Part shown: one piece after another, positions 1-64,000 of the stretch
Position numbering within the stretch: the first letter of the stretch is position 1
Layout of the letters: every line of letters begins with the position of its first letter
Assembly: GCA_964447105.1 (NCBI GenBank)
Contig: CAYURH010000001.1
Location: 3,139-67,138 of the forward strand
Direction of reading: 5' to 3'
DNA: 64,000 bases
Source of the DNA: an uncultured Candidatus Saccharibacteria bacterium
GTDB lineage: Bacteria; Patescibacteriota; Saccharimonadia; Saccharimonadales; EFPC-124
Notes under the pieces: model-generated
The model's input: only the letters and a program-made list of their open reading frames with translations
Databases searched by the model: none
What the model was told of the DNA's origin: nothing
Made by a program: the position numbers and the translations under genes

Positions 1-936
1 CACTTGGTCGGCAATGAGCACTTCTGGCACGGGAACTTTGCTGGCAGCGACCAACTGTTCGATGAGGGAATCTTTGAGTTTGTCGCTGGCTTCAGATTCT
101 TTTTGGGTGGTCAGTTCGCGCTTGATGTCGGCACGCAGTTCGGCCACGTCTTTGAACTGGCCACTTTTGGCGGCGAATTCGTCATCGATAGCCGGCAGCG
201 TCACCTCTTTGACCGAGTGCACGGTGACGGCAAACGTCACTTTGGCGCCGGCCAGTGGTTTGTGCTGGTAGTCTGCCGGGAAGGTCAATTTGAGCTCGGT
301 CTTATCGCCGGCTTTGACACCCACCAAACCTTCTTCAAACCCAGGGATAAATGTGTTGGAACCCAGGGCAAGTGGATAACCTGTGCCACTGGCGCCGGCT
401 ACTTTGGCGCCTTTGGTGTCAGTGCCTTCGAAGTCGATCATAATTTCGTCACCATCTTTGGCGGCGCGAGTTACATCGGTCTTGGTAGCCATACCGCGGG
501 CCATGCGGTCGATCACTTCGTCGATTTCAGCAGGTTTGACTTCTACTTTGCTTTTGACGGCTTTCAACTTTTTGTAATCGCCCAATTTGATAGCGGGGAT
601 CACTTCAAGTTTGGCGGTAAATTCTAGTTCTTGGCCGGGCACATATTTTGCAATATCCACCTGGGGTTGATCGAGAGGCGTGATTTTTTGTTCGTCCAGC
701 ACATCGAGTAGCGATGCGTTGACGGCATCTTGCAACACCTCGGCATTGAGCAGGTTGGCATCGAGATTTTTTTGTGCAATGTGTGCCGGTACTTTACCGG
801 GGCGAAAGCCCGCGACTTTCAGGTTTTTGGCCAAACGAGCCACTGTTTTCTGGGTAATCTCCGTTAGGTCGTCGCCATTGAGCGTAATGGTAATCTGGCG
901 CACGGTTTCGGAGGCGTCTTTAATAGCGTGTTTCAT
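1..936 (-). CDS. tig: trigger factor, partial (C-terminus runs off the window start)
   Basis: Minus-strand translation from the ATG at 934-936 reads MKHAIKDASETVRQITITLNGDDL...LAKNLKVAGFRPGKVPAHIAQKNL. This matches the trigger factor N-terminal ribosome-binding domain (GFRxGKVP). The plus ORF 4..627 is its shadow. Confidence 0.8.
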   Translation of the reverse strand, partial: MKHAIKDASETVRQITITLNGDDLTEITQKTVARLAKNLKVAGFRPGKVPAHIAQKNLDANLLNAEVLQDAVNASLLDVLDEQKITPLDQPQVDIAKYVPGQELEFTAKLEVIPAIKLGDYKKLKAVKSKVEVKPAEIDEVIDRMARGMATKTDVTRAAKDGDEIMIDFEGTDTKGAKVAGASGTGYPLALGSNTFIPGFEEGLVGVKAGDKTELKLTFPADYQHKPLAGAKVTFAVTVHSVKEVTLPAIDDEFAAKSGQFKDVAELRADIKRELTTQKESEASDKLKDSLIEQLVAASKVPVPEVLIADQV

Positions 937-984
937 ATGCGGTCTAGTATAGCGTGGATAAGATCAGATTGCGAGCACGAGCGC

Positions 985-1019
985 TTTTACAAAGTTAGAC
1001 CCGGGCGCAAGCGCCCGGG
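985..1019 (-). terminator. rho-independent terminator candidate
   Basis: Perfect inverted repeat CCCGGGCGC-aa-GCGCCCGGG (1000-1019), followed on the minus strand by a T-rich tract. Confidence 0.45.
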
Positions 1020-1035
1020 CGGGTTGTAGGGATAG

Positions 1036-1260
1036 TTACTTGGCGACTCCGAAGATGTCACGAACGGTGCGACGGTATTTGTGGTACCCGTACCGCACCT
1101 TGTGGTACACCTCGTTGGCACCGACGACCGACAGCGCGGCGACGAAGAACGTCGCAACGAGCGCTCCGTCGCTGCAGATGCCGAGAGCGTAGCCGATTCT
1201 CTTCAAGGTTCTCACCTCCACTACAAGGCAAACTGTGTTGTTCACCTTGTTTACAATCAT
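1036..1260 (-). CDS. small hypothetical membrane protein (74 aa)
   Basis: ORF between hisS and tig with one hydrophobic helix (ALVATFFVAALSVVGA). No family recognised. Confidence 0.3.
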   Translation of the reverse strand: MIVNKVNNTVCLVVEVRTLKRIGYALGICSDGALVATFFVAALSVVGANEVYHKVRYGYHKYRRTVRDIFGVAK

Positions 1261-1281
1261 AGCACAAAAGTGCCCTTTTGT

Positions 1282-2604
1282 CTAGTCGACGATGCTATCC
1301 TGCTTATGTCTATAATCTTTGATGGCGCTTACCACGCGCTCAAACGGCAACTTGGACTCTTCTGCCTTGGCCACGTCTTTCAGTGTGTAGATTTCTTCGT
1401 CGAGTTCTTTCTGGCCAACGAACAACATGAACGGCACGCCTTTTTTGACGGCGGTTTTGATCTGCTTGTCGAGTTTGCGTCCGGTGATGTCGAGTTCGGT
1501 ATTTACGCCTTCGGCGCGCAGCCGAGCTACGAGTTTTTGGGCACCGCGCAAAGCGTCACCAAGGACGGCCACGTAAAGTTCGGTGCTTGGGCGCAAGTCG
1601 GGGATGAGTTTGTGTGTCTCTAGAAAATCTTGCATGGTGGTTGCACCAGGAGCAAAACCCACTGCCGAAAGCGGTTCTACGCCAAACAAGCCTACTAAGC
1701 CGTCGTAACGGCCGCCTCCAAATAGCGAACGACTGTTTTCGGGGTTGGTGTCGAACACTTCAAACACGATGTCGGTATAATAATCGAGCCCTCGCATCAG
1801 GGTAATATCGAACACAGCGCTCGTAACGCCATGTTCGCGTAGGAGCGTAAATAACGTCTGAATCTCTTTGATTGCGCTAGAATTGAGCAGTTCAGGTGGC
1901 AAATCCCCCATGCTCTTGGCGGCCAGCAAAACAGCGATTTTTTTCAGCCCATCGCGCAGTTTGTCTTCGTCGAAGATGCTGCTGGCTTGTTCTTTGAATT
2001 CCTGATGGCTGATTTTCTCGCGACGGTCGAGCAGTTTCATCATGAGCTGCGCCTGTATGACATCGAGACCCAGGTAGTCGGCCATCATGAAATTCACCAG
2101 TTTGCGTGAGTTGATGCGAATAACATATTGCTTATTGGTGGCGCCAAATTCACGCATGATAGCATCGGCCATACCAATGATTTCGACTTCGGCGTCGATG
2201 GTGTCTACGCCAAAAATATCAGCATTAAGTTGCCAAAATTCACGCTGCCTGCCGCGCTGCGGCCGCTGATAGCGCATAAAATTGGCTATAGAATACCAGC
2301 GCACAGGGTATGCCAGCTCTTGGCGACGGGCCGCCACCATACGACTAACACTCGGTGTCATCTCGGGGCGGATCATCACTTGGCGGCCGCCACGATCGGT
2401 GAATAGGTAACTTTCTTCGTTGACCAATTCCTGGCCGCTTTTGGCGGCATACACTTCATACGGTTCGATAAGTGGCGCGTCGTATGCTTCGTAACCAAAA
2501 CGGCGCGACACGCGGCGCCAAGCGTCGAATATGTAGTCTTGCACGCGCTTGTCTTCGGGATACAAGTCACGCGAACCTTTGTAGGGTTGAGTTGAAAGTG
2601 TCAT
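1282..2604 (-). CDS. hisS: histidine--tRNA ligase
   Basis: 440-aa ORF with class II aaRS motifs (MIRPEMTPS, FDITLMRGLDYYTDIVFEVF, GGGRYDGL) and a C-terminal anticodon-binding domain. Confidence 0.95.
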   Translation of the reverse strand: MTLSTQPYKGSRDLYPEDKRVQDYIFDAWRRVSRRFGYEAYDAPLIEPYEVYAAKSGQELVNEESYLFTDRGGRQVMIRPEMTPSVSRMVAARRQELAYPVRWYSIANFMRYQRPQRGRQREFWQLNADIFGVDTIDAEVEIIGMADAIMREFGATNKQYVIRINSRKLVNFMMADYLGLDVIQAQLMMKLLDRREKISHQEFKEQASSIFDEDKLRDGLKKIAVLLAAKSMGDLPPELLNSSAIKEIQTLFTLLREHGVTSAVFDITLMRGLDYYTDIVFEVFDTNPENSRSLFGGGRYDGLVGLFGVEPLSAVGFAPGATTMQDFLETHKLIPDLRPSTELYVAVLGDALRGAQKLVARLRAEGVNTELDITGRKLDKQIKTAVKKGVPFMLFVGQKELDEEIYTLKDVAKAEESKLPFERVVSAIKDYRHKQDSIVD

Positions 2605-2833
2605 AGTTTATCCTTGTTGATTATTGTAACAGAAGTAACTTAAAACGCCGGCTAGCCCGGCGTATTTTGATACAAACAAAACCAACCGAGCTAAACCGGC
2701 AGGATATGGCTGAACATGGAAACAGTGGTAGTCATCGTCAATACCATACTATATGTGCCCAGATTAAACAATATTTGCCGCGCCTCTCTCCGCCAGTAGA
2801 AAGAGGCGCGGGTATAGTTAGAACGTTACGCGC

Positions 2834-3106
2834 TTACGCGCCTGCAACTTCTTGCTCTATGTCGAGGTAACTCGACCAACCTGAAATTGCTTCAGTCGCT
2901 CTCTCCAGGTCCTTGAGTAAATAACCCATCGATTTGGCGAACGCGCTATCGTCGCCGCTAGCGATTTGAGCCAACGCTTTCAGCCCAACCGAGCTAACGT
3001 CAACGATCCGCGTACGACGCGTGTTGGAATCCTCAGGCGGAGCGTTTGGATTGGCGTCCATGAACAACCACCCAACCTTTCGTATGTCCCTTCCTTTAGC
3101 TATCAT
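2834..3106 (-). CDS. hypothetical protein (90 aa), doubtful
   Basis: ORF inside the long hisS/sigma intergenic region. No recognisable family. It may be non-coding leader sequence. Confidence 0.2.
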   Translation of the reverse strand: MIAKGRDIRKVGWLFMDANPNAPPEDSNTRRTRIVDVSSVGLKALAQIASGDDSAFAKSMGYLLKDLERATEAISGWSSYLDIEQEVAGA

Positions 3107-3182
3107 AACAAACTTAACCTGTAGCGAGATTTGCAGGCTACCAAAGATCCGATCATAATTGCTGTAACTTTTATGCCACCCA

Positions 3183-3722
3183 ATGAGTAAGTATACCGTG
3201 CAAGACCTCGATGAACCTGCGCTGATTGCGCACAGCCTAAGCGGCAGCTCCGAAGCCTATGGTGTATTGGTGGACCGCTATAAAAACGCTATTTATCATC
3301 ATAGTTTTGCAATCGTTCGCAACGAAGATGTGGCCGAGGATGTGGCTCAAGACACCTTTATCACGGCGTACTACAAACTACATTTGTACAACCCGCGATA
3401 CAAACTGAGTACGTGGCTGTTCAAAATCGCCACCAACAAAGCACTCACTTGGCTCAAACGTGCTGGTCGCGAAATAGCTACCGACGACGAGCTGATCGCC
3501 ACAATCGCATCACACCATCCTGGCCCGGATACACTGGCTGAATTTAGCGAGCTCCATGCCGCCGTGGACAATCTGCGCCCCAACCACAGAGCTGTCATAA
3601 GCCTGTACTACTGGCAGGGTTTGAGTTATCAAGAAATCGCCACCGCGCTAACTGTGCCTATTGGGTCAGTACGTGCTTGGATGAATCGTGCAAAACATCA
3701 ACTACGAAAGGAGCTGTCGTGA
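3183..3722 (+). CDS. ECF-type RNA polymerase sigma factor (sigma-70 family)
   Basis: 179 aa with a sigma-70 region 2 (DVAQDTFITAYYKL) and region 4 (SLYYWQGLSYQEIATALTVPIGSVRAWMNRA). Confidence 0.9.
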   Translation: MSKYTVQDLDEPALIAHSLSGSSEAYGVLVDRYKNAIYHHSFAIVRNEDVAEDVAQDTFITAYYKLHLYNPRYKLSTWLFKIATNKALTWLKRAGREIATDDELIATIASHHPGPDTLAEFSELHAAVDNLRPNHRAVISLYYWQGLSYQEIATALTVPIGSVRAWMNRAKHQLRKELS

Positions 3723-4654
3723 AGACAATTGACGAGCTACTCGCCACCAGCGCCAGCGCTAAGCCACGGCGCGCACTGCGAGCGGATTTTACCAACCAAA
3801 TTACACACCACATAGCTTCGCATCCGCGCAAAACGGGTGTACTAGTCATATGGGAAAGGTCTATCATGAAATTTTTCACCAAACCTGCACTAGCCATTGC
3901 GACAGTAGGCGCCACGCTTGCTATTGGTGGCACGGCTTACGCCGCCATCGATGGCTGGAACATCAGCGCGCTTTTTGGTGGTCAACAAAACCTACCAGGC
4001 GGCGATCGCATCGTACGGGTAGATACCGATAACTGTACATATATCAGCGCACTGAACTTCCTCACCCACAACACCGAACCCAACACGCTGTATTACAAAG
4101 TGAAAGCGAACTCCAAACTCACCAACGAGCAAGTGGTGCAGATGGCGCGCGGTAACTGCTTTACACAACAGCAAGCTGAATTTGATCAAGCCGTTTTCAA
4201 TAGTGTGCTCAATACACCACAAAACAAGGGCAAAATAGTCGGCGGCTATATCGATAGCGTCATTACGGCAATTAGCCCAACATCAATAAGCATTGAGTCC
4301 GATATACCCATGGGGCCTGAAATAAAGAAGGTCAAACAAACATTCAACCACATCGACCCAAACGTACTCGTATACTCTAGCCCACACAAAATCGCCTACA
4401 GTAGTCTCAAAATTGGTGATCACGTGAGTGTCAGCTACCGCGCGAGCGGCGACGCGTTGTTGCATTCGGAAACAATTGCACCTGATCAAATTAATGCCGG
4501 CGAGCAGGTACTGGTGACGATCAACAAGAACACGCCCGATATGGCTGCGGCCGTGAGTTACCAAAAATATAACCAAACAGAATTTGAACAAGTTGTGCCG
4601 TGCACCGTCCAGTCCAGCGGCTACTGTACGCTCGACGAACTCCCCAAACAGTAA
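3719..4654 (+). CDS. putative anti-sigma factor, single-pass membrane protein
   Basis: GTG start overlaps the sigma factor stop (GTGA) and is preceded by an AAAGGAG RBS. It has a short cytoplasmic N-terminus, a TM helix (FFTKPALAIATVGATLAIGGTAYAA) and an extracytoplasmic domain of about 250 aa. Confidence 0.55.
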   Translation: MKTIDELLATSASAKPRRALRADFTNQITHHIASHPRKTGVLVIWERSIMKFFTKPALAIATVGATLAIGGTAYAAIDGWNISALFGGQQNLPGGDRIVRVDTDNCTYISALNFLTHNTEPNTLYYKVKANSKLTNEQVVQMARGNCFTQQQAEFDQAVFNSVLNTPQNKGKIVGGYIDSVITAISPTSISIESDIPMGPEIKKVKQTFNHIDPNVLVYSSPHKIAYSSLKIGDHVSVSYRASGDALLHSETIAPDQINAGEQVLVTINKNTPDMAAAVSYQKYNQTEFEQVVPCTVQSSGYCTLDELPKQ

Positions 4655-4666
4655 ACGCTTTCCAAT

Positions 4667-4700
4667 AAAATACGGGCTCGCCATGGAGCCCGTATTTTAA
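4667..4700. terminator. bidirectional rho-independent terminator
   Basis: AAAATACGGGCTC-gccatg-GAGCCCGTATTTT, a perfect stem between two convergent genes. Confidence 0.6.
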
Positions 4701-4717
4701 TTTATATTTTGGCCGAA

Positions 4718-5149
4718 TTATTTCAGCCAACCAATGACCAACCCCATTGCCAGCATACCTACCAACTGAGCACCGGTATTTATGCCAAACAATTTGATTT
4801 TTTTAAGCATGTGACCGTAGTTACCAAAAACAATATGGCCCGCTTGCACCGGCACCACAAAGCCAGCATACATCCCCAGGGCAACTACCCATCCACTGGC
4901 CGCTGCGCTTGTGCCGTAAAAATGCTGAGCCATAGCGACAACATAATACAGCGCTAAAGCCGTTACCAAAGTTAATACGAATCCAGAGCCAAACATTATG
5001 CCTTGATGTTTTTTGGCCTGTTCTTGTTCTGCGGCTGTCAGCTCGCGAAGTTTAATTAAGATTTTGCCAAACAAGGCATACCACACACCACCGGCTACTA
5101 AGCTAGCGACAGTTGCGGCCAGCACTACTCCATAATTTATATCAATCAT
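4718..5149 (-). CDS. DUF1761-like small membrane protein
   Basis: 143 aa with multiple TM helices, similar in size and pattern to the DUF1761 family. Confidence 0.5.
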   Translation of the reverse strand: MIDINYGVVLAATVASLVAGGVWYALFGKILIKLRELTAAEQEQAKKHQGIMFGSGFVLTLVTALALYYVVAMAQHFYGTSAAASGWVVALGMYAGFVVPVQAGHIVFGNYGHMLKKIKLFGINTGAQLVGMLAMGLVIGWLK

Positions 5150-5574
5150 TTACTATCCTTATTCATATTAGAGTTATTCATTGGGCCTGCAGCGCCAAGT
5201 TGCTGCATAAGGCCCAGCCTATCTGTTTGCACCCACGACTGCACTACCTTGCCATCGCGCAGCTCATAGATGGCTATACCAGAATCATGAACTGTCTTGC
5301 CCGTAGGCGGCATGTCGCCGAGCGGCCCAGAATGTGTGCCCGTCCATGTCCAGCGTAGAGCTACTTTGTCGCCTTCAGCTATAGCGTCTTCGATTTTCCA
5401 CTGAATATTTGGAAAGGCAGTGCGAACACGCTGAATTGTTTGTATAAACCCATCAGGGCCGCGAGTATCATAAATACCCTGATACTCAGGGGCAATGATA
5501 TCGCGTAGTCCGCCTACATTACCTTTGTTTAGATAGTCTTCATAGATACTACGAACTATTTGCCTGTTATCCAT
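5146..5574 (-). CDS. SnoaL-like ester cyclase / polyketide-cyclase-fold protein
   Basis: 142 aa. The N-terminus (IVRSIYEDYLNKGNVGGLRDIIAPEYQ) and overall pattern are typical of the predicted ester cyclase family. Confidence 0.7.
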   Translation of the reverse strand: MDNRQIVRSIYEDYLNKGNVGGLRDIIAPEYQGIYDTRGPDGFIQTIQRVRTAFPNIQWKIEDAIAEGDKVALRWTWTGTHSGPLGDMPPTGKTVHDSGIAIYELRDGKVVQSWVQTDRLGLMQQLGAAGPMNNSNMNKDSK

Positions 5575-5582
5575 GATGTCTC

Positions 5583-6047
5583 CTATTTATTATTTTGCTG
5601 CAATAATTTTTCCAGACTATCGGCAAGCGACTGGGCTGACCCATCTGCAATAAGCTCTCGGAAAAATGCTTGGTGCGCCACAGCAATGGCTTCGAGCGCA
5701 GCTTTAGCCACTGCATCACCGCGTGATGTCAGTGCCAGTTGGTTGGCGCGTTTGTCGGTGGCGTTTGTGTCGCGCACGATGTAGCCTTGGCGCTCAAGCA
5801 CACGCAGGCTTTGCGATGCCGTCATAGCATCTACGCCCGATAGCTTGGCAATGTCCACCTGGGTGATCGACCGCTCTTCCAGCGACAAGTGCAAGATGTT
5901 GCAGAGGATAATTGCGTTTGTACTGGATAGGCCAAACGACTTAACCGCGGCGTTGAGCGCCTGCTGCCACAATTTAGATGCTTGCCACAAAAGCACGCCG
6001 GGAAGGCGCTGCGCCTTGTCTATTGTGAACGTATCATGCGATTGCAT
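5583..6047 (-). CDS. MarR family transcriptional regulator
   Basis: The internal ATG at 6045-6047 gives a 154-aa protein with a winged HTH (ITQVDIAKLSGVDAMTASQSLRVLERQGYIVRDTNATDKR). The track ORF 5583..6281 is over-extended into the P450 3' end. Confidence 0.8.
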   Translation of the reverse strand: MQSHDTFTIDKAQRLPGVLLWQASKLWQQALNAAVKSFGLSSTNAIILCNILHLSLEERSITQVDIAKLSGVDAMTASQSLRVLERQGYIVRDTNATDKRANQLALTSRGDAVAKAALEAIAVAHQAFFRELIADGSAQSLADSLEKLLQQNNK

Positions 6048-6054
6048 AGTAGTA

Positions 6055-6083
6055 AGTATACTTATAATATTTATCCTTGTCAA
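6055..6083 (-). promoter_or_regulatory. sigma-70 promoter of the MarR gene, near-leaderless
   Basis: On the minus strand: TTGACA-17 nt-TATACT, then 7 nt to the ATG. Confidence 0.45.
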
Positions 6084-6133
6084 GAATTTTGTTTCCAGTG
6101 CCCACCCAGAGATGGGCACTGGAGGTGCAGAGC

Positions 6134-7297
6134 CTATCGAGGGCTCAGCACCAACCGATCCATGCGCTGCAGTAGCCTGCCGGCCGGTTTGACTTCGACG
6201 ATCTGCCAGTGTGGCACGTGCGTAAATAATGCGGCAAGTGTTTTGCGCGACACTGTGGCGCTGAGACCAGAGCCGGGACATTCATAGTCCCCAATGCCGA
6301 AGCCGATGTGCCTGTTGAGTTTTGTGCGGAGCGGGTTATAGACATCCGGGTGTTCGAACAGCGCATCGCGATTGGCGCTCGAAAAGCACACATCCACCAT
6401 TTGCCCCGGCCATAGCGAAGTCTTGTCCAGCAACGCCGGGCGCCGCACTCGCAGCACTCGACACTTGGCCGGGGTCGCAAAACGAATGGTTTCCTGATAG
6501 GCACGCGTTAGCACCCTCCCACCGCCATTGACCGCGTCGTCGTAAACCTCTTCTAGCACAGTCGATGGCTGGTCGTCCATAGTGTGCAGCAGTGTCCATG
6601 CCGCACAAATGGTGTACGAGGTGGTGATAGTAGCGCTGATCATGATGAAATACCACAGCGCGGCCCTGTCGTGGTCGGTGAACAGTTCGGACCGCAATAT
6701 GTGGTCGATGGGCCCATCCAACCCCATAGCCAACCGAGTCCTCGCGTAGTTGTCGTAGAACCGCCACGCATCTTGCTGCCGCGGCAACCCAAACGGCGAC
6801 GAAGCTGCAGACAGTTGATCCATCCAGCCAAAGAACTGGCGGCGCAGGGTGTCGGATTTGAGCCCATCGACGCCCATCAGGTCACAGATCACTTCGTACG
6901 TAATACGATCTGTTACTCGCGCCAAATCGAATGGCACGCCAGCCCTTGCAGCTCTTTCAATGTAATCGTTGGCCATAGACATATCCAGACTGCCTATAGC
7001 TGTCGGCGATATGATGCCTACCAGCGCGTCACGTAAATTGTCGTGCCATTCGCCTTCGGGCTGCACCACCGACCCGCTGAGAACTGGGCTAAACATACGC
7101 AATAGCCACTTAGGCAACGGCAAGATGCTGTGGGTGAAATGCGGACTGGTGAGCGCCGCAATCACCGCGTTGCGGTCGTACAAGCGCAGCGCCGGTAGAC
7201 CATTTACCACCCAGTGCCTTTGCCGGTTGGGGTCGAGCAGCCCGGCGTAGGACACCATGAGCTTCTCGCGGGTCTCGTTCAACAGTTCACCCCTCAT
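6134..7297 (-). CDS. cytochrome P450
   Basis: Heme-binding loop HIGFGIGDYECPGSGLS (FxxGxxxCxG), an ETIR motif (ETIRFATP), and about 390 aa. Confidence 0.9.
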   Translation of the reverse strand: MRGELLNETREKLMVSYAGLLDPNRQRHWVVNGLPALRLYDRNAVIAALTSPHFTHSILPLPKWLLRMFSPVLSGSVVQPEGEWHDNLRDALVGIISPTAIGSLDMSMANDYIERAARAGVPFDLARVTDRITYEVICDLMGVDGLKSDTLRRQFFGWMDQLSAASSPFGLPRQQDAWRFYDNYARTRLAMGLDGPIDHILRSELFTDHDRAALWYFIMISATITTSYTICAAWTLLHTMDDQPSTVLEEVYDDAVNGGGRVLTRAYQETIRFATPAKCRVLRVRRPALLDKTSLWPGQMVDVCFSSANRDALFEHPDVYNPLRTKLNRHIGFGIGDYECPGSGLSATVSRKTLAALFTHVPHWQIVEVKPAGRLLQRMDRLVLSPR

Positions 7298-7439
7298 ACA
7301 AGTTTCACGCCTAGCGACTACCAAGCGATAGCATTATGGTATAGACTTTTATGCAGTTTATAAAGCGACCGCAAAAACCAATATTTTGCCCACACAGCAC
7401 AAAAACTGCTATGCTATGTCATAGTTAATAAGCATAAAC

Positions 7440-8537
7440 ATGAACGAGCAAGATCAACCACTTCAGGGCGAAGGCATAGCACCAGACGCTCAGCCATCCA
7501 AAACCACAGGCATACATCTGCCCCCAAAAAAGATATTATGGGTCGGTATAGCGGTAGCTGCGATCATAGTCATGGGCGTCGTGGTGTGGATGACGCTTAT
7601 AAATAAGCCGCCCGCTTCTCAGCAAAGCTACAATGGGCCGGTCGATGACATTGCTATTGGCAATGTGGGTGAATATTCTATATTCAACCTGATTGCACTC
7701 AACAAAGGATACTTCAAACAAAACGGCCTCAATGCCAAAATCACCGAATACGCGTCTGGCCCACCAGCCGTCGCCGATCTAGTGGCCAAAAAGAATGATT
7801 TTGCTGTAGCAGCTGATTTCTCGGGTGTAAATAGTATCTTTAGTAACACTGATGTCCGAATTCTGACACAGTTAAGCCAACAATTCTCTTTCTCTATCGT
7901 AGCCAGAAAAGACAAAGGTATCGCTAAGCCGCTGGATCTAAAAGGCAAACGAATTGGTGTTACCAAAAACGGGGCTGGAGAATTTTTCTTGGCACGATAC
8001 CTCAATCTGCAGGGCCTCTCCACCTCCAGCGTTAAAGAGATCGACCTCACCCCGCCCGATATGAACACCCAGATCCGCAACGGCCAACTCGACGCAGTGG
8101 TCATATTTGAGCCACACGTCTACAATCTCAGCAAAGATTTAGCCGACGACGTTGTTGTGTGGTCAGCCCAGGGCGGCGACCCCACCCTCGCACTCGCCTA
8201 CACCACGCAAGACATCATCAAAACCAAACCAGATGTCGTAAGACGATATATCAAATCTCTTGTGCAAGCCCAAGAATACCTAAAACAAAACCAGCAAGAT
8301 TCCAAAAAACTACTGGCCGATATTATGCACTACGACACGGCTTACGTGAACTACATTTGGAACAAGATCGACTTCCAGTTGGCACTCAACCAAAACCTTC
8401 TCTCGGCCATGGAAGACGAAGCGCGATTTGTCGTACAAACCACAGGTAGCAACAAACCTATACCCAACTATCTCGACTACATATACTTTGACGCCCTGAC
8501 TCAAGAAGGTTCGGACCTCGTCCATATAATCCACTAG
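7440..8537 (+). CDS. membrane-anchored ABC-type substrate-binding protein (NMT1/SsuA/TauA-like)
   Basis: N-terminal TM anchor plus a periplasmic-binding-protein-like domain. It ends directly upstream of the histidine kinase. Confidence 0.6.
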   Translation: MNEQDQPLQGEGIAPDAQPSKTTGIHLPPKKILWVGIAVAAIIVMGVVVWMTLINKPPASQQSYNGPVDDIAIGNVGEYSIFNLIALNKGYFKQNGLNAKITEYASGPPAVADLVAKKNDFAVAADFSGVNSIFSNTDVRILTQLSQQFSFSIVARKDKGIAKPLDLKGKRIGVTKNGAGEFFLARYLNLQGLSTSSVKEIDLTPPDMNTQIRNGQLDAVVIFEPHVYNLSKDLADDVVVWSAQGGDPTLALAYTTQDIIKTKPDVVRRYIKSLVQAQEYLKQNQQDSKKLLADIMHYDTAYVNYIWNKIDFQLALNQNLLSAMEDEARFVVQTTGSNKPIPNYLDYIYFDALTQEGSDLVHIIH

Positions 8538-8539
8538 GT

Positions 8540-10234
8540 ATGAACACCAAAAAACTGCTCAGTATTACAGCAACGATCCTGTTAGCAACAACACTGCTGT
8601 GCGCCTATATGATCTGGCGATCACTCGAAAACTACAACATAGCCGTACACAACCAAGAGGTGACTCACCAATTAGTGTCATCCATATTTCAGCGGCGCTT
8701 ACTAGCAGACGACTACCTGATGAACCCCAGCACGCGGGCTAAATCGCAGTGGAATAAAGAGCAAACAGCCATACGCAGCTTGCTCGAAGCCAACGCCGAT
8801 GGATTTACGTCTGCCGAAGAAAAGGCTGACGTCCAAAAAATTACCAACACTCTGGAACAGAGCGACGAAACGTTTGCTCAGGTCATAGCCACATTTGAAA
8901 ACAGCGAAAATATACCGACGAGCATTGTGTCTGCTCAAAAAGCGCGCTATGGAGCTCAGCTGACAGTCGTCGCTCTCAACACCGAATCGGCCGCCAATAA
9001 TCTGCTACACATCAACCAGGCTCAAGCGAGCGATTTGCTGCAACGGATCGCTCTGTTGTTTGGCATTGTGGCCGTTGTGCTGTTTGGCGCATTGATAGTG
9101 AGCTTTTCTCTCATCAGACGTAGTATCGACCGACTGGAGCGCCGAGAAGCGCAAGATGCCGCGCTTCTCGGCGGTATCGGTGACGGTGTATTCGCCGTAG
9201 ATGGGCAGGGCAACATCATTCTCTTTAACCGCGCTGCAGAGATGCTCACGGGGCTCTCCCAAAGCGATGTCATGGGTAAACATTATGCTGATATTTGTAG
9301 ATTTGTAGACGAAAAGAGTGGTGAGCCCAAACTGGAATTTATAGCCAAAGCCCTGAACGGAAAACAACAGTCTATGCCGCCAGGCACCATGCTAAGGCGC
9401 AAAGACAACAGCCTCATCCCAGTCGCAGATAGTGCAGCTCCGGTTATCGATAAAGCCGGCTCTGTAATGGGCGCAGTGGTTGTATTTCGCGACATCACAA
9501 AAGAACGAGAGGTCGAACGCGCCAAAGACGAGTTTATATCACTCGCCTCTCACCAACTCAAAACACCGCCCGCATCACTCAAATGGTCATTGGAAGTTTT
9601 GCTCGATGGTACTACCGGCCCCATAAACGCGCAGCAAAAAGACGTACTGACCACCATGCAAGTCACTACCCAAAACATGATCGAAGTTATCAAATCGCTG
9701 CTCAATGTATCACGTTTGGAACTCGGTACATTTATCGTAGATCCTAAGCCAGTGGATCTCGTAGCGCTTACCAAAGCTATCCTTAAAGAGCAAAGCCAAC
9801 TTATCCTCAACAAAAAACTAAGCGTCCGAGAATCATATCCCGAGAACATGCCAGCCATCCCAGCCGACCAAGGACTCGAAAAAATCATCATAGAAAACCT
9901 ACTCTCCAATGCCGTCAAATACACGCCCGCAGGCGGCTCCGTGCACGTGGCCATCAAACGGATCGGCGACAACGTGCGCATAGAAGTAGCCGACAGCGGC
10001 TATGGCATCCCCAAAGAGCAACAGCCCAATATCTTTAGCAAAATGTTCCGTGCCGACAACGTAAAGCAAATCGACGGCACCGGGTTTGGCCTATACCTGC
10101 TCAAGGTTATAGTAGATGAGGTCGCCAAAGGCAAAATCTGGTTCGAATCAACCGAAGGCCGAGGCACCACGTTTTATGTGGAAATGCCGCTCAGTGGCAT
10201 GGTCGCACGCAAGGGCACGTCGAGTTTATCGTAG
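8540..10234 (+). CDS. sensor histidine kinase (two TM helices, extracytoplasmic loop, PAS, HisKA, HATPase_c)
   Basis: H-box ASHQLKTP, a PAS domain (DGQGNIILFNRAAEMLTG), and N/G boxes (DSGYGIP, GTGFGLY). Confidence 0.9.
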   Translation: MNTKKLLSITATILLATTLLCAYMIWRSLENYNIAVHNQEVTHQLVSSIFQRRLLADDYLMNPSTRAKSQWNKEQTAIRSLLEANADGFTSAEEKADVQKITNTLEQSDETFAQVIATFENSENIPTSIVSAQKARYGAQLTVVALNTESAANNLLHINQAQASDLLQRIALLFGIVAVVLFGALIVSFSLIRRSIDRLERREAQDAALLGGIGDGVFAVDGQGNIILFNRAAEMLTGLSQSDVMGKHYADICRFVDEKSGEPKLEFIAKALNGKQQSMPPGTMLRRKDNSLIPVADSAAPVIDKAGSVMGAVVVFRDITKEREVERAKDEFISLASHQLKTPPASLKWSLEVLLDGTTGPINAQQKDVLTTMQVTTQNMIEVIKSLLNVSRLELGTFIVDPKPVDLVALTKAILKEQSQLILNKKLSVRESYPENMPAIPADQGLEKIIIENLLSNAVKYTPAGGSVHVAIKRIGDNVRIEVADSGYGIPKEQQPNIFSKMFRADNVKQIDGTGFGLYLLKVIVDEVAKGKIWFESTEGRGTTFYVEMPLSGMVARKGTSSLS

Positions 10235-10612
10235 ACGCGCTCGAACTGCTGCCACGGCACTGAGCATATGACCGTGATTTTTACCGGCAGGCAATGTCTG
10301 CTCGGTAAACCATGTTGCCTGAGCGATTTCGGCGGACGGCATTATAGCGCTGGGCGCCACCATTCCAGCATATATGTAACGCGCCGACACACCATCGTCA
10401 TTGGCGAGAGTGGCGACGGTTTGTAGATCTATTTCTGTCGTGGTCAAACCCAGTTCTTCGTGCAGCTCGCGCGCGGCGGCCTGTGCGGGCGATTCGCCTG
10501 GTTCAAACTTGCCGCCAGGCAGTTTCCAGTTGTCTGGATCGTCTGACTCAGTAATCGCCAGGAAGCGTTTTGGATCTGTGCGGTCAAATATGACGATGCG
10601 GACGCTATGCAT
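10226..10612 (-). CDS. NUDIX hydrolase
   Basis: Nudix box GGKFEPGESPAQAAARELHEELG. Confidence 0.8.
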   Translation of the reverse strand: MHSVRIVIFDRTDPKRFLAITESDDPDNWKLPGGKFEPGESPAQAAARELHEELGLTTTEIDLQTVATLANDDGVSARYIYAGMVAPSAIMPSAEIAQATWFTEQTLPAGKNHGHMLSAVAAVRARLR

Positions 10613-10772
10613 TACTTAAGAATAATTGGATTTACCCCAAAGAGCCAGGCCATTCTCCATCCACAACCGCCCTTTCAATAGGCGCGTCACGTGACTTTAG
10701 CGGGCCAATAAAGGCAAGCAAGCTTTATGCTTGTGCTAAAATGGGCTTAATAAATAATTAACAAGGAAGTAT

Positions 10773-11402
10773 ATGGTCACGCAAAAAAGGCAAGACGGAT
10801 TTGGCGTAGTGGAGATAGTGCTCGTAATACTATTACTCGGGTTGGCCGGTGTTATTGGTTGGCTGGTGTGGAGCAAAAACAGTACCACGCAATCAGCGAC
10901 AAGTCAGACAAAAAGTATTGAAATACCAGAGATCGGGGTAAAAATCGCTGACCCCGAAAACCGTGGCCTTGCAGTTTTTTACGATGACAGCGCAAAACAA
11001 CCATGTCTTACGAACAAAAATTACTACGCCAACAACGGGTGCGACATGTATCTCAACAGCACACACTGCACCGACACCAATCTGACGGATGGTTCTGTTT
11101 GCTCGTACTATATTTACGACAATACAACATATAAACCGGGTTCAAACACCAGCGAAAACGCTGCCACATATGCAAAATATTTCCAGTGCGATTCTGACCT
11201 CACTATATACGAAGGTAACCCGACAAATAACTACGACTCAGGTAGTGGCATGACAGGGTCGGTAAAAGTGGGTAATAAGGTGATAGCCCTGTGGGCGCAC
11301 GGTAACGTTAAAGGAAGTTGTGATGACACGACATCAAGCGCGACCGATGCCTACATGAAAGACCTTCTGAAATACGTCAAAGCAAACGTTTCGGCTCTTT
11401 AA
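10773..11402 (+). CDS. prepilin-type N-terminal domain protein (type IV pilin-like), Cys-rich
   Basis: N-terminus QDG|FGVVEIVLVILLLGL has the class III signal pattern with Glu at +5. The mature part is rich in Cys, Asn, Thr and Tyr. Upstream are an AAGGAAG RBS and an extended -10 (TGCTAAAAT). Confidence 0.6.
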   Translation: MVTQKRQDGFGVVEIVLVILLLGLAGVIGWLVWSKNSTTQSATSQTKSIEIPEIGVKIADPENRGLAVFYDDSAKQPCLTNKNYYANNGCDMYLNSTHCTDTNLTDGSVCSYYIYDNTTYKPGSNTSENAATYAKYFQCDSDLTIYEGNPTNNYDSGSGMTGSVKVGNKVIALWAHGNVKGSCDDTTSSATDAYMKDLLKYVKANVSAL

Positions 11403-11421
11403 ACACGTTATATCTAAAAAT

Positions 11422-11446
11422 GACCAGATATTGTCTGGTCTTTTTT
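11422..11446 (+). terminator. rho-independent terminator
   Basis: GACCAGA-tattg-TCTGGTC followed by TTTTTT. Confidence 0.6.
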
Positions 11447-11526
11447 AGTGCGCGAGATCGCCGTTAGATGGAACCCTGTTTATAGCAGCACCTTGCTGGC
11501 ATATCAAAAAATGAAAAATCTTAGCT
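11447..11526. repeat. conserved ~85-bp repeat, copy A (shares the GTGCGCGAG core with the tRNA-Leu 3' end)
   Basis: AGTGCGCGAGATCGCCGTTAGATGGAACCC...GCAGCA.cttGCTGGC..ATCAAAAAATGAAAAATCTTAGCTTT aligns with copies B and C. Confidence 0.5.
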
Positions 11527-11600
11527 TTATTATTGCAACGGCTATATAGGTTATTATTATGGCATGACCGTACAAGGACTCGTAAAACAACGTTTGCAAT

Positions 11601-12257
11601 ATGTCGAATAAAAAAATCGACGACTATAAAGCCTACCTGTTCGACTGGGACGGTACCTTGGCAAAAACGCTTGATTTGCATATGTCTGTTCGTCGCAAAA
11701 TCCTGGAGAAATATGACCTACGTCTTTCTGATGAAGAAATCGCGTCGTCACTGGGTAAACTTGACCGGGCACTGGAGGAATGGGGTCTGGACGTCAAGGT
11801 TGTGGGTGCAGAAATGGACGAGCTTGTAATGAAACAGCTACCCGACATAGATTTATATCCTGGGGTTGTGAGTATGCTCAAATGCCTAAAGAGCGCCGGA
11901 AAAAATACTGCGCTGATTACCGCATCACCCCATTCGTTCATTACAGACGTGCTAGAGCGACATAGTCTACGGGCGTATTTTGATGTGATTATAGCTATGG
12001 ATGACGTTGAACATCTGAAGCCACATCCGGAGCCACTACAGAAAGCGATGCAAGCTCTAGGTGCTTCCCAGAATGATTCGCTCATGCTTGGCGACTCCGA
12101 CAAAGACCTTTTGGCCGCCAAAAATGCGAATATCGATTGCCTGTTATTTTATCCAGATTCCCATGCGTTGTTTTACGACAAAGCTTCGCTCACCTCACTC
12201 GACCCGACATATACAATCGACACTTGGGAACAGATAATGCCAGGCGGCAGACAATAA
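11601..12257 (+). CDS. HAD-superfamily hydrolase (phosphatase)
   Basis: Motif I is FDWDGTL. The protein has a HAD cap and core, ending in a GDSDKD motif. Confidence 0.8.
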   Translation: MSNKKIDDYKAYLFDWDGTLAKTLDLHMSVRRKILEKYDLRLSDEEIASSLGKLDRALEEWGLDVKVVGAEMDELVMKQLPDIDLYPGVVSMLKCLKSAGKNTALITASPHSFITDVLERHSLRAYFDVIIAMDDVEHLKPHPEPLQKAMQALGASQNDSLMLGDSDKDLLAAKNANIDCLLFYPDSHALFYDKASLTSLDPTYTIDTWEQIMPGGRQ

Positions 12258-12280
12258 TAAGACTTGTAGCAAAATAAAAA

Positions 12281-12310
12281 GGCCTCGCAAATCGAGAGCC
12301 TTTTTATTTA
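12281..12310 (+). terminator. rho-independent terminator candidate
   Basis: GGCCTCG-caaat-CGAGAGCC imperfect stem followed by TTTTTATTT. Confidence 0.45.
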
Positions 12311-12311
12311 G

Positions 12312-12412
12312 AATAAATTGTATCAGACCATGGTGCGCGAGATCGCCGCTACCTGGAACCCAATTTACGCCAGCATTTTATTGATACATCAAAGATTGAA
12401 GAACTTGGGGCT
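12312..12412. repeat. repeat copy B plus a 30-bp direct repeat of the tRNA-Leu 3' end and flank
   Basis: AATAAATTGtATCAGACCATGGTGCGCGAG matches 14191-14220 at 29 of 30 positions. The A/B/C conserved segment follows. Confidence 0.55.
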
Positions 12413-12438
12413 TTAAAAGCAATTTAGCCATCCGTAAA

Positions 12439-13203
12439 CTAGTTTACTTGTATAACTGTGCTATTGTCTTGTGGGACGTCACCGTGCTGCAGGCGGATGA
12501 ACATAGAATTAGCCAAGGGGATTAATCCGATCAATAGCGCTCCGCCGATGCTAGCGATAATGACTGATGCAACAATCAATCTGATTGATCGAACCGTACG
12601 CCACATGAACACCCCGGTAGCTACCAGGTATAACACAAGAACGGTAACTAGAGGGGCGCTCAACCCAGCGTTACGAGCAATAAGAGCAGTGTCCAGACCA
12701 GCGTAACCCAAAAGCAATGCCAGTGCGGCAACCCGTTGCCAAGTTTTTTGCCCACATGCGAGCCAACCACCCGCAAGGCCACTCATAGTCCCTATAACCC
12801 CCCCTACCATTAACCAACGAGCCATAGTAGGTAGCAGGTCAGCACCCGGCCGCAACTCCCCTAGCCCGAGGGTTGTGTAATAAGCGGCTATAGCCAGGGT
12901 CAAAAACAAAACGCCGCCTACTGTACCACCTGCAACCCGCCTCGACGAACCACCCAATACGTAACCCGATATTAGTGCGCCTATCGCCCAAACGCCAGCG
13001 GCGTTCCCGACTAACCCAACTATTAGAAGCCATACCGATACTAGAAAGTCAGTGTGCGATGCCCAATACTCTCTAAAAACACCATCCGCGAAAGCGCTAA
13101 ACACCCCCATCGCTATTGCGCTTGCCGCAATCACTATTGTAGCCTTTGCAATGGGCCGCAAATAAGTAGGCTTATCCTGGGTTGTCATGTGTTTATTATA
13201 CAT
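12439..13203 (-). CDS. polytopic membrane protein, hypothetical
   Basis: 254 aa, Gly/Ala-rich hydrophobic helices, no recognised family. Confidence 0.55.
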   Translation of the reverse strand: MYNKHMTTQDKPTYLRPIAKATIVIAASAIAMGVFSAFADGVFREYWASHTDFLVSVWLLIVGLVGNAAGVWAIGALISGYVLGGSSRRVAGGTVGGVLFLTLAIAAYYTTLGLGELRPGADLLPTMARWLMVGGVIGTMSGLAGGWLACGQKTWQRVAALALLLGYAGLDTALIARNAGLSAPLVTVLVLYLVATGVFMWRTVRSIRLIVASVIIASIGGALLIGLIPLANSMFIRLQHGDVPQDNSTVIQVN

Positions 13204-13235
13204 TCTTCGCCCGATAGGACTTGAACCAAATGCGA
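13204..13235 (-). pseudogene. degenerate tRNA 3'-end fragment (T-arm-like GGTTCAAGTCCT)
   Basis: Minus strand GGTTCAAGTCCTATCGGGCGAAG shares 12 nt with the tRNA-Leu T-arm. No complete cloverleaf. Confidence 0.35.
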
Positions 13236-13311
13236 GAGGTTAGAAGCCAACGCCAAACGAAAAGAATAACTCCGCAAAATAAATTATGGAGTCATTCTTA
13301 TTTGATAACTG

Positions 13312-13395
13312 CCATGGTGCGCGAGGTCGCCGTTAGGTGGAGCCCTACATGTACCAGCATTCTGGCAATTTATCAAAAGCTAAAAGATCTTGGCT
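13312..13395. repeat. repeat copy C (CCATGGTGCGCGAG core plus conserved ~70 bp)
   Basis: CCATGGTGCGCGAGGTCGCCGTTAGGTGGAGCCC...CCAGCATTCTGGC...ATCAAAAGCTAAAAGATCTTGGCTTT. Confidence 0.5.
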
Positions 13396-14043
13396 TTACG
13401 CATGATGGCGAGCAGATGAAGCGCGCCACATCCAAAATCCTACAGCCGTAGCCGTATAAAACACCCAGTGAATGATAAAGCTATACACAAACCCGTATTG
13501 TACTTTCAAAATCAAAATTGGAAAGACTACTGCCGATAGCATCGCGAAAGCTGTGAAATACCAAGCCGGCCATTTGCCTTTCTCAAAGAGGGTGAGCGGT
13601 ACATGAAAAGCGCTAAATATAATCGCGAAGGCCAGTATGACCTGTGGCAATCGCAATCCGGCATCTTGTAGGAACAACACTAGCAATACAATCAACAATT
13701 GCTGCGACACAATGTCAGCCGTCTTAAAGACTAGCCGACGTGGATCGAGCTGCAGAAACTGTCTCGTAGGATATCGTAAGAAGTACTCTTTTGAGACATT
13801 CAAACGCTTTGGCAAATAGAGGTACAAGGCAATGTGAGCAATTACGACGACAATGAGCACAATGACAGGAACAAAGACAAAACCTTCGAATACTCGAGGA
13901 ACATAACCGTTGAATAGAACGCCGGTGACGATGGCAGTAGCGAGGAAATAAAGTGCGGCTAGGAAGAAATGTTTTGTGTGGTTGAACCCTTTGTGAATCA
14001 GTGCCCGGAATATGCCCGTGATATTGCCCAAATCGATAGCCAA
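13396..14043 (-). CDS. polytopic membrane protein, hypothetical
   Basis: 215 aa with at least six TM helices. Family not recognised. Confidence 0.55.
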   Translation of the reverse strand: MAIDLGNITGIFRALIHKGFNHTKHFFLAALYFLATAIVTGVLFNGYVPRVFEGFVFVPVIVLIVVVIAHIALYLYLPKRLNVSKEYFLRYPTRQFLQLDPRRLVFKTADIVSQQLLIVLLVLFLQDAGLRLPQVILAFAIIFSAFHVPLTLFEKGKWPAWYFTAFAMLSAVVFPILILKVQYGFVYSFIIHWVFYTATAVGFWMWRASSARHHA

Positions 14044-14084
14044 ATTAGAATATTTAGCAGCAAAACTTTCATTAGTTTAATCAT

Positions 14085-14135
14085 ACCTTATCTTGAACCA
14101 GAGAGGACTTGAACCCATGCAACAGATTGGAAATG
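14085..14135 (-). pseudogene. degenerate tRNA-Leu 3'-half fragment
   Basis: Minus strand GGTTCAAGTCCTCTCT is identical to 16 nt of the tRNA-Leu T-arm and acceptor region, but has no acceptor pairing or CCA end. Confidence 0.35.
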
Positions 14136-14139
14136 GTAA

Positions 14140-14178
14140 AAGTATAAAAAGAAAAGTCCCAGTGATAAAAACTGGGAC
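14140..14178 (-). terminator. terminator downstream of tRNA-Leu
   Basis: GTCCCAGT-ttttatc-ACTGGGAC followed by TTTTCTTTTT on the minus strand. Confidence 0.5.
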
Positions 14179-14209
14179 CTTCCTATCTGGAATAAATTGA
14201 ATCAGACCA

Positions 14210-14293
14210 TGGTGCGCGAGAGAGGACTTGAACCTCCACGCCTTGCGGCACTAGCTCCTAAGGCTAGCGTGTCTACCATTCCACCACTCGCGC
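14210..14293 (-). tRNA. tRNA-Leu (anticodon UAG), type II with long variable arm, encoded CCA
   Basis: GCGCGAGTGGTGGAATGGTAGACACGCTAGCCTTAGGAGCTAGTGCCGCAAGGCGTGGAGGTTCAAGTCCTCTCTCGCGCACCA folds with a 7-bp acceptor stem, a 3-bp D stem, anticodon loop CTTAGGA, and T-loop TTCAAGT. Confidence 0.9.
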
Positions 14294-14660
14294 ATGGGTA
14301 ATGACTGCGCATGATTATATCTTTAAAAGAGTTTTTACTCAACTGTGGCAGATTCTGCAAAAATCACAGCGCCACGACCAAGTGTCGCGCTGCCGGTACG
14401 TGCAGCCACTTCGTCTGCTCTGGCGTCAAGCTCAGCGGCAGTGTCGTGCCAGCTCTGCGTAGCGGTCAGCCAGCGTTCGCATATTAGCTGCTGTTGCAGC
14501 GGCATCGTTTCGTTCGCCAAGTGCTTTGGCATGCGCTGGCGATACGGGAGTTACATCTGCCTTCTTAAAAAAATAACCCTCATCGGGGTCTGTTGCGTTC
14601 GGGCGTTCTGCTGTTGTCGTCATAATCTTTCAACATTGTAGTGCCAATGAGTTCAATACG

Positions 14661-14698
14661 CAAGCAACTTAAAAGACCGCCTTCTTCTAGGCGGCCTT
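14661..14698 (-). terminator. terminator overlapping the rsmD stop codon
   Basis: GGCCGCCT-agaaga-AGGCGGTC followed by TTTTAAGTT on the minus strand. Confidence 0.45.
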
Positions 14699-15235
14699 TA
14701 CGCGGTAGAATGCCAGCGCCGCATCTCCGTAAGTTTTGTTATCCACCACAACAACTCCACTAGCCTTGACGGTCGGCGCCGAGCCTCTACCTGTATATGA
14801 TACTAGCATAAGCCCGTTGGGTTTTAAAAGGCCCGAAAGTAACGCGATTGTGGATAACTGCGGATCGTGATATGGCGGGTCAGCGACGATCAGATCAAAA
14901 CGTGCGTCGGGGTTATTATCGGCCCATTGTTTGGCGGTAGCTTTGATGAGTTTTGCACGAAATTGCAGTCCGAGTGATTCGATGTTTTTCGCAATCACGC
15001 TTTGGGCTTTTTTGTCACGCTCAATAAGCACTGCATGGGCCGCTCCCCGACTGAGCGCTTCAAAACTGATGGCACCCGTGCCCGCAAACGCATCGAGCAC
15101 GGTCTGCCCAGAGATATCTCCCAAACTATTAAACATAGCGCCGCGCATGCGTTCGCTCATGGGATGTGTGGTATGTGTATCGGGCGAATCAAAAAACCGG
15201 CCACCCAGTTCGCCGGCGATGACGCGAAGTCTCAT
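14687..15235 (-). CDS. rsmD: 16S rRNA (guanine966-N2)-methyltransferase RsmD
   Basis: VLDAFAGTGAISFEALSRGA and DLIVADPPY motifs. The start is taken at MRLRVIAGELGG. Confidence 0.8.
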   Translation of the reverse strand: MRLRVIAGELGGRFFDSPDTHTTHPMSERMRGAMFNSLGDISGQTVLDAFAGTGAISFEALSRGAAHAVLIERDKKAQSVIAKNIESLGLQFRAKLIKATAKQWADNNPDARFDLIVADPPYHDPQLSTIALLSGLLKPNGLMLVSYTGRGSAPTVKASGVVVVDNKTYGDAALAFYRVKAA

Positions 15236-16050
15236 ACCCCGGCCTTGCGAACACAATCGTACCAAGCAAGCGTAATCACGCGCACAATAGCTGGCGCTAG
15301 TTCCTGCTTGGCTTCACGCGCGAGGCGACCATTCCAACCTTTTTCGGCGAAGCGTTCGTACATTTTTAGATCGTGCAGATGCTGTGCTGTGCGTTTGAAT
15401 ACGGTAATTATGTCTGTTTCTTCCAGTTCATGCACGTCTTCTTCGCTGGGGTAGCCACGCTTCAAGCGCAATGGGGCAATGGCAGCCGCAAAACCCAGTT
15501 CAAACATCAGGTGCGTGGTCATCACGCCTTTGGCGCCCCAGAATTCCCAGTTTTTGGCCAACACTTGCAATCGTGAATCCTCTGCCGAACGGATAACCAG
15601 CTTGTCCTTGTAACTGGTGCGCGTTTCTAGCCCTTCGCCACGCAATTCTTCCAGCTTTTTTTCGAGCGGATAATGGTGCGCTGGCGTTAAACCATCGGTA
15701 ATGGCGTGCGCCATCCACGCCGCTTCAAACGCTGCTTTTTCCATCTCGCCCGCTTTCAGCGCGGCCGTCAGGTTGAGCGTGTGGCGCTGGATCATCTCGA
15801 TCAGCTGTGTGTCTTCTGGGTCTGTCGGGTCATAATAATGCCACGGTTCATCACGTGCCGGTGATTTGCGTTTGATGCCATCTGGGCCGTTCAGCCCCTC
15901 AAAATGCAAAATTTCTTTGATAGTTGGGAATACACTATCTGGCGCCAGTTGGTGCACGGCCCGCCTGGCAACACGATCCAGTTTCTGGTGTGCGCCGATA
16001 ATACGGCCAGATGAATTACGTAGGGTTGTGCCTGAATACATTACACCCAT
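15232..16050 (-). CDS. hypothetical protein, translationally coupled to rsmD (ATGA overlap)
   Basis: About 270 aa, no confident family. The start is taken at MGVMYSG. Confidence 0.45.
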   Translation of the reverse strand: MGVMYSGTTLRNSSGRIIGAHQKLDRVARRAVHQLAPDSVFPTIKEILHFEGLNGPDGIKRKSPARDEPWHYYDPTDPEDTQLIEMIQRHTLNLTAALKAGEMEKAAFEAAWMAHAITDGLTPAHHYPLEKKLEELRGEGLETRTSYKDKLVIRSAEDSRLQVLAKNWEFWGAKGVMTTHLMFELGFAAAIAPLRLKRGYPSEEDVHELEETDIITVFKRTAQHLHDLKMYERFAEKGWNGRLAREAKQELAPAIVRVITLAWYDCVRKAGV

Positions 16051-16102
16051 TGTAGGGCTATTTTTGCTCCGCAATCAAGCCCAGTATGCTACGATTGCAG
16101 TG

Positions 16103-17731
16103 ATGCAAGTGTTGAAGTTCGTTTTTCGCAATCTAGATCACTTTAGAGCTCGGTTTCTTGGCCTGATCTGCCTGGGATTTATACATGGCATAACGTATTT
16201 TTTGATACCTACCGCTCTGGCCGAATTTACCAAGCACCCCATTACAACTCAAAGTGCCACGCAGTTGATCGCAATTGTGGCTGGTCTCTATATTTTTGAT
16301 TTGTGCAATTCGTGGGTGATTCGCAACCATGGTGAAGCCCTGATTTTTCAATTTAGCAACTACATCCGCGAAAAGTTATTCAAGCGTTATGAACACTTAA
16401 CTACAGAGCAGATGCACACCCACCATTCTGGCTACGTCTTGTCGCTTACCAACAAAGTAGCCGATAAGCTAGACAGCATATTGATGGGGCTTATGTGGAA
16501 CATTAGCGCAGGGTTTGCCGTTCTTTTACTATTTTTCTACTTTACCTTTAAAGAATCGCCGCTTTTAGCTATTGGAAACGTGGCTATCCTGACTATCTTT
16601 GTGGTGGTTAGCAGCAGACTGGCTCGAACTATGGTGCCTATGGCAGCCGAACAAAACGTGCGCCGCGCTACTTTGCTATCTAGCTATGCGGATTTTATGG
16701 CCAATATAATGACCATCAAAAAATTAGGCATTCACCCATTTGCTGAACGTAAAGTACGCAAACAAACTGCACGTTTGGACGCACAGATCCGCACCGTCCA
16801 AAGATTCCATGGTAACCGATGGTTTATGCTACATAGTTTGTTTGGACTGGCGTTTGTGGGCACTATTGGCCTGTTGGTATGGAGTATTTCTGCGGGTGGG
16901 GTGAGTCCATCGATACTTATTTTGTTTATTAGCGCGTACGGCACATTACGTGGGCTTGTCGAACGTCTGTCCGAAGATATAAAAGACTACATGGACACGG
17001 GCGCATACCTTCGCCAGCTTGATGATATTTTGCAGCAACCCACTGGCGTTGATCAGAAAAAACTCAAAGCCTGGAAAACTATCGAGCTGCGCGATGTCGC
17101 CTTTACCTACAAAGACGGCAGTCACCGCGTGACAATCCCCAACTTTACATTGCACAGCGGTAACAAAGTCTGCATCACCGGCCCGTCTGGCCAGGGCAAA
17201 AGCACTTTCCTAAACCTGCTCACCAACCAGCTAACCCCACAGGAAGGTGTGCGAACTATCAACGGACACTCCTTTGATGAGATGTCTGAATTGCTGAGTC
17301 AAAACACAGCGGTGATCGCTCAAGACGTGGATTTATTTAATGTATCTGTGCGCGAAAACCTAACGCTCGGCCAGACTATAGTCGACGATACGCTTGTAGT
17401 GTACATAAAAGCTATGGGACTACAAGATTGGTACAAAAGCCTCAAACACGGGCTGGACACCGTGGTGGGCGAAAAAGGCACTACACTTTCGGCCGGCCAA
17501 AAGCAGCGGCTCAATATTTTGCGCGGCCTGCTACTGAATCGCCAGATATACATCCTCGATGAGCCCACGTCACACCTAGATGATGCTACCGAAAAACTGG
17601 TTGTTGATTTCCTGAAGCGTGAGCTCAAAGACAAAACAGTGGTGGTAGTAACACATCGTCCCGCACTGCGTGATATTTGCGACACTGAATACGTGATGAA
17701 TAACCATACGCTCGAGCCCGCAAAGCGCTAA
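16103..17731 (+). CDS. ABC transporter, fused permease and ATP-binding protein (exporter type)
   Basis: Six-TM N-terminal half, Walker A GPSGQGKST, signature LSAGQKQR, Walker B ILDEPTSHLD. The start is set at the internal ATG (MQVLKF) to avoid overlap with the opposite-strand gene. Confidence 0.85.
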   Translation: MQVLKFVFRNLDHFRARFLGLICLGFIHGITYFLIPTALAEFTKHPITTQSATQLIAIVAGLYIFDLCNSWVIRNHGEALIFQFSNYIREKLFKRYEHLTTEQMHTHHSGYVLSLTNKVADKLDSILMGLMWNISAGFAVLLLFFYFTFKESPLLAIGNVAILTIFVVVSSRLARTMVPMAAEQNVRRATLLSSYADFMANIMTIKKLGIHPFAERKVRKQTARLDAQIRTVQRFHGNRWFMLHSLFGLAFVGTIGLLVWSISAGGVSPSILILFISAYGTLRGLVERLSEDIKDYMDTGAYLRQLDDILQQPTGVDQKKLKAWKTIELRDVAFTYKDGSHRVTIPNFTLHSGNKVCITGPSGQGKSTFLNLLTNQLTPQEGVRTINGHSFDEMSELLSQNTAVIAQDVDLFNVSVRENLTLGQTIVDDTLVVYIKAMGLQDWYKSLKHGLDTVVGEKGTTLSAGQKQRLNILRGLLLNRQIYILDEPTSHLDDATEKLVVDFLKRELKDKTVVVVTHRPALRDICDTEYVMNNHTLEPAKR

Positions 17732-19749
17732 TTAAGGCTGGTCAAGCGACGATAACGGCCGACACGGTTGCTCAGACGCGCGCTCAACAATTCATTGTCT
17801 TGGACTAGTTTTTGGGCGGCGGACTGCACTCGCTTGAGCAACTTGGTGTCAGCCAAGTTTACAAATGTCAGATCCAACGCGCCGTGCTGCATGCGACCAT
17901 AAATCTCGCCAGGGCCGCGCAGCTTTAGATCCACTTCAGCCAAATAGAAGCCATCGTTGGAGCTCTCAAGTTCGCGCAAGCGCTGACTGACAGATTGCGC
18001 AGTCGACGGGACCAGGTAGCAATAACTCTGCTCGCTCCCCCGCCCCACTCGACCACGCAGCTGATGTAGCTGGGCCAGGCCAAACCTATCAGCGCCTTCG
18101 ATAAGCATGACAGTGGCGTTGGGCACATCCACACCCACTTCTACTACAGTGGTGGCGACGACTATATCGATGTCGTGCTGTTTGAATTGTCGCATGACCG
18201 CTTCTTTTTCGGCTGGCTTCATTTGACCGTGGAGCACACCCACACGGCGATGTTTGAAGATAGATTTTTGCAGGCGATCGTATTCGATTTCTACGCTTTT
18301 GAGTTCGGCATTGGCGCCCAGCGTGATGACCGGACAGACCACGTAGGCTTGGTGTCCTGCTTTGATCTGTGTATCGATTTTGGTGTACACGGTGTGACGA
18401 GCGCTGGGTGTGACCACGTGAGTGGCAATGGGTTGTCGGCCTTTGGGCAGTTCGTCCAATATCGATACTTCCAGTTCGCCAAAAACCGTCAACTGTAGAC
18501 TGCGCGGAATGGGCGTGGCCGTCATGCTAAGCAAGTGCGGCATGCGAGCACTACGCGTCAGCAGCTCGGCACGTTGACGCACACCAAAGCGATGCTGCTC
18601 GTCGATAACTACCAGCCCAAGTTTGGCAAAGTCACTATCACGCTGGATCAACGCGTGAGTGCCGACCACTACAGCCACTTCGCCGGCGGCCACGCGTTGC
18701 TTTAGCTCTTCTTTGGCCTTCGATTTGGTCGACCCTACAAGCAATGCCACCGATATACCCATAGGTTCCAGTATGCTTGCCAATGTAGCCGCATGTTGCG
18801 TGGCCAAAATCTCAGTAGGCGCCATAAATGCCGTCTGAAACCCGCTGCGCGCCGCCATAAATGCTGCCATAGCAGCCACAACTGTTTTGCCGGAACCCAC
18901 GTCGCCTTGCAACAAACGGCTCATGGGTGCGCCATCATCAAAGTTGAGGAAAATCTCCCATGCAGCGCGTTTCTGCGCGCCAGTCAGTTTAAATGGCAAA
19001 CGATCCACAAATTGACGTGCCGCCACAGGGTTGAATGGAATTTTCCAGCCCTGCTGCGCCGCCTGATCTTGTTTGTTTAGTTGACTGGCCAGCAGCAATG
19101 CCAACAATTCTTCGAAAGCAATGCGCTGCTTGGCCCGTTCTAACTGATCACTGGTTTCTGGGAAGTGGATCGTCTGCAATGTTTGATTGAGCGCGGGCAG
19201 CTTTTCGCGTTTCACCAGTTCGGGCGGTAGCGTTTCGGGCAGCGCATCGATAATGGGCAATACTTCTTTGATAATTTTGCGCAGCTGGTGTGATTTGAGC
19301 CCTTTGGTTTCCGGATAAATTGGCACGATGCGCGCCGTGCTCACACCCACATTCGCAGTCAGTTCGGTTGATGGGTTTTGCAGCACATAGCGATTGCGAC
19401 TCAGGTCGTAGGTGCCAGAAAAATAATATTCCTGACCACTGGCCATCTGCTCGGCGCGATACGGCTGGTTAAACCACACGGCACGTGTTTTGGCGGTACC
19501 GTCAGCCAAAATCGCTTCAGTAATATGCATGCGGCGTCGCACATAGCGGCCAGTTACCGATTCGACCCGAGCTTTCACCGTGACTTTGCCCGGATGAATC
19601 TCGGCAATCGGCATTACCTGAGAAAAATCTTCATACCGGCGCGGAAAAAAATAGATCAAATCTTGCACCGTCACAACACCAAGCGCCGCCAAGCGCTCAG
19701 CCAGCGCTGCCCCAACGCCTTTGATCGTCGTTACGGGCTGCTCTAGCAC
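17728..19749 (-). CDS. recG: ATP-dependent DNA helicase RecG
   Basis: 673 aa with a wedge domain and SF2 helicase motifs (GDVGSGKT, DEQHRFG). Confidence 0.95.
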   Translation of the reverse strand: MLEQPVTTIKGVGAALAERLAALGVVTVQDLIYFFPRRYEDFSQVMPIAEIHPGKVTVKARVESVTGRYVRRRMHITEAILADGTAKTRAVWFNQPYRAEQMASGQEYYFSGTYDLSRNRYVLQNPSTELTANVGVSTARIVPIYPETKGLKSHQLRKIIKEVLPIIDALPETLPPELVKREKLPALNQTLQTIHFPETSDQLERAKQRIAFEELLALLLASQLNKQDQAAQQGWKIPFNPVAARQFVDRLPFKLTGAQKRAAWEIFLNFDDGAPMSRLLQGDVGSGKTVVAAMAAFMAARSGFQTAFMAPTEILATQHAATLASILEPMGISVALLVGSTKSKAKEELKQRVAAGEVAVVVGTHALIQRDSDFAKLGLVVIDEQHRFGVRQRAELLTRSARMPHLLSMTATPIPRSLQLTVFGELEVSILDELPKGRQPIATHVVTPSARHTVYTKIDTQIKAGHQAYVVCPVITLGANAELKSVEIEYDRLQKSIFKHRRVGVLHGQMKPAEKEAVMRQFKQHDIDIVVATTVVEVGVDVPNATVMLIEGADRFGLAQLHQLRGRVGRGSEQSYCYLVPSTAQSVSQRLRELESSNDGFYLAEVDLKLRGPGEIYGRMQHGALDLTFVNLADTKLLKRVQSAAQKLVQDNELLSARLSNRVGRYRRLTSLN

Positions 19750-19758
19750 AACACCACC

Positions 19759-20469
19759 CTAGTCCATGCCGAGATAGTCAAACGCAAAATGCGACAGTGC
19801 GCAAAACGCGGCCACAGTCTCTGCATCCGCCTCAACGCTATCCGTATAGTCTCCCAATACATCACCTTCTCCCTCGTCATATTTGCGACATACTTTCGCA
19901 TCTCGTGTGAGCATGGGCACTCCGTCATCGCCCACCCGTATACCCAGCATCCTATGAGATATTATATCGGAGAAACTGTCGTAACCCCGCGACCCTACTA
20001 CTGTAAAGCTAAGAGCAGTTCTCGTCGTTTCATTCAACGCCACGAGCCACAATTCATCAATCGCTCCTGAAAGAGATGCAGAATTAATGTGCATTTTCAT
20101 GTCAGGATCGGGTGGTGCAGAAAGGGCATCGAGGCTCATTTTATCGGCTACCGACATCCAATCACTATCATCACCGTCTACAAGCGACATTTTAAACCGA
20201 TGATTTGCAAAATCTGTAGGTATAGGAGCAGCGGTTTTTAAACTACCGTCGGGTAGCCCAAGAGCTTCTAGGGCTTTCACAATGAAGTCAATATCAGGAT
20301 TGCTCGAGAGCCTATTGCCTCGCCCATCTTTGAGTAGAGCTACGGGCACGGTGGCAAAATCACCACCCTGCAGTGTTTCTACCGCAAACCGTGCAGCCTC
20401 GACAATACCGACGCCCCGGGGGCGCTTGTTGGGGTTTGAGTCTGGGTTCGGTCCAAGAACATCAATCAT
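19759..20469 (-). CDS. hypothetical protein
   Basis: About 236 aa starting MIDVLGPNPD. No family recognised. Confidence 0.45.
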   Translation of the reverse strand: MIDVLGPNPDSNPNKRPRGVGIVEAARFAVETLQGGDFATVPVALLKDGRGNRLSSNPDIDFIVKALEALGLPDGSLKTAAPIPTDFANHRFKMSLVDGDDSDWMSVADKMSLDALSAPPDPDMKMHINSASLSGAIDELWLVALNETTRTALSFTVVGSRGYDSFSDIISHRMLGIRVGDDGVPMLTRDAKVCRKYDEGEGDVLGDYTDSVEADAETVAAFCALSHFAFDYLGMD

Positions 20470-20505
20470 GCAACGACTATACCCTCCTGTCAAACCTTGC
20501 GCAAG

Positions 20506-21690
20506 CTAAACCAACTTGACAAAACGGCGTTTGCCAACCTGGAGTAGATCACCTGTGGTGACTCGCACGTGTGGTGTAGTGATTTTTTGTTGGTTCAGCC
20601 TGACGCCACCTTGATCGTACAAGCGTGACGCTTCAGATTTGCTTGCAGCCAGGCCAGCCTGAACTAACAGGTCGGTCACAGCGTACTCGCCGGGCTTCAC
20701 GGCTACAGTGGGCGCGCCCTCGCCACCACTAAACAAGTCAGTGGTAGCTTGGCGGGCGGCATCGGCCTGCTCGGCGCCGTGCACCAGTTTGGTCACTTCG
20801 TAGGCAAGAGTTTTTTGGGCTAAGCGTTCAGCTGGGTCCTTCACAAATTGAGCCATCACGTCATCAATATGTTTTTTGTCGAGCAAAGTAAAAATCTTTA
20901 GGTAGTCTTCAACCCCAGCGTCTTCCAGGTTTAGCCAAAACTGGTAAAAATCGAACACACTGGTGCGTGCAGCATCGAGCCACACCGCGCCGGCTTCGGA
21001 TTTACCAAATTTTTTGCCAGTGACTTTGTTGACGATAAGCGGGCAAGAGTACACGTGGGCTTCAGCTCCTTCGAGCTTGCGAATCATTTCTACACCCGAT
21101 AGGCTGTTGCCCCACTGGTCGGCGCCGCAAATCTGTAGCGTTACGCCATGTTTACGGAACAAGTGCAGGAAATCGTAGCCCTGGATCAGCGAGTAGCTAA
21201 ACTCAGCGTAGCTCAAGCCTTTGCCACCCTTGCCTATACGCGACTGCACAAAATCTCGCTGCAGAAGTTGGGTCATGGAAAAATGTTTGCCAATGTCGCG
21301 CAAAAATGTCAGGTAGTTCATATCCTTGAACCAGTCGTAGTTGTCGACAATGGTAAATTGCTGGCCAGCGAACACCTGTTTGTACTGCGCCGTTACACCA
21401 GCTTTGTTTTTGGCGATTTGCTCTAGGCTTTGTAGTTGGCGCTCCTCGTCCTTGCCGTCCGGATCACCAATCATGCCCGTGGCACCGCCCACCAGCAACA
21501 CCGGTTTGTGGCCATGGTCGATAAAATGACGCACCATCATAGCAGCCGCCAGGTTGCCAATAGTCATAGAATCAGCGCTGGGATCAACACCCCAGTAAAA
21601 CGTCATTTTGCGAGTATCAAGTTCATGGACGTCGTGCAGTGTGGTCTGGTTTACGAATCCTCGCCACAGCAATTCTTCAGAGAGTGTCAT
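20506..21690 (-). CDS. tyrS: tyrosine--tRNA ligase
   Basis: HIGH-like GHKPVLLVGGATG, KMSKS-like KFGKS, and a C-terminal S4 domain. AAGGAA RBS upstream of the ATG at 21688-21690. Confidence 0.95.
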   Translation of the reverse strand: MTLSEELLWRGFVNQTTLHDVHELDTRKMTFYWGVDPSADSMTIGNLAAAMMVRHFIDHGHKPVLLVGGATGMIGDPDGKDEERQLQSLEQIAKNKAGVTAQYKQVFAGQQFTIVDNYDWFKDMNYLTFLRDIGKHFSMTQLLQRDFVQSRIGKGGKGLSYAEFSYSLIQGYDFLHLFRKHGVTLQICGADQWGNSLSGVEMIRKLEGAEAHVYSCPLIVNKVTGKKFGKSEAGAVWLDAARTSVFDFYQFWLNLEDAGVEDYLKIFTLLDKKHIDDVMAQFVKDPAERLAQKTLAYEVTKLVHGAEQADAARQATTDLFSGGEGAPTVAVKPGEYAVTDLLVQAGLAASKSEASRLYDQGGVRLNQQKITTPHVRVTTGDLLQVGKRRFVKLV

Positions 21691-21873
21691 TATAGTTCCT
21701 TTGATTATCTTTAATAAATTCGCGTAGGCGATGTATACAGATAATCTGTGTGTTTGTGTGCAATATTCATCTGTTCTACTCTGTAGACAGATTATAGCCA
21801 AAAAGTCTTGCCGTGGATAGTTGCATGCTATAATAAGAAAGATTTTTATAAGACGTGGGAGTAGGTATAACGA

Positions 21874-24582
21874 ATGGCAAACAAGTCGAACAAGCGTTCG
21901 AAAGGCCTCAGTGTATATGCTAATTTGGTGGCACGCCGCAAAACAGGCAAAGACGCTCGTGCCCGCCGCAAAGCTGAATATTTAGCAACGCTACCCAAAA
22001 ATCCGGTCAAGCGCTTCTTTTATCGTTTACATCCCAAACGTTTGGCTAAATTCTGGTTTAGCCGCGAAGGGTTCAAAACCGCACTCAAATTACTCGCTGT
22101 AGGCGTCGTAGTGATTGCCGTGTTTATTGCTGCTCTGTTTGCATACTACCGCAAAGAACTGGAAGCGCTCAGCCCTAGCGAACTAGCCAAACGCGTACAA
22201 ACCACTATAAGCCGCTACTACGACCGCAACGGTGAACTGCTATGGGAAGACAAAGGCAACGGCGACTACAAAATGGTGATCGAGTCCAAAGACATCAACG
22301 ACACCATGAAACAAGCCACTATCGCCATCGAGGACAAAGATTTCTACAATCACGGCGGCATTAGCCCGACCGGCCTCATCCGCGCAGCGATCAATGACGT
22401 ATTTGGCGGTGGTAATGTCCAAGGTGCGTCCACCTTGACACAACAGCTCATCAAAAACGTATTCTTCTCTTCAGAAGCTCAGCAAAACCGGTTGGATGTG
22501 TCGCGCAAGATCAAAGAAATGATCTTGGCCGTGGAAGCTGACCGCATGTACTCCAAAGATCAAATCCTCACGCTCTATCTCAACGAAGTACCATATGGTG
22601 GCCCGCGCAACGGTGTAGAATCGGCTGCGCTCGCCTATTTCAACAAGCACACCAAAGACTTGACGTTACCCGAAGCAGCACTGCTCGCTTCGATCCCTCA
22701 GAATCCATCGTACTTCAACCCTTACCGTCTCACACCGGCGAGCACCAAAGCTCTGTTGGCCCGCCAACACGAAGTGCTCAACGACATGGCCGAACAGGGA
22801 TACATCACTCACCAGCAGGCCGATGATGCCGCTAAATATCCCATCCTCGACACTATTCAGCCCGAAATCGCCGCCAACGCCAACATCAAAGCGCCATGGT
22901 TCGTCAAAAAAGTGCAAGACCAACTCGAAAAACAGCTTGGCACGAGCCTAGTCCGCAAAGGTGGCCTCACTATCAAAACCACGCTCGACTGGCGCGTACA
23001 ACAAATCGCCGAACAATCCGTCGCCGAAAACCGCAAACAAATTTTCTCCAACGGCTCGGACGACGTAGCCGTGACATCTATCGACGTACCGACCGGTCAG
23101 GTGCTAGCCATGGTGGGTAGCTACGACTGGAAAGATCCCAACTACGGGCAAGAAAACGCCGCCACTAACCTACTGCAACCAGGTTCTAGTATCAAACCAT
23201 TTATGTACGCCGCTTTACTCAAACCGCACCAGGGCGAAAACTACGGCGCCGGTTCGATACTCCAAGACATTGACCTAAGCAACACACTCTACAAACCCAA
23301 CAAACTGCAAAACGCCGACAATAAATTCTTCGGCCCCATTTCCGTCCGCCGCGGCTTAGCCAACTCGCGCAACCCGCCCGCTGTCGAAGCCGCATACTTA
23401 GCCGGTATCGACAATGCCGTGCAAACGGCTCGTGACGCTGGCGACAAAAGCTATTGCCAAAACGTACAATACGGTCTGTCCGCCGCTATCGGTAGCTGTG
23501 AAGTGCAGCAAGTCGAACACACCGAAGCGTTTGCTACCTTGGGCCGTTTGGGCACCTACAAACCAGTCGCTTACGTACTAGAAGTCAAAAACTCTCAGGG
23601 CCAAAACCTATTCCAATGGAAAGACGATCAAGCCAAACAAGTGATTGATCCGCAGATTGCCTACATCCTCAGTGACATTTTGACCGACCCAGCAGCCCGA
23701 TCAACAGTGTTCGGCGCCAATGGTGTGGTAGGTATGAACATCCCGGGTGTCAAAACAGCCACCAAAACAGGTACCACCGACGACGGTCACGACCACGCCA
23801 AAGAAGGCTGGATGATGAGCTACACCCCACGCATGGCAACTGGCGTATGGGTAGGTCGGCATGACGGTAAACACATCGACCGCGCCAGCAACACCGCGCA
23901 GGGCAACATTGTGCGTGACGTCATGGGCAAAGCCCACACCCAAGTTTTCGCCAAAGACGGCAGCTGGAAAACCGGCGACTGGTTCGCGCAACCAGCCGGT
24001 ATACAAAAACTCAGCATCAACGGCACCACCGACCTGTACCCGTCATGGTTTGTCAAACCAGCCAACAACAACCAAGACGACGTAACCTTCGACAAAGTAT
24101 CCAAGAAAAAAGCTACCGAATGTACCCCTGATGCAGCCAAAATCCAGATCAAACTCACCTACTTCACCGACACAGTCACCGGCAAAAAAACATACAGCGC
24201 ATCCACCGAAGGCTACGACCCCAATGCCACCGACGACGTACACAACTGCAGCGACGCTAAACCGTTTGTGACACTCACTGTTACTCCGGCCGGTCTGAGC
24301 AAATACCACATTTCTGCCAAAGTCGAACAAGGCACATACGCCCTCAGTTCAGTAGACATCGCTGTAAACGGTCAGGCAATATCAAGCCAACCCATCAACA
24401 GCCCTGGTATTTACTCAGTCGACTACACCTTCCCCGCTGGCTCCACCGGTACCAAAGCAAGCATCAGCGCCGTAGCCTACGACCAAGCGCTCTACAGCGG
24501 CAGCGACACCAAATCACAGATCGTCGCCAGTAACGGCAAAAACAAAAACGATGTCGCCCTCCTGGGCCGCCGTGGGTTCTAA
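21874..24582 (+). CDS. penicillin-binding protein 1A family (bifunctional transglycosylase/transpeptidase) with ~250-aa C-terminal extension
   Basis: GT51 motifs (EDKDFYNHGG, GASTLTQQL) and a transpeptidase with SxxK (SSIKPF) and KTGT. Confidence 0.95.
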   Translation: MANKSNKRSKGLSVYANLVARRKTGKDARARRKAEYLATLPKNPVKRFFYRLHPKRLAKFWFSREGFKTALKLLAVGVVVIAVFIAALFAYYRKELEALSPSELAKRVQTTISRYYDRNGELLWEDKGNGDYKMVIESKDINDTMKQATIAIEDKDFYNHGGISPTGLIRAAINDVFGGGNVQGASTLTQQLIKNVFFSSEAQQNRLDVSRKIKEMILAVEADRMYSKDQILTLYLNEVPYGGPRNGVESAALAYFNKHTKDLTLPEAALLASIPQNPSYFNPYRLTPASTKALLARQHEVLNDMAEQGYITHQQADDAAKYPILDTIQPEIAANANIKAPWFVKKVQDQLEKQLGTSLVRKGGLTIKTTLDWRVQQIAEQSVAENRKQIFSNGSDDVAVTSIDVPTGQVLAMVGSYDWKDPNYGQENAATNLLQPGSSIKPFMYAALLKPHQGENYGAGSILQDIDLSNTLYKPNKLQNADNKFFGPISVRRGLANSRNPPAVEAAYLAGIDNAVQTARDAGDKSYCQNVQYGLSAAIGSCEVQQVEHTEAFATLGRLGTYKPVAYVLEVKNSQGQNLFQWKDDQAKQVIDPQIAYILSDILTDPAARSTVFGANGVVGMNIPGVKTATKTGTTDDGHDHAKEGWMMSYTPRMATGVWVGRHDGKHIDRASNTAQGNIVRDVMGKAHTQVFAKDGSWKTGDWFAQPAGIQKLSINGTTDLYPSWFVKPANNNQDDVTFDKVSKKKATECTPDAAKIQIKLTYFTDTVTGKKTYSASTEGYDPNATDDVHNCSDAKPFVTLTVTPAGLSKYHISAKVEQGTYALSSVDIAVNGQAISSQPINSPGIYSVDYTFPAGSTGTKASISAVAYDQALYSGSDTKSQIVASNGKNKNDVALLGRRGF

Positions 24583-24585
24583 CAT

Positions 24586-24993
24586 ATGAAAATTGTGCTC
24601 ATGGCCATAGCCGTCATCCAAAAAGATGACAGTGTGCTACTGCGCAAATTCGACCCCGCCAAGAACCCCTACAAAGAACCGTGGGGGCTCTTCGGTGGAC
24701 GGCTCGAAGGCGACGGCACCGTAACTGATATGCTCAATCGTGAATTGCAAGCCCGCTGGAACATGACCGTACATATAGATCAGCAACTCACATGGGATGA
24801 AGAAGTCAAAACCGATCACGACAGTGAACAGAAACGATTCATCTACCTCGACGCACTCTGTACTCTTGCTTCAGGCGACCCCACACCCGTCAACCCCAAC
24901 GAACTATTGGAATGGGCGACACGAGATAAACTCAAAGACTACCAACACGTCCCACCGGGTGTGAAGTTGTTCAAAAAACTAGGCTACCTCTAG
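24586..24993 (+). CDS. NUDIX-fold protein with degenerate Nudix box
   Basis: GGRLEGDGTVTDMLNRELQARW resembles GX5EX7REUXEE, but the catalytic Glu positions are partly substituted. Confidence 0.45.
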   Translation: MKIVLMAIAVIQKDDSVLLRKFDPAKNPYKEPWGLFGGRLEGDGTVTDMLNRELQARWNMTVHIDQQLTWDEEVKTDHDSEQKRFIYLDALCTLASGDPTPVNPNELLEWATRDKLKDYQHVPPGVKLFKKLGYL

Positions 24994-25006
24994 CGAACAA
25001 TTGCCA

Positions 25007-25900
25007 CTATTTTGCGTCGACAGGGCGCTGCTGTTGTGTCTGCGGTTTGCGACGAGCGTGATACGCGCGCATAGGACGAGGTTGGGCGCGATTTGCTTGC
25101 GTCTGCTGGTTGGTACTGGTACCGTTCGCAGCATTGATCATGCGCTGCTCGGGCGAAACATTGGATGGACGCGCAGGACGCTCCTGCGGGCGCGACTGCT
25201 GTTTCTGTACTGGTTGTTGCTGTTGGTGATGCTGCTGTACTTGTTCGGGTTGCGCTGGCTTGGGTGCGTTGGCGGGCAATACGGCAAACATCATCTTGCC
25301 GGCTTGAGTCTGTAGCATGCGGCTAAATTCTACTTGGATACGCTGGCCCACCATGTGAGCGGCTTTTTCGACCACCACCATAGTGCCGTCTTCGAGGTAA
25401 CCCACGCCTTGGGTTTTGTCTTGGCCTACCTGAGTAATTTTGAGTTCGATTCGTTCGCCAGGCAAACGTTGAGGGCGCAGAGCGTGCGCTAATTCGTTGA
25501 CATTAAGTACGGTCACACCTTCAATCTGGGCAACTTTGTTCAGGTTGTAGTCGGTCGTGTAGAGCATGCCGCCGTGCAGTTTGGCGAGGGCAATCAGTTT
25601 GTCGTCGACTTCTTTAACAGCGGGAAATTGTTCGCGCGCGATTACCACCGTGGTGCGGCGCAAATCTTGCAGGTTGCGGATCACATCCAGACCAAACCGG
25701 GCACGCTCGCGCTTCATGCTGTCGCCGTTGTCGGCTAAATATTGCAGCTCGGCAATCACAAACTGTGGCACCACTAAACGCTTGGTTGCAAAACCAGCTT
25801 TGGCGATATCAAGGATACGGCCGTCAATAAGTGAGCATGTGTCGAGAATCATCGAACGTTCACTATCCGACGGGCGTTTCTTCTTTTTAAATGGATTCAT
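25007..25900 (-). CDS. PIN/TRAM domain protein (YacL-like) with Q/P-rich low-complexity C-terminus
   Basis: N-terminal PIN domain (ILDTCSLIDGRI) and a TRAM-like domain (VGYLEDGTMVVV). It lies downstream of radA, as yacL does in Firmicutes. Confidence 0.7.
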   Translation of the reverse strand: MNPFKKKKRPSDSERSMILDTCSLIDGRILDIAKAGFATKRLVVPQFVIAELQYLADNGDSMKRERARFGLDVIRNLQDLRRTTVVIAREQFPAVKEVDDKLIALAKLHGGMLYTTDYNLNKVAQIEGVTVLNVNELAHALRPQRLPGERIELKITQVGQDKTQGVGYLEDGTMVVVEKAAHMVGQRIQVEFSRMLQTQAGKMMFAVLPANAPKPAQPEQVQQHHQQQQPVQKQQSRPQERPARPSNVSPEQRMINAANGTSTNQQTQANRAQPRPMRAYHARRKPQTQQQRPVDAK

Positions 25901-25915
25901 CTGACTCCTTAGGAA

Positions 25916-27271
25916 TTAATTCTTTTTGAGAAATGCGTTGAGAGCATCACGCATCGAGGCCGTGGGGCGCAAGTATGCATGTTTTTTGCTCATGCGTGGC
26001 CCAATGGCAAACGTAAAGCCCAATTTTTTGGCTTCAGCCATACGTTTATCTGGCTGTAGCACGCTGCGGATTTCACCGCTTAGACCTACTTCACCAAACA
26101 CGACAGCTCCGGGGTCGAGCGCTAACTGTTTGGCGGCAGATGCTATAGCCATGCATACCGCCAAATCAGCCGCTGGGTCTTGTAGTTTGATGCCGCCTAC
26201 GACATTGATATAAATGTCGCTTTCAGATAATTGCAGCTTGGTGCGGCGCTCGAGCACAGCAACCAACAGGTTAAGGCGGTTAAGATCAAACCCTGAGGCT
26301 GTGCGCTTAGGATACCCGAAATGCGTCGGATTGACAAGTGCTTGAATTTCCACCAGCAGTGGGCGATTGCCTTCCATGGTAGCCAGCACCACTGACCCAT
26401 CGCTGCTCAAACGCTCTTCGAGCAGTGCAGCAGATGGATTAGTAACGGGGGTGAGCCCGGCGTCGTTCATCTCAAATATAGCTGCTTCGCTGGTAGAGCC
26501 GTAGCGGTTTTTGATAGCGCGCAACACCTTGAAACCGCCATATCTGTCACCTTCGAGGTTGAGCACAACATCCACCATGTGTTCCAGGACTTTTGGTCCA
26601 GCTATACTCCCCTCTTTGGTAACATGCCCCACCAGCAGCAGTGCGGTGTTGCTGGCTTTGGCAGCTTGCGTGAGCAGGTTGGCTGAATTGGTAATCTGCC
26701 CCACACTCCCTGGAGCCGAGGCGATGGCCGACATCGACAACGTTTGGATAGAGTCCACGATCACTAATTTGTAGGCTCCACTGCGGATGGTAGCAGCAAT
26801 GTCGTCGGCCGATGTCGATGATGCCAAATGCAAATCTTGGTGGCTCGCACCCAATCGCTGTGCTCGTACTTTTACCTGGCCTGCCGACTCTTCGCCACTT
26901 ATGTACAACACCGGTGCATGAACCGCGGCCTGCGACGACAGCTGCATGAGCAGCGTAGACTTACCAATACCTGGTTGGCCGGCGATCAGCACCACACTCG
27001 CAGGCACAATCCCCCCACCCAGTACCACATCAACATCTGGCAAACCCGTACTCAGGCGACCAGCTTGATCGCTCGGTGTCACAGCATCAATGGCTTGGGT
27101 GGCCAAAGCTTTGCCTTGACTACTCGACACAGCGTTGGCACCAACGCTGACTCCACCCGCTTCTTCGACAAAACTGTTCCACGCCCCACAGTTATCGCAA
27201 CGACCGGCCCATTTGGCCCGAATGGCGCCACATTGTTGACAGACAAACTGAGATATAGGTTTTTTCGGCAT
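25916..27271 (-). CDS. radA: DNA repair protein RadA/Sms
   Basis: Zinc finger CQQCGAIRAKWAGRCDNCGAWNSF, Walker A GQPGIGKSTL, KNRYG motif, and a Lon-like C-terminal domain. Confidence 0.95.
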   Translation of the reverse strand: MPKKPISQFVCQQCGAIRAKWAGRCDNCGAWNSFVEEAGGVSVGANAVSSSQGKALATQAIDAVTPSDQAGRLSTGLPDVDVVLGGGIVPASVVLIAGQPGIGKSTLLMQLSSQAAVHAPVLYISGEESAGQVKVRAQRLGASHQDLHLASSTSADDIAATIRSGAYKLVIVDSIQTLSMSAIASAPGSVGQITNSANLLTQAAKASNTALLLVGHVTKEGSIAGPKVLEHMVDVVLNLEGDRYGGFKVLRAIKNRYGSTSEAAIFEMNDAGLTPVTNPSAALLEERLSSDGSVVLATMEGNRPLLVEIQALVNPTHFGYPKRTASGFDLNRLNLLVAVLERRTKLQLSESDIYINVVGGIKLQDPAADLAVCMAIASAAKQLALDPGAVVFGEVGLSGEIRSVLQPDKRMAEAKKLGFTFAIGPRMSKKHAYLRPTASMRDALNAFLKKN

Positions 27272-27293
27272 ATATTTATAGTGTAACGGAACT

Positions 27294-27322
27294 TTGACTA
27301 AAACATAAATTAAACGTATAAT
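27294..27322 (+). promoter_or_regulatory. consensus sigma-70 promoter
   Basis: TTGACT-17 nt-TATAAT, followed by a GAAAGGAG RBS and the ATG at 27363. Confidence 0.5.
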
Positions 27323-27362
27323 ATTCCCCGGTAAACCTCAGGGATTGAAAGGAGCGGGACAC

Positions 27363-28286
27363 ATGTCCTCCTCTCTTGCTGGACCCGCCATGGTGGTGGG
27401 CACATTGCTCCTGGTCGTGCTGGCCGTATGGGTCGCAGCACGGTACCGGAGCAACCGCAAGGCCAAGTTCGAGCGTCAGAAGAAGATCGCCTTCGAATCC
27501 GTGCGCGAGCAGATCGAGTTACTGAGACAGGGCGATGACCAGATGTACGAGCTGCTGGGGGAGAGCCACAGCGAACTGTGGCGAGAGCTCTCCAGCAAGT
27601 ACGCAAACACGACCGGCTGGGCCAGCCTGGTCGACGCACGTGGTAGTGCAATCCGGGCCTACGAGCTGTCCACCGAGAAAGCGGTGCGCGATGAAACGCT
27701 CACCGCCTACACGACGTGGATGAGGTGCCCCGACGAACTGTCGGCGTACGAGGAGCTGCAGTTGTTCACGAGGTTCCTGGAGCTTCGGCGCGGGCTCCAG
27801 TACAGCATTGATGACGTCAACCGGGTAACCGGCGGCGACCTGCAGCTCACGGAGGTTCTGAACGACCTCCTGATGCGTACCATGGCCGAGTTGCGTACTG
27901 GCGCCGAAGCTGGATCACGCGAGGACTTCGAGAAGGCCCAGAACCTGCTCGACCAATGCGCGATCTACTTCTACCGCGGCCTTCACCCGGCGCACATCAA
28001 GCCCGGCGGCTGGAGCCGCATCGAGGCCCAGCACCTGCTGCGGATCAACCCAGACCATACCGACTACAAACCGCTGCGGGATGCTGGCGCACTGCTGGCA
28101 GCCCGTGAGGCACTGGCCTCCAGGAACGAAGGTGGGCAGCTCAACATCTGGCTGGTCAAGATGGTCCTGGCCTGGTGCCACAGCAACACGAGCATCCGAG
28201 CCCAGGTCGGCGATGACAACATCAACGCCTTGGCCGACCTGGTGCTGTACCATGCGCGACTGACGGGAATCCCCATCCCCGCCTGA
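27363..28286 (+). CDS. high-GC hypothetical protein with N-terminal membrane anchor and cytoplasmic domain, island family member 1
   Basis: MSSSLAGPAMVVGTLLLVVLAVWVAA followed by a polybasic stretch (RYRSNRKAKFERQKK), then about 270 aa. High GC3 codon usage. Confidence 0.55.
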   Translation: MSSSLAGPAMVVGTLLLVVLAVWVAARYRSNRKAKFERQKKIAFESVREQIELLRQGDDQMYELLGESHSELWRELSSKYANTTGWASLVDARGSAIRAYELSTEKAVRDETLTAYTTWMRCPDELSAYEELQLFTRFLELRRGLQYSIDDVNRVTGGDLQLTEVLNDLLMRTMAELRTGAEAGSREDFEKAQNLLDQCAIYFYRGLHPAHIKPGGWSRIEAQHLLRINPDHTDYKPLRDAGALLAAREALASRNEGGQLNIWLVKMVLAWCHSNTSIRAQVGDDNINALADLVLYHARLTGIPIPA

Positions 28287-28408
28287 CGCGCAACGCGCGT
28301 GGAGTGGGGTGCCAGAACGGCGCCCCACTCTGCGAAAAGAGGCATTATATTGACACCTTTCCCATAAGATACTTAAATACCACTACACCTAAGAAGGGAT
28401 GGTGACGG

Positions 28409-29341
28409 ATGTCGAGCCTCGACATCTTGGGCCTCACGGCGACAGCGTTGATCGTGATGGTCATGGCTGGAACCGTGCGGCTGGCCGCAAAGAAGCGCAC
28501 TCACAAGCGCGCCATACAGCAGCAAAAGAATGAGCAAGAAGCGTTCGAGAGTCGCCTGGCCACGGCGAGACTCGCCCAGGAACAGTGCGAATTCATGGCT
28601 CTGATCACTCGAGTACACCATTGTGATCGATCCGCTGTTGCGGCGCTGCAGAGCGAGCTGTGGGTTATCTACATCGAGCAGGACGCCGAGCGTCAACGGC
28701 TGGCAGCAAGCGCCATTGACTACTGCGAGCTGATGCTCGCTGGCTACGCCGCCAAAGACATGTTGATAGGCATCGACGTATTGGAGACGGATGCGCCAAT
28801 CAGCGAGCGAATTGAGCGACTCGACCAGCTGATCATGCACCTCTACAGAGTCAGCGAGGAGTGGCGCAGATGGATCTATGTAACCCATGGCATCTCCGTC
28901 GCAGTACTGGAAGAAGAGCTTGAAAAATGGGAAGGAGCATACCTGGCTGAGCTGGTAGAGCAAGCTCTGTCAGGCGACCTCGTCGCCATGCGCGAAGCCG
29001 TGAGGAGACACACGGAAGACGAGGATGCCGAGCCCGACTACTTCCCTGCCGGCTGGAACCAAGCGGTCCTGCTGCACTATGGTTACACCGCGGAGCCGTG
29101 GATGTGGGATCTGTCAGAGCTAGCCATTGTGCGGCAACCGATGGGTCTAGCCATGCTGGCCGGACAAGTACTCGTCTACGACGGGGGCACGTGGCTCAAC
29201 CGCCTACCACTCCATGTGGTGGGCTGGGCGGCCATCGTGCTGTCGCACGGCACAGAAGCTCGCGAGCAGGTGGGGGATCACGTTTGGGCTCAGCTCATGT
29301 TGGTGGTGGCTCACCACCAACAAGTTGGAGACGACATGTAG
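28409..29341 (+). CDS. high-GC hypothetical protein with N-terminal membrane anchor, island family member 2
   Basis: TM helix, then KKRTHKRAIQQQK. It shares short motifs with member 1 (AFES, QVGDD/QVGDH). Own promoter TTGACA-17 nt-TTAAAT and an AGAAGGGA RBS. Confidence 0.55.
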   Translation: MSSLDILGLTATALIVMVMAGTVRLAAKKRTHKRAIQQQKNEQEAFESRLATARLAQEQCEFMALITRVHHCDRSAVAALQSELWVIYIEQDAERQRLAASAIDYCELMLAGYAAKDMLIGIDVLETDAPISERIERLDQLIMHLYRVSEEWRRWIYVTHGISVAVLEEELEKWEGAYLAELVEQALSGDLVAMREAVRRHTEDEDAEPDYFPAGWNQAVLLHYGYTAEPWMWDLSELAIVRQPMGLAMLAGQVLVYDGGTWLNRLPLHVVGWAAIVLSHGTEAREQVGDHVWAQLMLVVAHHQQVGDDM

Positions 29342-29444
29342 CAACCGCCCACAGAGGGGCGTCGCCATACGCGCGACGCCCCTCTAGAATAGACTGAAAT
29401 TATATACCATGATATTATAACCACGCGCAAAATCACCACTACGA

Positions 29445-30158
29445 TTGCGAGGTCTCACGTTGCTGAGCCTTATCGTCGCCCTACTGGCGGTTGCAGCATG
29501 CATCATAACTGCTGGTGTGCTGCACCAGCGCCGTCGCTCACGCCGCACACGCAGCGAAAGGCTGCACGAAGCATTGACCGTATGGGGAGGCCAGTCGGGG
29601 TTCGTCACACCCATGGTGCGACTTACTCTGCTCCAAAACCTACTGGCCGCAATTACACAGACGGGCACCATGCCAGCGGGCTATTCACAAGGCGGCCTGC
29701 TCCTGGACCTCAACCCGTTACTCGAAGAATGCTCCGCGGAACTCTGGCAACAGGCCAGTCGACCGGGCGGCGAAGAGGCGCTCTTTGCGCTCTTCGACCT
29801 CATCGTCAGCACGGCGCCCAGTACCCAGCAGTACTACGGCCTGCAGCCCACAACACTGCAGTGGCCGACCGAGTACGAACGAGTTCTGTGTCTCATGGTG
29901 GATGTGCCAACGGTGGAGCAATTTCCGTCGCTCATTGGCAGCGACCTGCTGCGCACGATGACCGCCGAGCAGGCCCGGGTGATGCACGTCGATGCCATAG
30001 GGTATAACAACTGGGTGTTGGGGATCAAACTCCTGGCGCTCACCGAGCACCACAAACGCACCTGGGTCGAGTGGCCACGAACCGTGGATCATTTCCACCT
30101 GATCCAGATGATCATGCGCCTACGAGCCGCAGCGCGCGATGCCTGGCTGCAATCTTAG
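29445..30158 (+). CDS. high-GC hypothetical protein with N-terminal membrane anchor, island family member 3 (start uncertain, TTG)
   Basis: LLSLIVALLAVAACIITAGVL followed by HQRRRSRRTRSER, then about 200 aa. Confidence 0.45.
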   Translation: MRGLTLLSLIVALLAVAACIITAGVLHQRRRSRRTRSERLHEALTVWGGQSGFVTPMVRLTLLQNLLAAITQTGTMPAGYSQGGLLLDLNPLLEECSAELWQQASRPGGEEALFALFDLIVSTAPSTQQYYGLQPTTLQWPTEYERVLCLMVDVPTVEQFPSLIGSDLLRTMTAEQARVMHVDAIGYNNWVLGIKLLALTEHHKRTWVEWPRTVDHFHLIQMIMRLRAAARDAWLQS

Positions 30159-30166
30159 CGCACCCA

Positions 30167-30203
30167 CAGGCCCGAGCCGGGAACACTCCCGCGCTCGGGC
30201 CTG
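30167..30203. terminator. bidirectional GC-rich hairpin terminator
   Basis: CAGGCCCGAGC-N15-GCTCGGGCCTG, a perfect 11-bp stem between convergent genes. Confidence 0.55.
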
Positions 30204-30218
30204 GGCGTACAACAAAAC

Positions 30219-31208
30219 TTATTGTGCTGGAACTGGTTGGTACTGGCTATTCAAACTCTGATATAGATTATTTTGCGCTGCTGCTTCGTTATTGCGCGTG
30301 GCCACCAGCGCGTTGTACTGAGTTACTAAATCACGCGTCTTGATAGCAAGAGAATTATACGCATTTACTTGCGCGTTGTAGCCAGGTACAGCCTGATTGT
30401 ATGCGGCCACGTCTGACTGGCGTAATTGATCCAATTCGCTCGACCGCTGCTCAAGCGACTTCTTGCGTTCGTCGAGTTGAGTATAGTTAGTGTCGATCTG
30501 CTGTTTGATACTCGCCAACTGCTTATCATACGCCGCTATCCGTTCCTGGGACGCCGTAAAAATGGCGCGATAGGCTTGCGCATAGGCTACTACTTTGCTG
30601 CGATCGCTAAAATACTGACCGTAGTATTGCTCGAGCTCCGGGTCGAGCCCACTGTATTCGGTGCCGATGATGGAATGCATCTCGTTGAGTAAATCATCGG
30701 GTTCAGTACGACTATAAAGGGCGACAAGTTCATTTAGGTGGTCGTCGCGGATTTTGCCCAGCTGATCTTGTAGCAAGCCATTGACCCTACTCCGCGTTTC
30801 GCCGTCGAGCCGTTCATACGCAGCGTGAAGCATTTCGTGCGCTGCCGTCACCTCTTTGACACCGGCGAGCTGCGGGTTAACAACGTCAAAAATATAAATA
30901 TGCTGCGTCACATAACACCCCAGCACAATGGTTTGCTCACCCGTGCTGCTGCAGCTTTGATTAAATTTTTGGCTATCCTGCACTTGTGGGTCAGATACAT
31001 AAAACATATCGCGGCCCCGCCCAGTCATGCTCGTATTGTTTGCTAGTTGCAGCGCGGCCGCCGACGGCTTGTATTGCAGCAGCGCCCACCAATCCAATAC
31101 GGCCTGTTTGTTGAGCACTACCCACACTGCGCCAGCAATCAAAGCCAGGCTAACACCCAGGTTCACAATCCCCCAACCAACAGACCAACGCGAGCGAGTA
31201 ATAGGCAT
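30219..31208 (-). CDS. membrane-anchored putative zinc metallopeptidase (HExxH) with C-terminal coiled-coil, Q/N/Y-rich
   Basis: N-in TM anchor (RSRWSVGWGIVNLGVSLALIAGAVWVV), an HEMLH motif (VTAAHEMLHAAYERL), and a long heptad-like C-terminus. GC content is near the backbone level. Confidence 0.5.
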   Translation of the reverse strand: MPITRSRWSVGWGIVNLGVSLALIAGAVWVVLNKQAVLDWWALLQYKPSAAALQLANNTSMTGRGRDMFYVSDPQVQDSQKFNQSCSSTGEQTIVLGCYVTQHIYIFDVVNPQLAGVKEVTAAHEMLHAAYERLDGETRSRVNGLLQDQLGKIRDDHLNELVALYSRTEPDDLLNEMHSIIGTEYSGLDPELEQYYGQYFSDRSKVVAYAQAYRAIFTASQERIAAYDKQLASIKQQIDTNYTQLDERKKSLEQRSSELDQLRQSDVAAYNQAVPGYNAQVNAYNSLAIKTRDLVTQYNALVATRNNEAAAQNNLYQSLNSQYQPVPAQ

Positions 31209-31294
31209 TAGTTTTATTGTATCGCAGGTTTGACGTGATACAAATTTTAAATTATAGTATGCATTACGCTCAACGCTCATGAGAGGAAAATCGT

Positions 31295-31963
31295 ATGGAC
31301 GGGATACCGGGTTCGCTGCTCATCGGCGCGCTTGCAGTCATCATGCTGTCCGTGGTTTACGTCGGCTATCGCCGGCACGCAGCACGGAGGCGAAAAGGCC
31401 GTCAGCTGGCCCAGAAGTATCTGAATCGGCTCGTGGCCGACGCCAGCAAAGGCAAAGAGTACGCCCTCGACGAACTACGCCACGGCGCTAATGTCCACGA
31501 GCTGTTCATCAAGTTCGACACCGAGGAACGGCGTCTAGCAGCAATCGAGCAGGGCGAGCGAGTCCTGGCCGAGTACACGCCGCACGGCCACTCCTTGGTT
31601 GTGCTATTTAGCCGCTGGATGGACCCAGAGAGAGGCGGCTTCAACGCAGAGATGGAGGCGTGCTTGGAATTCTTCGCAGCGTACGACTCGCTGAAGTACT
31701 CCAAGCCACTGGCCTGTTCGAACATCGGCCTCACCCACGACGAGCTGATCATGAGCTTCAACAGCGCCGTGCGCACCACGTTCGCTGCCTACCTGGGTCT
31801 CGCCCGTACCAAGCGTGGTGACGAGCCGCGATTCCGGGCCGCATTGGACCTACTCAGTCAGGCCAACACCAGCTTCGACCTCAAGACCATCGTGGTCGAG
31901 CGGCTGGAACTACCGGACGACTGGGACGAGCTGTGCCTCCGGTACGGTGCGAACGAGCTGTGA
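31295..31963 (+). CDS. high-GC hypothetical protein with N-terminal membrane anchor, island family member 4
   Basis: LLIGALAVIMLSVVYVGY followed by RRHAARRRKGRQ. GAGAGGAAA RBS and promoter TTGACG-17 nt-TATAGT. Confidence 0.55.
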   Translation: MDGIPGSLLIGALAVIMLSVVYVGYRRHAARRRKGRQLAQKYLNRLVADASKGKEYALDELRHGANVHELFIKFDTEERRLAAIEQGERVLAEYTPHGHSLVVLFSRWMDPERGGFNAEMEACLEFFAAYDSLKYSKPLACSNIGLTHDELIMSFNSAVRTTFAAYLGLARTKRGDEPRFRAALDLLSQANTSFDLKTIVVERLELPDDWDELCLRYGANEL

Positions 31964-31979
31964 GTTTGTGAGCGACGAC

Positions 31980-32011
31980 GGGTACCGGGCGCATCTCCGC
32001 GTCCGGTACCC
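31980..32011. terminator. bidirectional GC-rich hairpin terminator
   Basis: GGGTACCGG-N14-CCGGTACCC between member 4 and clpC. Confidence 0.55.
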
Positions 32012-32023
32012 CAAATAGTAGTA

Positions 32024-34504
32024 TTATTCGCTTTTCAGACTGTAGGTGAGTTCACCTTTGCGTGCGCTCACCGCTATCACACTGCCTTTGGTATAGCGGC
32101 CTTCTAGCAAACCACTGGCGATTTCGTCTTCGACAGTATCTTGTAGCACGCGGCGCAGAGGACGCACTCCATTGTGAGCATCGTAACCTTGGTCGAGCAA
32201 TATTTTGCGAGCTTTGGCATCCACATCCACGGCTACACGTTGGCGATAGAGTCGCTTGCCCAGTTTGGCTAGCTCTACGTCCAAAATCTTGCGGACTTCG
32301 GTTTTGGTGAGCGCACGGAATACCAGAATCTTGTCGAGGCGGTTGATGAGCTCGGGGCGCATCATGCGCTTCAGATCCTCTTTGGCCACTTCTTCGTTCT
32401 GTTCGTGCACGTTTTGGAGTTCGTCCAAATCTTTTTTGGTCTGGGCGCGGAAACCCAAACTCGCTTCACGCTGCATTTTCTCGGCACCCAAATTGCTCGT
32501 AAGAATGATGATGGTATTGGTAAAATCTACTTTACGACCTTTGGCGTCGGTCAGACAGCCATCTTCCATGATTTGTAGCAGCACGTTGAAAATGTCTGGG
32601 TGGGCTTTTTCGATTTCATCGAACAGTACCAGACTATAGGGTTGACGCCGAACTTTTTCGGTGAGCTGCCCGGCGTCTTCGTAACCCACATAGCCGGCTG
32701 GTGCGCCCACCAAACGAGCAGCAGTGTGACGTTCGGCAAATTCGCTCATGTCGATTTTGATCAGTGCGCCCGCGGAGCCAAATAGTTCACGCGCGAGCAC
32801 CCGAGCTAGCTCAGTTTTACCCACACCAGTGGGGCCCATGAACATAAACGAACCAATTGGCCGCTTAGACTGACCAATGCCCGAACGGTTACGCCGAATA
32901 GCCCGCGACACAGCCGCGATAGCATCTTGCTGACCAATGATAGATTTGCCCAAATGTTTTTCCATGTTCAACAGATACGTCGCTTCGGATTTGATCACGC
33001 GTTCTACCGGCACACCGGTCATCATAGCTATCGTTCGAGTTACATCGTCGGCGGTGACAATGAGTTTTTTGCCTTTTTTGGTATCGGCACGCAATTCGCT
33101 AATTTTGGCGGTGATCTGGCTCATACGCGTTTTGTAGTGGGCTGCGCGTTCGTAGTCTTGCGCTTCTACAGCTTCTTCCATGTGGTGTGTCACGCCTTTG
33201 AGTTCACGATTGAGCCGACGGACTTCCACAGGTGCTTTGCCACGATCCACCTTGACTTGTGCTGCAGTTTCGTCCAACACATCGATGGCTTTGTCGGGCA
33301 TGAAACGGTCATTAATATACCGTTTGGCCAAGTGGGCTATGTCCGTCAACACTTCGTCTTCCACACTCACCCCGTGGTGTGATTCGTAGCGATGTTTCAG
33401 ACCTTTCAAAATAGCCACCGTGTCTTTGGTAGTAGGTTCGGGCACCATCACTGTCTGGAAACGACGCTCCAGAGCGGTGTCTTTTTCGATATGTTTACGA
33501 TATTCATCCAATGTGGTGGCGCCAATCAAGCGCAGCTGACCCCGTGCGAGCGCCGGTTTGAGCATGTTGGCCGCATCCATAGCGCCTTCGGCAGCACCAG
33601 CACCCACAAGCAAATGCAACTCATCGATAAATACGATCACATTTTTGTCGTTCACCAGCGTTTCGATCAGCTTCTTGAGCCGTTCTTCGAACTCACCGCG
33701 ATATTTGGTCCCCGCGATCATCCCCGCCAGGTCGAGCACAATGAGCCGCTTATCGAGCAGGTGCTCGGGCACATCTTCGATCGCAATTCGCTGCGCCAGA
33801 CCTTCGACAATAGCGGTCTTACCCACACCTGGTTCACCCAGCAGCACAGGATTATTTTTGGTGCGACGGCCAAGAACAGTGATAATGCGTTTGATTTGTT
33901 CATCGCGCCCCACTACCGGGTCTAGCTCGTTGGCACGTGCTTTGGCTGTAAGATCAATGCCAAAATAGTCCAAAATCGTTTGGTTTTTGTTGCGACGTGG
34001 CGCGGACTGTGTGGTATTGGCGCCGGGTTCGTCGTCTTGGCGCTGGTTGTTTAAATATTGCTCCAGCTCGTCCGTCAATTGGTCGACATCGACGTTCATG
34101 TCGCGCAATAATACGGTGGCGCGAGCGTTTTTTTGGGTCAGTATGCCGTAGAGCATATGCTCGGTACCGCAATAATCTTGGTTGAATTCTTGGGCGATGT
34201 CCCAGCTGAGTTTAAGCGTGAGTTTGGCGGTTTCACTCAAGCCTTTGGCGCCGACGCTCACTACCAACGCACGCGGCGTCAGATTGAGCGCCAACCGAGC
34301 GCGATCAAGCGTGACACCCATGTTGCTCAGCAGCTGTGACGCGACAGCGCCGTCTTGGCTCAATATACCCAGCAAAATATGTTCTGTGCCAATGTAGGCC
34401 GAACCAAGGGAACGAGCGATCCCGTTGGCATATTGCAAGCTCGAGCGAGCGTTGTCGGTGAGATGATTCACAAATTCCAGAAAGTCATCCTGAGACGGTA
34501 TCAT
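32024..34504 (-). CDS. clpC: ATP-dependent Clp protease ATP-binding subunit ClpC-like (class I Clp/Hsp100)
   Basis: Two Clp_N repeats and two AAA+ modules ([16 protein letters not shown]), 826 aa. Confidence 0.9.
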
Positions 34505-34552
34505 ATGTTTATTGTACCTCCAGCGCGATTGTCATAAATTTAGTATAAAAAA

Positions 34553-34579
34553 TTAGCACTCGTTGTGCAAGAGTGCTAA
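34553..34579. promoter_or_regulatory. CIRCE element (HrcA operator)
   Basis: TTAGCACTC-gttgtgcaa-GAGTGCTAA is a perfect match to the consensus TTAGCACTC-N9-GAGTGCTAA. It lies about 50 nt upstream of the clpC start codon. Confidence 0.6.
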
Positions 34580-34608
34580 TGCAAAAATCGTGCTACACTT
34601 TAATTGTC

Positions 34609-35151
34609 ATGGCCCAAAAGAAAAAAATATTCGCCATACGTCGTTCGACTATTATTTACAGCACCATTGTAATTGGCGCACTAATAGCGGCCCTTATATT
34701 TGGTAATATCAGACACTCCCTACAAGACCAGACTTTTAATAACCTACCAGCATGTAGCGGTAACACTACAACATCGTGCAAGCGAATAGTAAAAGTAACA
34801 GCGGATGAGGTCAATCCAAATTATGAAAATTTCTTCATCGATCCCGGCTGGCGCTTCCAAAGAAGTTATATGACTCGCATGGTTCTCGACACGCCTTTTG
34901 GGGAAGAGACCATTCTGACCGAACAGCGCTTTTACAACCTGCACTCAGGCGAGACATTCTATGCTTACGCCAACGACAATGACGTCATCGCCATAGAAGC
35001 GCCCGACGGTATCTATATTCTTCACAAGGTAGACCCACTTTATAACTGGCTACCGTCTCTGATACCATTTGCACTTCTCCTAGTCTCTTGGGGTATCTTT
35101 TGGATTTGGCGTCGAGCCTCACCCCAAAAAGTCACCACGTATAAAATATAA
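34609..35151 (+). CDS. hypothetical membrane protein (2 TM)
   Basis: Start at MAQKKK, preceded by an extended -10 (TGCTACACT). Low GC. Confidence 0.4.
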   Translation: MAQKKKIFAIRRSTIIYSTIVIGALIAALIFGNIRHSLQDQTFNNLPACSGNTTTSCKRIVKVTADEVNPNYENFFIDPGWRFQRSYMTRMVLDTPFGEETILTEQRFYNLHSGETFYAYANDNDVIAIEAPDGIYILHKVDPLYNWLPSLIPFALLLVSWGIFWIWRRASPQKVTTYKI

Positions 35152-35193
35152 AACTACCCGGAAGTCCGAGTAGTTTTATGCGTCTTAGCAGAT

Positions 35194-36354
35194 CTATTTT
35201 TCGTCGCTTGTTTCCTCGATAGCGGCGAGGAGCGAGTCTTCAATATTTTTCTTGGGTTTTGGTTTGCTTGCTGCAGCGTGATCGCCAGCGGCGACAACAG
35301 TGTTCGCGCTACCGTCTGCAGCTTCAATGTCGAGCTCGTACCCAGTCAGACGGCTGGCTAGGCGTACGTTTTGACCGCCACGGCCAATAGCGATACTGAG
35401 TTGGTCTGAAGCTACTTTTACTCGAGCGCGTTTGGCTTCTTCGTCGATGGTAATGCGTTGCACTTCGGCAGGGCTGAGCGCATTGGTAATGAACACGTTG
35501 GGGTCGCTACTGAACGTTACGATATCCACTTTTTCTTGGTCGCCGATTTCGTTCATCACGGCTTGCACACGCGTACCATGACCACCCACAAACGTGCCTA
35601 CTGGGTCTACACCTGGCACAGTGCTGTGTACGGCGATTTTGGTGCGCTTGCCGGCTTCGCGAGCAATAGCTTTGATTTCGACCGCGCCGCTGTCCATTTC
35701 GGGCACTTCTTGGCGGAACAGGTATTCAATAAATGGTTCGTTGGCGCGGCTTAGGATAAGCTGTGGCCCGCGAGTACCGCGTTCGACATCTTTCAAAAAA
35801 ACTTTCACACGTGAGCCAATGCTGTAGTATTCGCCCGGGATCTGTTCGCTTTGCGGGATGATACCGCCGGCTTTGCCCAGTTCCACGCGAACCACACGGG
35901 GCTCGATGCGCTGCACGGTACCAGTGATAACGGTGCCGATTTTGTCGGCGTATTCGTCCATCACTACTTCTCGTTCAGCTTCGCGCAGTTTCTGCAGGAT
36001 TACTTGTTTGGCAGTTTGAGCAGCCACGCGGCCAAACACCGTAGGTTTGTCGGTAATTTCTACGATGTCGCCAACAACAGCGCCTTTTTTGATTTTTTGT
36101 GCGTCAGCCACGCTTATTTCGATGGCGTCGTCGACTACGTCTTCTACCACTTCTTTGCTCACGTAGACAGTGACCGTACCTGAGTTGCCATTTAGTTTGG
36201 CGCGGACTTCTTGTTCGCGGTCACCAAAATCGCGGCGATAGGCAGCAGCGATGGCTTGCTCGATAATTTCGTGCACCACGTCTTCTGGTAAATTTTTTTC
36301 TTCGGCAATTTGGCGAACTGATAGCGCCAATTGTTTGATATTGATATCGTGCAT
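35194..36354 (-). CDS. nusA: transcription termination/antitermination factor NusA
   Basis: N-terminal domain, S1 and KH domains (LSIAIGRGGQNVRLASRLTG), and an AAGGAG RBS. Confidence 0.95.
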   Translation of the reverse strand: MHDINIKQLALSVRQIAEEKNLPEDVVHEIIEQAIAAAYRRDFGDREQEVRAKLNGNSGTVTVYVSKEVVEDVVDDAIEISVADAQKIKKGAVVGDIVEITDKPTVFGRVAAQTAKQVILQKLREAEREVVMDEYADKIGTVITGTVQRIEPRVVRVELGKAGGIIPQSEQIPGEYYSIGSRVKVFLKDVERGTRGPQLILSRANEPFIEYLFRQEVPEMDSGAVEIKAIAREAGKRTKIAVHSTVPGVDPVGTFVGGHGTRVQAVMNEIGDQEKVDIVTFSSDPNVFITNALSPAEVQRITIDEEAKRARVKVASDQLSIAIGRGGQNVRLASRLTGYELDIEAADGSANTVVAAGDHAAASKPKPKKNIEDSLLAAIEETSDEK

Positions 36355-36424
36355 AGATAGTAGCTCCTTTTATGCAAAAATCCGACCTGCCGGCCGGATG
36401 AGTACATATAGATCTTACCAAACC

Positions 36425-37243
36425 CTAATTCGATTGTAAAGTATCCTCTCGACTCGCAGCAAACACCGGTAGCTCACGAGCCAATTTTTCATTACTCCGC
36501 GCTTCGGTCTCGTTAATGTCCATGCGGTGAAAGAGTGTGGCGACACGTTGTGGCATGTTTCTATTTAACCCGATACTTGTGACTGTGCCCGCCACCGCTG
36601 CAACGCCCATGCCTATGAGTGCTATGATTTGCGCATGCGGTAAGTGCTCGATCATAAGTCCGGGCAAACTATCTGGTCGAACTGCGATCCCAATTTCGGC
36701 TCCCAAATTCGCTGCACTCCCGGCCACCAATCCTGCTCGTGCAACGCGCGTGCCTATTTTAACGTGACGTGGATTATTGTAATCGAACTGCGAGGGTTTA
36801 TATCGCCCGGTCGCAAGCTGCTGGATATGCGTTAGCTCATGATACAAGGATCGGTCAACTTGGTCAGCGCTCCAGAGCGACCCGTCGGGGTTACGAACAT
36901 TCAAAGCGAGCACTCGTCTAAAATAAGTCTGATTATTGTTTTCGTCGTCGCTCAAAATAAAACCCTCACGCAATACAGCACCACTCCACAATAAGCCCGT
37001 GTCCTTGCTAGGAACGGGGATGCTATCTCCCAGAACAACCAACGTATTATCGATTTCTTCTTCGTCAATGCCCACCAAACCCATAGCGGCGCGAACGCGC
37101 GCCGCATCAAATGGATACCTCTCCGTAACCTCCACTGAAGGCTCACCATCCCAAATAATATGCAACCCAGGACGTTTATCGGCATCTTCATGCCCTTCTG
37201 GTAGGGCTATCTCCTGACTTGGCGCCAACTCATCGCTACCCAT
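36425..37243 (-). CDS. hypothetical protein with HExxH motif and C-terminal membrane segment
   Basis: LYHELTHIQQLATG (HExxH). C-terminal hydrophobic stretch IIALIGMGVAAVAGTV. Confidence 0.4.
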   Translation of the reverse strand: MGSDELAPSQEIALPEGHEDADKRPGLHIIWDGEPSVEVTERYPFDAARVRAAMGLVGIDEEEIDNTLVVLGDSIPVPSKDTGLLWSGAVLREGFILSDDENNNQTYFRRVLALNVRNPDGSLWSADQVDRSLYHELTHIQQLATGRYKPSQFDYNNPRHVKIGTRVARAGLVAGSAANLGAEIGIAVRPDSLPGLMIEHLPHAQIIALIGMGVAAVAGTVTSIGLNRNMPQRVATLFHRMDINETEARSNEKLARELPVFAASREDTLQSN

Positions 37244-37309
37244 GTTTCGTATTATAGCAACGCCTGCAGAATAATACCTCTAAAGCCCGTAACGTGGGCT
37301 AGCCGGCCC

Positions 37310-38200
37310 CTACCAGGGGCGTGGTGTTCGTACGCCAGACGGGCCGTACCATCGCCGGAAGGCCGCGTGGACAAAATCGTATTGCGCCTCACCCAGCACT
37401 GCACGCGCGTCACCTTCGGGTTGCGTGTAGTAGGTGTGAAAGCATTCCTTAAAAATGCCGACGGTGCCATGTGTCTCCAGCCAGTGCGTGCGCCAGGAAT
37501 CAATCATGGCGAAGCGAAACAGCACCTCGCCGATCTGGTGGATGATCGCCACCTTCACCCGTTCGGCAAACTCTGGTTCGGTGCAGTCGTACGGATCGAC
37601 ACGCAGCATTACCTGAGCCCTGGGCGTGGCATGTTCGCCCGGATGCTGCACGATATGGCTGCGAAGCGAATCGCCGGGCTGCACGCTGACATACGAAATA
37701 CCGGCAAACCTACGCACAAACCGATACGGTAGGTCTACCAAAATTCCCAGCATGACACCGAGCGCTAGATTGCCCCAGTCGTTCGGCACCATGTCGAACC
37801 CGCTGTACACCACAAAAAGCGCCGGCTTGGTGTAGTTCAGGTCGTCGAGGCGTTTCTCGACTTGAGCCAGGTCTTGCTCCAGATCTAGGCGTTCGGCACG
37901 TAGCGATTGGAGCGCCCGTTTGAGCGCTCCAGTCTGATGGCCGAGCGTACGGCTTGCCTCGGCATGTTCGTCGCTCTGCTCCTTGAGTGTGGCACTTTTG
38001 GCAGGATCGCGTTCGAGCTGCGCTTGCACGCTGAGCTCACGCGACGCTTCGGCCAGATCGTCGACTCGAGCTTGGAGCGGATCGATTTCTTGCTGAAGCC
38101 GGCGTTCGACCTCCACCATCTGGGGAGGGAGAGGGCGCATTCGCGCACGACGTCGTTTGAGGTCAACGACTTCGAACATCTGCCCTACCAATCCCTGCAT
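37310..38200 (-). CDS. high-GC hypothetical protein with N-terminal coiled-coil
   Basis: GGAGGTG RBS upstream of MQGLVGQ. High GC3. Confidence 0.45.
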   Translation of the reverse strand: MQGLVGQMFEVVDLKRRRARMRPLPPQMVEVERRLQQEIDPLQARVDDLAEASRELSVQAQLERDPAKSATLKEQSDEHAEASRTLGHQTGALKRALQSLRAERLDLEQDLAQVEKRLDDLNYTKPALFVVYSGFDMVPNDWGNLALGVMLGILVDLPYRFVRRFAGISYVSVQPGDSLRSHIVQHPGEHATPRAQVMLRVDPYDCTEPEFAERVKVAIIHQIGEVLFRFAMIDSWRTHWLETHGTVGIFKECFHTYYTQPEGDARAVLGEAQYDFVHAAFRRWYGPSGVRTPRPW

Positions 38201-38243
38201 GTTCACCTCCACAGTGTCTCGTCTCGGGCAAACCCATCATAGC

Positions 38244-38645
38244 ATGATAGTATGGATGATAATGATCTACATAGACGATGACCAATTCCGCCAAATGGTC
38301 GCAGACGCGATTGATGGCATCCCCGAAAAATATGGCGACAACATCCTAAATCTGGCTTTTGTCGTAGAAAACCACCCCAGCCCCGCCCAACGCGAACAGT
38401 TAAAACTGCGCAACGACCAATCACTATTTGGCCTGTACGAAGGCGTACCGCTGCCACAGCGCGGTGCTGGCTACAACCTAGTTTTGCCCGACAAAATCAC
38501 CGTCTTTCGCGACACAATTCTGCAATACGCACAGGATGAAGACCAAGTGCGCGAACTCCTCAAGCACACGCTATGGCATGAAGTGGCACACTACTACGGC
38601 CTCGACCACCAAGCCATCGACAAATTGCAAGACAAAGATAAATAA
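38244..38645 (+). CDS. zincin-like metallopeptidase family small protein (HExxH near C-terminus)
   Basis: LWHEVAHYYGLDH motif. Size and layout resemble small cytoplasmic Zn-peptidase-like proteins. The start is uncertain (ATGs at 38244, 38256 and 38262). Confidence 0.55.
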   Translation: MIVWMIMIYIDDDQFRQMVADAIDGIPEKYGDNILNLAFVVENHPSPAQREQLKLRNDQSLFGLYEGVPLPQRGAGYNLVLPDKITVFRDTILQYAQDEDQVRELLKHTLWHEVAHYYGLDHQAIDKLQDKDK

Positions 38646-38688
38646 TTATGTTATAATATCCGTGTAGTCCGCTACGAACGGAGTTTTC

Positions 38689-39381
38689 ATGAGCACCGAT
38701 AGCGAACGCGACCGCGCGTTCAAAAAGGCTCGCCGGACCATCGAACGACTCATGGGCGCAGCTGATCTGGACCGGGCCTATTCGCTCGCCAGACTGCTCG
38801 TCGTCAACCACGGCCAGCGCGCACAGTCGTGGTACCTGCTGGCGCTGATCTGCACCATGCAAGACAAGGAGCAGGAAGCGTCGACCACTCGCGACACCGC
38901 TGCGCTCTGTACCGACCACACCCCGTACACCGACGGTGACATGCGGCGCGACGTGCTGCTGGGATGGTTGGACTGGCGCAAGCCGGACCAGCGGTTCTGG
39001 CTGTTGCTCGCGGGCATCCGAAAGCTATGCGAGGGTGGTGACGAAGACCGTTCAAGCTACCTGGCCATGGTGGAGGGGCGGATCCGATACGCTGAAGGCG
39101 ATTTCATCGGCGCGAGCAGCGCCCTGTGGCTCGCCCACAGCAATCTGCAAAACTCGCAGTGGCGGTACGGCACATTGTTGCCGTACCTCAAGGCGCTGAT
39201 CATGGGTGGCACCACCTCACGGATCTTCCTGAACGAACTGTTCATCATGATCGTTGACGGTGCCGCCGAGTACGGCTCGCCGCGTGATATCCAGCGCGCC
39301 CGGCACTGCATACGCGGCAAGAGCGCGTGCAAGCGCGACGACCTGTGGCAGCGTATCACCGGCCGCCTGGGCTGGAACTGA
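38689..39381 (+). CDS. high-GC hypothetical protein
   Basis: 230 aa. Extended -10 (TGTTATAAT) and an ACGGAG RBS. Confidence 0.45.
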   Translation: MSTDSERDRAFKKARRTIERLMGAADLDRAYSLARLLVVNHGQRAQSWYLLALICTMQDKEQEASTTRDTAALCTDHTPYTDGDMRRDVLLGWLDWRKPDQRFWLLLAGIRKLCEGGDEDRSSYLAMVEGRIRYAEGDFIGASSALWLAHSNLQNSQWRYGTLLPYLKALIMGGTTSRIFLNELFIMIVDGAAEYGSPRDIQRARHCIRGKSACKRDDLWQRITGRLGWN

Positions 39382-39433
39382 CGCCGCAACACCCGCCCGC
39401 GCTCACACAGAGCGCGGGCGGGCGACGAAACAC

Positions 39434-39775
39434 TTATCCTATATCTGACACCCACTGGGTGACCTGCGGCGGATTGCCAGTCAGTTCGATAGCGCTCAAA
39501 CGGCAATCACCGTCAGCCGTTTGCGAAGCGCGCCAAAATTCGGCCGCCACGTGCATTTGCTGCAATTTACGCGCCGTGATGTAGTCGAAACCGCTCCCCT
39601 GCGTATCGGTGCTGCGATATTTAACTTCCACCAAATACGTCGTACCTGATTTTTGAGCCACAATGTCTATTTCACACCAGCGTGTGCGCCAGTTTTGCTG
39701 GACGATTTTGTAACCTTGTTTTTTGAGGTAATGCGCTGCTGCCGTTTCGGCCGCACGACCGACAAGTGTGCTCAC
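39434..39775 (-). CDS. YraN-family endonuclease (UPF0102)
   Basis: 113 aa. GRAAETAAAHYLKKQGYKIVQQNWRTRWCEIDIV is typical of the YraN family. Confidence 0.75.
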   Translation of the reverse strand: MSTLVGRAAETAAAHYLKKQGYKIVQQNWRTRWCEIDIVAQKSGTTYLVEVKYRSTDTQGSGFDYITARKLQQMHVAAEFWRASQTADGDCRLSAIELTGNPPQVTQWVSDIG

Positions 39776-40332
39776 TGTGCCAGGGCCCTAAGCGGCGCGT
39801 AGCTCATGCGGTGCTGCAAACACGGACCCAGAGTCGCCAATGCCGCTTTGTGCACCGCCGTGCCATAGCCCACATGGCTGGCAAACCCGTAGCCACCAAA
39901 CACACCATCAATCTGATGCATATAGCTATCGCGCGCCACTTTAGCCACAATACTGGCGGCCATTACTGCGGGCACGTTGGTGTCGGCTTTGATGACAGCC
40001 ACGGCGCGCGGGTCTTCAATGAGTTTTAGGTGGCCATCGATGATAATTGCCGTAATAAGTTCATTTGGTATCTGCGCGAGTGCGCGCTCGGCTGATAGTT
40101 TAAGGGCTTTTGTAACGCCCAGCTGATCGATCTCAGTGGGCGATGCCCACCCTATGCCAATCGCTTCGGCTTGTTGCTGAATCTTCAATGCCATAACTTC
40201 TCGCTGTTCTGCTCGCAACACCTTGCTATCGGCCAGCCCGCGCCTCGATGCACTGTCGCCCCAAGCTACCGCCGCCACGCACAGTGGTCCAGCCCAACTA
40301 CCGCGCCCAACTTCATCTATCCCCACAATCAT
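39772..40332 (-). CDS. rnhB: ribonuclease HII
   Basis: MIVGIDEVGRGSWAGPL, with start at the internal ATG (40330-40332). The yraN-rnhB adjacency is conserved. Confidence 0.9.
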   Translation of the reverse strand: MIVGIDEVGRGSWAGPLCVAAVAWGDSASRRGLADSKVLRAEQREVMALKIQQQAEAIGIGWASPTEIDQLGVTKALKLSAERALAQIPNELITAIIIDGHLKLIEDPRAVAVIKADTNVPAVMAASIVAKVARDSYMHQIDGVFGGYGFASHVGYGTAVHKAALATLGPCLQHRMSYAPLRALAQ

Positions 40333-40474
40333 ATGGATAGTATAGCAAATAGTAGGTATGATAATGATATTTCTTGCGAGGTTACGGGCCGTTGGGACCG
40401 GGCCTCGCACTCTCAGAAAAATAATCACTTCTTTGGTGGGGTCCGCCTGCGCGAGCCCCACCGTCACGTCGCTA

Positions 40475-40867
40475 CTACTCGGCCTCGTCCTTGGCGGGCA
40501 AAGGGTACAGCTGCCGGAACGAGCTGTATGTGGGGTTTATGCCACGTAGTTTGGGCGGTATGACGTGCCCGACGAACGAACGGCCATACCCCGAGTACGA
40601 CACGAAGCTGAGTCCTTGCGCGCAAAAGTCAAAGATCAGCAGTTCGTTTTCGCCGATATACAGCGTGAACTCGCCGTCGCCATGGGGCAAATACAGTGTG
40701 CCCACGCCAGTAGGCCACCCCAGATGTTCCAGGGTATCCATCACTTCTCTGTCGAATTTGGCGTTTACTTCGGCGCCGTGGAACCGCCGCAACGCCGTTT
40801 CGGCGACTTTACAGAGCACCGCACCCGCAACCACCAATCCGGCCACGGTGAACAGCGTTTTCTTCAT
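40475..40867 (-). CDS. secreted hypothetical protein
   Basis: Signal peptide MKKTLFTVAGLVVAGAVLC. Confidence 0.4.
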   Translation of the reverse strand: MKKTLFTVAGLVVAGAVLCKVAETALRRFHGAEVNAKFDREVMDTLEHLGWPTGVGTLYLPHGDGEFTLYIGENELLIFDFCAQGLSFVSYSGYGRSFVGHVIPPKLRGINPTYSSFRQLYPLPAKDEAE

Positions 40868-40973
40868 GTTCACGACAGAACCTCCCGATTGTCGTCGCGA
40901 CACTACTGACTATAGACCACCCGCGCAAACAAAAACAGCCGCAGATCACGCGGCTGTTTGAGTGGAACGACGG

Positions 40974-41462
40974 TTATTTTTTGTCGCCAGCTGCCGCTTT
41001 GAGCTCGGCAGCTTCTTCTTTGGCGTATTGGTCGTGTTTTTCGGCCAAATCTTCTTTGAGCTGTTCGATTTCTTCTTCGGCAGCTTTGTTGGCGCGGTTT
41101 ACTTTGTCGCGGTCAAAACCCACGCTCTGCAGGCGAGCGGATTTACCACTGCGTTCACGCAAGAAGGTAAGATATTTGCGGCGGACTTTGCTCCGTTTGG
41201 TCACTTCTACTTTAAGTACCAACGGGCTGTGGATCAGATAGGTTTTTTCCACGCCTACACCGCTGGCGATACGGCGAACCGTAAAGCTACTGGTGTGGCT
41301 ATTTTTGCGATCGGTGCGGATAACGACACCTTCGAAGATCTGGATGCGTTCTTTGTTGCCTTCTTTAATTTTTTGGTGCACACGAACAGTGTCACCGGTA
41401 CGCACGTCGACAACTTTGGTTTTGCGCTGCGCATCAGCGACAGCTTGGATCAAATGAAACAT
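40974..41462 (-). CDS. rplS: 50S ribosomal protein L19 with ~45-aa K/E-rich C-terminal extension
   Basis: RTGDTVRVHQKIKEGNKERIQIFEGVVI is the L19 core. The 162-aa length exceeds the typical roughly 115 aa. Confidence 0.9.
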   Translation of the reverse strand: MFHLIQAVADAQRKTKVVDVRTGDTVRVHQKIKEGNKERIQIFEGVVIRTDRKNSHTSSFTVRRIASGVGVEKTYLIHSPLVLKVEVTKRSKVRRKYLTFLRERSGKSARLQSVGFDRDKVNRANKAAEEEIEQLKEDLAEKHDQYAKEEAAELKAAAGDKK

Positions 41463-41542
41463 GATACTCTAGACTCACTTTTTAACAATTACGATAATTG
41501 TAACACATCTGTTGCGCAAAGAAAAGTGGTAGAATAAACGTA

Positions 41543-41971
41543 ATGACCGCGCTCAACCACGCCCTCACTGGCGCTGCGATCGGCATGGCCGTGCAGCAAC
41601 CGCTACTAGTGATCCCGCTGGCGTTTGTGTCGCATTTTGTGCTGGATATCGTGCCGCATTTTGAACAGAAAAACTATACATTTGGCACCAAAAGCACCAT
41701 CATCACCCATGTCGTCGATGGGCTCCTTACACTCAGTGCGCTCGTGTTTCTAGGGTTTTTTGCGCCGCATCTTATGTTCCCCGCAGTACTTGGCGCGATA
41801 TTTGCCATGCTACCAGATGCGTTTTGGCTCCACTACTATACCCACGGGCGGCCTCAATATTGGTTTTATCGCTTTCATCAGAAAATCCAGTGGTTTGAAC
41901 GACCGCAGGGCATGTTGGTCGAAGTGAGTTACCTGGTATTTATTGGATTTGTAATCACGGCAATTCGGTGA
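41543..41971 (+). CDS. small polytopic membrane protein
   Basis: 142 aa with 4 TM helices. Confidence 0.45.
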   Translation: MTALNHALTGAAIGMAVQQPLLVIPLAFVSHFVLDIVPHFEQKNYTFGTKSTIITHVVDGLLTLSALVFLGFFAPHLMFPAVLGAIFAMLPDAFWLHYYTHGRPQYWFYRFHQKIQWFERPQGMLVEVSYLVFIGFVITAIR

Positions 41972-42086
41972 TAACTACTTGTTATATTACATAATATATG
42001 ATATAGTATGTTAGCCGCACGGTGATTTGTATCGTGCGGTTTCGACAGAGCAATTTTCGAGCAACATCGAACACAGGGAGCTTCCC

Positions 42087-42575
42087 TTGACTATCGAATA
42101 TCCGCTGGGGATCGGGCTGTTGACCGTTGAAGGCAACGGCACCATCATCATCGGCAACTGGATGGCCGACCCCGACGGGCACCTCTCGGTACCCCGGTAC
42201 CACGGCCTGAGGTCCGAACGGGACCTCCCGCTGGCGCAGCGCACGACATGGCGCTGCGCCTCCAACCGCGATCTGGTTAAGGCCGCCGTGGAATCGGCAG
42301 GCAAAGACCAGCCGGTCATCGTGCACCTGGGCGAAGACACCTTCGCTATCCTGTGCACGGACTCGTATTCCATCCGCGCTCACCACCTGACGCCCGCCAG
42401 GGTCAAGCAGGGGGTCATCGTGGATGGTCTCGTGATCGAAGTCGACGTAAAGGTCTCGGATGACATGCTGCGGGCTATCCCGCCATTCTCCGAGATCCAC
42501 GTCCACTCCAGCAACAAGTGGCTCGGTGCCATCGCGGCCGAAGTCAAGCCGTCCAAGGCCGAATCGGCCCACTGA
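42087..42575 (+). CDS. high-GC hypothetical protein (TTG start inferred)
   Basis: ACAGGGAG RBS upstream of a TTG. A GC-rich hairpin terminator follows. Confidence 0.4.
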   Translation: MTIEYPLGIGLLTVEGNGTIIIGNWMADPDGHLSVPRYHGLRSERDLPLAQRTTWRCASNRDLVKAAVESAGKDQPVIVHLGEDTFAILCTDSYSIRAHHLTPARVKQGVIVDGLVIEVDVKVSDDMLRAIPPFSEIHVHSSNKWLGAIAAEVKPSKAESAH

Positions 42576-42581
42576 CACCAA

Positions 42582-42616
42582 CACCGCGGGGTGGCCATCA
42601 CGGCCGCCCCGCGGTG
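42582..42616 (+). terminator. GC-rich hairpin terminator without U-tract
   Basis: CACCGCGGGG-N15-CCCCGCGGTG, a perfect 10-bp stem. Confidence 0.45.
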
Positions 42617-42733
42617 CCGCCGATATTGCTCTGTCGGTAACTGAAATTATTATAAAATACTTACCAAACAATATTGTATTTTAATCGCAAATAGTCTATG
42701 GTGGCTGCAGCGCACATACAAAGGAGGTACCTG

Positions 42734-43144
42734 GTGAGTGAAGCAAGCTGCTTCGAACTCTCAGAAGATGGTCGTACCATCGATATCTTCGGATGGAAAG
42801 GCCACGTCCACTCGAGCGCACGGCTGAATGTGGAAATCCGCGACGCCGTGGCAGCTGGACTCCACTCTGTTGAGAAGCCCGGTGGCGACCTACGATTCGT
42901 TGTGGCGCCTGCCGATGCCGCACAGATGTTCGACTGCGGGTTCCTCAACCCGAAGAACCTGGCGCGCGCCACCCCGTTCGTTCAGGGTGATGTCCGCGGC
43001 TTCGACATCGCCCTGAACTCCAGCGACGAACTCGATCCGCTAGCCCGTAGCTGGCCGAGCTACGGCCTGACCACCATTCGTGTGATCAGCCACGGCAAAG
43101 GCCGGATGGTCGAGGTCATCGAATCGGCGGCAGGAGCCGCCTAG
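42734..43144 (+). CDS. high-GC hypothetical protein
   Basis: AAGGAGG RBS followed by a GTG start. Promoter TTGTAT-17 nt-TATGGT upstream. Confidence 0.45.
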   Translation: MSEASCFELSEDGRTIDIFGWKGHVHSSARLNVEIRDAVAAGLHSVEKPGGDLRFVVAPADAAQMFDCGFLNPKNLARATPFVQGDVRGFDIALNSSDELDPLARSWPSYGLTTIRVISHGKGRMVEVIESAAGAA

Positions 43145-43152
43145 CGCACTTT

Positions 43153-43187
43153 CACCGAGCGGGTGGGCACACACCGCCCGCTCGGTG
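43153..43187. terminator. bidirectional GC-rich hairpin
   Basis: CACCGAGCGGG-N13-CCCGCTCGGTG between convergent genes. Confidence 0.5.
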
Positions 43188-43190
43188 GAG

Positions 43191-44813
43191 CTAAATGACT
43201 TTATTAACTTCTTCTATAGTAGTCAGACCTTGGCAAGCTTTGAGTACGCCATCTTGGAGCATGGTAACCATGCCTTCTTTAATGGCCGTTTGTTCAATAG
43301 CTTCAACATTGGCATGTGCCACATCGCCGCGCAAAAATCCCTGGATGGCGTCGCTAACGACCATTTGTTCCATGACCACCATACGGCCTTTGTAGCCGAA
43401 TGGATTGGCTTCACTCGCACCGGGTTTGTATAATGTCAGATTTTGGAGATCGGGCTTGGGGGTATTCGGAGGGAGCGTGTTTAACACCGATTCGATGTAC
43501 TTTTTGGTGGCATCGTCGGGCTGGTACGGTTGGCGTGTGGCTTCGTCGAGCTGACGCACAAGACGCTGGCCAATCACCAACCGGATAGCGCTCGAAAATA
43601 TCGGATTCTGCCCAATCATATCTATAATGCGGCTAAAGGCTGCGGCTGCGCTGCTAGCGTGAAATGTGCTCAGCACCAGGTGACCGGTAATAGAAGCCTG
43701 GATGGCAGTACGCGCCGTGTCTACATCGCGGATTTCACCCACCATCACGATGTCAGGGTCGAGTCGCAGCACAGCCCGCAGCTTTTCGGCAAAACTATCA
43801 CCACCTTGAGTATTCACCGGAATCTGGCTCACACCAGGCACGGCCAACTCTACAGGGTCTTCGAGCGTCAAGATTTTGCGATCACTGGTATTGAGCGTTT
43901 GAATCATACTATAGAGCGTGGTGGATTTGCCCGAACCAGTGGGGCCCACTACCATTACCATGCCGTGCGGGTGTTCGATAATGTCGTTGATGTTGCGGCG
44001 CTGTTGTTCGGTGAGGCCCAGGTGGTCAAGGTCAAGAAGCTTGGGGTCGAAATTGAACAGGCGGATCACTACATCCTGCCCGTAGATCGTCGGCACAGTT
44101 TCTATGCGCATGTTCAGCATATGGTTCGTGCCGTCATCAGCACGGACATCTTGTTGCATGTGGCCAGTTTGAGCATCGGTAGCCGCAGTACTGATGTTGC
44201 CGCGCGTCGCGATACTGGCTAGCAACACACGATATTTATCTTTGGACAGCGCGGCCACGGGGTGCAGCGCACCGTCTACGCGAAACCTGATACGCACCGT
44301 GTCGAGCTGACTTTCCAGGTGGATGTCGCTGGCGCCCAGATGGTCGGCTTGGATGATAAGGTAGTTTAAAATGTCGTCGGAGCGTACGCCTTCGAGCGTT
44401 TGCGACACTACGGCGAGTGTTTGGCTATCACCTTCTTTGGCAATCTGCACGTCTTTGTACACTACTTTTTTGGGCGGGTCATAGCGCGACATGTATTCTT
44501 TGAAGCCCGAATCCGAGATCATGAGAAACTGCACAATCCGACCCACAAACCGCTCGCGTAGCTGGCGCAGCGTAGGTTGCGGCGTGCTGACAGTAATCCC
44601 AAACACGAGCGGCGCGTCTTGAAGCCCATCGCTCAGTGGCACCATTTTGCCAGCGTACATTTCGGGCACCGTCAAGATATCTTGGTATAACGGGCCGCGC
44701 AGTGCCACGTCACGCGTATCAAAATACTGCAGCCCCAACAAGCCTGCGCGGCGCTGGGTGTTCTGTTCATCTTCGTTACGAAACTTAGCGGTCTGATCTT
44801 GGATGGCCGGCAT
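43191..44813 (-). CDS. type IV pilus assembly / type II secretion ATPase (PilB/GspE family)
   Basis: Walker A GPTGSGKST, Asp box, His box, and a GspE N-terminal domain. Confidence 0.85.
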   Translation of the reverse strand: MPAIQDQTAKFRNEDEQNTQRRAGLLGLQYFDTRDVALRGPLYQDILTVPEMYAGKMVPLSDGLQDAPLVFGITVSTPQPTLRQLRERFVGRIVQFLMISDSGFKEYMSRYDPPKKVVYKDVQIAKEGDSQTLAVVSQTLEGVRSDDILNYLIIQADHLGASDIHLESQLDTVRIRFRVDGALHPVAALSKDKYRVLLASIATRGNISTAATDAQTGHMQQDVRADDGTNHMLNMRIETVPTIYGQDVVIRLFNFDPKLLDLDHLGLTEQQRRNINDIIEHPHGMVMVVGPTGSGKSTTLYSMIQTLNTSDRKILTLEDPVELAVPGVSQIPVNTQGGDSFAEKLRAVLRLDPDIVMVGEIRDVDTARTAIQASITGHLVLSTFHASSAAAAFSRIIDMIGQNPIFSSAIRLVIGQRLVRQLDEATRQPYQPDDATKKYIESVLNTLPPNTPKPDLQNLTLYKPGASEANPFGYKGRMVVMEQMVVSDAIQGFLRGDVAHANVEAIEQTAIKEGMVTMLQDGVLKACQGLTTIEEVNKVI

Positions 44814-44873
44814 ATATACAATTGTAAACCATAAGAGATATAAGCTGCTAGGGCCTGATGATATAATTAACCT

Positions 44874-45002
44874 ATGAATAGTACGAAAGCACCAAAGAAA
44901 AACGAAAAACTAACCGCCAAACAAAAGGCGCAAATCGACAGCGCCGTTAATAAAGTAGTTAAAAAATACCACAAAACTCTTCAGTTGCTCGCTAAAACAT
45001 GA
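44874..45002 (+). CDS. 42-aa basic mini-ORF MNSTKAPKKNEKLTAKQKAQIDSAVNKVVKKYHKTLQLLAKT, candidate Doc antitoxin (Phd-like role)
   Basis: Not in the ORF track (under 60 aa). Its stop overlaps the Doc start codon. Coordinates may be off by 1 nt. Confidence 0.35.
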   Translation: MNSTKAPKKNEKLTAKQKAQIDSAVNKVVKKYHKTLQLLAKT

Positions 45003-45421
45003 AGCAGATAACGCTCCCCGAGGCAGAATATATTGCTCACACTTTAGCTAAGCGTCTAATGGATTTTGATGAGCCAGTGCCCCCCTTTGCAACACGCTTC
45101 CCGGGCAGGCTTGAAAGCTGCTTGGCACAACCATTCAGCACTTTTGACGGTAAGGCGTTATACCCCACACTGCCAGAAAAAGCCGCTTTACTTTTTTATT
45201 TGGTTATAAAGAATCATCCCTTTGAAAATGGCAATAAGCGACTAGCCGTTACGATCACGCTCGTTTTTCTTGATAAAAATCACAAGTGGGTTCGAGTACC
45301 GGCAAAAGATATGTATGAACTCGCTTGTATTGTGGCCACAAGCCGGCCGAACGAAAAAGACACTGTGCTTGAAAGGCTTACCCAGATATTTGGCAGCCTA
45401 CTGATCGACAGTGATGAATAG
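44999..45421 (+). CDS. doc: Doc (death-on-curing) toxin, Fic family
   Basis: Fic/Doc motif HPFENGNKR, 140 aa. Confidence 0.85.
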   Translation: MKQITLPEAEYIAHTLAKRLMDFDEPVPPFATRFPGRLESCLAQPFSTFDGKALYPTLPEKAALLFYLVIKNHPFENGNKRLAVTITLVFLDKNHKWVRVPAKDMYELACIVATSRPNEKDTVLERLTQIFGSLLIDSDE

Positions 45422-45914
45422 TATCGTCGTAATAGCCCATAACATTCGCAGCACCCACAATGTGGGCGCGATTTTTCGCACGTGCGACGGGTTTGGCGTA
45501 AGCCAGCTCATACTCACCGGATATACACCATACCCTGAGCTACCGGATGATTCGCGCCTGCCACATGTACGGCGAAAAATCGCGGCACAGATTCACAAAA
45601 CGGCGCTGGGCGCTGAACGAGTTGTTAAATATACACATCACGACGATCCTGTGGCGATCATTGGCGGCCTAAAGCACCGCGACTACACTATTGTCGCGTT
45701 GGAGCAAGCGCCACAGGCCGTGCTGTTGCCGGATTTTATACCACCCACAGCAAAAATTGCACTTGTGCTGGGCGAGGAAGTACACGGGATCACCCCCGAA
45801 CTCTTGAATCTATGCGACGCTATAGTTGAGATCCCTATGCACGGCCACAAAGAGTCGTTTAACGTCAGTGTGGCAGCGGGGATTGCACTCTATGCCCTGC
45901 GTACGGTACACTAA
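45411..45914 (+). CDS. TrmH/SpoU-family RNA 2'-O-methyltransferase
   Basis: SPOUT motifs (NVGAIFRTCDGFG, LVLGEEVHGI, ESFNVSVAAGIALY). The start overlaps the Doc 3' end. Confidence 0.85.
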   Translation: MMNSIVVIAHNIRSTHNVGAIFRTCDGFGVSQLILTGYTPYPELPDDSRLPHVRRKIAAQIHKTALGAERVVKYTHHDDPVAIIGGLKHRDYTIVALEQAPQAVLLPDFIPPTAKIALVLGEEVHGITPELLNLCDAIVEIPMHGHKESFNVSVAAGIALYALRTVH

Positions 45915-45919
45915 TTTTA

Positions 45920-46927
45920 ATGCCACAAAAAGCAAAAAAGACAAGGGTAGATAAACATCGGGCGCACGTAAAGCGCCTGCATAAACTGCGCGTCGTATGG
46001 TTTGGCGTGCTTATATTTGGCCTAGCATTTGTTCAGGTCGCCTACCACGTACAACAAGCCAGCGCCAGCAGTCACGGCGTACTAGCCTATGCCACAAGTA
46101 TGAGCATCGGCGATTTGGCGACGCTAACCAATCAGCAACGCGCCCAATACGGCAAACCTGCGCTGCAACTCAACAGCAAACTCAATACCGGCGCCCAAAA
46201 CAAAGCCAACGACATGATTGCCAAAGACTATTGGTCACATGTCAGTCCTGACGGCACGCAGCCTTGGTATTTCTTTACGTCTGCCGGCTATGCATACAGT
46301 TCAGCTGGCGAGAACCTGGCATATGGGTTTGATACCAGCGCTGGCGCCATAGACGGCTGGATGAACAGCCCAGGGCATCGCGCCAACATGTTGGGCGACT
46401 ACAAAGAAATGGGCTTTGGTATAGCCGACGGACCCAACTATCAGGGCGGGCCGCACACCGTGGTGGTTGCATTCTACGGCGTGCCATCATCTACAGGTAG
46501 CGGGGGAACCAATAAATCAGCTCCGGCGCAAAAATCCACTGCAGCAGCCCCCGCGCCCAAAACTACCACTAAAGCACCAGCCGCCCCCGCTCAGCCTGCT
46601 CCAGCGCCCGCACCGGCCCCCGTGACAGAGCCTGAAAAACCGGTGGCCGAACCCGTTGCCCCTCTAGAAACACACACCGCCGAATCACCCAAACGCGTCA
46701 CCAACATATCTGCCTTGGGCAGCGGCAATGCCACCTGGGCCACTGTGGCAAGCGTGGGATTAGTAGGCGCGACTTCTATCGGCTTTGCCACCACGCACCG
46801 CGAATTGGTACGGCGTGAATGGAAAAAGGGCAAAAAATTCATTGTGTTTCACCCACTCCTTGACGTAGTGGTACTGGGTGGCATAGCGATATTTATACTC
46901 AGCTCAACCGCCGGATTCATCAAGTAG
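45920..46927 (+). CDS. CAP/SCP/PR-1 domain protein with N- and C-terminal TM segments and Pro/Ala-rich linker
   Basis: CAP motifs (HYTQVVW-like: DYWSHVSPDG, GHRANML). Confidence 0.8.
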   Translation: MPQKAKKTRVDKHRAHVKRLHKLRVVWFGVLIFGLAFVQVAYHVQQASASSHGVLAYATSMSIGDLATLTNQQRAQYGKPALQLNSKLNTGAQNKANDMIAKDYWSHVSPDGTQPWYFFTSAGYAYSSAGENLAYGFDTSAGAIDGWMNSPGHRANMLGDYKEMGFGIADGPNYQGGPHTVVVAFYGVPSSTGSGGTNKSAPAQKSTAAAPAPKTTTKAPAAPAQPAPAPAPAPVTEPEKPVAEPVAPLETHTAESPKRVTNISALGSGNATWATVASVGLVGATSIGFATTHRELVRREWKKGKKFIVFHPLLDVVVLGGIAIFILSSTAGFIK

Positions 46928-46929
46928 CA

Positions 46930-49900
46930 CTATTTCAGCGCCACGCACTCTGGCCCAAGCAAGCTAGCAATTGTGGATTGCAGATCATCGTGTGGCTCGA
47001 TAGTAAACGGCAAACGCATGGCTGACTTTTTATCAGACCCCAGCACCAACACTACTTCGTGCGCACCGGGGAAATTGTTGAATGTTTGCTTGAGTTTAAG
47101 CAACGCGTCAGCATTGTCGGGATCTTTTACGTGGACGTATAGGCGCTGTTTGTCGGGGGTCATGCGCGGGGTTGGGGGAGCTGGGGGCTCGTCGACAACG
47201 GGGTGGTAGGTAAATGTCTCGGCTGGTTTTTTGGCCGTAGGGTTGGCCAAGTTTTTGCTTGGCGTGGATTTGGGCAATTTCATGTTTTTGCCGGTTGCCT
47301 GATAGCCGGCTAACTCTTCGGGGGTAACGAACACAATGTCGTCGGCAATAACTTTGAGCTCGTCAGTAATACGCCCATCACGATCTTTGGCGTTGATTTT
47401 ACCCGTGACTTTTACCACCGCGTCTTGCTGCAACTTTTCGCCTATAGTTTCGAACAGTTTGGGGAATACAATGACTTCAATTTCGCCCGATTTGTCTTCC
47501 ATCTTCACGAATGCCATCTTGGTGTTGGATTTGGTGGTAATACTACGCGACTCTAGGATGATGCCGCCAATCTGCGCGCTGCGGCCATCCATATCTTTGG
47601 TAAGCTGGCCAATGGGCATCGTTTGCTCGGCAAAATAAGCATCAAACTTGTCGAGTGGGTGGGCGCTCAGGTATAACCCCAGTAGTTCTCGCTCCCACTG
47701 CAGCAGTTCGTGCTCGCCTGTTTTGGTGGGTGCGACTTCCAGTTTGAGTGGCGCAATCATGCTATCAAGAAGGTTGCCAAACAGGTCGGTTTGGCCAGCA
47801 GCGGCATCTTTTTGCACTTTGCTGGCGTAGGCCAAAATAGTGTCGAGGTTGAACAGCAAATCACTGCGGTCGCCAAAGCTATCAAATGCGCCAGCTTTCA
47901 TGAGGCTTTCTAAGTTTTTGCGATTTACAATGCGCACGTTGACGCGCTTGAGAAAATCTTCGATGCTTTTAAATTGTCCGTCTTGGCGTGCGCGCAAAAT
48001 TTCTTCTACGGCATTGGTGCCCACGTTTTTGACCGCGTTCATGCCAAAACGGATATGACCAGTTTCGGGCACCACGGCAAATTCGGCAAATGACTGATTG
48101 ACGTCGGGCGCCAGGACTTTGAGCCCCATGTGCTGACATTCGGCAATCTCGATAGCCAAGCGGTCGGTGTCGCCCTGATCGCTGGTCATCACCGCCGCCA
48201 TAAAGGCCGCCGGGTAGTGCGCCTTTACGTACGCCGTCCAATACGAAATCATGCCATAACAGGCGGAGTGCGATTTGTTGAAACAGTAGTCAGCAAACCC
48301 TAGCAGGTCTTTCCAGAATTTTTCGATGGTGGGCTGAGGTACGCCATTTTTCACCGCGCCTTCGATAAATTTGACCTGCATCTTCTCCATGACATCAAGC
48401 TTTTTCTTGCCGATGGCTTTGCGCAACGTATCGGCTTCACCACCAGTAAACCCACACACATCGCGGCTGATCTGCATCACTTGCTCTTGATATACCAGCA
48501 CGCCAAAAGTGTTACCCAACGCGCCTTCCATGAGCGGGTGAGCGTAGCTGACTTTTTCGAGCCCATTTTTGCGTTTGATAAAACTATCGGTTAGGCCGGC
48601 GCTGAGCGGACCCGGGCGATACAGGGCGCCCATGGCTATAACATCGTCGAATTCGGTCGGTTTGAGTTCGCGCAAATAGCGTTTCATACCAGCTGATTCA
48701 AACTGGAACACACCAGTCGTGTCGCCACGGCCTAATAGTTCAAATGTTTTGGTGTCGTCGAGTGGGATTGACTCGAGGTCGATGTCTACTTCATGCACCT
48801 TTTTGACGATACGCATCGCGTTTTTCAGAATCGTCAGGTTACTCAGGCCCAAGAAGTCCATTTTGAGCAGACCCAACTCTTCGATCTGGCCCATAGGGAA
48901 CTGGGTGGCTACCACGCCTTTTTGCGCCATTTCGAGCGGGATGTACTGTACCAGCTCGCCCGGCGCGATCACCACGCCACACGCATGCACACCATGGCTG
49001 CGAATGGTACCTTCCAGGCGCACCGCTAGGTCGATGACTCGTTTGGCGTTGGGGCTGGATTCGTATTCTTTCTTCAAATCAGGATCTTTTTGCACACTCA
49101 CTTTCAGCGGGATGTGCCGACCCTGCACTGGTGCCGGAATCATTTTGGCCAGACGGTCAGCTTCGGCGTAGGGCACTTCGAGCACACGTGCCACATCGCG
49201 CACCGCTGCACGGGCTGCCATTTTGCCAAACGTCACGATATTGCTCACGCGGTCATCGCCGTATTTTTTGGCACAATAATCAATCACTTCGTCGCGACGC
49301 GTATCCTGAATATCCACATCGATATCAGGCATACTGATACGATCGGGGTTGAGGAAGCGCTCAAACAGCAAACCATACAGGAGTGGATCGAGGTCGGTAA
49401 TACGCAGTGCATAGGCGATGATAGACCCCGCAGCGCTTCCCCGCCCAGGCCCAAAAATAATCCCTTGATCTTTCCCCCAGTTAATAAAATCTTGCACAAT
49501 CAGCATGTAGCCGTTGAATCCCATGCCGTCAATCACGCCCAATTCGTACGCAGCGCGATCTTGCACCTCTGACGCCAAAGTAGCTTTAGCCTGTTCGATA
49601 GTCATACCCCTGGCCGTGTCACGCGGCACACTGGCATAGCGTTCAGCCAAGCCGCGGTACACCAACTCGTCGAGGAATGATTTTTCAGTGGCACCATCGG
49701 GCACTGGGAACTGGGGGATCAAGATACGGCCAAACTCGAAGCTCACATTGCAGCGATCAGCAATGGCTTTGGTGTTGGCAATCACTTCGGGGTGCTCACC
49801 GCCCCAGCGATCGATGATTGCTTGCGGCTCTTCTACAAATAGATCGAATTCTTTCAGGCTCATGCGATCTTGATCGTTCAGAAACGATCCAGTTTGCACA

Positions 49901-50646
49901 CACAGCAAAATTTCATGGGCGTCTTTGTCGGCATGACTGGCGTAGTGCGCGTCGCAGGTGACCGCTGGCTGGATGTCCAGATCTTTGGCTAGTTTGAATA
50001 ATTTTTGGTTGAGTTTGACCTGCTCGTCCCATTTCATTTTGTGGTTGGGGTGGCCGTGATCTTGCACTTCTATGTAGTAGCGGTCGCCAAAGACACCTTT
50101 GTACCACTTGGCAATATCGTAGGCTTTTTCGTCTTGATCAGCTCGCAAATTTTCACCCAGCTCGCCACCAGCACAGGCCGACAGCGCGATGAGCCCTTCG
50201 TTGTATTTCTCGAGTAGTGTGTGGTCGATACGCGGTTTGTAGTAGTAACCTTCTAGATTACCGATAGTACTCAGGCGCATGAGGTTTTCATAGCCTTTGT
50301 TATTCATGGCCAGCAATATGAGGTGATAGCGAGCTTTGTCTTTCACCGGATCTTTGTCTTTGTGGCTGCGAGCCGCAACATATGTCTCGATGCCGATGAT
50401 CGGTTTGATGCCGCGCGCCGTCGCTTCTTTGTAGAATTCTATCGCGCCACTAAGCGTACCGTGATCGGTCATAGCTACAGCTTCCATGCCTAGCTCTTTG
50501 ACACGGTCGAGCATTTCGGGCACTTTTTGCAGACCATCAAGCACACTGTAGTGCGAATGGTTATGTAAGTGCACATAGTCACTCACCTGCAACTCTTTGG
50601 CCACGATCCCCTCCATATAAGTTCTTGTACTTAGTATAACGCTCAT
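46930..50646 (-). CDS. dnaE: DNA polymerase III subunit alpha
   Basis: PHP domain (HLHNHSHYSVLDG), polymerase core, and OB fold. The start is taken at MSVILST. Confidence 0.95.
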   Translation of the reverse strand: MSVILSTRTYMEGIVAKELQVSDYVHLHNHSHYSVLDGLQKVPEMLDRVKELGMEAVAMTDHGTLSGAIEFYKEATARGIKPIIGIETYVAARSHKDKDPVKDKARYHLILLAMNNKGYENLMRLSTIGNLEGYYYKPRIDHTLLEKYNEGLIALSACAGGELGENLRADQDEKAYDIAKWYKGVFGDRYYIEVQDHGHPNHKMKWDEQVKLNQKLFKLAKDLDIQPAVTCDAHYASHADKDAHEILLCVQTGSFLNDQDRMSLKEFDLFVEEPQAIIDRWGGEHPEVIANTKAIADRCNVSFEFGRILIPQFPVPDGATEKSFLDELVYRGLAERYASVPRDTARGMTIEQAKATLASEVQDRAAYELGVIDGMGFNGYMLIVQDFINWGKDQGIIFGPGRGSAAGSIIAYALRITDLDPLLYGLLFERFLNPDRISMPDIDVDIQDTRRDEVIDYCAKKYGDDRVSNIVTFGKMAARAAVRDVARVLEVPYAEADRLAKMIPAPVQGRHIPLKVSVQKDPDLKKEYESSPNAKRVIDLAVRLEGTIRSHGVHACGVVIAPGELVQYIPLEMAQKGVVATQFPMGQIEELGLLKMDFLGLSNLTILKNAMRIVKKVHEVDIDLESIPLDDTKTFELLGRGDTTGVFQFESAGMKRYLRELKPTEFDDVIAMGALYRPGPLSAGLTDSFIKRKNGLEKVSYAHPLMEGALGNTFGVLVYQEQVMQISRDVCGFTGGEADTLRKAIGKKKLDVMEKMQVKFIEGAVKNGVPQPTIEKFWKDLLGFADYCFNKSHSACYGMISYWTAYVKAHYPAAFMAAVMTSDQGDTDRLAIEIAECQHMGLKVLAPDVNQSFAEFAVVPETGHIRFGMNAVKNVGTNAVEEILRARQDGQFKSIEDFLKRVNVRIVNRKNLESLMKAGAFDSFGDRSDLLFNLDTILAYASKVQKDAAAGQTDLFGNLLDSMIAPLKLEVAPTKTGEHELLQWERELLGLYLSAHPLDKFDAYFAEQTMPIGQLTKDMDGRSAQIGGIILESRSITTKSNTKMAFVKMEDKSGEIEVIVFPKLFETIGEKLQQDAVVKVTGKINAKDRDGRITDELKVIADDIVFVTPEELAGYQATGKNMKLPKSTPSKNLANPTAKKPAETFTYHPVVDEPPAPPTPRMTPDKQRLYVHVKDPDNADALLKLKQTFNNFPGAHEVVLVLGSDKKSAMRLPFTIEPHDDLQSTIASLLGPECVALK

Positions 50647-50766
50647 GGCAGCCCGCGGTAGTTGTATAAAAAACAAAAATCCTGCCACTTGGCGAATATA
50701 TAAGTTCACACTATTATTCGCTCATGGGCGCCGCCGCGTGTGCTGGCGGCGCCCATGATTCTGCAC

Positions 50767-51228
50767 TTACCGTGGCGGCGGGAAGTCTGCCGGCAGGCCG
50801 GTACATTCCCTCGTATCGTCGTACGAGATGAGTATCCTGTACCGCTTGCGCGGATCCAGGTGCACCGTGTTGCTAATGCCGTTAAGCCCTTCCGCCTGCC
50901 GCCACCCTGCTCCGCTATTGATCCAGATGCCGAACGGCACCTGAGTCCAGCTGAAGGTGGCCGCGACGTAATCGCCCTGCTTTGTGAACGTACGCGTTAC
51001 CTCCAGCTGGCGGTTCGCGTCGTACGCGGTCTCTCGGCCATTGCCGACATATACGACAGCAGCTCGGCAGACCTGCGGCTGCGAAGGCTGCGGCTGTGGG
51101 GATGGCCGCGACGACTGCACGGCAGCCGTCGGTTTGGCGCTGGGCGTGGTATCGCCCTGCGAACCGCACCCTCGGGCGCCGACCGCAAGTACGGCAGCCG
51201 ACAATGCGGCTGCCAACCAAATTTTCAT
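50767..51228 (-). CDS. high-GC secreted/lipoprotein, hypothetical
   Basis: Signal peptide MKIWLAAALSAAVLAVGARGC, then a Pro/Gln-rich linker. Confidence 0.45.
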   Translation of the reverse strand: MKIWLAAALSAAVLAVGARGCGSQGDTTPSAKPTAAVQSSRPSPQPQPSQPQVCRAAVVYVGNGRETAYDANRQLEVTRTFTKQGDYVAATFSWTQVPFGIWINSGAGWRQAEGLNGISNTVHLDPRKRYRILISYDDTRECTGLPADFPPPR

Positions 51229-51308
51229 ACTGCACTCCTTGACTATTCGGCTGTGCGAGTATAATTATACAATAAATTCTGCACTTATACAATAAATACG
51301 CACGTCGT

Positions 51309-51572
51309 CTATTTGTGCTGTGTTTCCTGTATAGAACGTTGCACCGAATCCACCACATCGGTCAAAAACGGCACATAATGAAAAACGCTCAACAGCCACA
51401 ACAATGCCGCCACCACCAGTGTGCCGCCAACCAAACTACCAAGCCCAAAAAATATACCTCGGATAAAATTCATCCAATAGATTTGGTGACGCCGGTTGTA
51501 ATAGTCGTGAAAAAATTCTTCAAATACAGCGTTGCTGGCGCTTTGTTGCTCACCCGTGCGTTTTTGTGCCAT
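51309..51572 (-). CDS. small membrane protein
   Basis: 87 aa, 1-2 TM helices. Confidence 0.4.
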   Translation of the reverse strand: MAQKRTGEQQSASNAVFEEFFHDYYNRRHQIYWMNFIRGIFFGLGSLVGGTLVVAALLWLLSVFHYVPFLTDVVDSVQRSIQETQHK

Positions 51573-51575
51573 AGA

Positions 51576-51917
51576 CTAGCGAGGGCGTGGTGGTTTGGAT
51601 GTCACTTTAGCTTTAGCGTCTTTAGCCATATGCTCGGCAGTTTTTTTCAGATCCTCAGCCTTTTCTTTGGCGTCTTCTACGATGTCTTCGGCTTTTTCTT
51701 TGGCGTCTTTCACCATTTTGTTGCCTTGCTCTACGGCTTTGTCGACATTCTTTTTGGCGTCTTTAGCCATGTGCTCGGCGCCTTCTTTCACTTCACCAGC
51801 TTTGCGCTTGATGTCTTGGCGCGTTTCTTTGCCGCTCTTAGGTGCGGTCAAAAATCCGGCAACGAGTCCCGCCAAAGCGCCAACTGCCAATCCTAAAGTA
51901 AAACGTGGTTTGCCCAT
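51576..51917 (-). CDS. YtxH-like stress protein
   Basis: N-terminal TM helix and K/E/A-rich repeats (AKDAKEKAEDIVEDAKEKAEDLKK). Confidence 0.55.
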   Translation of the reverse strand: MGKPRFTLGLAVGALAGLVAGFLTAPKSGKETRQDIKRKAGEVKEGAEHMAKDAKKNVDKAVEQGNKMVKDAKEKAEDIVEDAKEKAEDLKKTAEHMAKDAKAKVTSKPPRPR

Positions 51918-51919
51918 AA

Positions 51920-52177
51920 TTAATCCTTTCCTTTCTTACGGCGAATAAACCTATCTACAATATCCATAAACATGCCCGAAAGCGCCGCTGGCGCGATAGC
52001 ATGTTGCAAGTTACCAATAAACCCTTCGAAATGTTGCGCCGTACGCTCGGCGGATTCTGCCACTTCTTTCATCTTTTTGGCAATGGCGATCAAATACGCC
52101 GTCAAAATAATCGCCAGCACTAGGAAAACGGCCAGCGCAGTCGAAAGCATAATTACAAGAATTTGTTCTGCTGTCAT
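51920..52177 (-). CDS. small membrane protein
   Basis: 85 aa, one TM helix. Confidence 0.35.
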   Translation of the reverse strand: MTAEQILVIMLSTALAVFLVLAIILTAYLIAIAKKMKEVAESAERTAQHFEGFIGNLQHAIAPAALSGMFMDIVDRFIRRKKGKD

Positions 52178-52223
52178 GTTATACCCCTTATGACGCTAGT
52201 ATACAGAGTGATGGTGGCTTTGC

Positions 52224-52490
52224 CTAGACGGCAGCGCGCTTGCCGGTAAATGCTTTTACAATCGCCAGCAAAATGACGGACCCCAAAACAGCCACAAGCA
52301 ACGTCGACAGATTAAACCCTGTCAATGCGTCCGCTACGCCAAAGAAACTCATCACAAATCCGCCAAGCACCGCGCCCACAATACCAACCAGTATGTTAGC
52401 CATTGCGCCCATCGATGCGTCAGTTTTCATAATCATTGATGCAATCCAGCCAGCCAAACCCCCAACGATGATCCATGATAGTATGCCCAT
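52224..52490 (-). CDS. GlsB/YeaQ/YmgE family stress-response membrane protein
   Basis: GILSWIIVGGLAGWIASMIM is typical of the transglycosylase-associated family. Confidence 0.7.
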   Translation of the reverse strand: MGILSWIIVGGLAGWIASMIMKTDASMGAMANILVGIVGAVLGGFVMSFFGVADALTGFNLSTLLVAVLGSVILLAIVKAFTGKRAAV

Positions 52491-52661
52491 AATTCCCTCC
52501 TACTTACCCTTTTATTATATCAGGGTAAGGCAAGCCGGGCTTTTGATCGATCACACTTCTACCTGGCGCAGCCAACACGGGGTGGCACGCGGCGGGGCTG
52601 CCCCGCTTTTTTTGATTTATCAAAATAAAGAAGGGGCGGACCGCGTGACGGGACCCGGCGA

Positions 52662-54122
52662 TTATTTAATCTGTTGCTTTATAATCTGCTGCGCCAGGCC
52701 AGGGTTGGCTTTGCCTTGGCTAACTTTCATAACTTGGCCCACTAAAAAGCCGATGGCTTTCATCTCACCAGCAGCAACATCAGCCACGGCCTTGGCGTTG
52801 GCTGGATCAGCCAGCACTTGTGCAACCACGGCGCCCAGCGTGTCTTGGTTGTTGTCTTGCAGCAAGCCGGCTTTTTCGGCGGCTTCTTCGGCGTTGGCTT
52901 CGGGCGCACCAGCGAGCACAAACAACAATTCGTCGGCGGCGTTAGAACTCAGTTTGCTGTCACTGGATAGCTGGTGAACGGCCGCAAATTGCTGCGGCAT
53001 TGCCAGACCCAAAGATGGATCGCCTTGGCGTTTTTTGCTGTCGCGGTTGGCCATAAAATTGGCCGCAAATTTAGCAGCTTCGGGCGATGTCTGCGCTAGC
53101 ACCGTATGCACATAGCGCGTGCCAAGCAGCGCGTCCTGCAGAATCAACGTCTCAGACAAAGACTGGTCAATCCCCAGGCGTTCCAGCTCGCGCCGTATAT
53201 GCGGCGGTAGCTTGGGCATGTCTTTCTGGATTTCATCAATCTCTTCGTCGGTCAATACAATCGGTGGGATGTCGGGCTCGGGGAAATACCGGTAATCTTG
53301 CGCTTCTTCTTTGCTGCGCTGCGACACTGTTTTTTGAGTGGCTTCCACCCAACCGCGTGTTTCTTGCACCACTTTGCCGCCTTTTTCGAGTAGTTCGATC
53401 TGGCGGTCGATTTCGAACAGCACAGCTCGTTCAACAGCGCGGAATGAGTTGAGGTTTTTGATTTCAGCTCGTGTGCCCCAAACTTTGGCGTCTTTTTTGG
53501 CTACCGAGATATTCACATCAAAACGCATGTTGCCGTGCTGCAAATCGCCCCGCGTGACACCAGCGTATTTCATGAGCAGGTACAGTTCCTGCACGTAGGC
53601 TTTGGCTTCAAGGGCTGAATGCATATCGGCCTCTGACACAATTTCGATGAGTGGCGTGCCCGCACGGTTGAGATCAACCAGGCTGTAATCGGCACCTGCA
53701 GGGTGAGTGGATTTACCAGCGTCTTCTTCGATATGCGCATGGTGAATGCGCACTTTTACACTGCCCTCGCCCACTGGCACGTCAATCGAGCCGGCTAAAA
53801 TCGTGGGCTGATGCAGCTGCGTAATCTGATACCCCTTGGGTAAATCAGGATAAAAATAATGCTTGCGATCAAAGCTACTCACCGTAGCAATGCGCGCATT
53901 CAGCGCCGTGCCGGCCCGCACCGCCAGCTCAACGGCTTTTTGGTTCAGCACTGGCAGCGTGCCAGGCAAGCCAAAACAGAGCAGCGATACCACAGTGTTG
54001 GGCGCTTGATCTCGATCATCATTGCTTGCGCCAGAAAACAGCTTGGTTGCCGTGTTGAGCTGCACATGGCATTCAATGCCTATTGTCGGCGTGTAGGTGT
54101 CTAAAATTTCTTGCTTAATCAT
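52662..54122 (-). CDS. gatB: Asp-tRNA(Asn)/Glu-tRNA(Gln) amidotransferase subunit B
   Basis: 486 aa: GatB catalytic domain plus a YqeY-like C-terminal domain. Confidence 0.95.
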   Translation of the reverse strand: MIKQEILDTYTPTIGIECHVQLNTATKLFSGASNDDRDQAPNTVVSLLCFGLPGTLPVLNQKAVELAVRAGTALNARIATVSSFDRKHYFYPDLPKGYQITQLHQPTILAGSIDVPVGEGSVKVRIHHAHIEEDAGKSTHPAGADYSLVDLNRAGTPLIEIVSEADMHSALEAKAYVQELYLLMKYAGVTRGDLQHGNMRFDVNISVAKKDAKVWGTRAEIKNLNSFRAVERAVLFEIDRQIELLEKGGKVVQETRGWVEATQKTVSQRSKEEAQDYRYFPEPDIPPIVLTDEEIDEIQKDMPKLPPHIRRELERLGIDQSLSETLILQDALLGTRYVHTVLAQTSPEAAKFAANFMANRDSKKRQGDPSLGLAMPQQFAAVHQLSSDSKLSSNAADELLFVLAGAPEANAEEAAEKAGLLQDNNQDTLGAVVAQVLADPANAKAVADVAAGEMKAIGFLVGQVMKVSQGKANPGLAQQIIKQQIK

Positions 54123-54636
54123 GAATCCCCTTTGTGACGGCGTATTTAAGTGTCACTCCGCCTTGGCCGTACGCGTCACTCGAGATCAGGGTTAGTTTAC
54201 GTTGCAGCGGCGCCTTAACAAGCCCAATGCCGCTGCCGATAAATATCGGCTCGACATCGAGCCACAACTCATCAACCCAGTTTTCTTCGATCATCGACAG
54301 CGCTAGCATGGGTCCACCGCCAATTAATATGTCGTCAAAATTTTCGGCCTGCAGCATTTTGATAGCCTGACCTGGATTTTGCACCTGCGTGACACGTTCG
54401 CCGCCGGGCGTAATCGGTTTGCTAGCCACCACTACCACGCGTGGCATCTGCGACCAAATGCTAAATGTGTCGTCTTTGAGCATGATTTCGTAGGTAGTGC
54501 GGCCCAAAATGATATTGCCAGTACTCTGTACGGCGTTTTTAAAATTATCCCACGACTCTTTGCCCCATGGCGTTTCGCCCTGGTCGGTCGCGATCAACCC
54601 GTTGGCCGACATAGCCATATAGATAAACGATTTCAT
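54115..54636 (-). CDS. dihydrofolate reductase-like (RibD C-terminal domain) family protein
   Basis: MKSFIYMAMSANGLIA...GRTTYE pattern. Confidence 0.65.
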   Translation of the reverse strand: MKSFIYMAMSANGLIATDQGETPWGKESWDNFKNAVQSTGNIILGRTTYEIMLKDDTFSIWSQMPRVVVVASKPITPGGERVTQVQNPGQAIKMLQAENFDDILIGGGPMLALSMIEENWVDELWLDVEPIFIGSGIGLVKAPLQRKLTLISSDAYGQGGVTLKYAVTKGIHD

Positions 54637-55052
54637 AGCGCCCCCAAATCTTTGAGGCCCGCCGCAAACCCACTCATTGCCGCAGATACTTCGGATTGCT
54701 GCAAGCTCACGCCCGTTTCGTGCGCCAAACGATTACGCAGTTTGTGTGCTTGCCACACGGCGTTGGCGCGGGGCAATGACTGGCGAGCGTTTTTGAGGCG
54801 GTCACCCATGGTTTGGCCACGAAAACCGCGCGCCTTTAGCGCGTGGTCAAGCAACTTATCAGCATCAAAAACAGCTACGTGCCATTCAGCCTCGGTGCCT
54901 TCGGCGAGTTTGCTGATGCGCTGCCACTGGTCTGCATAATAATCGCGGTCAAGTGGTTTGCGGCGAGGGCCGAGTTTGCTAAAAACCACAAACACCAGCA
55001 GCGCCAACACCAATACGATAGCCAAGAAAGCGATAACGCCGTTATTTTCCAT
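54633..55052 (-). CDS. hypothetical single-pass membrane protein
   Basis: Start at MENNGVIAFLAIVLVLALLVFVVF. Overlaps the gatA 3' end by about 10 nt. Confidence 0.4.
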   Translation of the reverse strand: MENNGVIAFLAIVLVLALLVFVVFSKLGPRRKPLDRDYYADQWQRISKLAEGTEAEWHVAVFDADKLLDHALKARGFRGQTMGDRLKNARQSLPRANAVWQAHKLRNRLAHETGVSLQQSEVSAAMSGFAAGLKDLGAL

Positions 55053-56439
55053 CGTTGCCTTCCATGCGAGCAGCCACTTGCAACAATTGCTTGTCGGCAC
55101 GCTGCGGGCCAATGAGCTGTACGCCAATTGGTAGGCCGTTCTTGTCTTTACCGCGCGGCACGCTCATAGCCGGCACGCCGACTAGGTTTACCGATACGGT
55201 CATAATGTCGGCGAGATACATCTGCAGTGGATCATCAGTATTTTCGCCCAGTTTAAATGCGGTCGATGGCGACACCGGCCCCAACAACAGATCGTGCGAT
55301 TCAAAAGCTTTGTTGAATTCATTAATCAGTTTGGTGCGCACCGTTTGCGCTTTGCGATAGTAAGCATCTATATAGCCGCTGCTCAAAACATACGTGCCAA
55401 TTAGGATACGGCGCTTGTTTTCGGCATTGAATATTTCACGAGTTTGACCATACAAATCTTGCAGCGTTGCAGCATCTTGGGCATTGGCGCCAAACTTGAC
55501 ACCATCGTAGCGCCCCAGGTTGGAGCTGACTTCGGCGGGCACCACAATATAGTAGACCGCCAATCCCAAATCAGCAGAGGGAATACTCACCTCTTCGACA
55601 GTGTGGCCTTGTTTTTTTAGACCCTCAGCATAGGCGAGCACTGCTTCGCGAATTTCGGGCTGCACAGCATCGGTCATATACTCTTTAACGATGCCAATTT
55701 TAAGCGGCGCATTACTTGGCTCTGCCATGTCGCCCGGCAGCGTTGTACTGTCAAGTTCGTCTTGGCCTGCCATGATCTCAAGTACCAGTGCTGCGTCCTC
55801 AGCCGTGCTCGCAAGCGGGCCAATCACATCTGTGCTACTTGCCATGGCCACCACACCGTAGCGCGACACGGTGCCATACGTGGGTTTAACCCCCACTACG
55901 CCACAATAGCTAGCCGGCAAACGAATCGAACCTCCCGTGTCGGTACCCAGGGCAAACGGCACTAGTTGTAGCGCTACGGCTGCTGCAGATCCACCAGACG
56001 AACCGCCAGGCACACGAGTTTTGTCATGCGGGTTTTTGGATGGGCCAAAATCACTGTTTTCGGTACTCGAACCGTGGGCAAAAGCATCGAGGTTGGCTTT
56101 GGCGACCATAATCGCGCCCTCAGCTTCTAGTTTTTCGATGGCAGTGGCTTGGTATGGTGCCTCAAATGGTTTCAAAATATTGCTCGCGGCAGTGGTTGTT
56201 GTACCCAATGTCAAAAAGTTGTCTTTGGCAATAAATGGCACCCCGGCGAGTTTGCCGACTGCTTCGCCCGCTTTCAATTGAGCGTCGATTGCATCGGCAC
56301 GCTGCAGGGCGCGTTCTCGTACTTCGCTAATTACCACGTTGTAATCACGAGTTTTTTCGATGGCTTCAAAAACACTCTCTACAATCGAACGTACAGATTC
56401 ACCGTTTTTGATTCGCGCCTGGATATCATGAATAGTCAT
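55042..56439 (-). CDS. gatA: glutamyl-tRNA(Gln) amidotransferase subunit A
   Basis: Amidase signature GGSSGGSAAAVA. Confidence 0.95.
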   Translation of the reverse strand: MTIHDIQARIKNGESVRSIVESVFEAIEKTRDYNVVISEVRERALQRADAIDAQLKAGEAVGKLAGVPFIAKDNFLTLGTTTTAASNILKPFEAPYQATAIEKLEAEGAIMVAKANLDAFAHGSSTENSDFGPSKNPHDKTRVPGGSSGGSAAAVALQLVPFALGTDTGGSIRLPASYCGVVGVKPTYGTVSRYGVVAMASSTDVIGPLASTAEDAALVLEIMAGQDELDSTTLPGDMAEPSNAPLKIGIVKEYMTDAVQPEIREAVLAYAEGLKKQGHTVEEVSIPSADLGLAVYYIVVPAEVSSNLGRYDGVKFGANAQDAATLQDLYGQTREIFNAENKRRILIGTYVLSSGYIDAYYRKAQTVRTKLINEFNKAFESHDLLLGPVSPSTAFKLGENTDDPLQMYLADIMTVSVNLVGVPAMSVPRGKDKNGLPIGVQLIGPQRADKQLLQVAARMEGNDGK

Positions 56440-56726
56440 TACAAAACTTTCGGTACCTCAATATAACCGTCGCGTTTGTGTGGAACATTGTGCATAAGCT
56501 CGTCGTGCGACACACCGTAGTCGACAATAGTATCAGCCCGCTTCACGTTTTGCAGGCCAGTTACCTGATACGTTGGCTCTAAACCAGTAGTATCCACAGC
56601 ATCAAGCTGCCGCACGTAGCCCAAAATTGTATCGAGCTCACGCGCCAGCTTTTCTACTTCTTGGTCGGTGACGGCGATTTTAGCCAAACTCGCCACATGA
56701 CGAATTTCATCAGTCGTAATACTCAT
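56439..56726 (-). CDS. gatC: glutamyl-tRNA(Gln) amidotransferase subunit C
   Basis: 95 aa. ATGA overlap with gatA. gatCAB order. Confidence 0.85.
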   Translation of the reverse strand: MSITTDEIRHVASLAKIAVTDQEVEKLARELDTILGYVRQLDAVDTTGLEPTYQVTGLQNVKRADTIVDYGVSHDELMHNVPHKRDGYIEVPKVL

Positions 56727-56751
56727 CTGTTAACAGTATACCTAACGGAGA

Positions 56752-57498
56752 CTAATACTTAAAGTAGTCTGGGTATGGCATGGGCGTAGGATCGCAACTG
56801 ATTGCCTGACACTGCACCGGCGGCGTTTGCCTAGCGTTGTGCGCCTGAGCAACACCGGTGACAAATAGCGTGATCGCCAACACCACTGCGAGTGCTGCGA
56901 GCAAAGCGTTAAAACGCTGCCCCACATCCACACCTTTGGCTAGTTTAAATAGATACCATTTGACACTCGCGAACACAGCAAACATGATGAGCGGTGGGAT
57001 GAAATCATTCAGATACAGTGCACCGTAATCAAACCCCGCCGCCGTACCAATCATAGCCAAACTCGTGAGCACGACTGCTGCCATGTTTATAAGTGACCCC
57101 AGTGCCACTAGCCCGGCCACGCCCATGGCTGCGTACAGAGGCACTTTGTACGCAAGGCGCCCGGCAAATTTGGGTCGTTTTGCCCATTCGCCGCGCGTGC
57201 GCGAATCTAATATCACAATCGCTGGCGCAATCACCACCAGTGCCGCCGCCATTGTCTGCAGCCACTGCACCGAAAAGCCTGACGAGTTAAACCCATAAGC
57301 GCTAAACACGTCCATCAGCGGCAAAGCGTTGTTGGCCCATACCGACATGCCCACCACCACCCCAACACTCATCAAGCCTGCGAGCACCAACACCAAGAAC
57401 AGATGCAACACATGCTCGAGTCCTAAAAAGCTAGTGCCGTTAAATTGACGTGCAGCATAGGCTCGCCCGTCTTCAGTGGTAACTGTTTTTTTGGCCAT
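56752..57498 (-). CDS. polytopic membrane protein, hypothetical
   Basis: Start at MAKKTVTTEDG, at least 6 TM helices. Confidence 0.45.
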   Translation of the reverse strand: MAKKTVTTEDGRAYAARQFNGTSFLGLEHVLHLFLVLVLAGLMSVGVVVGMSVWANNALPLMDVFSAYGFNSSGFSVQWLQTMAAALVVIAPAIVILDSRTRGEWAKRPKFAGRLAYKVPLYAAMGVAGLVALGSLINMAAVVLTSLAMIGTAAGFDYGALYLNDFIPPLIMFAVFASVKWYLFKLAKGVDVGQRFNALLAALAVVLAITLFVTGVAQAHNARQTPPVQCQAISCDPTPMPYPDYFKY

Positions 57499-57614
57499 AG
57501 TGACCCCCCTTAATGGTGCAAGTATAGCACCCAGCGCGACAATCCAATACTTGCATAGGAATGATTTCGATGTTATATATGTTATTACATGCAAGATTAA
57601 CCCGGGAGGGCAAA

Positions 57615-58091
57615 TTGTCTTCGTATGCACAATTCCTGCGTGTAGATGTCGCCCCCTACAGCGAGAGGATTCGTGAGGCGGTTCTGGCGGCTGTTGAGCT
57701 ACACTCGCCTCTGATCCCCGCGATTCCCGTGTCCGTGTGGGCCGAACGTCTGACGGGGCTTTACAACTCGTCAGCCGACGACAACATCTTGGCTACGGCT
57801 CTGGGCTGGGCCCGGCAGGTCGTCGAAGACGGCGTGCATGACCTGACCAGCCGCTACCTCAGCGAAGAAGCAACACCCCATCTCAGACGGCTGTTCGCCA
57901 ACGCCGTTTACACGGGCGTAGTGGGGCCAACCCTGCGCGCGCCCGCCCAGAAACGCGCTGAACACATCTGCGCCGATCTGCACGCGGCCCTGATGCAGCG
58001 GGTCACCGCCGGCCACGTCGAAGACCTGCCGGCCGCACGCCTGGACATGCAACGGCTGCTGGACCAGGCAATCCGCGACCACCAGCCCTGA
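57615..58091 (+). CDS. high-GC hypothetical protein (TTG start after GGGAGGG RBS)
   Basis: Promoter TTGCAT-17 nt-TATATA upstream. GC3-rich. Confidence 0.4.
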   Translation: MSSYAQFLRVDVAPYSERIREAVLAAVELHSPLIPAIPVSVWAERLTGLYNSSADDNILATALGWARQVVEDGVHDLTSRYLSEEATPHLRRLFANAVYTGVVGPTLRAPAQKRAEHICADLHAALMQRVTAGHVEDLPAARLDMQRLLDQAIRDHQP

Positions 58092-58191
58092 CCACCAACG
58101 GGGGCGGCTACCGCAGCGCCCCCACACAATACACTTATATACGTTTGAGGACTAAAAAGAAATAACGATTCCGACCCGGCTCTAAAACCGG

Positions 58192-60159
58192 TTAATTTTT
58201 GGCCTTTAGGTTGGCAATGAGATCGCGCAGCTCAGCTGCGGCTTCGAACTGCAAGTTGGCGGCGGCCAAATCCATTTCGGCCGTCAGATCTTTGATGACA
58301 CGAGGAATTTCGCTGTCGGGGATTTTGTTCATGTCGCGTTTGGCCAGCTGAGCTTCTTTGGGGATGATAGCGCGCAAGCCTTCGTCGATTTCTTTGTTTA
58401 CGCCGGTTGGCGTAATGCCATGTTTGGTGTTGTACGCTTCTTGAATACTGCGACGCCGCGTTGTTTCGTCGATGGCAAATTGCATGCTTTTGGTGATGAC
58501 GTCGCCATACATAATCACATGCCCATCTATGTGGCGGGCGGCGCGACCTACGGTTTGGATCAATGCCGACGCGCTGCGCAAGAAACCTTCTTTGTCGGCA
58601 TCAACAATAGCCACCAAACTAACTTCGGGTAGGTCTAGGCCTTCGCGCAGCAGGTTGATACCCACCAGCACATCGTACACACCCAGGCGCAGATCGCGCA
58701 AAATATCGGTGCGCTCCAATGTGTCTACGTCGGAATGCAAATAGGCTGTTTTAATGTTTAGGTCGGTCAAATAATCTGTTAAATCCTCGGCCATGCGCTT
58801 AGTAAGCGTGGTTACGAGTACACGCTGGTTTTTGGCAGTTGTTTCTTTGATTTCAGCAATCAGATCATCGATCTGCCCAGCAGTTGGCCGCACTTCGATG
58901 GGTGGATCAAGCAAGCCAGTTGGGCGAATCACCTGCTGCACAGGCGTCGGGCTGTGGCTGAGTTCATATTCGCCGGGCGTGGCACTCACATATACAGTTT
59001 GGTTGATGTGACGTTCGAATTCGGTAAACGTGAGTGGTCGGTTGTCGAGCGCGCTGGGCAGGCGAAAGCCGTAATCCACCAGCACTTCTTTGCGCGCGCG
59101 GTCGCCATTGTACATGCCGCGCACCTGCGGGATGGTCATATGTGATTCGTCGATAAACATCAAAAAGTCGTCGGGGAAATAATCCATGAGTGTGGCCGGT
59201 TGTTCGCCGGGCGCGCGGTTGGTCAGATATCGACTGTAGTTTTCGATGCCTTTTACAAATCCAGTTTCTTCCAACATTTCTAGGTCGAATTTGGTACGTT
59301 GCGCCAGGCGCTGGGCTTCGAGCAGCTTATTGTGTTTTTCAAACCACTTTACTCGCGCTTCGGATTCTTGGCGGATGTTACCAATGGCCACCTGCAGCTT
59401 TTCGCGTGGCGTCACGTAGTGGCTACCCGGGAATATGGTGACAGTGTTTACTTCTTTGATAATTTCGCCAGTCAGTGGATCGATGTTGGTAATGCGCTCA
59501 ACGTCGTCGCCAAAAAATTCTATGCGATACGCCGTCTCACCACCAGCCGGATATACATCTACCACATCACCACGCACACGGAATGTGCTGCGATGGAAAT
59601 CGATATCATTGCGCTGGTATTGTATGTCGCTGAGGTGTCGCAGCATTTTATCTTGCTGGCGACGCTCACCTTTGGTAACAGTGAGGCTCATGGCGCCATA
59701 ATCATCGCGCGAACCAATACCGTAGATACAGCTCACACTAGCCACAATGAGTGTGTCGCGACGGGTCAGCAGCGCGCTGGTAGCGGCGTGACGCAGGCGG
59801 TCGATTTCTTCGTTGATCTGGCTGTCTTTTTCGATGTACACGTCCGAACTGGGCACATACGCTTCAGGCTGATAGTAGTCGAAGTAGCTGACAAAATAAT
59901 GCACTTCGGCGTCGGGGAAAAATTGTTTAAATTCGCTATACAACTGCGCGGCCAATGTCTTGTTGTGACACAACACCAGCGTGGGCACTTGGCGGCTGTA
60001 CACGATATTGGCCATGGTGAATGTTTTGCCCGAACCAGTCACGCCGAGCAACGTTTGTTCTTTTTGATTATTTTTGAGGCCATCAACAAGCTGGGCGATA
60101 GCAGTGGGCTGATCGCCAGTGGGTTGGTACTGGGTGACTAACTTGAACCGATCGGGCAT
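58192..60159 (-). CDS. uvrB: excinuclease ABC subunit B
   Basis: 655 aa with helicase motifs, a beta-hairpin, and a C-terminal UvrB/UvrC interaction motif. Confidence 0.95.
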
Positions 60160-60261
60160 CTATTTTATTGTAGCAAATTACCACTCATTGACCAAAGAGT
60201 ATTATTATACTATAATTTGCATCTGGCACATTCAGGCACACAAGCAGGAACGAGAGAACGC

Positions 60262-60705
60262 ATGCGTAGATTCCTTTTGGTCTTCGTCGTTTTGGCAGGT
60301 CTCGGCGGGTTCATCTTCAGCACCCACCTCTACGAGGAGTCGCCTTTCACGACGCGGGGGACTGAGGCGCCGCAGCAGCAAGCGCCGAAGCCCGCGCCCG
60401 GCAAAGACATGGCGACGCTGGTACGCGACCAAGGGTGGCCGGCAGAAGCCGGCTACACCGTCGACAAGTCCGGCGGCGACACGTTCACCCTGCACCTCAG
60501 CAGGCTGCAGTGTCACGCCGTGCTCAAGCGGGTCGGAAGTGACGGCTTCCAGATTGTTGGCTTGTACGCCAACGACAACAGCGACAACCTGACGATCAAC
60601 GAACTTCCGCCGTCGATCAAGGCTGACCTGACCCAGGTCAACCTGAGCTTCGACGGATACGGCAAGCTGCGGCCCAAGATCCTGGCCGGAGTCAAGTTCT
60701 GCTAG
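60262..60705 (+). CDS. high-GC hypothetical membrane-anchored/secreted protein
   Basis: MRRFLLVFVVLAGLGGFIFS anchor. Consensus promoter TTGACC-17 nt-TATAAT at about 60188-60216. Confidence 0.45.
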   Translation: MRRFLLVFVVLAGLGGFIFSTHLYEESPFTTRGTEAPQQQAPKPAPGKDMATLVRDQGWPAEAGYTVDKSGGDTFTLHLSRLQCHAVLKRVGSDGFQIVGLYANDNSDNLTINELPPSIKADLTQVNLSFDGYGKLRPKILAGVKFC

Positions 60706-60819
60706 CCGTCACGCGCCACCCGGGCGGCCCACCTCGTGTGGGCCGCCCGAGCAAAAATTCAAGCAATTATTTATCAACATAGTAGGGCTACTTGCACGCA
60801 GCCCTACTATGCTCATGTG

Positions 60820-61422
60820 TTACGGCTTCGCCGGTGAACAGAAGCTCAGCTTGCCGTAATCCACGTTGTGCGGATCATCGGCCGCGCTGGCGATGCGCTC
60901 TTCCAAGACGGCGCGACTGATGCCGACTTTGGAAAACGACGGATCGAGGTTGGTCGCCATGGTCACGCCCGTGGGCGTGAGTTGCGGCAGTGCTGGCGTA
61001 TCGCCCGGCGCGATGTACATCAGGCGATAGGACCACTCGCTCAGATCGCCCGGGCGTGGACTGTCGTCATTCACCACTGGGCTGTGCGGAGCTGCCTTGG
61101 TAACCAACTGGAAGACCACGTAGCAAGGCCGCTTGTTGTTGTCGAGTGCCAGCATGTACGTCTTACCGCCGGGCACGTCGTACGTAGCCGACACCGACTT
61201 GGCCGCGCCCAGCGCCGGGGCAGCATGTAGCCTCCACTGGTCGGTGAGCTGGCCAGTTCCGAGCATCCGCGTATACGCTTCGTCACGCGTCTTGCCAGCG
61301 TCACGAGATGCGGCAGCCGACGCCGACACCTTTTGCTCCGGTGTTTTCGGCGGCGGGCTGATGCAGCCAGCGGTCGCACCCAGCACTACAGCCAGGCACA
61401 CCCCTGTCAACAGTTTTCTCAA
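60820..61422 (-). CDS. high-GC lipoprotein, paralog 1 (TTG start)
   Basis: Lipobox LGATAG|C, GAGGGAG RBS, promoter TTGACA-19 nt-TAATAT. About 55% identical in pattern to paralog 2. Confidence 0.55.
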   Translation of the reverse strand: MRKLLTGVCLAVVLGATAGCISPPPKTPEQKVSASAAASRDAGKTRDEAYTRMLGTGQLTDQWRLHAAPALGAAKSVSATYDVPGGKTYMLALDNNKRPCYVVFQLVTKAAPHSPVVNDDSPRPGDLSEWSYRLMYIAPGDTPALPQLTPTGVTMATNLDPSFSKVGISRAVLEERIASAADDPHNVDYGKLSFCSPAKP

Positions 61423-61580
61423 GTAACTCGCTCCCTCGCGAATCGAAGTGATGTTTGCCAAACATATTATTGTTTTAATAAAGTAGGTTGTCAATAAAAT
61501 CTGCGCCCATTAAAAAATCCCCGCTTTAGCGAGGACACGGGTGGGGCAGCTTGCGCAACCCCACCCGCGATTGGTACGAC

Positions 61581-62183
61581 CTACTTCGGAGCGCAGAAGC
61601 TCAGCCGATTGTGGTCGGCATCACTCTCGTTGTCGGCGGCGTCGGCGATGAGCTTCTCCAGCGCGCCACGGCTGATGCCAGGCGCCGAGAACTCGGGCTT
61701 CAGCTCGCCAACCGGCACTGCGCCGATCGGCGCCTGCTGCGGCTTCAGTGGCGTGCCGCCACGAGCGATGTACGCCAGGCGGTACGTCCACTTGCTGGCG
61801 ATCTCGGGCTTCGGGCTCGTGTCCGTGACCACGGGATTATCCGGGAACTCTTTGGACACCAGCCGGATGACCGCATAGCAGTTGCGCTCATTGTTCCCGA
61901 GCGACAGCATGTAGACTTTGCCGCCGTCCACGTCGAACACTGCCGATTCCATGGCGACGGACTTGCCCAGGCCACCGGGGTGATCGCCCCAGTTCAGGGT
62001 AAGCTTGCTTCCGCCGAGCAGCTTGAGGTACTTGCTGTCCCTCTCCTTGCTCGCCTCCTTGGACGCAGCAGCCGACGCCGACGCCTTCTGCTCGGGCGTT
62101 TTCGGCCCACCGCAGCCGCTCACACCGGCCGACCCCAGCGCCAAAACGCCGAGAATTGCCAGGCTTGCGAAAATTCTCCTCAA
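61581..62183 (-). CDS. high-GC lipoprotein, paralog 2 (TTG start)
   Basis: Lipobox AGVSG|C, AAGGAG RBS, and the same promoter layout. Shared blocks KTPEQKxSASAAAS, YMLxLxNN.RxCY, and LSFCxP. Confidence 0.55.
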   Translation of the reverse strand: MRRIFASLAILGVLALGSAGVSGCGGPKTPEQKASASAAASKEASKERDSKYLKLLGGSKLTLNWGDHPGGLGKSVAMESAVFDVDGGKVYMLSLGNNERNCYAVIRLVSKEFPDNPVVTDTSPKPEIASKWTYRLAYIARGGTPLKPQQAPIGAVPVGELKPEFSAPGISRGALEKLIADAADNESDADHNRLSFCAPK

Positions 62184-62253
62184 AGACCCGCTCCTTCGCG
62201 AATCGTAGGTGCAGTTGCCTGAATATTATTACTTTAAACGCTCAGACTGTCAA

Positions 62254-62856
62254 TTAGCCCAAGCCGCCCACTTTGGGACGCTTTTCGAGACTTTTAATTT
62301 CTTTGCGGAAATCAGCGTATTTTTCGTCAAGATATTCTATGACACGATCCACGATGCGTTGCGGATCCGTGTCGTATACAATCTTGCTACCCGGTGGCGG
62401 CGGAATGCGATCTAAAATAGTAGGGATAAAATCAGCCAGCCCTCCACTGCCAAGCAACACAGCACAAAATTTGTGGCTCTCGAGCGCTGTAGAAAATTCG
62501 TGCAGGCTACCAGGACCACCACCCACTGTGATAAGGGCATCGCTGGAGCGCACCAAATACACATCACGCCCCACATAATCCATGTTGGTGAAGTTAATGT
62601 AGTCGAATTCTTTCACCGGCAAACGGTACGATTTGAGATGCGACCGCAACCCATCTGCCGGCGAAAAACCAATCGACAATCCGCCGTGGTCTTTGGCTCC
62701 GCGTGCCGCGAATTGCGGAAGCCCGATAGTGGCGCCGGTGGTGAGAGTGTGGCCGGTTTTGGCAATTGCCGCCCCTACTTCATAGGCAAGTTGGTGAGAT
62801 AGTTCGACACTGGTGCCAGCATGTGCACCGGAAACGCAAATCTGATATTGACTCAT
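62254..62856 (-). CDS. LOG family / TIGR00725 Rossmann-fold nucleotide-binding protein
   Basis: GGGPGSLHE matches the LOG PGGxGTxxE motif. Confidence 0.65.
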   Translation of the reverse strand: MSQYQICVSGAHAGTSVELSHQLAYEVGAAIAKTGHTLTTGATIGLPQFAARGAKDHGGLSIGFSPADGLRSHLKSYRLPVKEFDYINFTNMDYVGRDVYLVRSSDALITVGGGPGSLHEFSTALESHKFCAVLLGSGGLADFIPTILDRIPPPPGSKIVYDTDPQRIVDRVIEYLDEKYADFRKEIKSLEKRPKVGGLG

Positions 62857-62941
62857 ATATAGAAAGTATAAAAGCTTATGGTTCTATTAAGCAAGTCGAG
62901 TAAGTGCAGACAGACGGGCAACTTTATGGTATGGTAACAGC

Positions 62942-63175
62942 ATGTCAGAAACCGCACCCCTCGATACGTCGGGGGTCAGCACTGCCACAGGCACACTGAG
63001 CATACAGAGCGGCCTGATCGCCCTCAGCAGTGGACTCGTCCCTGCCGGTCAGTGGTTCCGCGCCGACAACGACACGGTCATGCAGGTCGCTCAGATGCTG
63101 CGAGGCCATAAGGCAACCGTTACGTACCGCACCGAGGGCCGCAACAAGGTGGCCGTCGGCATCGAAGCTGCCTAG
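62942..63175 (+). CDS. high-GC small hypothetical protein
   Basis: 77-aa ORF with GC-rich codons. Confidence 0.3.
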   Translation: MSETAPLDTSGVSTATGTLSIQSGLIALSSGLVPAGQWFRADNDTVMQVAQMLRGHKATVTYRTEGRNKVAVGIEAA

Positions 63176-63204
63176 GCGATCATCGGCACACGCAAACATC
63201 ACAG

Positions 63205-63429
63205 TTGGGCAACGCTATGCCTGAAGAGACGGCGTACGAAGGCGTGGTTGACTGGGCGAGTGGGATAAGCATGTCGATCCGGCTCGACGGCGACTCGTTC
63301 TTGTCGAGATTTGACATCAACGATGTCTACGTTGGAGCCCAGGCAGCCGGCACACGCGGCCGACGAGTAAGAATCACCTGCGTCGCAGACGAAGGTGGCG
63401 AGCGCATCACTAAAGTCGAATGCCTCTAG
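63205..63429 (+). CDS. high-GC small hypothetical protein
   Basis: 74-aa ORF with GC-rich codons. Confidence 0.3.
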   Translation: MGNAMPEETAYEGVVDWASGISMSIRLDGDSFLSRFDINDVYVGAQAAGTRGRRVRITCVADEGGERITKVECL

Positions 63430-63465
63430 CAGTGTGGGGCCGCAAGCCCGGCCCCACACTCCAAT

Positions 63466-63996
63466 CTACCCCAAGCGCTCCGGTGCGATCATGTCATTAT
63501 CTAACTGTTTCAACACCTGGTCTTGCAATATTTTCTGCCCTAGGTAGCGCATAAATATCTCATTCCATAGACTTTCACGGAAATGATAGATGGTGCGCAT
63601 TTTATACGGCGTTTTGTTACAGTAACTCGCCGCCACGTCCATCATGTTAAATGTGGTTGGTCGGCCATCGTGCATGAGCGCCACATAGTCGAGATCACGC
63701 CAAAATTCTAGTTCGGGGTCGATCATATACAGTACTTCTTCGGCCTTGCGCCAATGTAAATCCTCTGGCTGAACATGCGGTTCGAAAATCTCGGGGTGTG
63801 ATTCGTTTTCTAATTTGCCAAAATAGCGCTGGATCACCCGCCAATGAATATGCTGGCCAGCCATAATGGGGCCCAGGTCTGGATCGGCGATGAGTGTGTC
63901 CACCACGATTTTGCCAAAATCTTTTTTGACCTGCTGCATTTTGAAATACGCGCTATACAACCGAATTTCGTTGGTGTAGTGAAACAGCAATGACAT
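63466..63996 (-). CDS. hypothetical protein
   Basis: 176 aa, backbone-like GC, no recognised family. Confidence 0.4.
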   Translation of the reverse strand: MSLLFHYTNEIRLYSAYFKMQQVKKDFGKIVVDTLIADPDLGPIMAGQHIHWRVIQRYFGKLENESHPEIFEPHVQPEDLHWRKAEEVLYMIDPELEFWRDLDYVALMHDGRPTTFNMMDVAASYCNKTPYKMRTIYHFRESLWNEIFMRYLGQKILQDQVLKQLDNDMIAPERLG

Positions 63997-64000
63997 AGCC

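Follow-up and report, generated by a model that had tools for sequence, protein, structure and literature searches.

Tycheposons of Prochlorococcus enter at the 3' side of specific tRNA genes, and successive arrivals are parted by partial tRNA copies while older material is moved outward; they carry small accessory cargo genes in streamlined host genomes, and are defined by their own site-specific integrase together with hallmark replication genes (10.1101/2020.12.28.424599). Serial tRNA-proximal integration also characterizes the additive flexible islands of Alteromonas (PMC4898812). CIMEs, known from the tandem accretion of ICEs and IMEs, are att-flanked tandem units without recombination genes that are presumed to be mobilised in trans, and they derive from, and coexist with, recognisable ICEs or IMEs whose integrase acts on them (PMC5704250). 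Integron arrays, in turn, stack single-gene cassettes at one entry point, each cassette ending in a conserved recombination-associated module. The locus described here, an array situated behind the tRNA-Leu gene of an uncultured Saccharimonadales (TM7) bacterium, resembles each of these systems in some of the features just named, departs from each of them in others, and looks like an undescribed gene-capture system.

The window, a stretch of 64 kb that was analysed as a whole, contains a single tRNA according to both ARAGORN and Rfam. This is an intact tRNA-Leu(TAG) at the head of the array (14210-14293, minus strand; 59.1 bits in Rfam), as the preliminary description had proposed, and a promoter scan places a promoter-like TTGAGT-17-TATAAT ahead of it (14342-14314). 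Every junction carries a copy of the terminal 11 nt of this tRNA, CTCGCGCACCA (14210-14220): allowing up to one mismatch, this 11-mer occurs four times in the window, in the tRNA and in three copies of a repeat, always on the tRNA strand. The repeat (~90 nt) is present as three direct copies on the plus strand, A (11443-11533), B (12327-12418) and C (13310-13403), with pairwise identities of 62-71% and nhmmer E-values of 1e-19 to 1e-27 (1e-26 to 2e-27 in a profile search) in the 64-kb window, the rest of which holds no further copy better than E=1. The three conserved copies starting with the tRNA acceptor 3' sequence were thus recovered by nhmmer and the 11-mer scan much as first drawn, except that 12342, the original start of copy B, is 9 nt late and should read 12333. 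The likeness of the repeat to the tRNA stops after 11-12 nt, the remainder being coding sequence, and no second tRNA-like match was obtained with Rfam in the window at E-values up to 10. A tRNA pseudogene or duplicated tRNA was rejected, as tRNA similarity is limited to those 11-12 nt. A direct repeat of the tRNA end plus trailer, first reported as 30 bp, is real and longer, with 89% identity over 44 nt (12299-12342 versus 14178-14221), and what had been taken for an attL/attR-like pair around a single 1.9-kb element is instead one of several like junctions. The island has a GC content of 0.42-0.46, compared to the window mean of 0.52.

The repeat corresponds to the 5' portion of a small ORF, termed X, of ~43-47 aa, which starts at an NTG that overlaps the CCA of the tRNA-end copy. 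This ORF is a genuine gene whose acidic protein product consists of a helix and a beta-hairpin. Its pN/pS is 0.36 in frame versus 0.85 and 1.32 out of frame, 0.45 for copies found solely by DNA search, and 0.35 for the window copies alone; across sets it stays at 0.35-0.45 in frame and 0.7-1.3 out of frame, the values of a gene under purifying selection. Searched with a profile of the three peptides, a set of 1.84 billion representatives gave ~40 small ORFs and one of 5.8 billion gave 56 small-protein clusters, all of them 32-79 aa long, and the sole organism name attached to the family is Candidatus Saccharimonadales. Length depends on the subfamily, X ending after aa 26-28 in some and after aa 40-47 in others. 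RNA and DNA folding revealed no convincing structure in the repeat: folded as a consensus, the three copies reach -8.4 and -5.3 kcal/mol on the two strands, without a repeat-spanning hairpin, and a small hairpin inside X, 80% paired, is weakly conserved and shows almost no compensatory change. The ~70-nt segment of the preliminary description is therefore indeed not tRNA-derived, but its reading as an arm-type or structured element does not hold, since it is X coding sequence without a convincing fold.

Three units in the window are bounded by repeats, and they carry a HAD gene and two membrane protein genes. The unit nearest the tRNA, cassette C, has as its right end a module (14085-14209, minus strand) that serves as the present tRNA trailer and consists of a T-arm mimic, F1, with an exact 16/16 match to GGTTCAAGTCCTCTCT (14100-14115), a hairpin that forms the terminator (14150-14184) and the conserved trailer of ~30 nt (14178-14209). 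Positions 14100-14221 match the equivalent module of five related loci (L012, L014, L028, L033 and L035) at 78-82% over ~120 nt. The cargo of cassette C is a 211-aa polytopic membrane protein that belongs to no known family (13396-14031, minus strand; ORF list, and gene call in L001). Its copy of X (13314-13451, plus strand), with the 11-nt tRNA 3'-end copy (acc3) at 13315-13325 and an ATG overlapping the copied CCA, encodes a 45-aa ORF beginning MVREVAVRWSPTCTSILAIYQKLKDLGFTHDGEQ; of the three copies it is the best preserved, and public annotation calls it a protein (P0122).

Cassette B ends in a right-end module (13201-13313, minus strand) with a second T-arm mimic, F2 (13212-13227, a 14/16 match, on the tRNA strand like F1), a hairpin near 13264-13297 and a trailer variant ending in TTCTTATTTGATAACTGCC; this module matches L019 (9904-10081) with 75% identity across 179 nt, and for L033 the figure is 79%. 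Its cargo (12439-13188, minus strand), with a TATAAT 6 nt ahead of the ATG, is a 249-aa polytopic membrane protein unrelated to that of cassette C and with only a faint match to DUF6518. X copy B (12330-12416, plus strand; acc3 at 12331-12341) also has an ATG overlapping the copied CCA, and its 28-aa ORF is truncated relative to the family. The right-end module of cassette A (12269-12329, minus strand) comprises a terminator (stem 12283-12297) and the conserved trailer, and no T-arm mimic is present in it. Cassette A carries a HAD-family phosphatase gene (11601-12257, plus strand; Pfam HAD_2, E 2e-34), which is co-directional with X copy A and has a promoter-like site at 11533-11560. Copy A, the outermost (11445-11549, plus strand), has an acc3 without CCA (CTCGCGCACTA, 11446-11456), lacks an ATG and has a decayed C-terminus. 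It abuts a bidirectional terminator (11420-11444) found in the hairpin scan, whose likeness to relatives' trailers makes it a 'native-type' tRNA trailer, read as probably the original tRNA-downstream sequence that predates any insertion.

The ORFs are as originally described, and the terminators then assigned to the units correspond to terminator-like hairpins at 11422-11440, 12283-12297 and 14150-14184, together with the one in cassette B, identified by eye. However, the pilin-like Cys-rich protein (10773-11402, plus strand; ORF list, with an N-terminal G-F-G-V-V-E motif read directly), formerly counted as a fourth cassette, lies outside the outermost junction. This gene has a GC content of ~0.45 against the window mean and, because no repeat bounds it, is counted as part of the island's flank rather than as a proven cassette. 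Neither it nor the two membrane proteins has a Pfam match, apart from the faint one to DUF6518. Judging from copies A and B, one without ATG and the other truncated, the window array may be old and inactive.

X arrays also occur at tRNA-Leu genes of many related soil bacteria. In 37 related loci, the X copies form same-orientation arrays that lie either behind a tRNA-Leu(CAG/GAG/TAG) gene or before an operon encoding X, an HKD/PLD-family nuclease and p75 (a 69-75-aa protein), which heads some arrays beside type IV secretion genes; the latter are those of the chromosomal, relaxase-less system of Patescibacteria (PMC12102498). In every locus reaching far enough (the window and 18 loci, ~14 independent, as the other X-bearing contigs end too soon), the last X copy is followed by an opposite-strand tRNA-Leu 3' end (CAG, GAG or TAG) at a distance of 0.55-1.5 kb, or 4.4 kb in L045; the exceptions are three lineages in which the array end is X-PLD-p75. 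In L018, two divergent tRNA-Leu genes have an array each, and no repeat copies were found at the RsmD-tRNA-Leu(TAG) locus of more distant relatives. X may act as an accessory factor, as a regulator or as an inhibitor of the PLD nuclease.

The junctions of these arrays share one order, namely T-arm/acceptor mimic, terminator, ~30-nt trailer, tRNA 3' end copy and X, in a conserved unit of ~250 nt whose modules are 70-90% alike between genomes. The T-arm fragments are real and, far from being stray relics, constitute a fixed part of the junction; in most family cassettes, 64-105 nt separate them from the copy that follows. A simple attP x attB scheme does not account for the role of this mimic. 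The ~40 cassettes of the 37 loci are units of 0.55-2.2 kb that each carry a single cargo gene, on either strand, and a terminator of their own. At two loci, L035 and L037, the acceptor of the local tRNA is unlike the copy at X, and (C)GCACCA alone is common to both. At outermost junctions the terminator lies directly on the tRNA-end copy, as in relatives' unoccupied tRNA-Leu genes; the outermost trailer is of this native type in the window, where it resembles the unoccupied trailers of L005, L006 and L009, and in L011, L017 and L019, while inner junctions and the occupied tRNA have the element trailer. Native-type inner junctions in L018_10001 and L024_4756 indicate that this rule is not absolute. 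Moreover, for 20 of 21 copies in arrays the closest relative lies at another locus, not in the array to which they belong.

Near-identical strains differ by rearrangements with breaks inside ATGGTGC (the tRNA end GCACCAT). To the right of X, L041, L042 and L043 agree completely (100% identity over 5-10 kb), but they have three different left contexts, diverging exactly at this 7-mer. In L041, a 2-kb segment lies between the GCACCAT of a tRNA-Leu(GAG) 3' end and the ATGGTGC of the X start, and this same segment is inverted in L042.

The claim that no recombinase is linked to the array was upheld: Pfam applied to 37 ORFs of the window, phmmer and a motif scan yielded no integrase in the cassette region or the rest of the window. 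Over ~430 kb, no tyrosine or serine recombinase was detected by the same three approaches, in searches that used Pfam on an ORF subset and two reference sequences, and that a divergent enzyme could escape. No integrase was found in any cassette or within 10 kb at any locus, nor does any of the ~40 cassettes hold an integrase fragment, and no cognate autonomous element appeared in metagenome loci, viral contigs, or phage and plasmid collections. A single gene for an IS200-type Y1 transposase (Y1_Tnp) was found in the 37 loci, in the tRNA-proximal part of the L045 array.

The array shares with tRNA-integrating islands the repetition of the tRNA end at three junctions on the tRNA strand, in a geometry repeated at ~14 independent loci, but the element-encoded integrase of such islands is missing. 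Contrary to tycheposons, the TM7 units are integrase-free, carry a single cargo gene, and are joined by a fixed module in which a T-arm mimic and a terminator precede an ORF that starts in the tRNA-end copy. They resemble CIMEs in being units bounded by tRNA-end copies, with one cargo gene plus X; however, the autonomous partner of a CIME was not found for them in any of the collections searched. Some arrays also resemble integron cassette clusters without a nearby integrase. Nevertheless, neither the window nor the 37 related loci contain an IntI tyrosine recombinase, and the repeat, with the weak folds given above, has no attC-type imperfect palindrome; a GTTRRRY-like heptamer is visible by direct reading in two of the three copies, with no inverse partner. 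Whereas integron cassettes are mostly promoterless and co-oriented, TM7 cargo genes occur on both strands and have terminators and promoters of their own. TM7 cassettes also enter at a tRNA 3' end, and a protein-coding gene forms part of their junction.

The reading that we regard as somewhat probable is that the window contains three small non-autonomous cassettes, serially inserted in a site-specific manner at the extreme 3' end of tRNA-Leu. It is favoured by the native-type outermost trailers, the greater closeness of copies to those of other genomes, and the strain breakpoints within ATGGTGC, and it agrees with the footprint of repeated insertion proposed earlier. Each cassette would begin on the left (window plus strand) with an 8-12-nt copy of the tRNA 3' end where X starts, continue with one cargo gene in either orientation, and close on the right with the T-arm/acceptor mimic, the terminator hairpin and the ~30-nt trailer. 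Crossover would take place in or beside GCACCA(T), a stretch comprising the final bases of the acceptor, the discriminator and CCA, through a recombinase that is not cassette-borne and presumably acts in trans. Insertion would set the right end directly behind the tRNA, so that the gene stays intact and gains the cassette's trailer and terminator, while older cassettes would be pushed outward and the original trailer retained at the outermost junction. An alternative register fits the same sequences, in which a segment running from X to the cargo was inserted between the acceptor strand and the ACCA of a partial tRNA copy. Mobility is deduced from static structures, since neither an excised circle nor a single cassette present in one strain and absent from another was observed.

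Serial site-specific insertion has to be weighed against homology-anchored exchange, in which the ~250-nt modules and the tRNA would act as homology arms, and RecA-type recombination after DNA uptake would gain, lose or swap cassettes with no dedicated recombinase. Saccharibacteria are naturally competent, which suits this idea, as do the failure to find a recombinase in ~430 kb, the length and cross-genome conservation of the modules, and an X/cargo boundary that varies (aa 26-28 versus aa 40-47) as in illegitimate events and not as at a fixed site. Nonetheless, it leaves unexplained how new cargo first enters between two modules, why arrays are restricted to tRNA-Leu ends, and the sharp 7-nt ATGGTGC breakpoints of L041-L043, whose left contexts share no homology. 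As the whole explanation it seems unlikely; it may operate alongside the main mechanism, not necessarily in its place.

We consider it decidedly doubtful that the arrays are dead relics, that is, immobile att scars left by ordinary integrase-bearing tRNA islands (prophages, ICEs or tycheposons) after loss of the integrase and of most other genes. Sequential arrival of elements at one tRNA, with partial copies of that tRNA, has good precedent (10.1101/2020.12.28.424599), and copies A and B of X are damaged in the window, but independent decay would not yield one two-ended ~250-nt architecture with single cargo in ~40 cassettes, none of which keeps an integrase fragment, and it fits poorly with the purifying selection on X and with core rearrangements between strains that are 100% identical nearby.

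Very little probability is given to single-strand transposition of the HUH/Y1, IS200/IS605-like kind, with insertion 3' of a CACCA target, subterminal hairpins and a Y1 transposase encoded elsewhere. Insertion exactly after CCA with an undamaged tRNA, the conserved terminator-like hairpin ~30 nt from the right end, the small hairpin in X and the transposase gene in L045 would suit it. Against this, that gene is alone in 37 loci and seemingly part of an independent IS, the X hairpin almost lacks compensatory change, the 11-12-nt identity to the tRNA end exceeds what such elements need, and the L041/L042 inversion is typical of double-strand site-specific recombination. Finally, local tandem duplication downstream of the tRNA, or a generic REP-like intergenic repeat with no mobile element, would account for direct repeats in one small region and is scarcely credible, given the closeness of copies to those of other genomes, the unrelated cargo genes and, as opposed to REP/BIME sequences and as first anticipated, the absence of copies from the rest of the 64 kb and their confinement elsewhere to tRNA-Leu genes, which they follow, or, in three lineages, to the X-PLD-p75 operon, which they precede.

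One broader and quite speculative proposal is that soil Saccharimonadales possess an integron-like platform of their own, which stacks single-gene cassettes at tRNA-Leu CCA ends without a tyrosine or serine recombinase, the candidate machinery being the operon of X, the HKD(PLD)-family nuclease and p75. If this were true, the first codons of that operon would be the recombination core itself, the PLD nuclease could cut and rejoin DNA via a phospho-histidine intermediate, and the X present in every cassette would be that platform's cis end or, alternatively, an accessory or immunity factor belonging to it.

The tRNA-Leu hotspot with cassettes and conserved repeats that had been proposed for the window is real. 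The single tRNA of this stretch, tRNA-Leu(TAG) (14210-14293, minus strand), is followed downstream of its 3' end, toward lower coordinates, by three direct copies of a ~90-nt repeat: copy C (13310-13403), copy B (12327-12418), and the outermost copy A (11443-11533). They share a mutual identity of 62-71%, and an nhmmer profile built from them recovers each one with E ~1e-27 and finds no further match better than E=1 across the 64 kb. Copies B and C open with the reverse complement of the final 11 nt of the tRNA (CTCGCGCACCA), which is replaced in copy A by CTCGCGCACTA; allowing up to one mismatch, this 11-mer occurs at only four sites in the whole window (the tRNA and the three copies), on the tRNA strand every time. 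The preliminary description placed the start of the copy B segment incorrectly (the true start is 12333), and the 30-bp repeat of tRNA end and flank that it reported there is present but actually spans 44 nt at 89% (14178-14221 versus 12299-12342). Similarly, the array itself stood, but not the number of four units between repeats: three are bounded, holding a HAD phosphatase (plus strand) and two mutually unrelated polytopic membrane proteins (minus strand), while a pilin-like gene (10773-11402) lies outside copy A. Together with the T-arm fragments F1 (14100-14115, 16/16 match) and F2 (13212-13227, 14/16 match), the terminator-like hairpins that precede the junctions, and the low GC of the island (0.42-0.46 versus 0.52 for the window), the copies, the tRNA-end 11-mers and the cargo confirm the observation.

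The 70-nt segment of each copy that does not derive from the tRNA had been regarded as a possible arm-type or structured element. It is instead the coding sequence of a small protein, X, a reading based on an ORF in every copy, a protein family, and in-frame pN/pS values. On the plus strand, the NTG start codon of this ORF is made up of the closing bases of the CCA copy together with the base that follows (ccATGgtgcgcgag), and the encoded peptides are VREIAVRWNPVYSSTLLAYQKMKNLSF... in copy A, MVREIAATWNPIYASILLIHQRLKNLGL* in copy B, and MVREVAVRWSPTCTSILAIYQKLKDLGFTHDGEQ... in copy C. Copy C is nearly intact, copy B is truncated after 28 codons, and copy A has lost both its ATG and its C-terminus. 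A search of 1.84 billion representative proteins with the peptide profile yielded ~40 small ORFs (29-148 aa) with the common motif MVREIDATWNPIYDSILLMYQKLKDLGF-x-Y-x-(D/N)G-x-I-x-I, located at the N-terminus or behind a read-through of the upstream trailer (the ~30 nt between terminator and tRNA-end copy). Among 5.8 billion proteins, 56 X clusters were found (32-79 aa), every one of them annotated as hypothetical, and the only organism name among them is Candidatus Saccharimonadales. In 25 intact DNA copies, pN/pS over codons 7-28 is 0.36 in the X frame and 0.85 and 1.32 in the others, with 0.33, 0.22, and 0.46 differences per site at codon positions 1, 2, and 3. The copies from the DNA search alone give 0.45 (0.90 and 1.28 out of frame), and the three window copies by themselves 0.35 (0.70 and 0.98 out of frame); an initial codon-position count on these three alone was flat, the signal becoming plain with pN/pS and the wider family.

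From 40 family sequences, AlphaFold2 models X as a single helix (residues 2-25) followed by a beta-hairpin (28-37), with a mean pLDDT of 82.6. By direct residue count X is acidic, and it matches no known family, PDB sequence, or PDB fold. Other identities for the repeat were discarded. A structured RNA or attC-like site is disfavoured by weak alifold results on both strands and by Rfam searches to E 10, which returned the tRNA and chance matches only, while a 5-bp hairpin inside X is 80% paired with almost no compensatory change or covariation. Nor does X represent the N-terminal part of some longer gene (an integrase, for instance), given family members of 29-148 aa; the long matches to its profile were repeat proteins only, judged spurious.

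A JGI metagenome scan provided 28 loci with X, and contig look-ups supplied more. In these related loci, X copies form same-orientation arrays with a spacing of 0.55-2.2 kb, and each unit usually carries one gene, in either orientation, encoding NUDIX hydrolases, HAD phosphatases, P-loop kinases, and membrane proteins among others. Wherever the contig reaches far enough beyond the last copy, the array runs up to the 3' end of an opposite-strand tRNA-Leu gene, with the exception of lineages that carry the operon described below. All three isoacceptors (CAG, GAG, and TAG) are used, nearly all with the T-arm GGTTCAAGTCCTCTC and a terminal GCACCA, and most with the acceptor strand CTCGCGC, the exceptions being L019(GAG), L035/L036, and L037/L038. 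In locus L018, two tRNA-Leu genes diverge and each has a separate array. A scan of GTDB genomes with the X DNA pattern gave two chance-level matches only (an Acidilobaceae archaeon and a Gemmobacter MAG), and no copies of X or of the trailer were found in viral contigs (protein and two DNA patterns) or in phage and plasmid collections.

Alignment of the 170 nt upstream of every X copy defined a junction module. In the sense of X, the cargo boundary is followed by the reverse complement of T-arm plus acceptor strand (consensus CAGCGAGAGAGGACTTGAACC; in tRNA sense GGTTCAAGTCCTCTCTCGCTG, without ACCA), 4-5 nt and AACAGAT, ~20 nt, a terminator hairpin, TTCTATCTGGAATAAATTGAATCAGACC or variants, and finally NTG-GTGCGCGAG and the X ORF. 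The degenerate T-arm fragments previously noticed are thus present but are not stray relics: in most cassettes a T-arm mimic lies 64-105 nt ahead of the next X (or tRNA), which makes F1 and F2 regular parts of the cassettes carrying membrane proteins 2 and 1, respectively. Positions 14100-14221 of the window match the same module in other genomes at 78-82%. The mimic may provide a further binding site or serve the cargo as a -35 element. At the start of membrane protein 1 (13186-13227, minus strand), a TATAAT (13200-13195) lies 6 nt ahead of the ATG (13188), which suggests a leaderless transcript, and the TTCAAG of the T-arm mimic, 19 nt upstream of this TATAAT, could be its -35 element.

In a second junction type, the terminator directly abuts the tRNA-end copy, as in unoccupied tRNA-Leu genes. 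The window (copy A), L011, L017, and L019 have this type as their outermost junction, whereas in L018 and L024 it occupies inner positions. Several of these native-type junctions show a tRNA-3'-end-like fragment on the opposite strand across the shared terminator (L033 ~360-435; L018 ~9930-10000; L019 ~8925-8977), so that two tRNA ends face each other. By eye and in a small sample, no clear pattern related trailer subtype to the X subtype on either side.

The exact locus of the window is represented by one NCBI MAG and one SRA run, and RsmD homologues assign the window to Candidatus Saccharimonadales (TM7, Patescibacteria). Relatives with ~70% RsmD identity conserve the order RadA, PBP, TyrRS, RecG, a 270-aa protein, RsmD, and tRNA-Leu(TAG), and the content between this tRNA and HisRS differs in each genome; as HisRS lies at 1282-2604 (minus strand) in the window, its variable stretch extends from 2.6 to 14.2 kb. 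These relatives have the same tRNA 3' end with a terminator directly behind it and no X copy, tRNA-end repeat, or cassette, and they are therefore taken as unoccupied sites. The whole window stretch 2605-14209 is lineage-specific when compared with them and also encodes an ECF sigma factor, DUF1761, a SnoaL-like cyclase, MarR, a P450-like protein, a NUDIX hydrolase, and an NMT1-type binding protein with a PAS histidine kinase, a cargo unusual for a reduced Saccharimonadales genome. In one relative (L005), the 5' half of tRNA-Leu(TAG) and its upstream region are duplicated (16390-16451) 193 nt ahead of the real gene, and ~6 kb (10755-16400; PIG-L, glycosyltransferase, 838-aa protein) separate RsmD from the tRNA, indicating that the 5' side is also a rearrangement site.

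In three lineages (L017, L024/L025, and L041-L044), the array ends not in tRNA-Leu but in a conserved operon, X-PLD-p75. Here X precedes a PLD-family nuclease with a single HKD (159-169 aa), the nuclease ATG overlapping the stop codon of X (ATGTTTAA), and the third gene encodes a protein of 69-75 aa (L041 10001-10860; L042 2060-2883; L017 1730-2579; L024 5448-6257). The operon also occurs in L013 (72-931). In the three lineages it adjoins the coupling-protein end of a type IV secretion cluster, with X arrays upstream. Since the type IV secretion system of Patescibacteria is chromosomal and lacks a relaxase (PMC12102498), these X copies are not read as ICE ends. The encoded PLD protein is similar to nuclease domains found in the defence proteins MkoC, DpdK, and DrmC. 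Directly beside the operon (L042 82-1818; L041 10921-13239) lie the defence genes GajA of Gabija (E 1e-116) and a PDC-S06/Lamassu-like AAA_13 ATPase.

Regarding the point of exchange, L041, L042, and L043 are 100% identical across 5-10 kb to the right of X and show three different contexts to its left, with the A of ATGGTGC as the precise point of divergence. A 7-bp inverted repeat is formed in L041 by the tRNA-Leu(GAG) 3' end (...CTCGGGCACCAT, 7983-7994) and the X start ATGGTGC (10001-10007). The intervening 2-kb segment has the opposite orientation in L042, which brings the tRNA trailer against X. Moreover, the acceptor stem of the local tRNA in L035 and L037 is unlike the copy at X, the common part being (C)GCACCA only. 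Judging from these sequences, recombination probably occurs within or next to the stretch of final acceptor bases, discriminator, and CCA. The inverted segment (L041 7907-10009 versus L042 5363-7385), in otherwise near-identical strains, carries a FAD-linked oxidase and an 87-aa gene, and its ends fall in the inverted repeat GCACCAT/ATGGTGC; at its other end in L042 the segment continues into another sequence containing GTGCGCCC, implying more than one event.

No tyrosine or serine recombinase was detected with Pfam in the ORFs around the arrays and in the window, with precomputed Pfam in all called genes within 10 kb (nine contig look-ups), or by motif scan, and phmmer with two query sequences, XerD and gamma-delta resolvase, matched none of the 1582 ORFs (80 aa or longer) present in 429 kb. 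In these searches the tRNA-Leu array showed no integrase, as first reported. The sole transposase- or recombinase-like gene seen among all loci is an IS200/IS605-type Y1 transposase (L045 8981-9427, minus strand), which sits in the 4.4 kb of an X array nearest the tRNA.

That non-autonomous cassettes were inserted serially and site-specifically at the tRNA-Leu 3' terminus is considered probable, if only just. The tRNA-end copy of a cassette would recombine with the tRNA, which would stay intact, with the trailer, terminator, and T-arm mimic of the cassette ending up behind it and X and the displaced original end shifting outward; the recombining enzyme would act in trans. Equally consistent is another register, in which a partial tRNA copy would be split by the segment running from X to the cargo, with the acceptor strand on one side and ACCA on the other. 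Homologous exchange through the long junction modules probably plays a part, but is rather unlikely as the main mechanism. Decayed classical islands are improbable and HUH-type transposition markedly more so, both fitting less well than serial insertion; the same applies to local duplication, which is hardly credible, as 20 of the 21 array copies are nearer to a copy of another locus than to any of their own array (0.75-0.76 versus 0.61-0.70 within the array for the window copies) and the cargo genes are unrelated to one another, which argues for insertion. It is doubtful that X-PLD-p75 constitutes a non-canonical recombination system; if it did, the system would be categorically new.

The X cassettes work like tycheposons, the tRNA-proximal additive islands (10.1101/2020.12.28.424599), although without an element-borne integrase, and like CIME accretion (PMC5704250), except that no cognate autonomous element was found. 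They resemble an integron array in outline, but lack IntI and attC. A full-text literature search found no description of the system in Saccharibacteria or Patescibacteria. The latter have tiny genomes with few recognisable mobile elements, which makes their acquisition of accessory genes a live question. All three tRNA-Leu genes that read CUN codons offer, at their 3' ends, a recurrent, sequence-defined entry point, and X profile and junction module together allow the cassette format to be searched for in any genome. Should an enzyme that is unlinked or non-canonical mobilise the cassettes in trans, they would represent a new gene-capture route in a major uncultured lineage, and genetic tools for Saccharibacteria would gain a natural landing site. 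The most conservative reading still accounts for a hypervariable hotspot and contributes a conserved family of small proteins, mostly missed by current annotation.

Follow-up and report, generated by a model that had tools for sequence, protein, structure and literature searches.

The DNA analyzed here is a 64,000-nt window from an uncultured Candidatus Saccharibacteria bacterium (GCA_964447105.1 CAYURH010000001.1:3139-67138), whose source genome is metagenome-derived. Within the window, radA (25916-27271) and the gene for a ClpC-type AAA+ ATPase (32024-34504), both native and on the minus strand, enclose five further genes: g1 (27363-28286), g2 (28409-29341), g3 (29445-30158), and g5 (31295-31963), all on the plus strand and thus opposed to the surrounding genes, and a minus-strand gene (30219-31208; hereafter the HExxH gene) that likely starts at Met25 (31208), the longest ORF reaching 31280. 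ORF calling on the window recovered all five where a sequence-only reading had placed them, and the RadA and ClpC identities of the flanks were likewise confirmed. That reading had described the neighborhood as Firmicutes-type; the genome belongs to Saccharibacteria (TM7), a phylum with its own conserved local order, nusA-clpC-HExxH gene-radA-yacL. In ~35 of ~45 Saccharibacteria loci, clpC, the HExxH gene, and radA are tightly packed on one strand, and most of these packed loci display the longer order nusA-clpC-HExxH gene-radA. In the window, g1, g2, and g3 occupy one spacer of this clpC-HExxH-radA trio and g5 occupies the other, with the native HExxH gene between them.

The HExxH protein is a member of a conserved Saccharibacteria family of membrane-anchored proteins that combine an HExxH motif with a coiled coil and are predicted to adopt an N-in/C-out topology, with basic residues preceding the helix and two invariant cysteines in the large domain. 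Nearly all of the Saccharibacteria loci examined have a homologue (30-41% identity) in this position, encoded on the same strand. H124, E125, and H128 are invariant across 16 Saccharibacteria sequences, as are E176 and H178, and all 27 invariant family residues are kept in the protein from the window. Pfam scans of individual members and a profile search of the PDB for a curated peptidase family or solved structure returned only coiled-coil noise. The earlier proposal that this gene arrived with an insertion is contradicted by its conserved position and its backbone GC3 (0.54); as the gene is native, the foreign-looking DNA must lie on both sides of it, implying at least two insertion sites rather than a single five-gene island. 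A horizontally acquired five-gene block acting as a membrane-associated system would account for the placement of all five genes between clpC and radA and for the membrane anchoring of all five products, but it is highly improbable given the positional conservation and composition of the HExxH gene and the topology of its product, which is opposite to that of the g1, g2, g3, and g5 products. Nor is a conserved co-occurrence that would mark a co-acquired system present: since no other genome carries any of the other four genes, their co-occurrence cannot be demonstrated.

The GC-rich character that had been ascribed to the four plus-strand genes was borne out by measurement, with GC3 values of 0.81 (g1), 0.71 (g2), 0.71 (g3), and 0.78 (g5) against ~0.55 in the neighboring genes (radA, 0.54; clpC, 0.57). 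Codon choice diverges accordingly, with AAG used for 67% of lysines in the four genes (19% in the backbone), GAG for 67% of glutamates (23%), and TTC for 88% of phenylalanines (38%), and tryptophan is also more abundant (2.4% versus 0.5%). In the window, the ribosomal protein L19 gene has a backbone-like GC3 of 0.52, so high GC3 is not a sign of expression-linked codon bias. Among 22 related loci, not one ORF has a GC3 more than 0.15 above the locus median. Together, these sequence features support a foreign origin of g1, g2, g3, and g5. GC-richness is not special to the clpC-radA interval: at least 10 further genes with high GC3 and no family occur at scattered places in the window, bringing the number to at least 14 with the four discussed here (approximately one-fifth of the genes in the 64 kb), and many of these GC-rich orphans have membrane proteins or lipoproteins as products. 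A family is lacking for at least 13 of the at least 14, which is odd for ordinary transfer from the well-sampled Actinobacteria.

Two trivial explanations of such genes deserve consideration. That they are frames left open by chance in non-coding DNA of high GC content is suggested by the scarcity of stop codons in such DNA, by antisense ORFs of 90-190 aa overlapping g1, g2, g3, and g5, by the absence of homologues, and by poor structure models. This reading is nevertheless very unlikely, because each of the four ORFs fills its segment and is longer than expected from shuffled sequence (P ≤ 0.0045 each), the GC1 > GC2 < GC3 pattern is confined to the called frame, ribosome-binding sites lie 8-9 nt 5' of three of the start codons, and all four N-termini share a coherent transmembrane-plus-polybasic build. 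An assembly or binning artefact, in which GC-rich reads of another organism were spliced into a Saccharibacteria contig, could be suspected from the metagenomic source and the sharpness of the GC shifts, yet contigs assembled separately from the same run (SRR9179563) match the window exactly and extend across the GC-rich-to-backbone junctions g3/HExxH gene and g5/clpC. The composition also switches exactly at gene boundaries, with promoter-like sites and hairpins in the spacers, and the same pattern recurs at least 10 further times within 64 kb; an artefact is likewise very unlikely.

By their sequence, g1, g2, g3, and g5 are organized as self-contained units comprising a putative promoter, usually a ribosome-binding site, an ORF, and a strong GC-rich hairpin. 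The first unit carries a promoter-like site at 27294-27322 (TTGACT-17-TATAAT, 11 of 12 consensus positions) and an AGGAG (27350-27354) 8 nt 5' of the ATG of g1 (307 aa), which is followed by a GC-rich hairpin with a 16-bp stem and no T-tract (28298-28334). The second has a promoter-like site at 28351-28379 (TTGACA-17-TTAAAT), which was read directly from the sequence and falls below the threshold of the promoter scan, a GAAGGGA 9 nt 5' of the ATG of g2 (310 aa), and a perfect 13-bp GC-rich hairpin (29353-29385). The third, g3 (237 aa, or 232 aa with the publicly called start at 29460), has a TTG start codon, a weak promoter match (29390-29418), and no detectable Shine-Dalgarno sequence; a GC-rich hairpin that is stable on both strands (30162-30208) separates it from the convergent HExxH gene. 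The last is preceded by TTGACG-17-TATAGT (31230-31258) and a GAGAGG (31281-31286) 8 nt 5' of the ATG of g5 (222 aa), and a GC-rich hairpin (31980-32011) lies between g5 and the convergent clpC. The promoter-like sites of g1 and g5 match the sigma-70 consensus at 10-11 of 12 positions, as sequence matches only. An individual near-consensus promoter and Shine-Dalgarno sequence for every gene, as earlier claimed, therefore hold for g1, g2, and g5 but not for g3. Similarly, of the perfect hairpin terminators proposed, a stable hairpin does stand 3' of each of the four (-28 to -38 kcal/mol, z -3.7 to -7.5), but these hairpins have no T-tracts and all fail an intrinsic-terminator scan. Similar GC-rich hairpins also occur 3' of native backbone genes, and the promoters resemble those of the recipient rather than those of a GC-rich donor, a feature that sits uneasily with foreign cassettes.

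The four products share a common build, in agreement with the sequence-only reading: each has one hydrophobic segment (Kyte-Doolittle), located at the N-terminus, the helix being preceded by 0-1 Lys/Arg and the following 15 residues containing 6-7, and all four are predicted to be N-out/C-in bitopic membrane proteins. In g1, the transmembrane helix (approximately residues 9-27) is followed by RYRSNRKAKFERQKK and a predicted all-helical cytoplasmic part; in g2, the helix is followed by KKRTHKRAIQQQK and a mostly helical predicted cytoplasmic part; in g3, by HQRRRSRRTRSER; and in g5, by RRHAARRRKGRQ and a predicted cytoplasmic domain. For g1 and g2, AlphaFold2 models from single sequences (pLDDT 52.7 and 51.5, respectively), too poor for comparison, are mostly helical, with the transmembrane helix running on into a long first helix. 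Each product would thus be a single-pass protein with few residues outside and a polybasic stretch and a 180-270-residue, mostly helical domain on the cytoplasmic face. This build is rare: among 417 ORFs from related loci it occurs 4 times (~1%), and among the 51 ORFs of the window it also occurs 4 times, in exactly g1, g2, g3, and g5. ZipA, EzrA, and RNase Y, N-out/C-in bitopic tethers of comparable architecture, similarly combine a single N-terminal helix, hardly any tail outside the cell, basic residues next to the membrane, and a large, largely helical cytoplasmic domain, and the same build is seen in transmembrane-anchored YacL PIN/TRAM homologues of three related loci (L009, L010, and L105); however, no sequence similarity between the four proteins and any of these families was found.

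Extensive searches have furnished neither homologues nor a donor. For g1, g3, and g5, only self-matches were obtained in 5.8 billion clustered proteins, and exhaustive HMMER searching of 1.84 billion representatives gave no credible match for g2; three weak matches, in which residues 210-293 of g2 resemble a repeat of giant proteins, were judged not credible. Phage and plasmid collections and IMG/VR contained no credible match for the four, and the same was true of Pfam, NCBIfam, PHROGs, and PADLOC. All ~45 Saccharibacteria loci examined lack g1, g2, g3, and g5, although these relatives are distant (RadA identity ≤70%), and tblastn with the four proteins gave zero matches in the retrieved loci of every kind (2.08 Mb). 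No date can be put on the insertions, because even the closest relatives are only 60-70% identical in RadA. With homologues found nowhere, the suggestion of an actinobacterial source was not upheld. Flanking direct repeats longer than expected by chance were not found, nor were integrase, tRNA, or transposase marks at the insertion; no integrase was noticed by inspection among the flanking ORFs, and the sole tRNA in the window lies at 14210. The missing donor and homologues for all four genes and the missing mobility marks count against a foreign-cassette reading.

An alternative is that the genes are native and very fast-evolving, an ancestral membrane-tether gene having duplicated in place and its copies having diverged beyond recognition, with high GC3 maintained by an internal process (e.g., GC-biased gene conversion within an accessory pool prone to recombination) and not by recent import. 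Four neighbors sharing a build found in only ~1% of background ORFs would be explained by such a history, as would the native-looking promoters, the failure to find a donor anywhere, and the near-equal lengths of g1 and g2, which have 'AFES' at matching positions (P ~0.02-0.07); moreover, the other high-GC3 genes include a clear tandem paralog pair (48% identity), both copies of which are still GC-rich. The divergent paralog family that had been proposed leaves no sequence signal, however: pairwise similarity among g1, g2, g3, and g5 is not significant by BLASTP (E > 0.1), shuffle tests (z ≤ 2.5), or hhalign (probability ≤1.2%), and the short motifs common to g1 and g2, once taken as a sign of paralogy, are not significant either. 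One copy would also have to lie beyond the native gene, the codon dialect differs in kind and not merely in degree, and the related loci are devoid of high-GC3 outlier genes. In situ duplication and divergence is accordingly regarded as rather unlikely.

Foreign in composition, orphan, absent from relatives, alike in build and unit structure, and situated at two insertion points, the four genes are, on balance, probably lineage-specific single-gene cassettes that were inserted into a Saccharibacteria chromosome at no fewer than two positions and encode N-out/C-in tethers. They would have entered the two short spacers flanking the HExxH gene, perhaps through DNA uptake from an unsampled GC-rich donor (~60-67% GC) such as the host bacterium or the mobile elements of the host. 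The insertions may have been tolerated because radA, and apparently also the HExxH gene and clpC, possess their own promoters immediately 5' of their start codons, such that inserted units need not silence the genes downstream; for radA, a -10-like box (TATAAAT) stands directly 5' of the ATG in the window, and a similar box is situated 6-10 nt 5' of the start in ~12 of 23 relatives examined. Transfers into candidate phyla radiation (CPR) genomes have been reported, 0.5-5.7 kb in size and consisting mostly of hypothetical genes (PMC10031880).

Several known classes of mobile DNA provide partial precedents for these proposed cassettes. Their atypical composition and codon usage and their absence from relatives recall horizontally acquired islands and islets, which they do not resemble in the missing integrase, tRNA, direct-repeat, and transposase marks, in the division of the DNA over two sites around a native gene, or in the absence of an identifiable donor. 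Phage morons each consist of a single gene equipped with a promoter and a terminator of its own, and they differ in composition from the genes around them; likewise, each of the four genes is set apart from its neighbors by composition, has a sigma-70-like promoter of its own on one side and a hairpin on the other, and is wedged between genes that adjoin in relatives. Unlike morons, the four are chromosomal and situated among housekeeping genes (clpC, radA, and nusA) with no prophage and no PHROG match, and their hairpins are without the T-tract of classical intrinsic terminators. Integron gene cassettes are also brought to mind by the three short single-gene units, which share an orientation and have an inverted repeat 3' of each. 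Here, however, every unit comes with a promoter of its own, the four hairpins are unrelated in sequence to one another by eye, and the attC core motif (GTTRRRY) was not seen by eye in them.

Judged from architecture alone, the products might serve as accessory membrane-associated proteins, for example in phage exclusion or the handling of host contact, a suggestion that is tentative and held with low confidence. Saccharibacteria have tiny genomes and spend their lives attached to other bacteria, in many cases GC-rich Actinobacteria. It is conceivable, albeit decidedly speculative, that the four genes and the at least 10 other GC-rich orphans constitute a hitherto undescribed pool of accessory genes in an epibiotic CPR bacterium, imported piecemeal, and that the tethers form a new protein class. 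Such a pool may have come, in the form of ready-to-express single-gene units, from a host of high GC content or from mobile elements of that host, and the tethers may act on the cytoplasmic side of the membrane when the cell is in contact with a host or under attack by phage.

How Saccharibacteria gain new genes is poorly understood, and the locus described herein offers a clean, if functionally opaque, example of orphan gene acquisition. Were a donor to be found, it would provide a concrete case of gene flow into an epibiont, as well as a pointer to proteins that may be relevant to the membrane biology of that epibiont.

Five open reading frames were found between radA (25916-27271, minus strand; TIGR00416, E 3.5e-155) and the gene for a ClpC-type ATPase (clpC; 32024-34504, minus strand), where the sequence-only reading had placed them: the plus-strand genes g1 (27363-28286), g2 (28409-29341), g3 (29445-30158), and g5 (31295-31963), and, between g3 and g5, the minus-strand HExxH coiled-coil gene g4 (30219-31208). 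Against a mean GC content of 52% over the window, the reported GC richness of the four plus-strand genes was reproduced, with third-position GC (GC3) of 0.81 in g1, 0.71 in both g2 and g3, and 0.78 in g5, as compared with 0.54 in radA and g4 and 0.57 in clpC. These four are coding sequences formed in a GC-rich setting and not chance frames, since the pattern GC1>GC2<GC3 appears in the called frames only and each frame fills its segment far beyond what shuffled sequence yields (P<=0.0045 each). Their codon dialect differs from that of the backbone in kind: AAG accounts for 67% of Lys codons (19% in the backbone), GAG for 67% of Glu codons (23%), and TTC for 88% of Phe codons (38%), the Arg codons CGG, CGA, and AGR are commoner, and Trp makes up 2.4% of residues rather than 0.5%. 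Expression-linked codon bias was ruled out as the source of the high GC3, because the ribosomal protein L19 gene within the window has a GC3 of 0.52, the backbone level.

Comparison with relatives, carried out by tblastn of the window's proteins against ~45 Saccharibacteria loci, alters the picture of a single five-gene insertion. In ~35 of these loci, clpC, a g4 homologue, and radA are tightly packed on a single strand with gaps of tens of bases, in most cases within the longer order nusA-clpC-g4-radA-(yacL)-pbp. Since its position and strand are kept in relatives and its family is conserved, g4 is a native backbone gene and was not inserted; instead, two insertion sites flank it, namely the g4-radA spacer, which holds g1-g3 and measures ~2.9 kb in the window versus 25-180 bp in relatives, and the clpC-g4 spacer, which holds g5 and measures ~0.8 kb versus 30-90 bp. 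The observation behind the proposed five-gene island or system is real and reproducible, but that reading of it is correct only in part. Other variants of the interval occur among the related loci, including the presence of clpP in the g4-radA spacer (L005:7577-8158, L021:9283-9903, and L007:1922-2503) and, in one locus, a 6-kb insert in the clpC-g4 spacer whose GC content is that of the backbone (L017:2892-8684); no GC-rich genes were found in these variant intervals. A binning or assembly chimera is unlikely, given that separate assembly of run SRR9179563 yields four short contigs that match the window at 100% identity and span the g3/g4 and g5/clpC boundaries. Breakpoints of Logan contigs were also considered as a sign of presence/absence polymorphism and set aside as uninformative, ordinary genes being broken too. 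The closest RadA matches in a scan of genome collections are Saccharibacteria at 60-70% identity (Firmicutes, ~48%), and a metagenome scan added ~22 further Saccharibacteria loci, none nearer; as neither scan returned a RadA match above 70% identity, there is no sister genome by which to date the insertions.

The native gene g4 defines a Saccharibacteria-wide family (homologues include L003:5231-6241 and L022:6486-7508) that keeps a fixed place beside clpC and radA and combines an N-terminal anchor with a C-terminal Q/N-rich coiled coil. An alignment of 16 members contains 27 invariant positions, among them two Cys, the motif T-x-x-H-E-x-L-H, and E-x-H-S further downstream, and searches of the family against Pfam and solved structures returned only coiled-coil noise. 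As the homologues align from near residue 25 of the window's reading frame, the true start of g4 is probably Met25, at 31208. Basic residues precede its N-terminal helix, a topology opposite to that of the four GC-rich genes.

The signals around the inserted genes resemble those of their host. Near-consensus sigma-70-like promoter sites stand on the plus strand before g1 (27294, TTGACT-17-TATAAT), g2 (28351, TTGACA-17-TTAAAT), and g5 (31230, TTGACG-17-TATAGT), and in each case a purine-rich ribosome-binding site precedes the ATG by 8-9 nt; the claim that every gene carries its own promoter and Shine-Dalgarno sequence holds for these three but fails for g3, which starts at TTG, lacks a ribosome-binding site, and matches the promoter consensus at only 9/12 positions. 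Likewise, a stable GC-rich hairpin (-28 to -38 kcal/mol, z -3.7 to -7.5) follows each of the four genes, but their designation as terminators is not borne out, as no T-tract follows any of them and none of the four passed an intrinsic-terminator scan. Hairpins of the same style are also found 3' of some native genes, and the type appears to be what this genome ordinarily has at gene ends rather than something imported with the genes. Readings of the units as an integron, a tRNA-linked island, or Rfam elements were discarded, the hairpins having been judged by eye in the case of the integron. On the opposite strand, -10-like boxes (TATAAT, TATACT, or TACAAT) lie 6-10 nt 5' of the start codons of radA (27272-27285), g4 (31209-31225), and clpC (34505-34520), and a box of the form TAtAcT recurs 6-10 nt 5' of the radA ATG in ~12 of the 23 relatives examined. 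The radA box was seen upstream in L003, L009, L012, L015, L016, L022, L085-L087, L102, and L103. The placement of these boxes suggests that radA, g4, and clpC have their own promoters, possibly giving leaderless or near-leaderless transcripts, in which case opposite-strand units with strong hairpins could sit between them and be tolerated without silencing the genes downstream.

A common build of the four GC-rich gene products was confirmed. Each protein contains exactly one hydrophobic segment, which is N-terminal, with 0-1 Lys/Arg before the helix and 6-7 within the next 15 residues, such that the large domain is predicted by the positive-inside rule to be cytoplasmic in all four. When this build was scored over all reading frames of at least 150 aa, it was found in 4 of 51 in the window, exactly g1, g2, g3, and g5, versus 4 of 417 in the related loci, three of which are TM-anchored YacL proteins; its sharing is therefore well above chance. 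In the YacL-type PIN/TRAM proteins of L009:11381-12364, L010:6761-7453, and L105:1959-2897, an N-terminal TM helix precedes a polybasic stretch, and the window's own copy (25007-25900, minus strand) begins without a TM helix (MNPFKKKKRP...). The suggestion that the four, through motifs shared by g1 and g2, form a divergent paralog family found no support: BLASTP among them gave E>0.1, alignment scores lay within 2.5 sd of shuffles, hhalign probabilities were at most 1.2%, and the tetrapeptide AFES at matching positions of g1 and g2 has P ~0.07. Since homologues are absent, g1 and g2 were modelled with AlphaFold2 from single sequences, and the resulting poor models (pLDDT 52.7 and 51.5, respectively) show, at low confidence, the membrane helix running on as a long helix to residue ~65-70, followed by more helices. 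By architecture, the four proteins would be membrane tethers with a helical domain on the cytoplasmic face, resembling ZipA, EzrA, and RNase Y no further than in outline; that they act in phage exclusion or host-contact handling would be a guess, and a rather improbable one.

All four are orphans. A word-indexed search of 5.8 billion clustered proteins returned only self-matches for g1, g3, and g5, whose clusters are singletons, and an exhaustive HMMER search of 1.84 billion representatives returned for g2 only itself and three weak matches (P0011-P0013; E 3e-5 to 7e-4). The latter fall in a ~60-aa repeat that giant proteins of 900-2900 aa contain many times over, and g2 residues 210-293 (window 29036-29287) weakly resemble DLSDV..G.VL.Y.G..W...LSN.GTNTH.QID.H; as the score sums repeat copies and one copy by itself would not be significant at database scale, the resemblance is a lead only, and homology was rejected. 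Nothing above noise was found for the four proteins in Pfam, NCBIfam, PHROGs, or PADLOC, when the proteins were concatenated and searched by tblastn in phage and plasmid collections, no match reached E<=1, and four scans of IMG/VR gave no match to the four genes.

Nor is the GC-rich block an isolated feature. At least ten further genes dispersed over the window have GC3 values of 0.66-0.83; these lie at 6134-7324 (minus), 37310-38212 (minus), 38689-39381 (plus), 40475-40903 (minus), 42698-43144 (plus), 50767-51228 (minus), 57561-58091 (plus), 60217-60705 (plus), 60820-61494 (minus), and 61581-62183 (minus), and the GC-rich class amounts to roughly a fifth of the window's genes. It is peculiar to this genome, since across 22 related loci no reading frame has a GC3 that lies 0.15 above the median of its locus. 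Several of these further genes have lipoprotein or membrane signals, and several have a GC-rich hairpin 3' and an orientation opposing their neighbours. The only one with a Pfam family is the P450-like gene at 6134-7324 (GC3 0.69; Pfam E 6e-6; best PDB match E 3e-14), a very divergent sequence with ~24% identity to actinobacterial plasmid P450s and an unexpected enzyme in a reduced CPR genome. Lineage-specific slots hold a Zincin_1 metallopeptidase-like gene (38157-38645, plus strand; PF06262, E 2e-24) and a CAP/SCP-domain protein gene (45920-46927, plus strand; PF00188, E 1e-20).

The genes at 60820-61494 and 61581-62183 form a tandem pair of paralogs (48% identity, E 4e-52), and no relatives of the pair were found in IMG/VR or the fetched loci. 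Both encode putative lipoproteins with PKTPEQK-x-SASAAAS after a lipobox-like Cys. The existence of such a GC-rich pair, together with the build common to g1, g2, g3, and g5, lends some support to the main rival account of origin, a native accessory family that evolves very rapidly and in which an internal process keeps GC3 high. This rival is opposed by the distinct codon dialect and by the absence of such genes from relatives. Best supported is piecemeal uptake of foreign DNA from a GC-rich donor pool, which would have a GC content of ~60-67% as estimated from the usual relation of codon-position GC to genome GC, the DNA becoming fixed as single-gene units within insertion-tolerant spacers. 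Such a process has precedent in the 0.5-5.7 kb transfers, mostly of hypothetical genes, reported between CPR bacteria and other bacteria or phages (PMC10031880). The weak point of acquisition is that a donor was not found in any search, and the promoters, which look native, count against it; moreover, that nearly all GC-rich genes in the window are family-less is unexpected for ordinary transfer from the well-sampled Actinobacteria.

Laterally acquired orphan cassettes are an already known phenomenon, of which the clpC-radA units are probably a new example. What is unusual here is that the cassettes flank a native gene within a phylum-wide conserved cluster and that they are part of a set of GC-rich orphan genes extending across the genome of a CPR bacterium.

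Follow-up and report, generated by a model that had tools for sequence, protein, structure and literature searches.

Small GC-rich genes without assigned function among the housekeeping genes of a soil-type Saccharibacteria chromosome

About 14 small GC-rich genes without an assigned function sit among the housekeeping genes of a soil-type Saccharibacteria chromosome. In the stretch of 64,000 nucleotides analyzed here (the window), their housekeeping neighbors encode RNase HII, L19, PilB, DnaE, GatCAB, UvrB, RadA and ClpC; rnhB, rplS, pilB, dnaE, gatCAB, uvrB and the radA-clpC region had been correctly named in an earlier sequence-only reading. With moderate confidence, we interpret these genes as lineage-restricted, fast-evolving accessory cassettes that derive from a GC-richer, unsampled source pool and in many cases encode envelope proteins.

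Composition of the GC-rich genes

The backbone genes, defined by a Pfam match or by conservation in relatives (n = 42), have a GC content of 0.512 ± 0.030 (range 0.453–0.575) and a GC3 of 0.549 ± 0.049. Fourteen ORFs form a class apart, with a GC of 0.58–0.64, a GC3 of 0.66–0.84 and GC3 Z-scores of 2.3 to 5.8 against the backbone. These values bear out the earlier statements that the backbone lies near 50% GC and that genes of unknown function among it are clear outliers. GC3 is well above GC2 (0.41–0.56) in all of the GC-rich ORFs, with strong codon periodicity, and they are therefore coding sequences. The P450 gene at 6134–7324 (GC3 0.69) is the sole annotated gene near this class.

Codon choice shifts from AAA (0.81) and GAA (0.76) in the backbone to AAG (0.68) and GAG (0.56) in the GC-rich class, and for phenylalanine from TTT (0.66) to TTC (0.83); CTG is likewise preferred. 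GC3 and codon preference, computed per gene, thus differ, and the uniform usage that the sequence-only reading had named as evidence against itself was not what we found. The dinucleotide signature distance between the class and the backbone is 110, versus 31 ± 9 (maximum 61) for a null of backbone subsets, supporting a class that is compositionally foreign to the backbone beyond raw GC. Intergenic DNA upstream of the GC-rich ORFs is AT-rich (GC 0.20–0.52).

Orphan genes without high GC also occur in the window (34573–35151, GC 0.44; 36425–37243, GC 0.51), and GC-rich DNA carries long chance ORFs on both strands, such as 61551–62222 (+).

Organization of the cassettes

Each cassette would constitute its own predicted transcription unit. 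In such a unit, AT-rich upstream DNA holds a σ70-type promoter close to the consensus; a leader of 30–80 nt carrying a Shine-Dalgarno sequence comes next, then the GC3-rich ORF, and last a long GC hairpin that would often close a convergent backbone gene as well. The features of the focal stretch, 37310–43190, are as follows.

37310–38200 (−), GC-rich orphan ORF, 296 aa, GC 0.59, GC3 0.66
38629–38657 (+), predicted promoter AAGACA-17-TATAAT with extended −10 (TGn), 10/12 match, 32 nt before the 38689 ATG
38689–39381 (+), GC-rich orphan ORF, 230 aa, GC 0.63, GC3 0.81
39392–39422, 13-bp GC hairpin, −32.9 kcal/mol, between the convergent 38689–39381 and UPF0102 genes
40435–40462, hairpin after 40475–40867
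40475–40867 (−), GC-rich orphan ORF, 130 aa, N-terminal hydrophobic anchor, GC 0.58, GC3 0.71
41979–42007 (+), promoter-like TTGTTA-17-TATAGT with TG, 9/12 match, upstream of 42087–42575
42087–42575 (+), GC-rich orphan ORF, 162 aa, TTG start after AGGGAG, GC 0.63, GC3 0.83
42582–42616, 15-bp GC hairpin immediately 3' of the stop codon of 42087–42575, −36.5 kcal/mol
42734–43144 (+), GC-rich orphan ORF, 136 aa, GTG start after AGGAGG, GC 0.62, GC3 0.71
43153–43187, GC hairpin common to the convergent 42734–43144 and pilB, −34.5 kcal/mol

The product of 37310–38200 has a coiled-coil-like N-terminal part and a C-terminal domain without a known family. Its matches in Pfam, PADLOC and NCBIfam were weak, below cut-off and N-terminal, and were taken as coiled-coil noise; PHROGs gave none. 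The product of 38689–39381 is predicted to be all-helical (AlphaFold2 pLDDT 48.8) and matched no HMM library (Pfam, PHROGs, PADLOC, NCBIfam); the hairpin behind this gene is likely a bidirectional terminator. The sequence-only reading had correctly reported TGTTATAAT upstream of this gene, at 38649–38657 rather than at 38654–38662, and its list of GC-rich ORFs overlooked 40475–40867 (−). The latter ORF has no Pfam match and no homolog in 130 Saccharibacteria loci. ORFs 42087–42575 and 42734–43144 (singleton clusters P0012 and P0013) matched no family, plasmid, phage, PDB entry or related locus.

Elsewhere in the window, the following units were identified.

27294–30205 (+), three successive GC-rich cassettes, ORFs 27345–28286, 28409–29341 and 29445–30158
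27294–27322, predicted promoter TTGACT-17-TATAAT in this array
28301–28330, 29353–29385 and 30163–30205, one hairpin per cassette of this array
31230–32011 (+), GC-rich cassette with promoter 31230–31258, ORF 31295–31963 and hairpin 31980–32011 common to clpC
50723–51228 (−), GC-rich cassette with ORF 50767–51228 and hairpin 50723–50757
57561–58123 (+), GC-rich ORF 57561–58091 with hairpin 58100–58123
60188–60749 (+), GC-rich cassette with promoter TTGACC-17-TATAAT at 60188–60216, ORF 60262–60705 and hairpin 60721–60749
60778–62253 (−), tandem paralogous GC-rich lipoprotein cassettes, ORFs 61581–62183 and 60820–61419
62225–62253 and 61466–61494, promoters TTGACA-17-AATAAT of the lipoprotein pair
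61538–61567 and 60778–60811, hairpins of the lipoprotein pair
62942–63459 (+), GC-rich unit with the 76-codon GC3-rich ORF 62942–63172, a frame change and hairpin 63432–63459

The three products of the first array (GC 0.59–0.63, GC3 0.71–0.81) combine an N-terminal transmembrane segment, a basic stretch and a domain without a known family. N-terminal transmembrane segments also begin the products of 31295–31963 (222 aa, GC 0.61, GC3 0.78) and 60262–60705 (147 aa, GC 0.62, GC3 0.84; singleton cluster P0004), the latter preceded by the promoter that had been reported before and is indeed present. ORF 50767–51228 (153 aa, GC 0.64, GC3 0.73) has a signal-peptide or lipoprotein-like N-terminus, and ORF 57561–58091 has 176 aa counted from the first ATG (GC 0.61, GC3 0.71). 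What had been taken as a single gene at 60820–62183 is GC-rich as described and consists of two tandem paralogs with their own promoters. The gene formerly placed at 62942–63429 is GC3-rich in part and not one intact ORF; the unit may be a cassette in decay or a pair of small ORFs, and its 77-aa product is recorded as P0016.

Promoters were predicted by consensus and terminators by folding. A σ70 match of at least 10/12 lies upstream of 7 of the 14 cassettes versus 0 of 32 other genes leading a transcription unit (Fisher p = 6e-5). Cassette promoters are closer to the σ70 consensus than that of any backbone gene within the window, which argues against the proposal that imported genes were fitted with native promoters afterward. 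Closure by GC-rich hairpins, also proposed earlier, holds for 12 of the 14 ORFs, which carry a strong hairpin with a stem of 11–16 bp at most 60 nt downstream; the median downstream hairpin energy is −30.2 kcal/mol for cassettes versus −12.7 kcal/mol (p = 2e-6), and most cassette hairpins have no T-run. On these features, the cassette promoters and terminators are predicted to function. Shine-Dalgarno sequences precede the starts. Read from the translations, 9 of the 14 products begin with a transmembrane anchor, a signal peptide or a lipobox (the other five have no export signal), so a probable role of the products is to vary the epibiont's cell envelope.

Genomic slots and age

In the Saccharimonadales chromosome, the cassettes lie in variable slots flanked by conserved housekeeping genes. 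Delimited by synteny with the related loci L001, L049, L112, L118 and L046, these slots are either empty in related genomes or filled by other genes. Thus, 40475–40867 splits rplS and rnhB, and the 50723–51228 cassette splits dnaE and a conserved small gene (51309–51572), both pairs being neighbors in L001; 57561–58123 splits gatC and uvrB, neighbors in L118 and L046. The 27294–30205 array separates radA from gene 30219–31280, whose homologs are neighbors in L049 and L112, as are those of the latter gene and clpC, which flank the 31230–32011 cassette. In some slots an ancestral gene (malic enzyme, aminopeptidase) was replaced, not merely supplemented; in L001, the malic-enzyme gene abuts pilB and no hairpin matches 43153–43187. 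No phage-type Pfam neighbor, flanking direct repeat or adjacent tRNA was found around the cassettes. Logan's independent assembly of run SRR9179563 is identical to window positions 41352–44176 (0 mismatches), so the junctions in this part did not arise as artifacts of binning or assembly.

Syntenic GC-rich ORFs of the sister species L002 and L004 show 36–50% identity, versus 83–91% for backbone proteins; at the protein level, evolution of the cassette pool is much faster than that of the backbone. At four-fold sites, identity is about that of the backbone (0.38–0.50 vs 0.37–0.47), and the counterparts in the same slots stay GC-rich; the cassettes are therefore not recent arrivals, and the comparison indicates that in these species they are as old as the backbone. 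A recent date for the recurrent capture suggested by the sequence-only reading does not agree with this divergence. Non-conserved ORFs of high GC occur mainly in the clade of the window, with a GC excess over the local backbone of similar size across genomes whose backbone GC runs from 0.44 to 0.55. In more distant Saccharibacteria loci, oral taxa included, non-conserved ORFs are AT-rich.

Homologs of the cassette products

None of the 14 ORFs has a Pfam match, and nine also lack matches in PHROGs, PADLOC and NCBIfam; the sole PHROGs match was marginal. Searches by tblastn with all 14 against 72,556 plasmids and 50,697 phages gave no match, nor did pattern scans of IMG/VR with seven ORFs. Among 130 Saccharibacteria loci, the lipoprotein pair matched L054, and none of the other cassettes had a relative. 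Large protein databases were searched with three families: among 5.8 billion proteins, 37310–38212 and 38689–39381 each matched only themselves (the former as P0006), and among 1.84 billion representatives the lipoprotein family had one real homolog, P0008, from another Saccharibacteria MAG. Structure models of the cassette products are of low confidence.

The lipoprotein paralogs are 47% identical to each other and retain a GC3 of 0.72–0.83; in both cassettes, a conserved leader contains a Shine-Dalgarno sequence, and the ORF starts with TTG and encodes a lipobox. P0008 is 32–35% identical to them and equally GC-rich (GC 0.64, GC3 0.84, in a backbone of about 0.52). Its gene has the promoter TTGACA-17-GATAAT and adjoins hisS, whose product is 79% identical to the HisS of the window. 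The promoter accompanies the family, in the duplicate copy and in L054. For this family, the homolog lies in the same lineage and is of similar composition, an outcome that the sequence-only reading had set against its own proposal.

Possible origin of the cassettes

Codon usage and the dinucleotide signature point to a GC-richer unsampled pool from which the genes entered or in which they circulate; the accessory genes themselves are, on the evidence of current databases, limited to this Saccharibacteria clade. Since no donor was found, a foreign origin is suggested here by composition. The high GC3, persisting despite synonymous-site turnover, also fits a gene-specific equilibrium with an intrinsic cause. 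The genes would then be native, lineage-specific and fast-evolving, shaped by GC-ward mutation bias where selection for the A/T-ending codons of the backbone is relaxed, or by GC-biased gene conversion at often-recombining loci. High GC3 is indeed kept in the 47%-identical paralogs and in orthologs with nearly saturated four-fold sites, the excess is clade-wide and similar in size in genomes with a backbone GC between 0.44 and 0.55, and the families searched in large databases have no outside homologs. Even so, we regard this explanation as unlikely: other non-conserved orphans in the same slots are not GC-rich (0.44 and 0.51), the dinucleotide signature differs as well, and with upstream DNA being AT-rich (0.20–0.52), unconstrained sequence does not seem to drift toward GC in general. 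Reported effects of GC-biased gene conversion in bacteria are far below +0.25 GC3.

Actinobacteria are high-GC organisms, and the sequence-only reading had proposed that the epibiont repeatedly imports DNA from such a host, the genes then gaining native AT-rich promoters. The GC of 0.59–0.64, the GC3 of up to 0.84 and the preference for AAG, GAG, TTC and CTG resemble genomes of ~60–65% GC, and the long GC hairpins without a U-tract resemble terminators reported for Actinobacteria. An old donor of very high GC3, with partial amelioration and fast protein divergence, would be compatible with the four-fold data; the window encodes PilB, and cultured Saccharibacteria live on Actinobacteria, as reported in general for oral taxa (PMC11659515). 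This import is nevertheless quite improbable, and a tie of the cassettes to Actinobacteria is not supported: neither two focal ORFs, searched among 5.8 billion proteins, nor the lipoprotein family, searched among 1.84 billion representatives, had a homolog in Actinobacteria or elsewhere outside Saccharibacteria, no plasmid or phage matched any of the 14, and the single homolog of the lipoprotein family is Saccharibacterial and itself GC-rich. The syntenic, old ORFs of the sister species, the promoter that travels with the lipoprotein family and the AT-rich non-conserved ORFs of distant and oral loci weigh in the same direction. Even less credence is given to phage or mobile-element remnants or cargo, that is, true morons stranded in the chromosome. 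A promoter and terminator of their own, deviant GC and extra DNA relative to relatives fit the moron definition (PMC3594210), but the viral searches yielded one marginal PHROGs match, the cassettes are dispersed singly among housekeeping genes, and phage-type neighbors, direct repeats and tRNAs are missing beside them. That the units reflect chimeric assembly, bin contamination or non-coding GC-rich spacers with chance frames is highly improbable. The contig is metagenome-assembled and GC-rich DNA does yield long chance ORFs (61551–62222), yet more than ten separate units each lie within conserved synteny, the Logan contig is identical, codon periodicity is strong, Shine-Dalgarno sequences precede the starts, and a conserved paralog and homolog exist.

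Comparison with known systems

In host-to-epibiont transfer, as here, genes of deviant composition in a reduced epibiont genome are read as imports. Published cases typically rest on recognizable homologs in the donor group, whereas no donor homolog was found here and the sole homolog belongs to another Saccharibacterium. Such transfer has been named as one ground for predicting the hosts of Saccharibacteria (PMC11659515) and proposed between the G6 clade and streptococci (PMC8386444).

Genomic islets and ORFans share with the cassettes an atypical composition, absence from close relatives, annotation without function and a position at synteny breakpoints. In bacteria, ORFans and genes of recent acquisition tend to be AT-richer than the genome that carries them, whereas the cassettes are about 0.10 GC-richer (GC3 +0.2–0.3), clade-wide, as old as the backbone in sister species, and without an integrase, tRNA or flanking repeat. 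Integron gene cassettes are likewise compact single-ORF units followed by hairpin-forming sequence; the units here, however, have their own promoters, are scattered rather than arrayed beside an integrase gene, and end in perfect GC stems of unrelated sequence (as read by eye), unlike the imperfect attC-type hairpins.

Morons were first described for phages HK97 and HK022 (PMC3594210). Unlike them, the cassettes lie in a cellular chromosome among radA, clpC, rplS, rnhB, pilB, dnaE, gatCAB and uvrB rather than in a prophage; the searches turned up no phage relatives, and some slots represent replacement of an ancestral gene. Like the cassettes, a moron comprises one gene with its own promoter and terminator, differs in GC from its neighbors, separates genes that adjoin each other in related genomes, and often encodes a membrane or surface protein of accessory benefit. 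The cassettes are self-contained units, several of them between genes that are neighbors in relatives, and their anatomy therefore resembles that of phage morons.

Conserved backbone of the window

With a GC content of 0.524 over 64 kb, the window is, by its sequence, part of a Saccharibacteria (Saccharimonadales) chromosome. Searching with PilB (43191–44813, minus strand) recovered 53 loci from species-representative genomes, almost all of which carry a Saccharibacteria label and the best of which is locus L001 at 74% identity, as well as 76 further metagenome loci, the best of which is 80% identical and lies on a contig of just 3.4 kb. Backbone genes identified by Pfam encode HisRS, a sigma factor, a histidine kinase, RecG, TyrRS, a PBP-like transglycosylase-domain protein, RadA, ClpC, NusA, RNase HII, L19, PilB, DnaE, GatCAB and UvrB, and the gene order from gatB to clpC is kept in the related loci L001, L003, L004 and L006. 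A small 87-aa ORF at 51309–51572 (minus strand), conserved at 53% identity to L001 3255–3539, should be placed with the backbone genes.

Composition of the GC-rich genes

The ORFs of the window were divided into 42 with a Pfam match or a homologue in the related loci and 23 with neither. The larger group has a GC content of 0.512±0.030 and a GC3 of 0.549±0.049. Within the smaller, 14 ORFs constitute a separate class with GC of 0.58–0.64 and GC3 of 0.66–0.84, the latter 2.3–5.8 SD above the backbone; the GC-rich genes to which the sequence-only reading had drawn attention are thus real outliers. Orphan genes outside this class have an ordinary or AT-rich composition (34573–35151, GC 0.44; 36425–37243, 0.51; 10773–11402, 0.46). 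GC2 in the GC-rich class is only 0.41–0.56, and this codon periodicity, set against the high GC3, indicates real coding sequence. Codon preference is also reversed: the backbone favors AAA (0.81), GAA (0.76) and TTT (0.66), whereas the GC-rich class favors AAG (0.68), GAG (0.56), TTC (0.83), ATC (0.76) and CTG (0.50). Measured by symmetrised dinucleotide relative abundance, the pooled class (8.8 kb) lies at a distance of 110 from the backbone (34.9 kb), compared with 31±9 (maximum 61) for backbone subsets of 14 pieces of approximately 530 nt each (~7.4 kb). Five GC-rich ORFs lie in the focal region, the last of which had been missed previously:

37310–38200, minus strand: GC-rich ORF
38689–39381, plus strand: GC-rich ORF
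42087–42575, plus strand: GC-rich ORF
42734–43144, plus strand: GC-rich ORF
40475–40867, minus strand: GC-rich ORF

The start codons assigned by the sequence-only reading fit Shine-Dalgarno motifs and the products on record. Two of its intervals were correctly described as GC-rich but not as single intact genes: 60820–62183 is a tandem pair of paralogues, and 62942–63429 contains in-frame stops and a change of frame. Positions 41352–44176 recur unchanged in an independent Logan assembly (run SRR9179563), so the junctions around 42087–43144 are not an artefact of assembly or binning.

A gene cluster at 4718–7324, comprising DUF1761, a SnoaL-like cyclase, a MarR regulator and a very divergent P450-like gene, is unusual for a reduced epibiont. 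The P450-like gene (GC 0.575, GC3 0.69) is only approximately 25% identical to any plasmid-borne P450 and gives weak matches to solved P450 structures (best E-value 3e-14); considered as a candidate import from Actinobacteria, it was therefore set aside.

Anatomy of the cassettes

The 50–100 nt upstream of the GC-rich ORFs are AT-rich (GC 0.20–0.52), and the 60 nt downstream are GC-rich (0.43–0.72). Four of the five 11/12 matches to TTGACA-N16–18-TATAAT in the whole window are located 23–47 nt upstream of GC-rich ORFs:

27345, 60262, 61419 and 62183: ORFs with an upstream 11/12 promoter match
31295 and 38689: among the ORFs with an upstream 10/12 promoter match

Of the 14 cassettes, 7 have a σ70 match of at least 10/12 within 110 nt upstream, as against 0 of 32 other genes preceded by a gap of at least 50 nt (Fisher p=6e-5). 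The earlier proposal of consensus promoters therefore holds, though not as merely native-type elements, since the predicted promoters of the cassettes outscore those of resident genes.

At the 3' side, a GC stem of 11–16 bp with a stability of −20 kcal/mol or stronger occurs within 60 nt of 12 of the 14 ORFs, and the median downstream folding energy is −30.2 kcal/mol for cassettes versus −12.7 kcal/mol (p=2e-6). Most of these hairpins lack a T-run, and their sequences are mutually unrelated. Between 25000 and 64000, the backbone runs mostly on the minus strand and nine of the 14 GC-rich ORFs on the plus strand; a GC-rich ORF is typically convergent with a backbone gene, and the two have a hairpin in common. 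Four hairpins are shared in this manner, with the convergent backbone genes g30219 (at 30219–31280), clpC, UPF0102 and pilB. Promoters and terminators alike are predictions, on which each GC-rich gene would be a self-contained cassette. Cassette leaders matched no Rfam family, no repeat family or flanking direct repeat was associated with the cassettes (flanking repeats were checked in 27000–44000), and no tRNA adjoins them, the sole tRNA of the window being at 14210–14293.

Genomic slots occupied by the cassettes

Cassette blocks hold one to three genes and, at five slots, separate neighbors that are directly adjacent in relatives: radA and g30219, as well as g30219 and clpC, in L049 and L112; rplS and rnhB, as well as dnaE and the small conserved gene, in L001; and uvrB and gatC in L118 and L046. 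In L001, L003, L004, L006 and L052, the slot after pilB contains a malic-enzyme-like gene, and the UPF0102–nusA (or rnhB–nusA) slot contains an aminopeptidase-like gene encoding 848–996 aa (848 aa in L001). The slots compared were:

42027–43190 and 36355–39433 of the window
11617–12750 and 14770–17316 of L001

No remnant of either gene was found in the window, which rules out that the cassettes derive from decayed ancestral slot genes. The two focal slots represent gene replacement rather than simple insertion.

Genes of other kinds are found in or near these slots. Two putative zinc metallopeptidases, one with an HExxH motif (HELTH) and hydrophobic C-terminal segments (36425–37243) and one of the Zincin_1 type (PF06262; 38280–38645), are of ordinary GC and share a variable slot with the GC-rich ORFs 37310 and 38689; neither has a homologue in the 130 related loci. 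A Fic/DOC-domain gene at 44999–45421, flanked by pilB and the conserved gene at 45411, has a GC content of 0.456 and is absent from all related loci, and thus represents an AT-rich accessory gene beside the GC-rich ones. In addition, a 20-nt motif, ATAGTAKGKATGATAATGAT, occurs twice with 90% identity, intergenically upstream of the gene at 38280 (38247–38266) and upstream of rnhB (40349–40368), and may be a shared promoter or operator.

Homology searches

No ORF of the GC-rich class matches Pfam. For nine of the 14, scans were extended to PHROGs, PADLOC and NCBIfam; these gave weak matches of coiled-coil type for 37310–38212, one marginal PHROGs match for 28409–29341, and nothing else. Large protein databases were searched for three families: 37310–38212 and 38689–39381, each of which, as a single query against 5.8 billion proteins, matched only itself, and the lipoprotein pair described below. 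For the remaining ORFs, the lack of homologues refers to HMM libraries, plasmids, phages, PDB and the 130 Saccharibacteria loci. Concatenated and searched by tblastn, all 14 proteins failed to match any of 72,556 plasmids and 50,697 phage records; PDB contains no relative of the four focal proteins; and the cassettes have no relative in the 130 loci, except for the lipoprotein pair, which matches L054. Pattern scans, which detect close relatives only, found no relatives of the four focal ORFs in metagenomes or of seven ORFs in IMG/VR. Exact-sequence look-ups of ten class ORFs showed each to be a singleton at 90% identity, and the same holds for the product of 62942–63172. BLASTP detected no paralogy among the four N-terminally anchored proteins at 27345–31963, and the AlphaFold2 model of 38689–39381 was too uncertain for use (pLDDT 48.8).

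The lipoprotein pair and its homologue

The paralogues at 60820–61419 and 61581–62183 are 47% identical and share a TTGACA-17-AATAAT promoter, a conserved leader and a TTG start. Each product has an N-terminal signal peptide and a lipobox with an invariant Cys (...GATAGC and ...GVSGC; ...ALSAC in the homologue P0008), read from the sequences, by which both are predicted lipoproteins. A profile of the pair searched against all 1.84 billion representatives identified one real homologue, P0008 (E=3e-23); three further matches, to repeat proteins, were taken as spurious. P0008 is a 207-aa lipoprotein, only 32–35% identical to the pair, whose gene adjoins hisS in the metagenome-assembled genome GCA_964436805.1, where HisS is 79% identical to that of the window. 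The P0008 gene has a GC of 0.636 and a GC3 of 0.84, compared with 0.52–0.53 for its neighbors hisS and rsmD, together with a predicted TTGACA-17-GATAAT promoter, and two other ORFs for membrane proteins at the locus are likewise GC-rich (GC3 0.80 and 0.88). An AlphaFold2 model of the pair (pLDDT 59.6) was too uncertain, and a Foldseek search of PDB with it returned nothing below E=0.7.

The GC-rich ORFs beside the lipoprotein homologue in this genome (L054) lie at 229–645, 2982–8144 and 8272–8634. The two with GC3 of 0.80 and 0.88 encode a 138-aa protein and a membrane protein of 120 aa, and the other encodes a 1720-aa surface protein that carries fn3, Big_7 and PKD domains (GC 0.586).

Distribution and age

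Accessory genes are usually AT-rich relative to the core. All loci together gave 1615 ORFs, called crudely as longest ORFs and including some antisense frames; GC exceeded that of the local core by more than 0.06 in 10.8% of those lacking homologues and in 0.3% of the conserved ones. Such GC-high ORFs occur mainly in the clade of the window (L002, L003, L004, L059 and L062–L064), whereas in more distant loci, including Nanosynbacter and oral taxa, accessory ORFs are AT-rich instead.

The sister species represented by L002 and L004 have backbone proteins that are 83–91% identical, and three GC-rich ORFs in the same slots of both are only 36–50% identical, with GC of 0.59–0.65 in both copies. 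Identity at four-fold sites of conserved residues is 0.38–0.50 for the GC-rich pairs and 0.37–0.47 for PilB and DnaE, where saturation would give approximately 0.3. Given this similarity, the age of the GC-rich genes is close to that of the species split, and their proteins evolve much faster than those of the backbone.

Origin and possible role

Saccharibacteria live as obligate epibionts and have tiny genomes, and we know of no established determinant of their host range. N-termini of nine of the 14 products, read from translations, carry a transmembrane anchor, a signal-like segment or a lipobox, which suggests that they are envelope proteins. The cassettes can thus be viewed as a clade-restricted, fast-evolving and often surface-exposed (predicted) gene class with unusually strong predicted promoters, recognisable by composition alone, and they provide a short list of candidate host-interface or immunity genes.

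As to why these genes are GC-rich and remain so, their distinct codon usage, the dinucleotide signature and the occurrence of GC-rich and AT-rich orphans in the same slots argue against uniform intrinsic drift and favor a GC-richer gene pool from which the genes were imported or in which they circulate. An intrinsic, gene-specific regime is the rival to such a pool, and the persistence of high GC3 through extensive synonymous turnover is in its favor. The sequence-only reading had tentatively suggested a high-GC host as the source; however, in the three families searched in large databases, the closest homologues are not actinobacterial, the searches having yielded self matches and one Saccharibacterial homologue, P0008, and this sole family with a homologue contradicts a host origin. 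Acquisition from an actinobacterial host therefore finds no support from homology and would be tenable only if the transfer was ancient and rapid divergence followed. GC-rich genes in an epibiont whose hosts are themselves GC-rich resemble host DNA, and since homology gives that resemblance no support, predicting hosts from such genes would be unsafe; PMC11659515 notes that hosts have been guessed from horizontal transfer in other work.

A more far-reaching scenario, which we consider improbable, is the following. Soil-clade Saccharibacteria would keep a dedicated pool of single-gene cassettes, bounded by promoter and hairpin, for rapidly diversifying envelope proteins at the host interface. 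These would be exchanged among epibionts, e.g., by natural transformation, and an as yet undescribed mechanism would insert them at intergenic or terminator sites. Their GC-rich codon usage would be actively maintained by selection or biased repair instead of being a dwindling trace of import.

Accessory genes whose GC exceeds that of the core, and continues to do so over long divergence, depart from the usual AT-rich pattern and could serve to test ideas on amelioration and biased gene conversion in reduced genomes.

Comparison with known systems

Phage morons differ from their neighbors in GC, possess their own promoter and terminator, and represent extra DNA relative to related genomes (PMC3594210). 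The cassettes resemble them in having their own predicted promoter (at least 10/12 match in 7/14) and hairpin (12/14), in their deviant GC (0.58–0.64 versus 0.512±0.030), and in forming extra DNA at five slots between genes adjacent in relatives. Unlike morons, they are chromosomal, lying among housekeeping genes rather than in a phage or prophage, with no meaningful PHROGs match and none in the phage collection. On these predicted features, the cassettes work like morons but fall outside the moron class. Integron gene cassettes are promoterless ORFs with an attC site, arrayed by intI/attI, whereas the units described here are scattered, have their own predicted promoters, and end in perfect GC stems that are unrelated by eye; no integrase domain was found in any scanned window protein. 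Classical genomic islands are multi-gene, integrase-bearing and tRNA-adjacent, with direct repeats, in contrast to these one-to-three-gene blocks with no adjoining tRNA and no flanking repeats in 27000–44000. In the literature searched, we found no description of such GC-rich cassettes in Saccharibacteria. What appears new here is the presence, in a chromosome of the Candidate Phyla Radiation (CPR), of moron-like accessory units that exceed the core in GC, occur across the clade and evolve fast.
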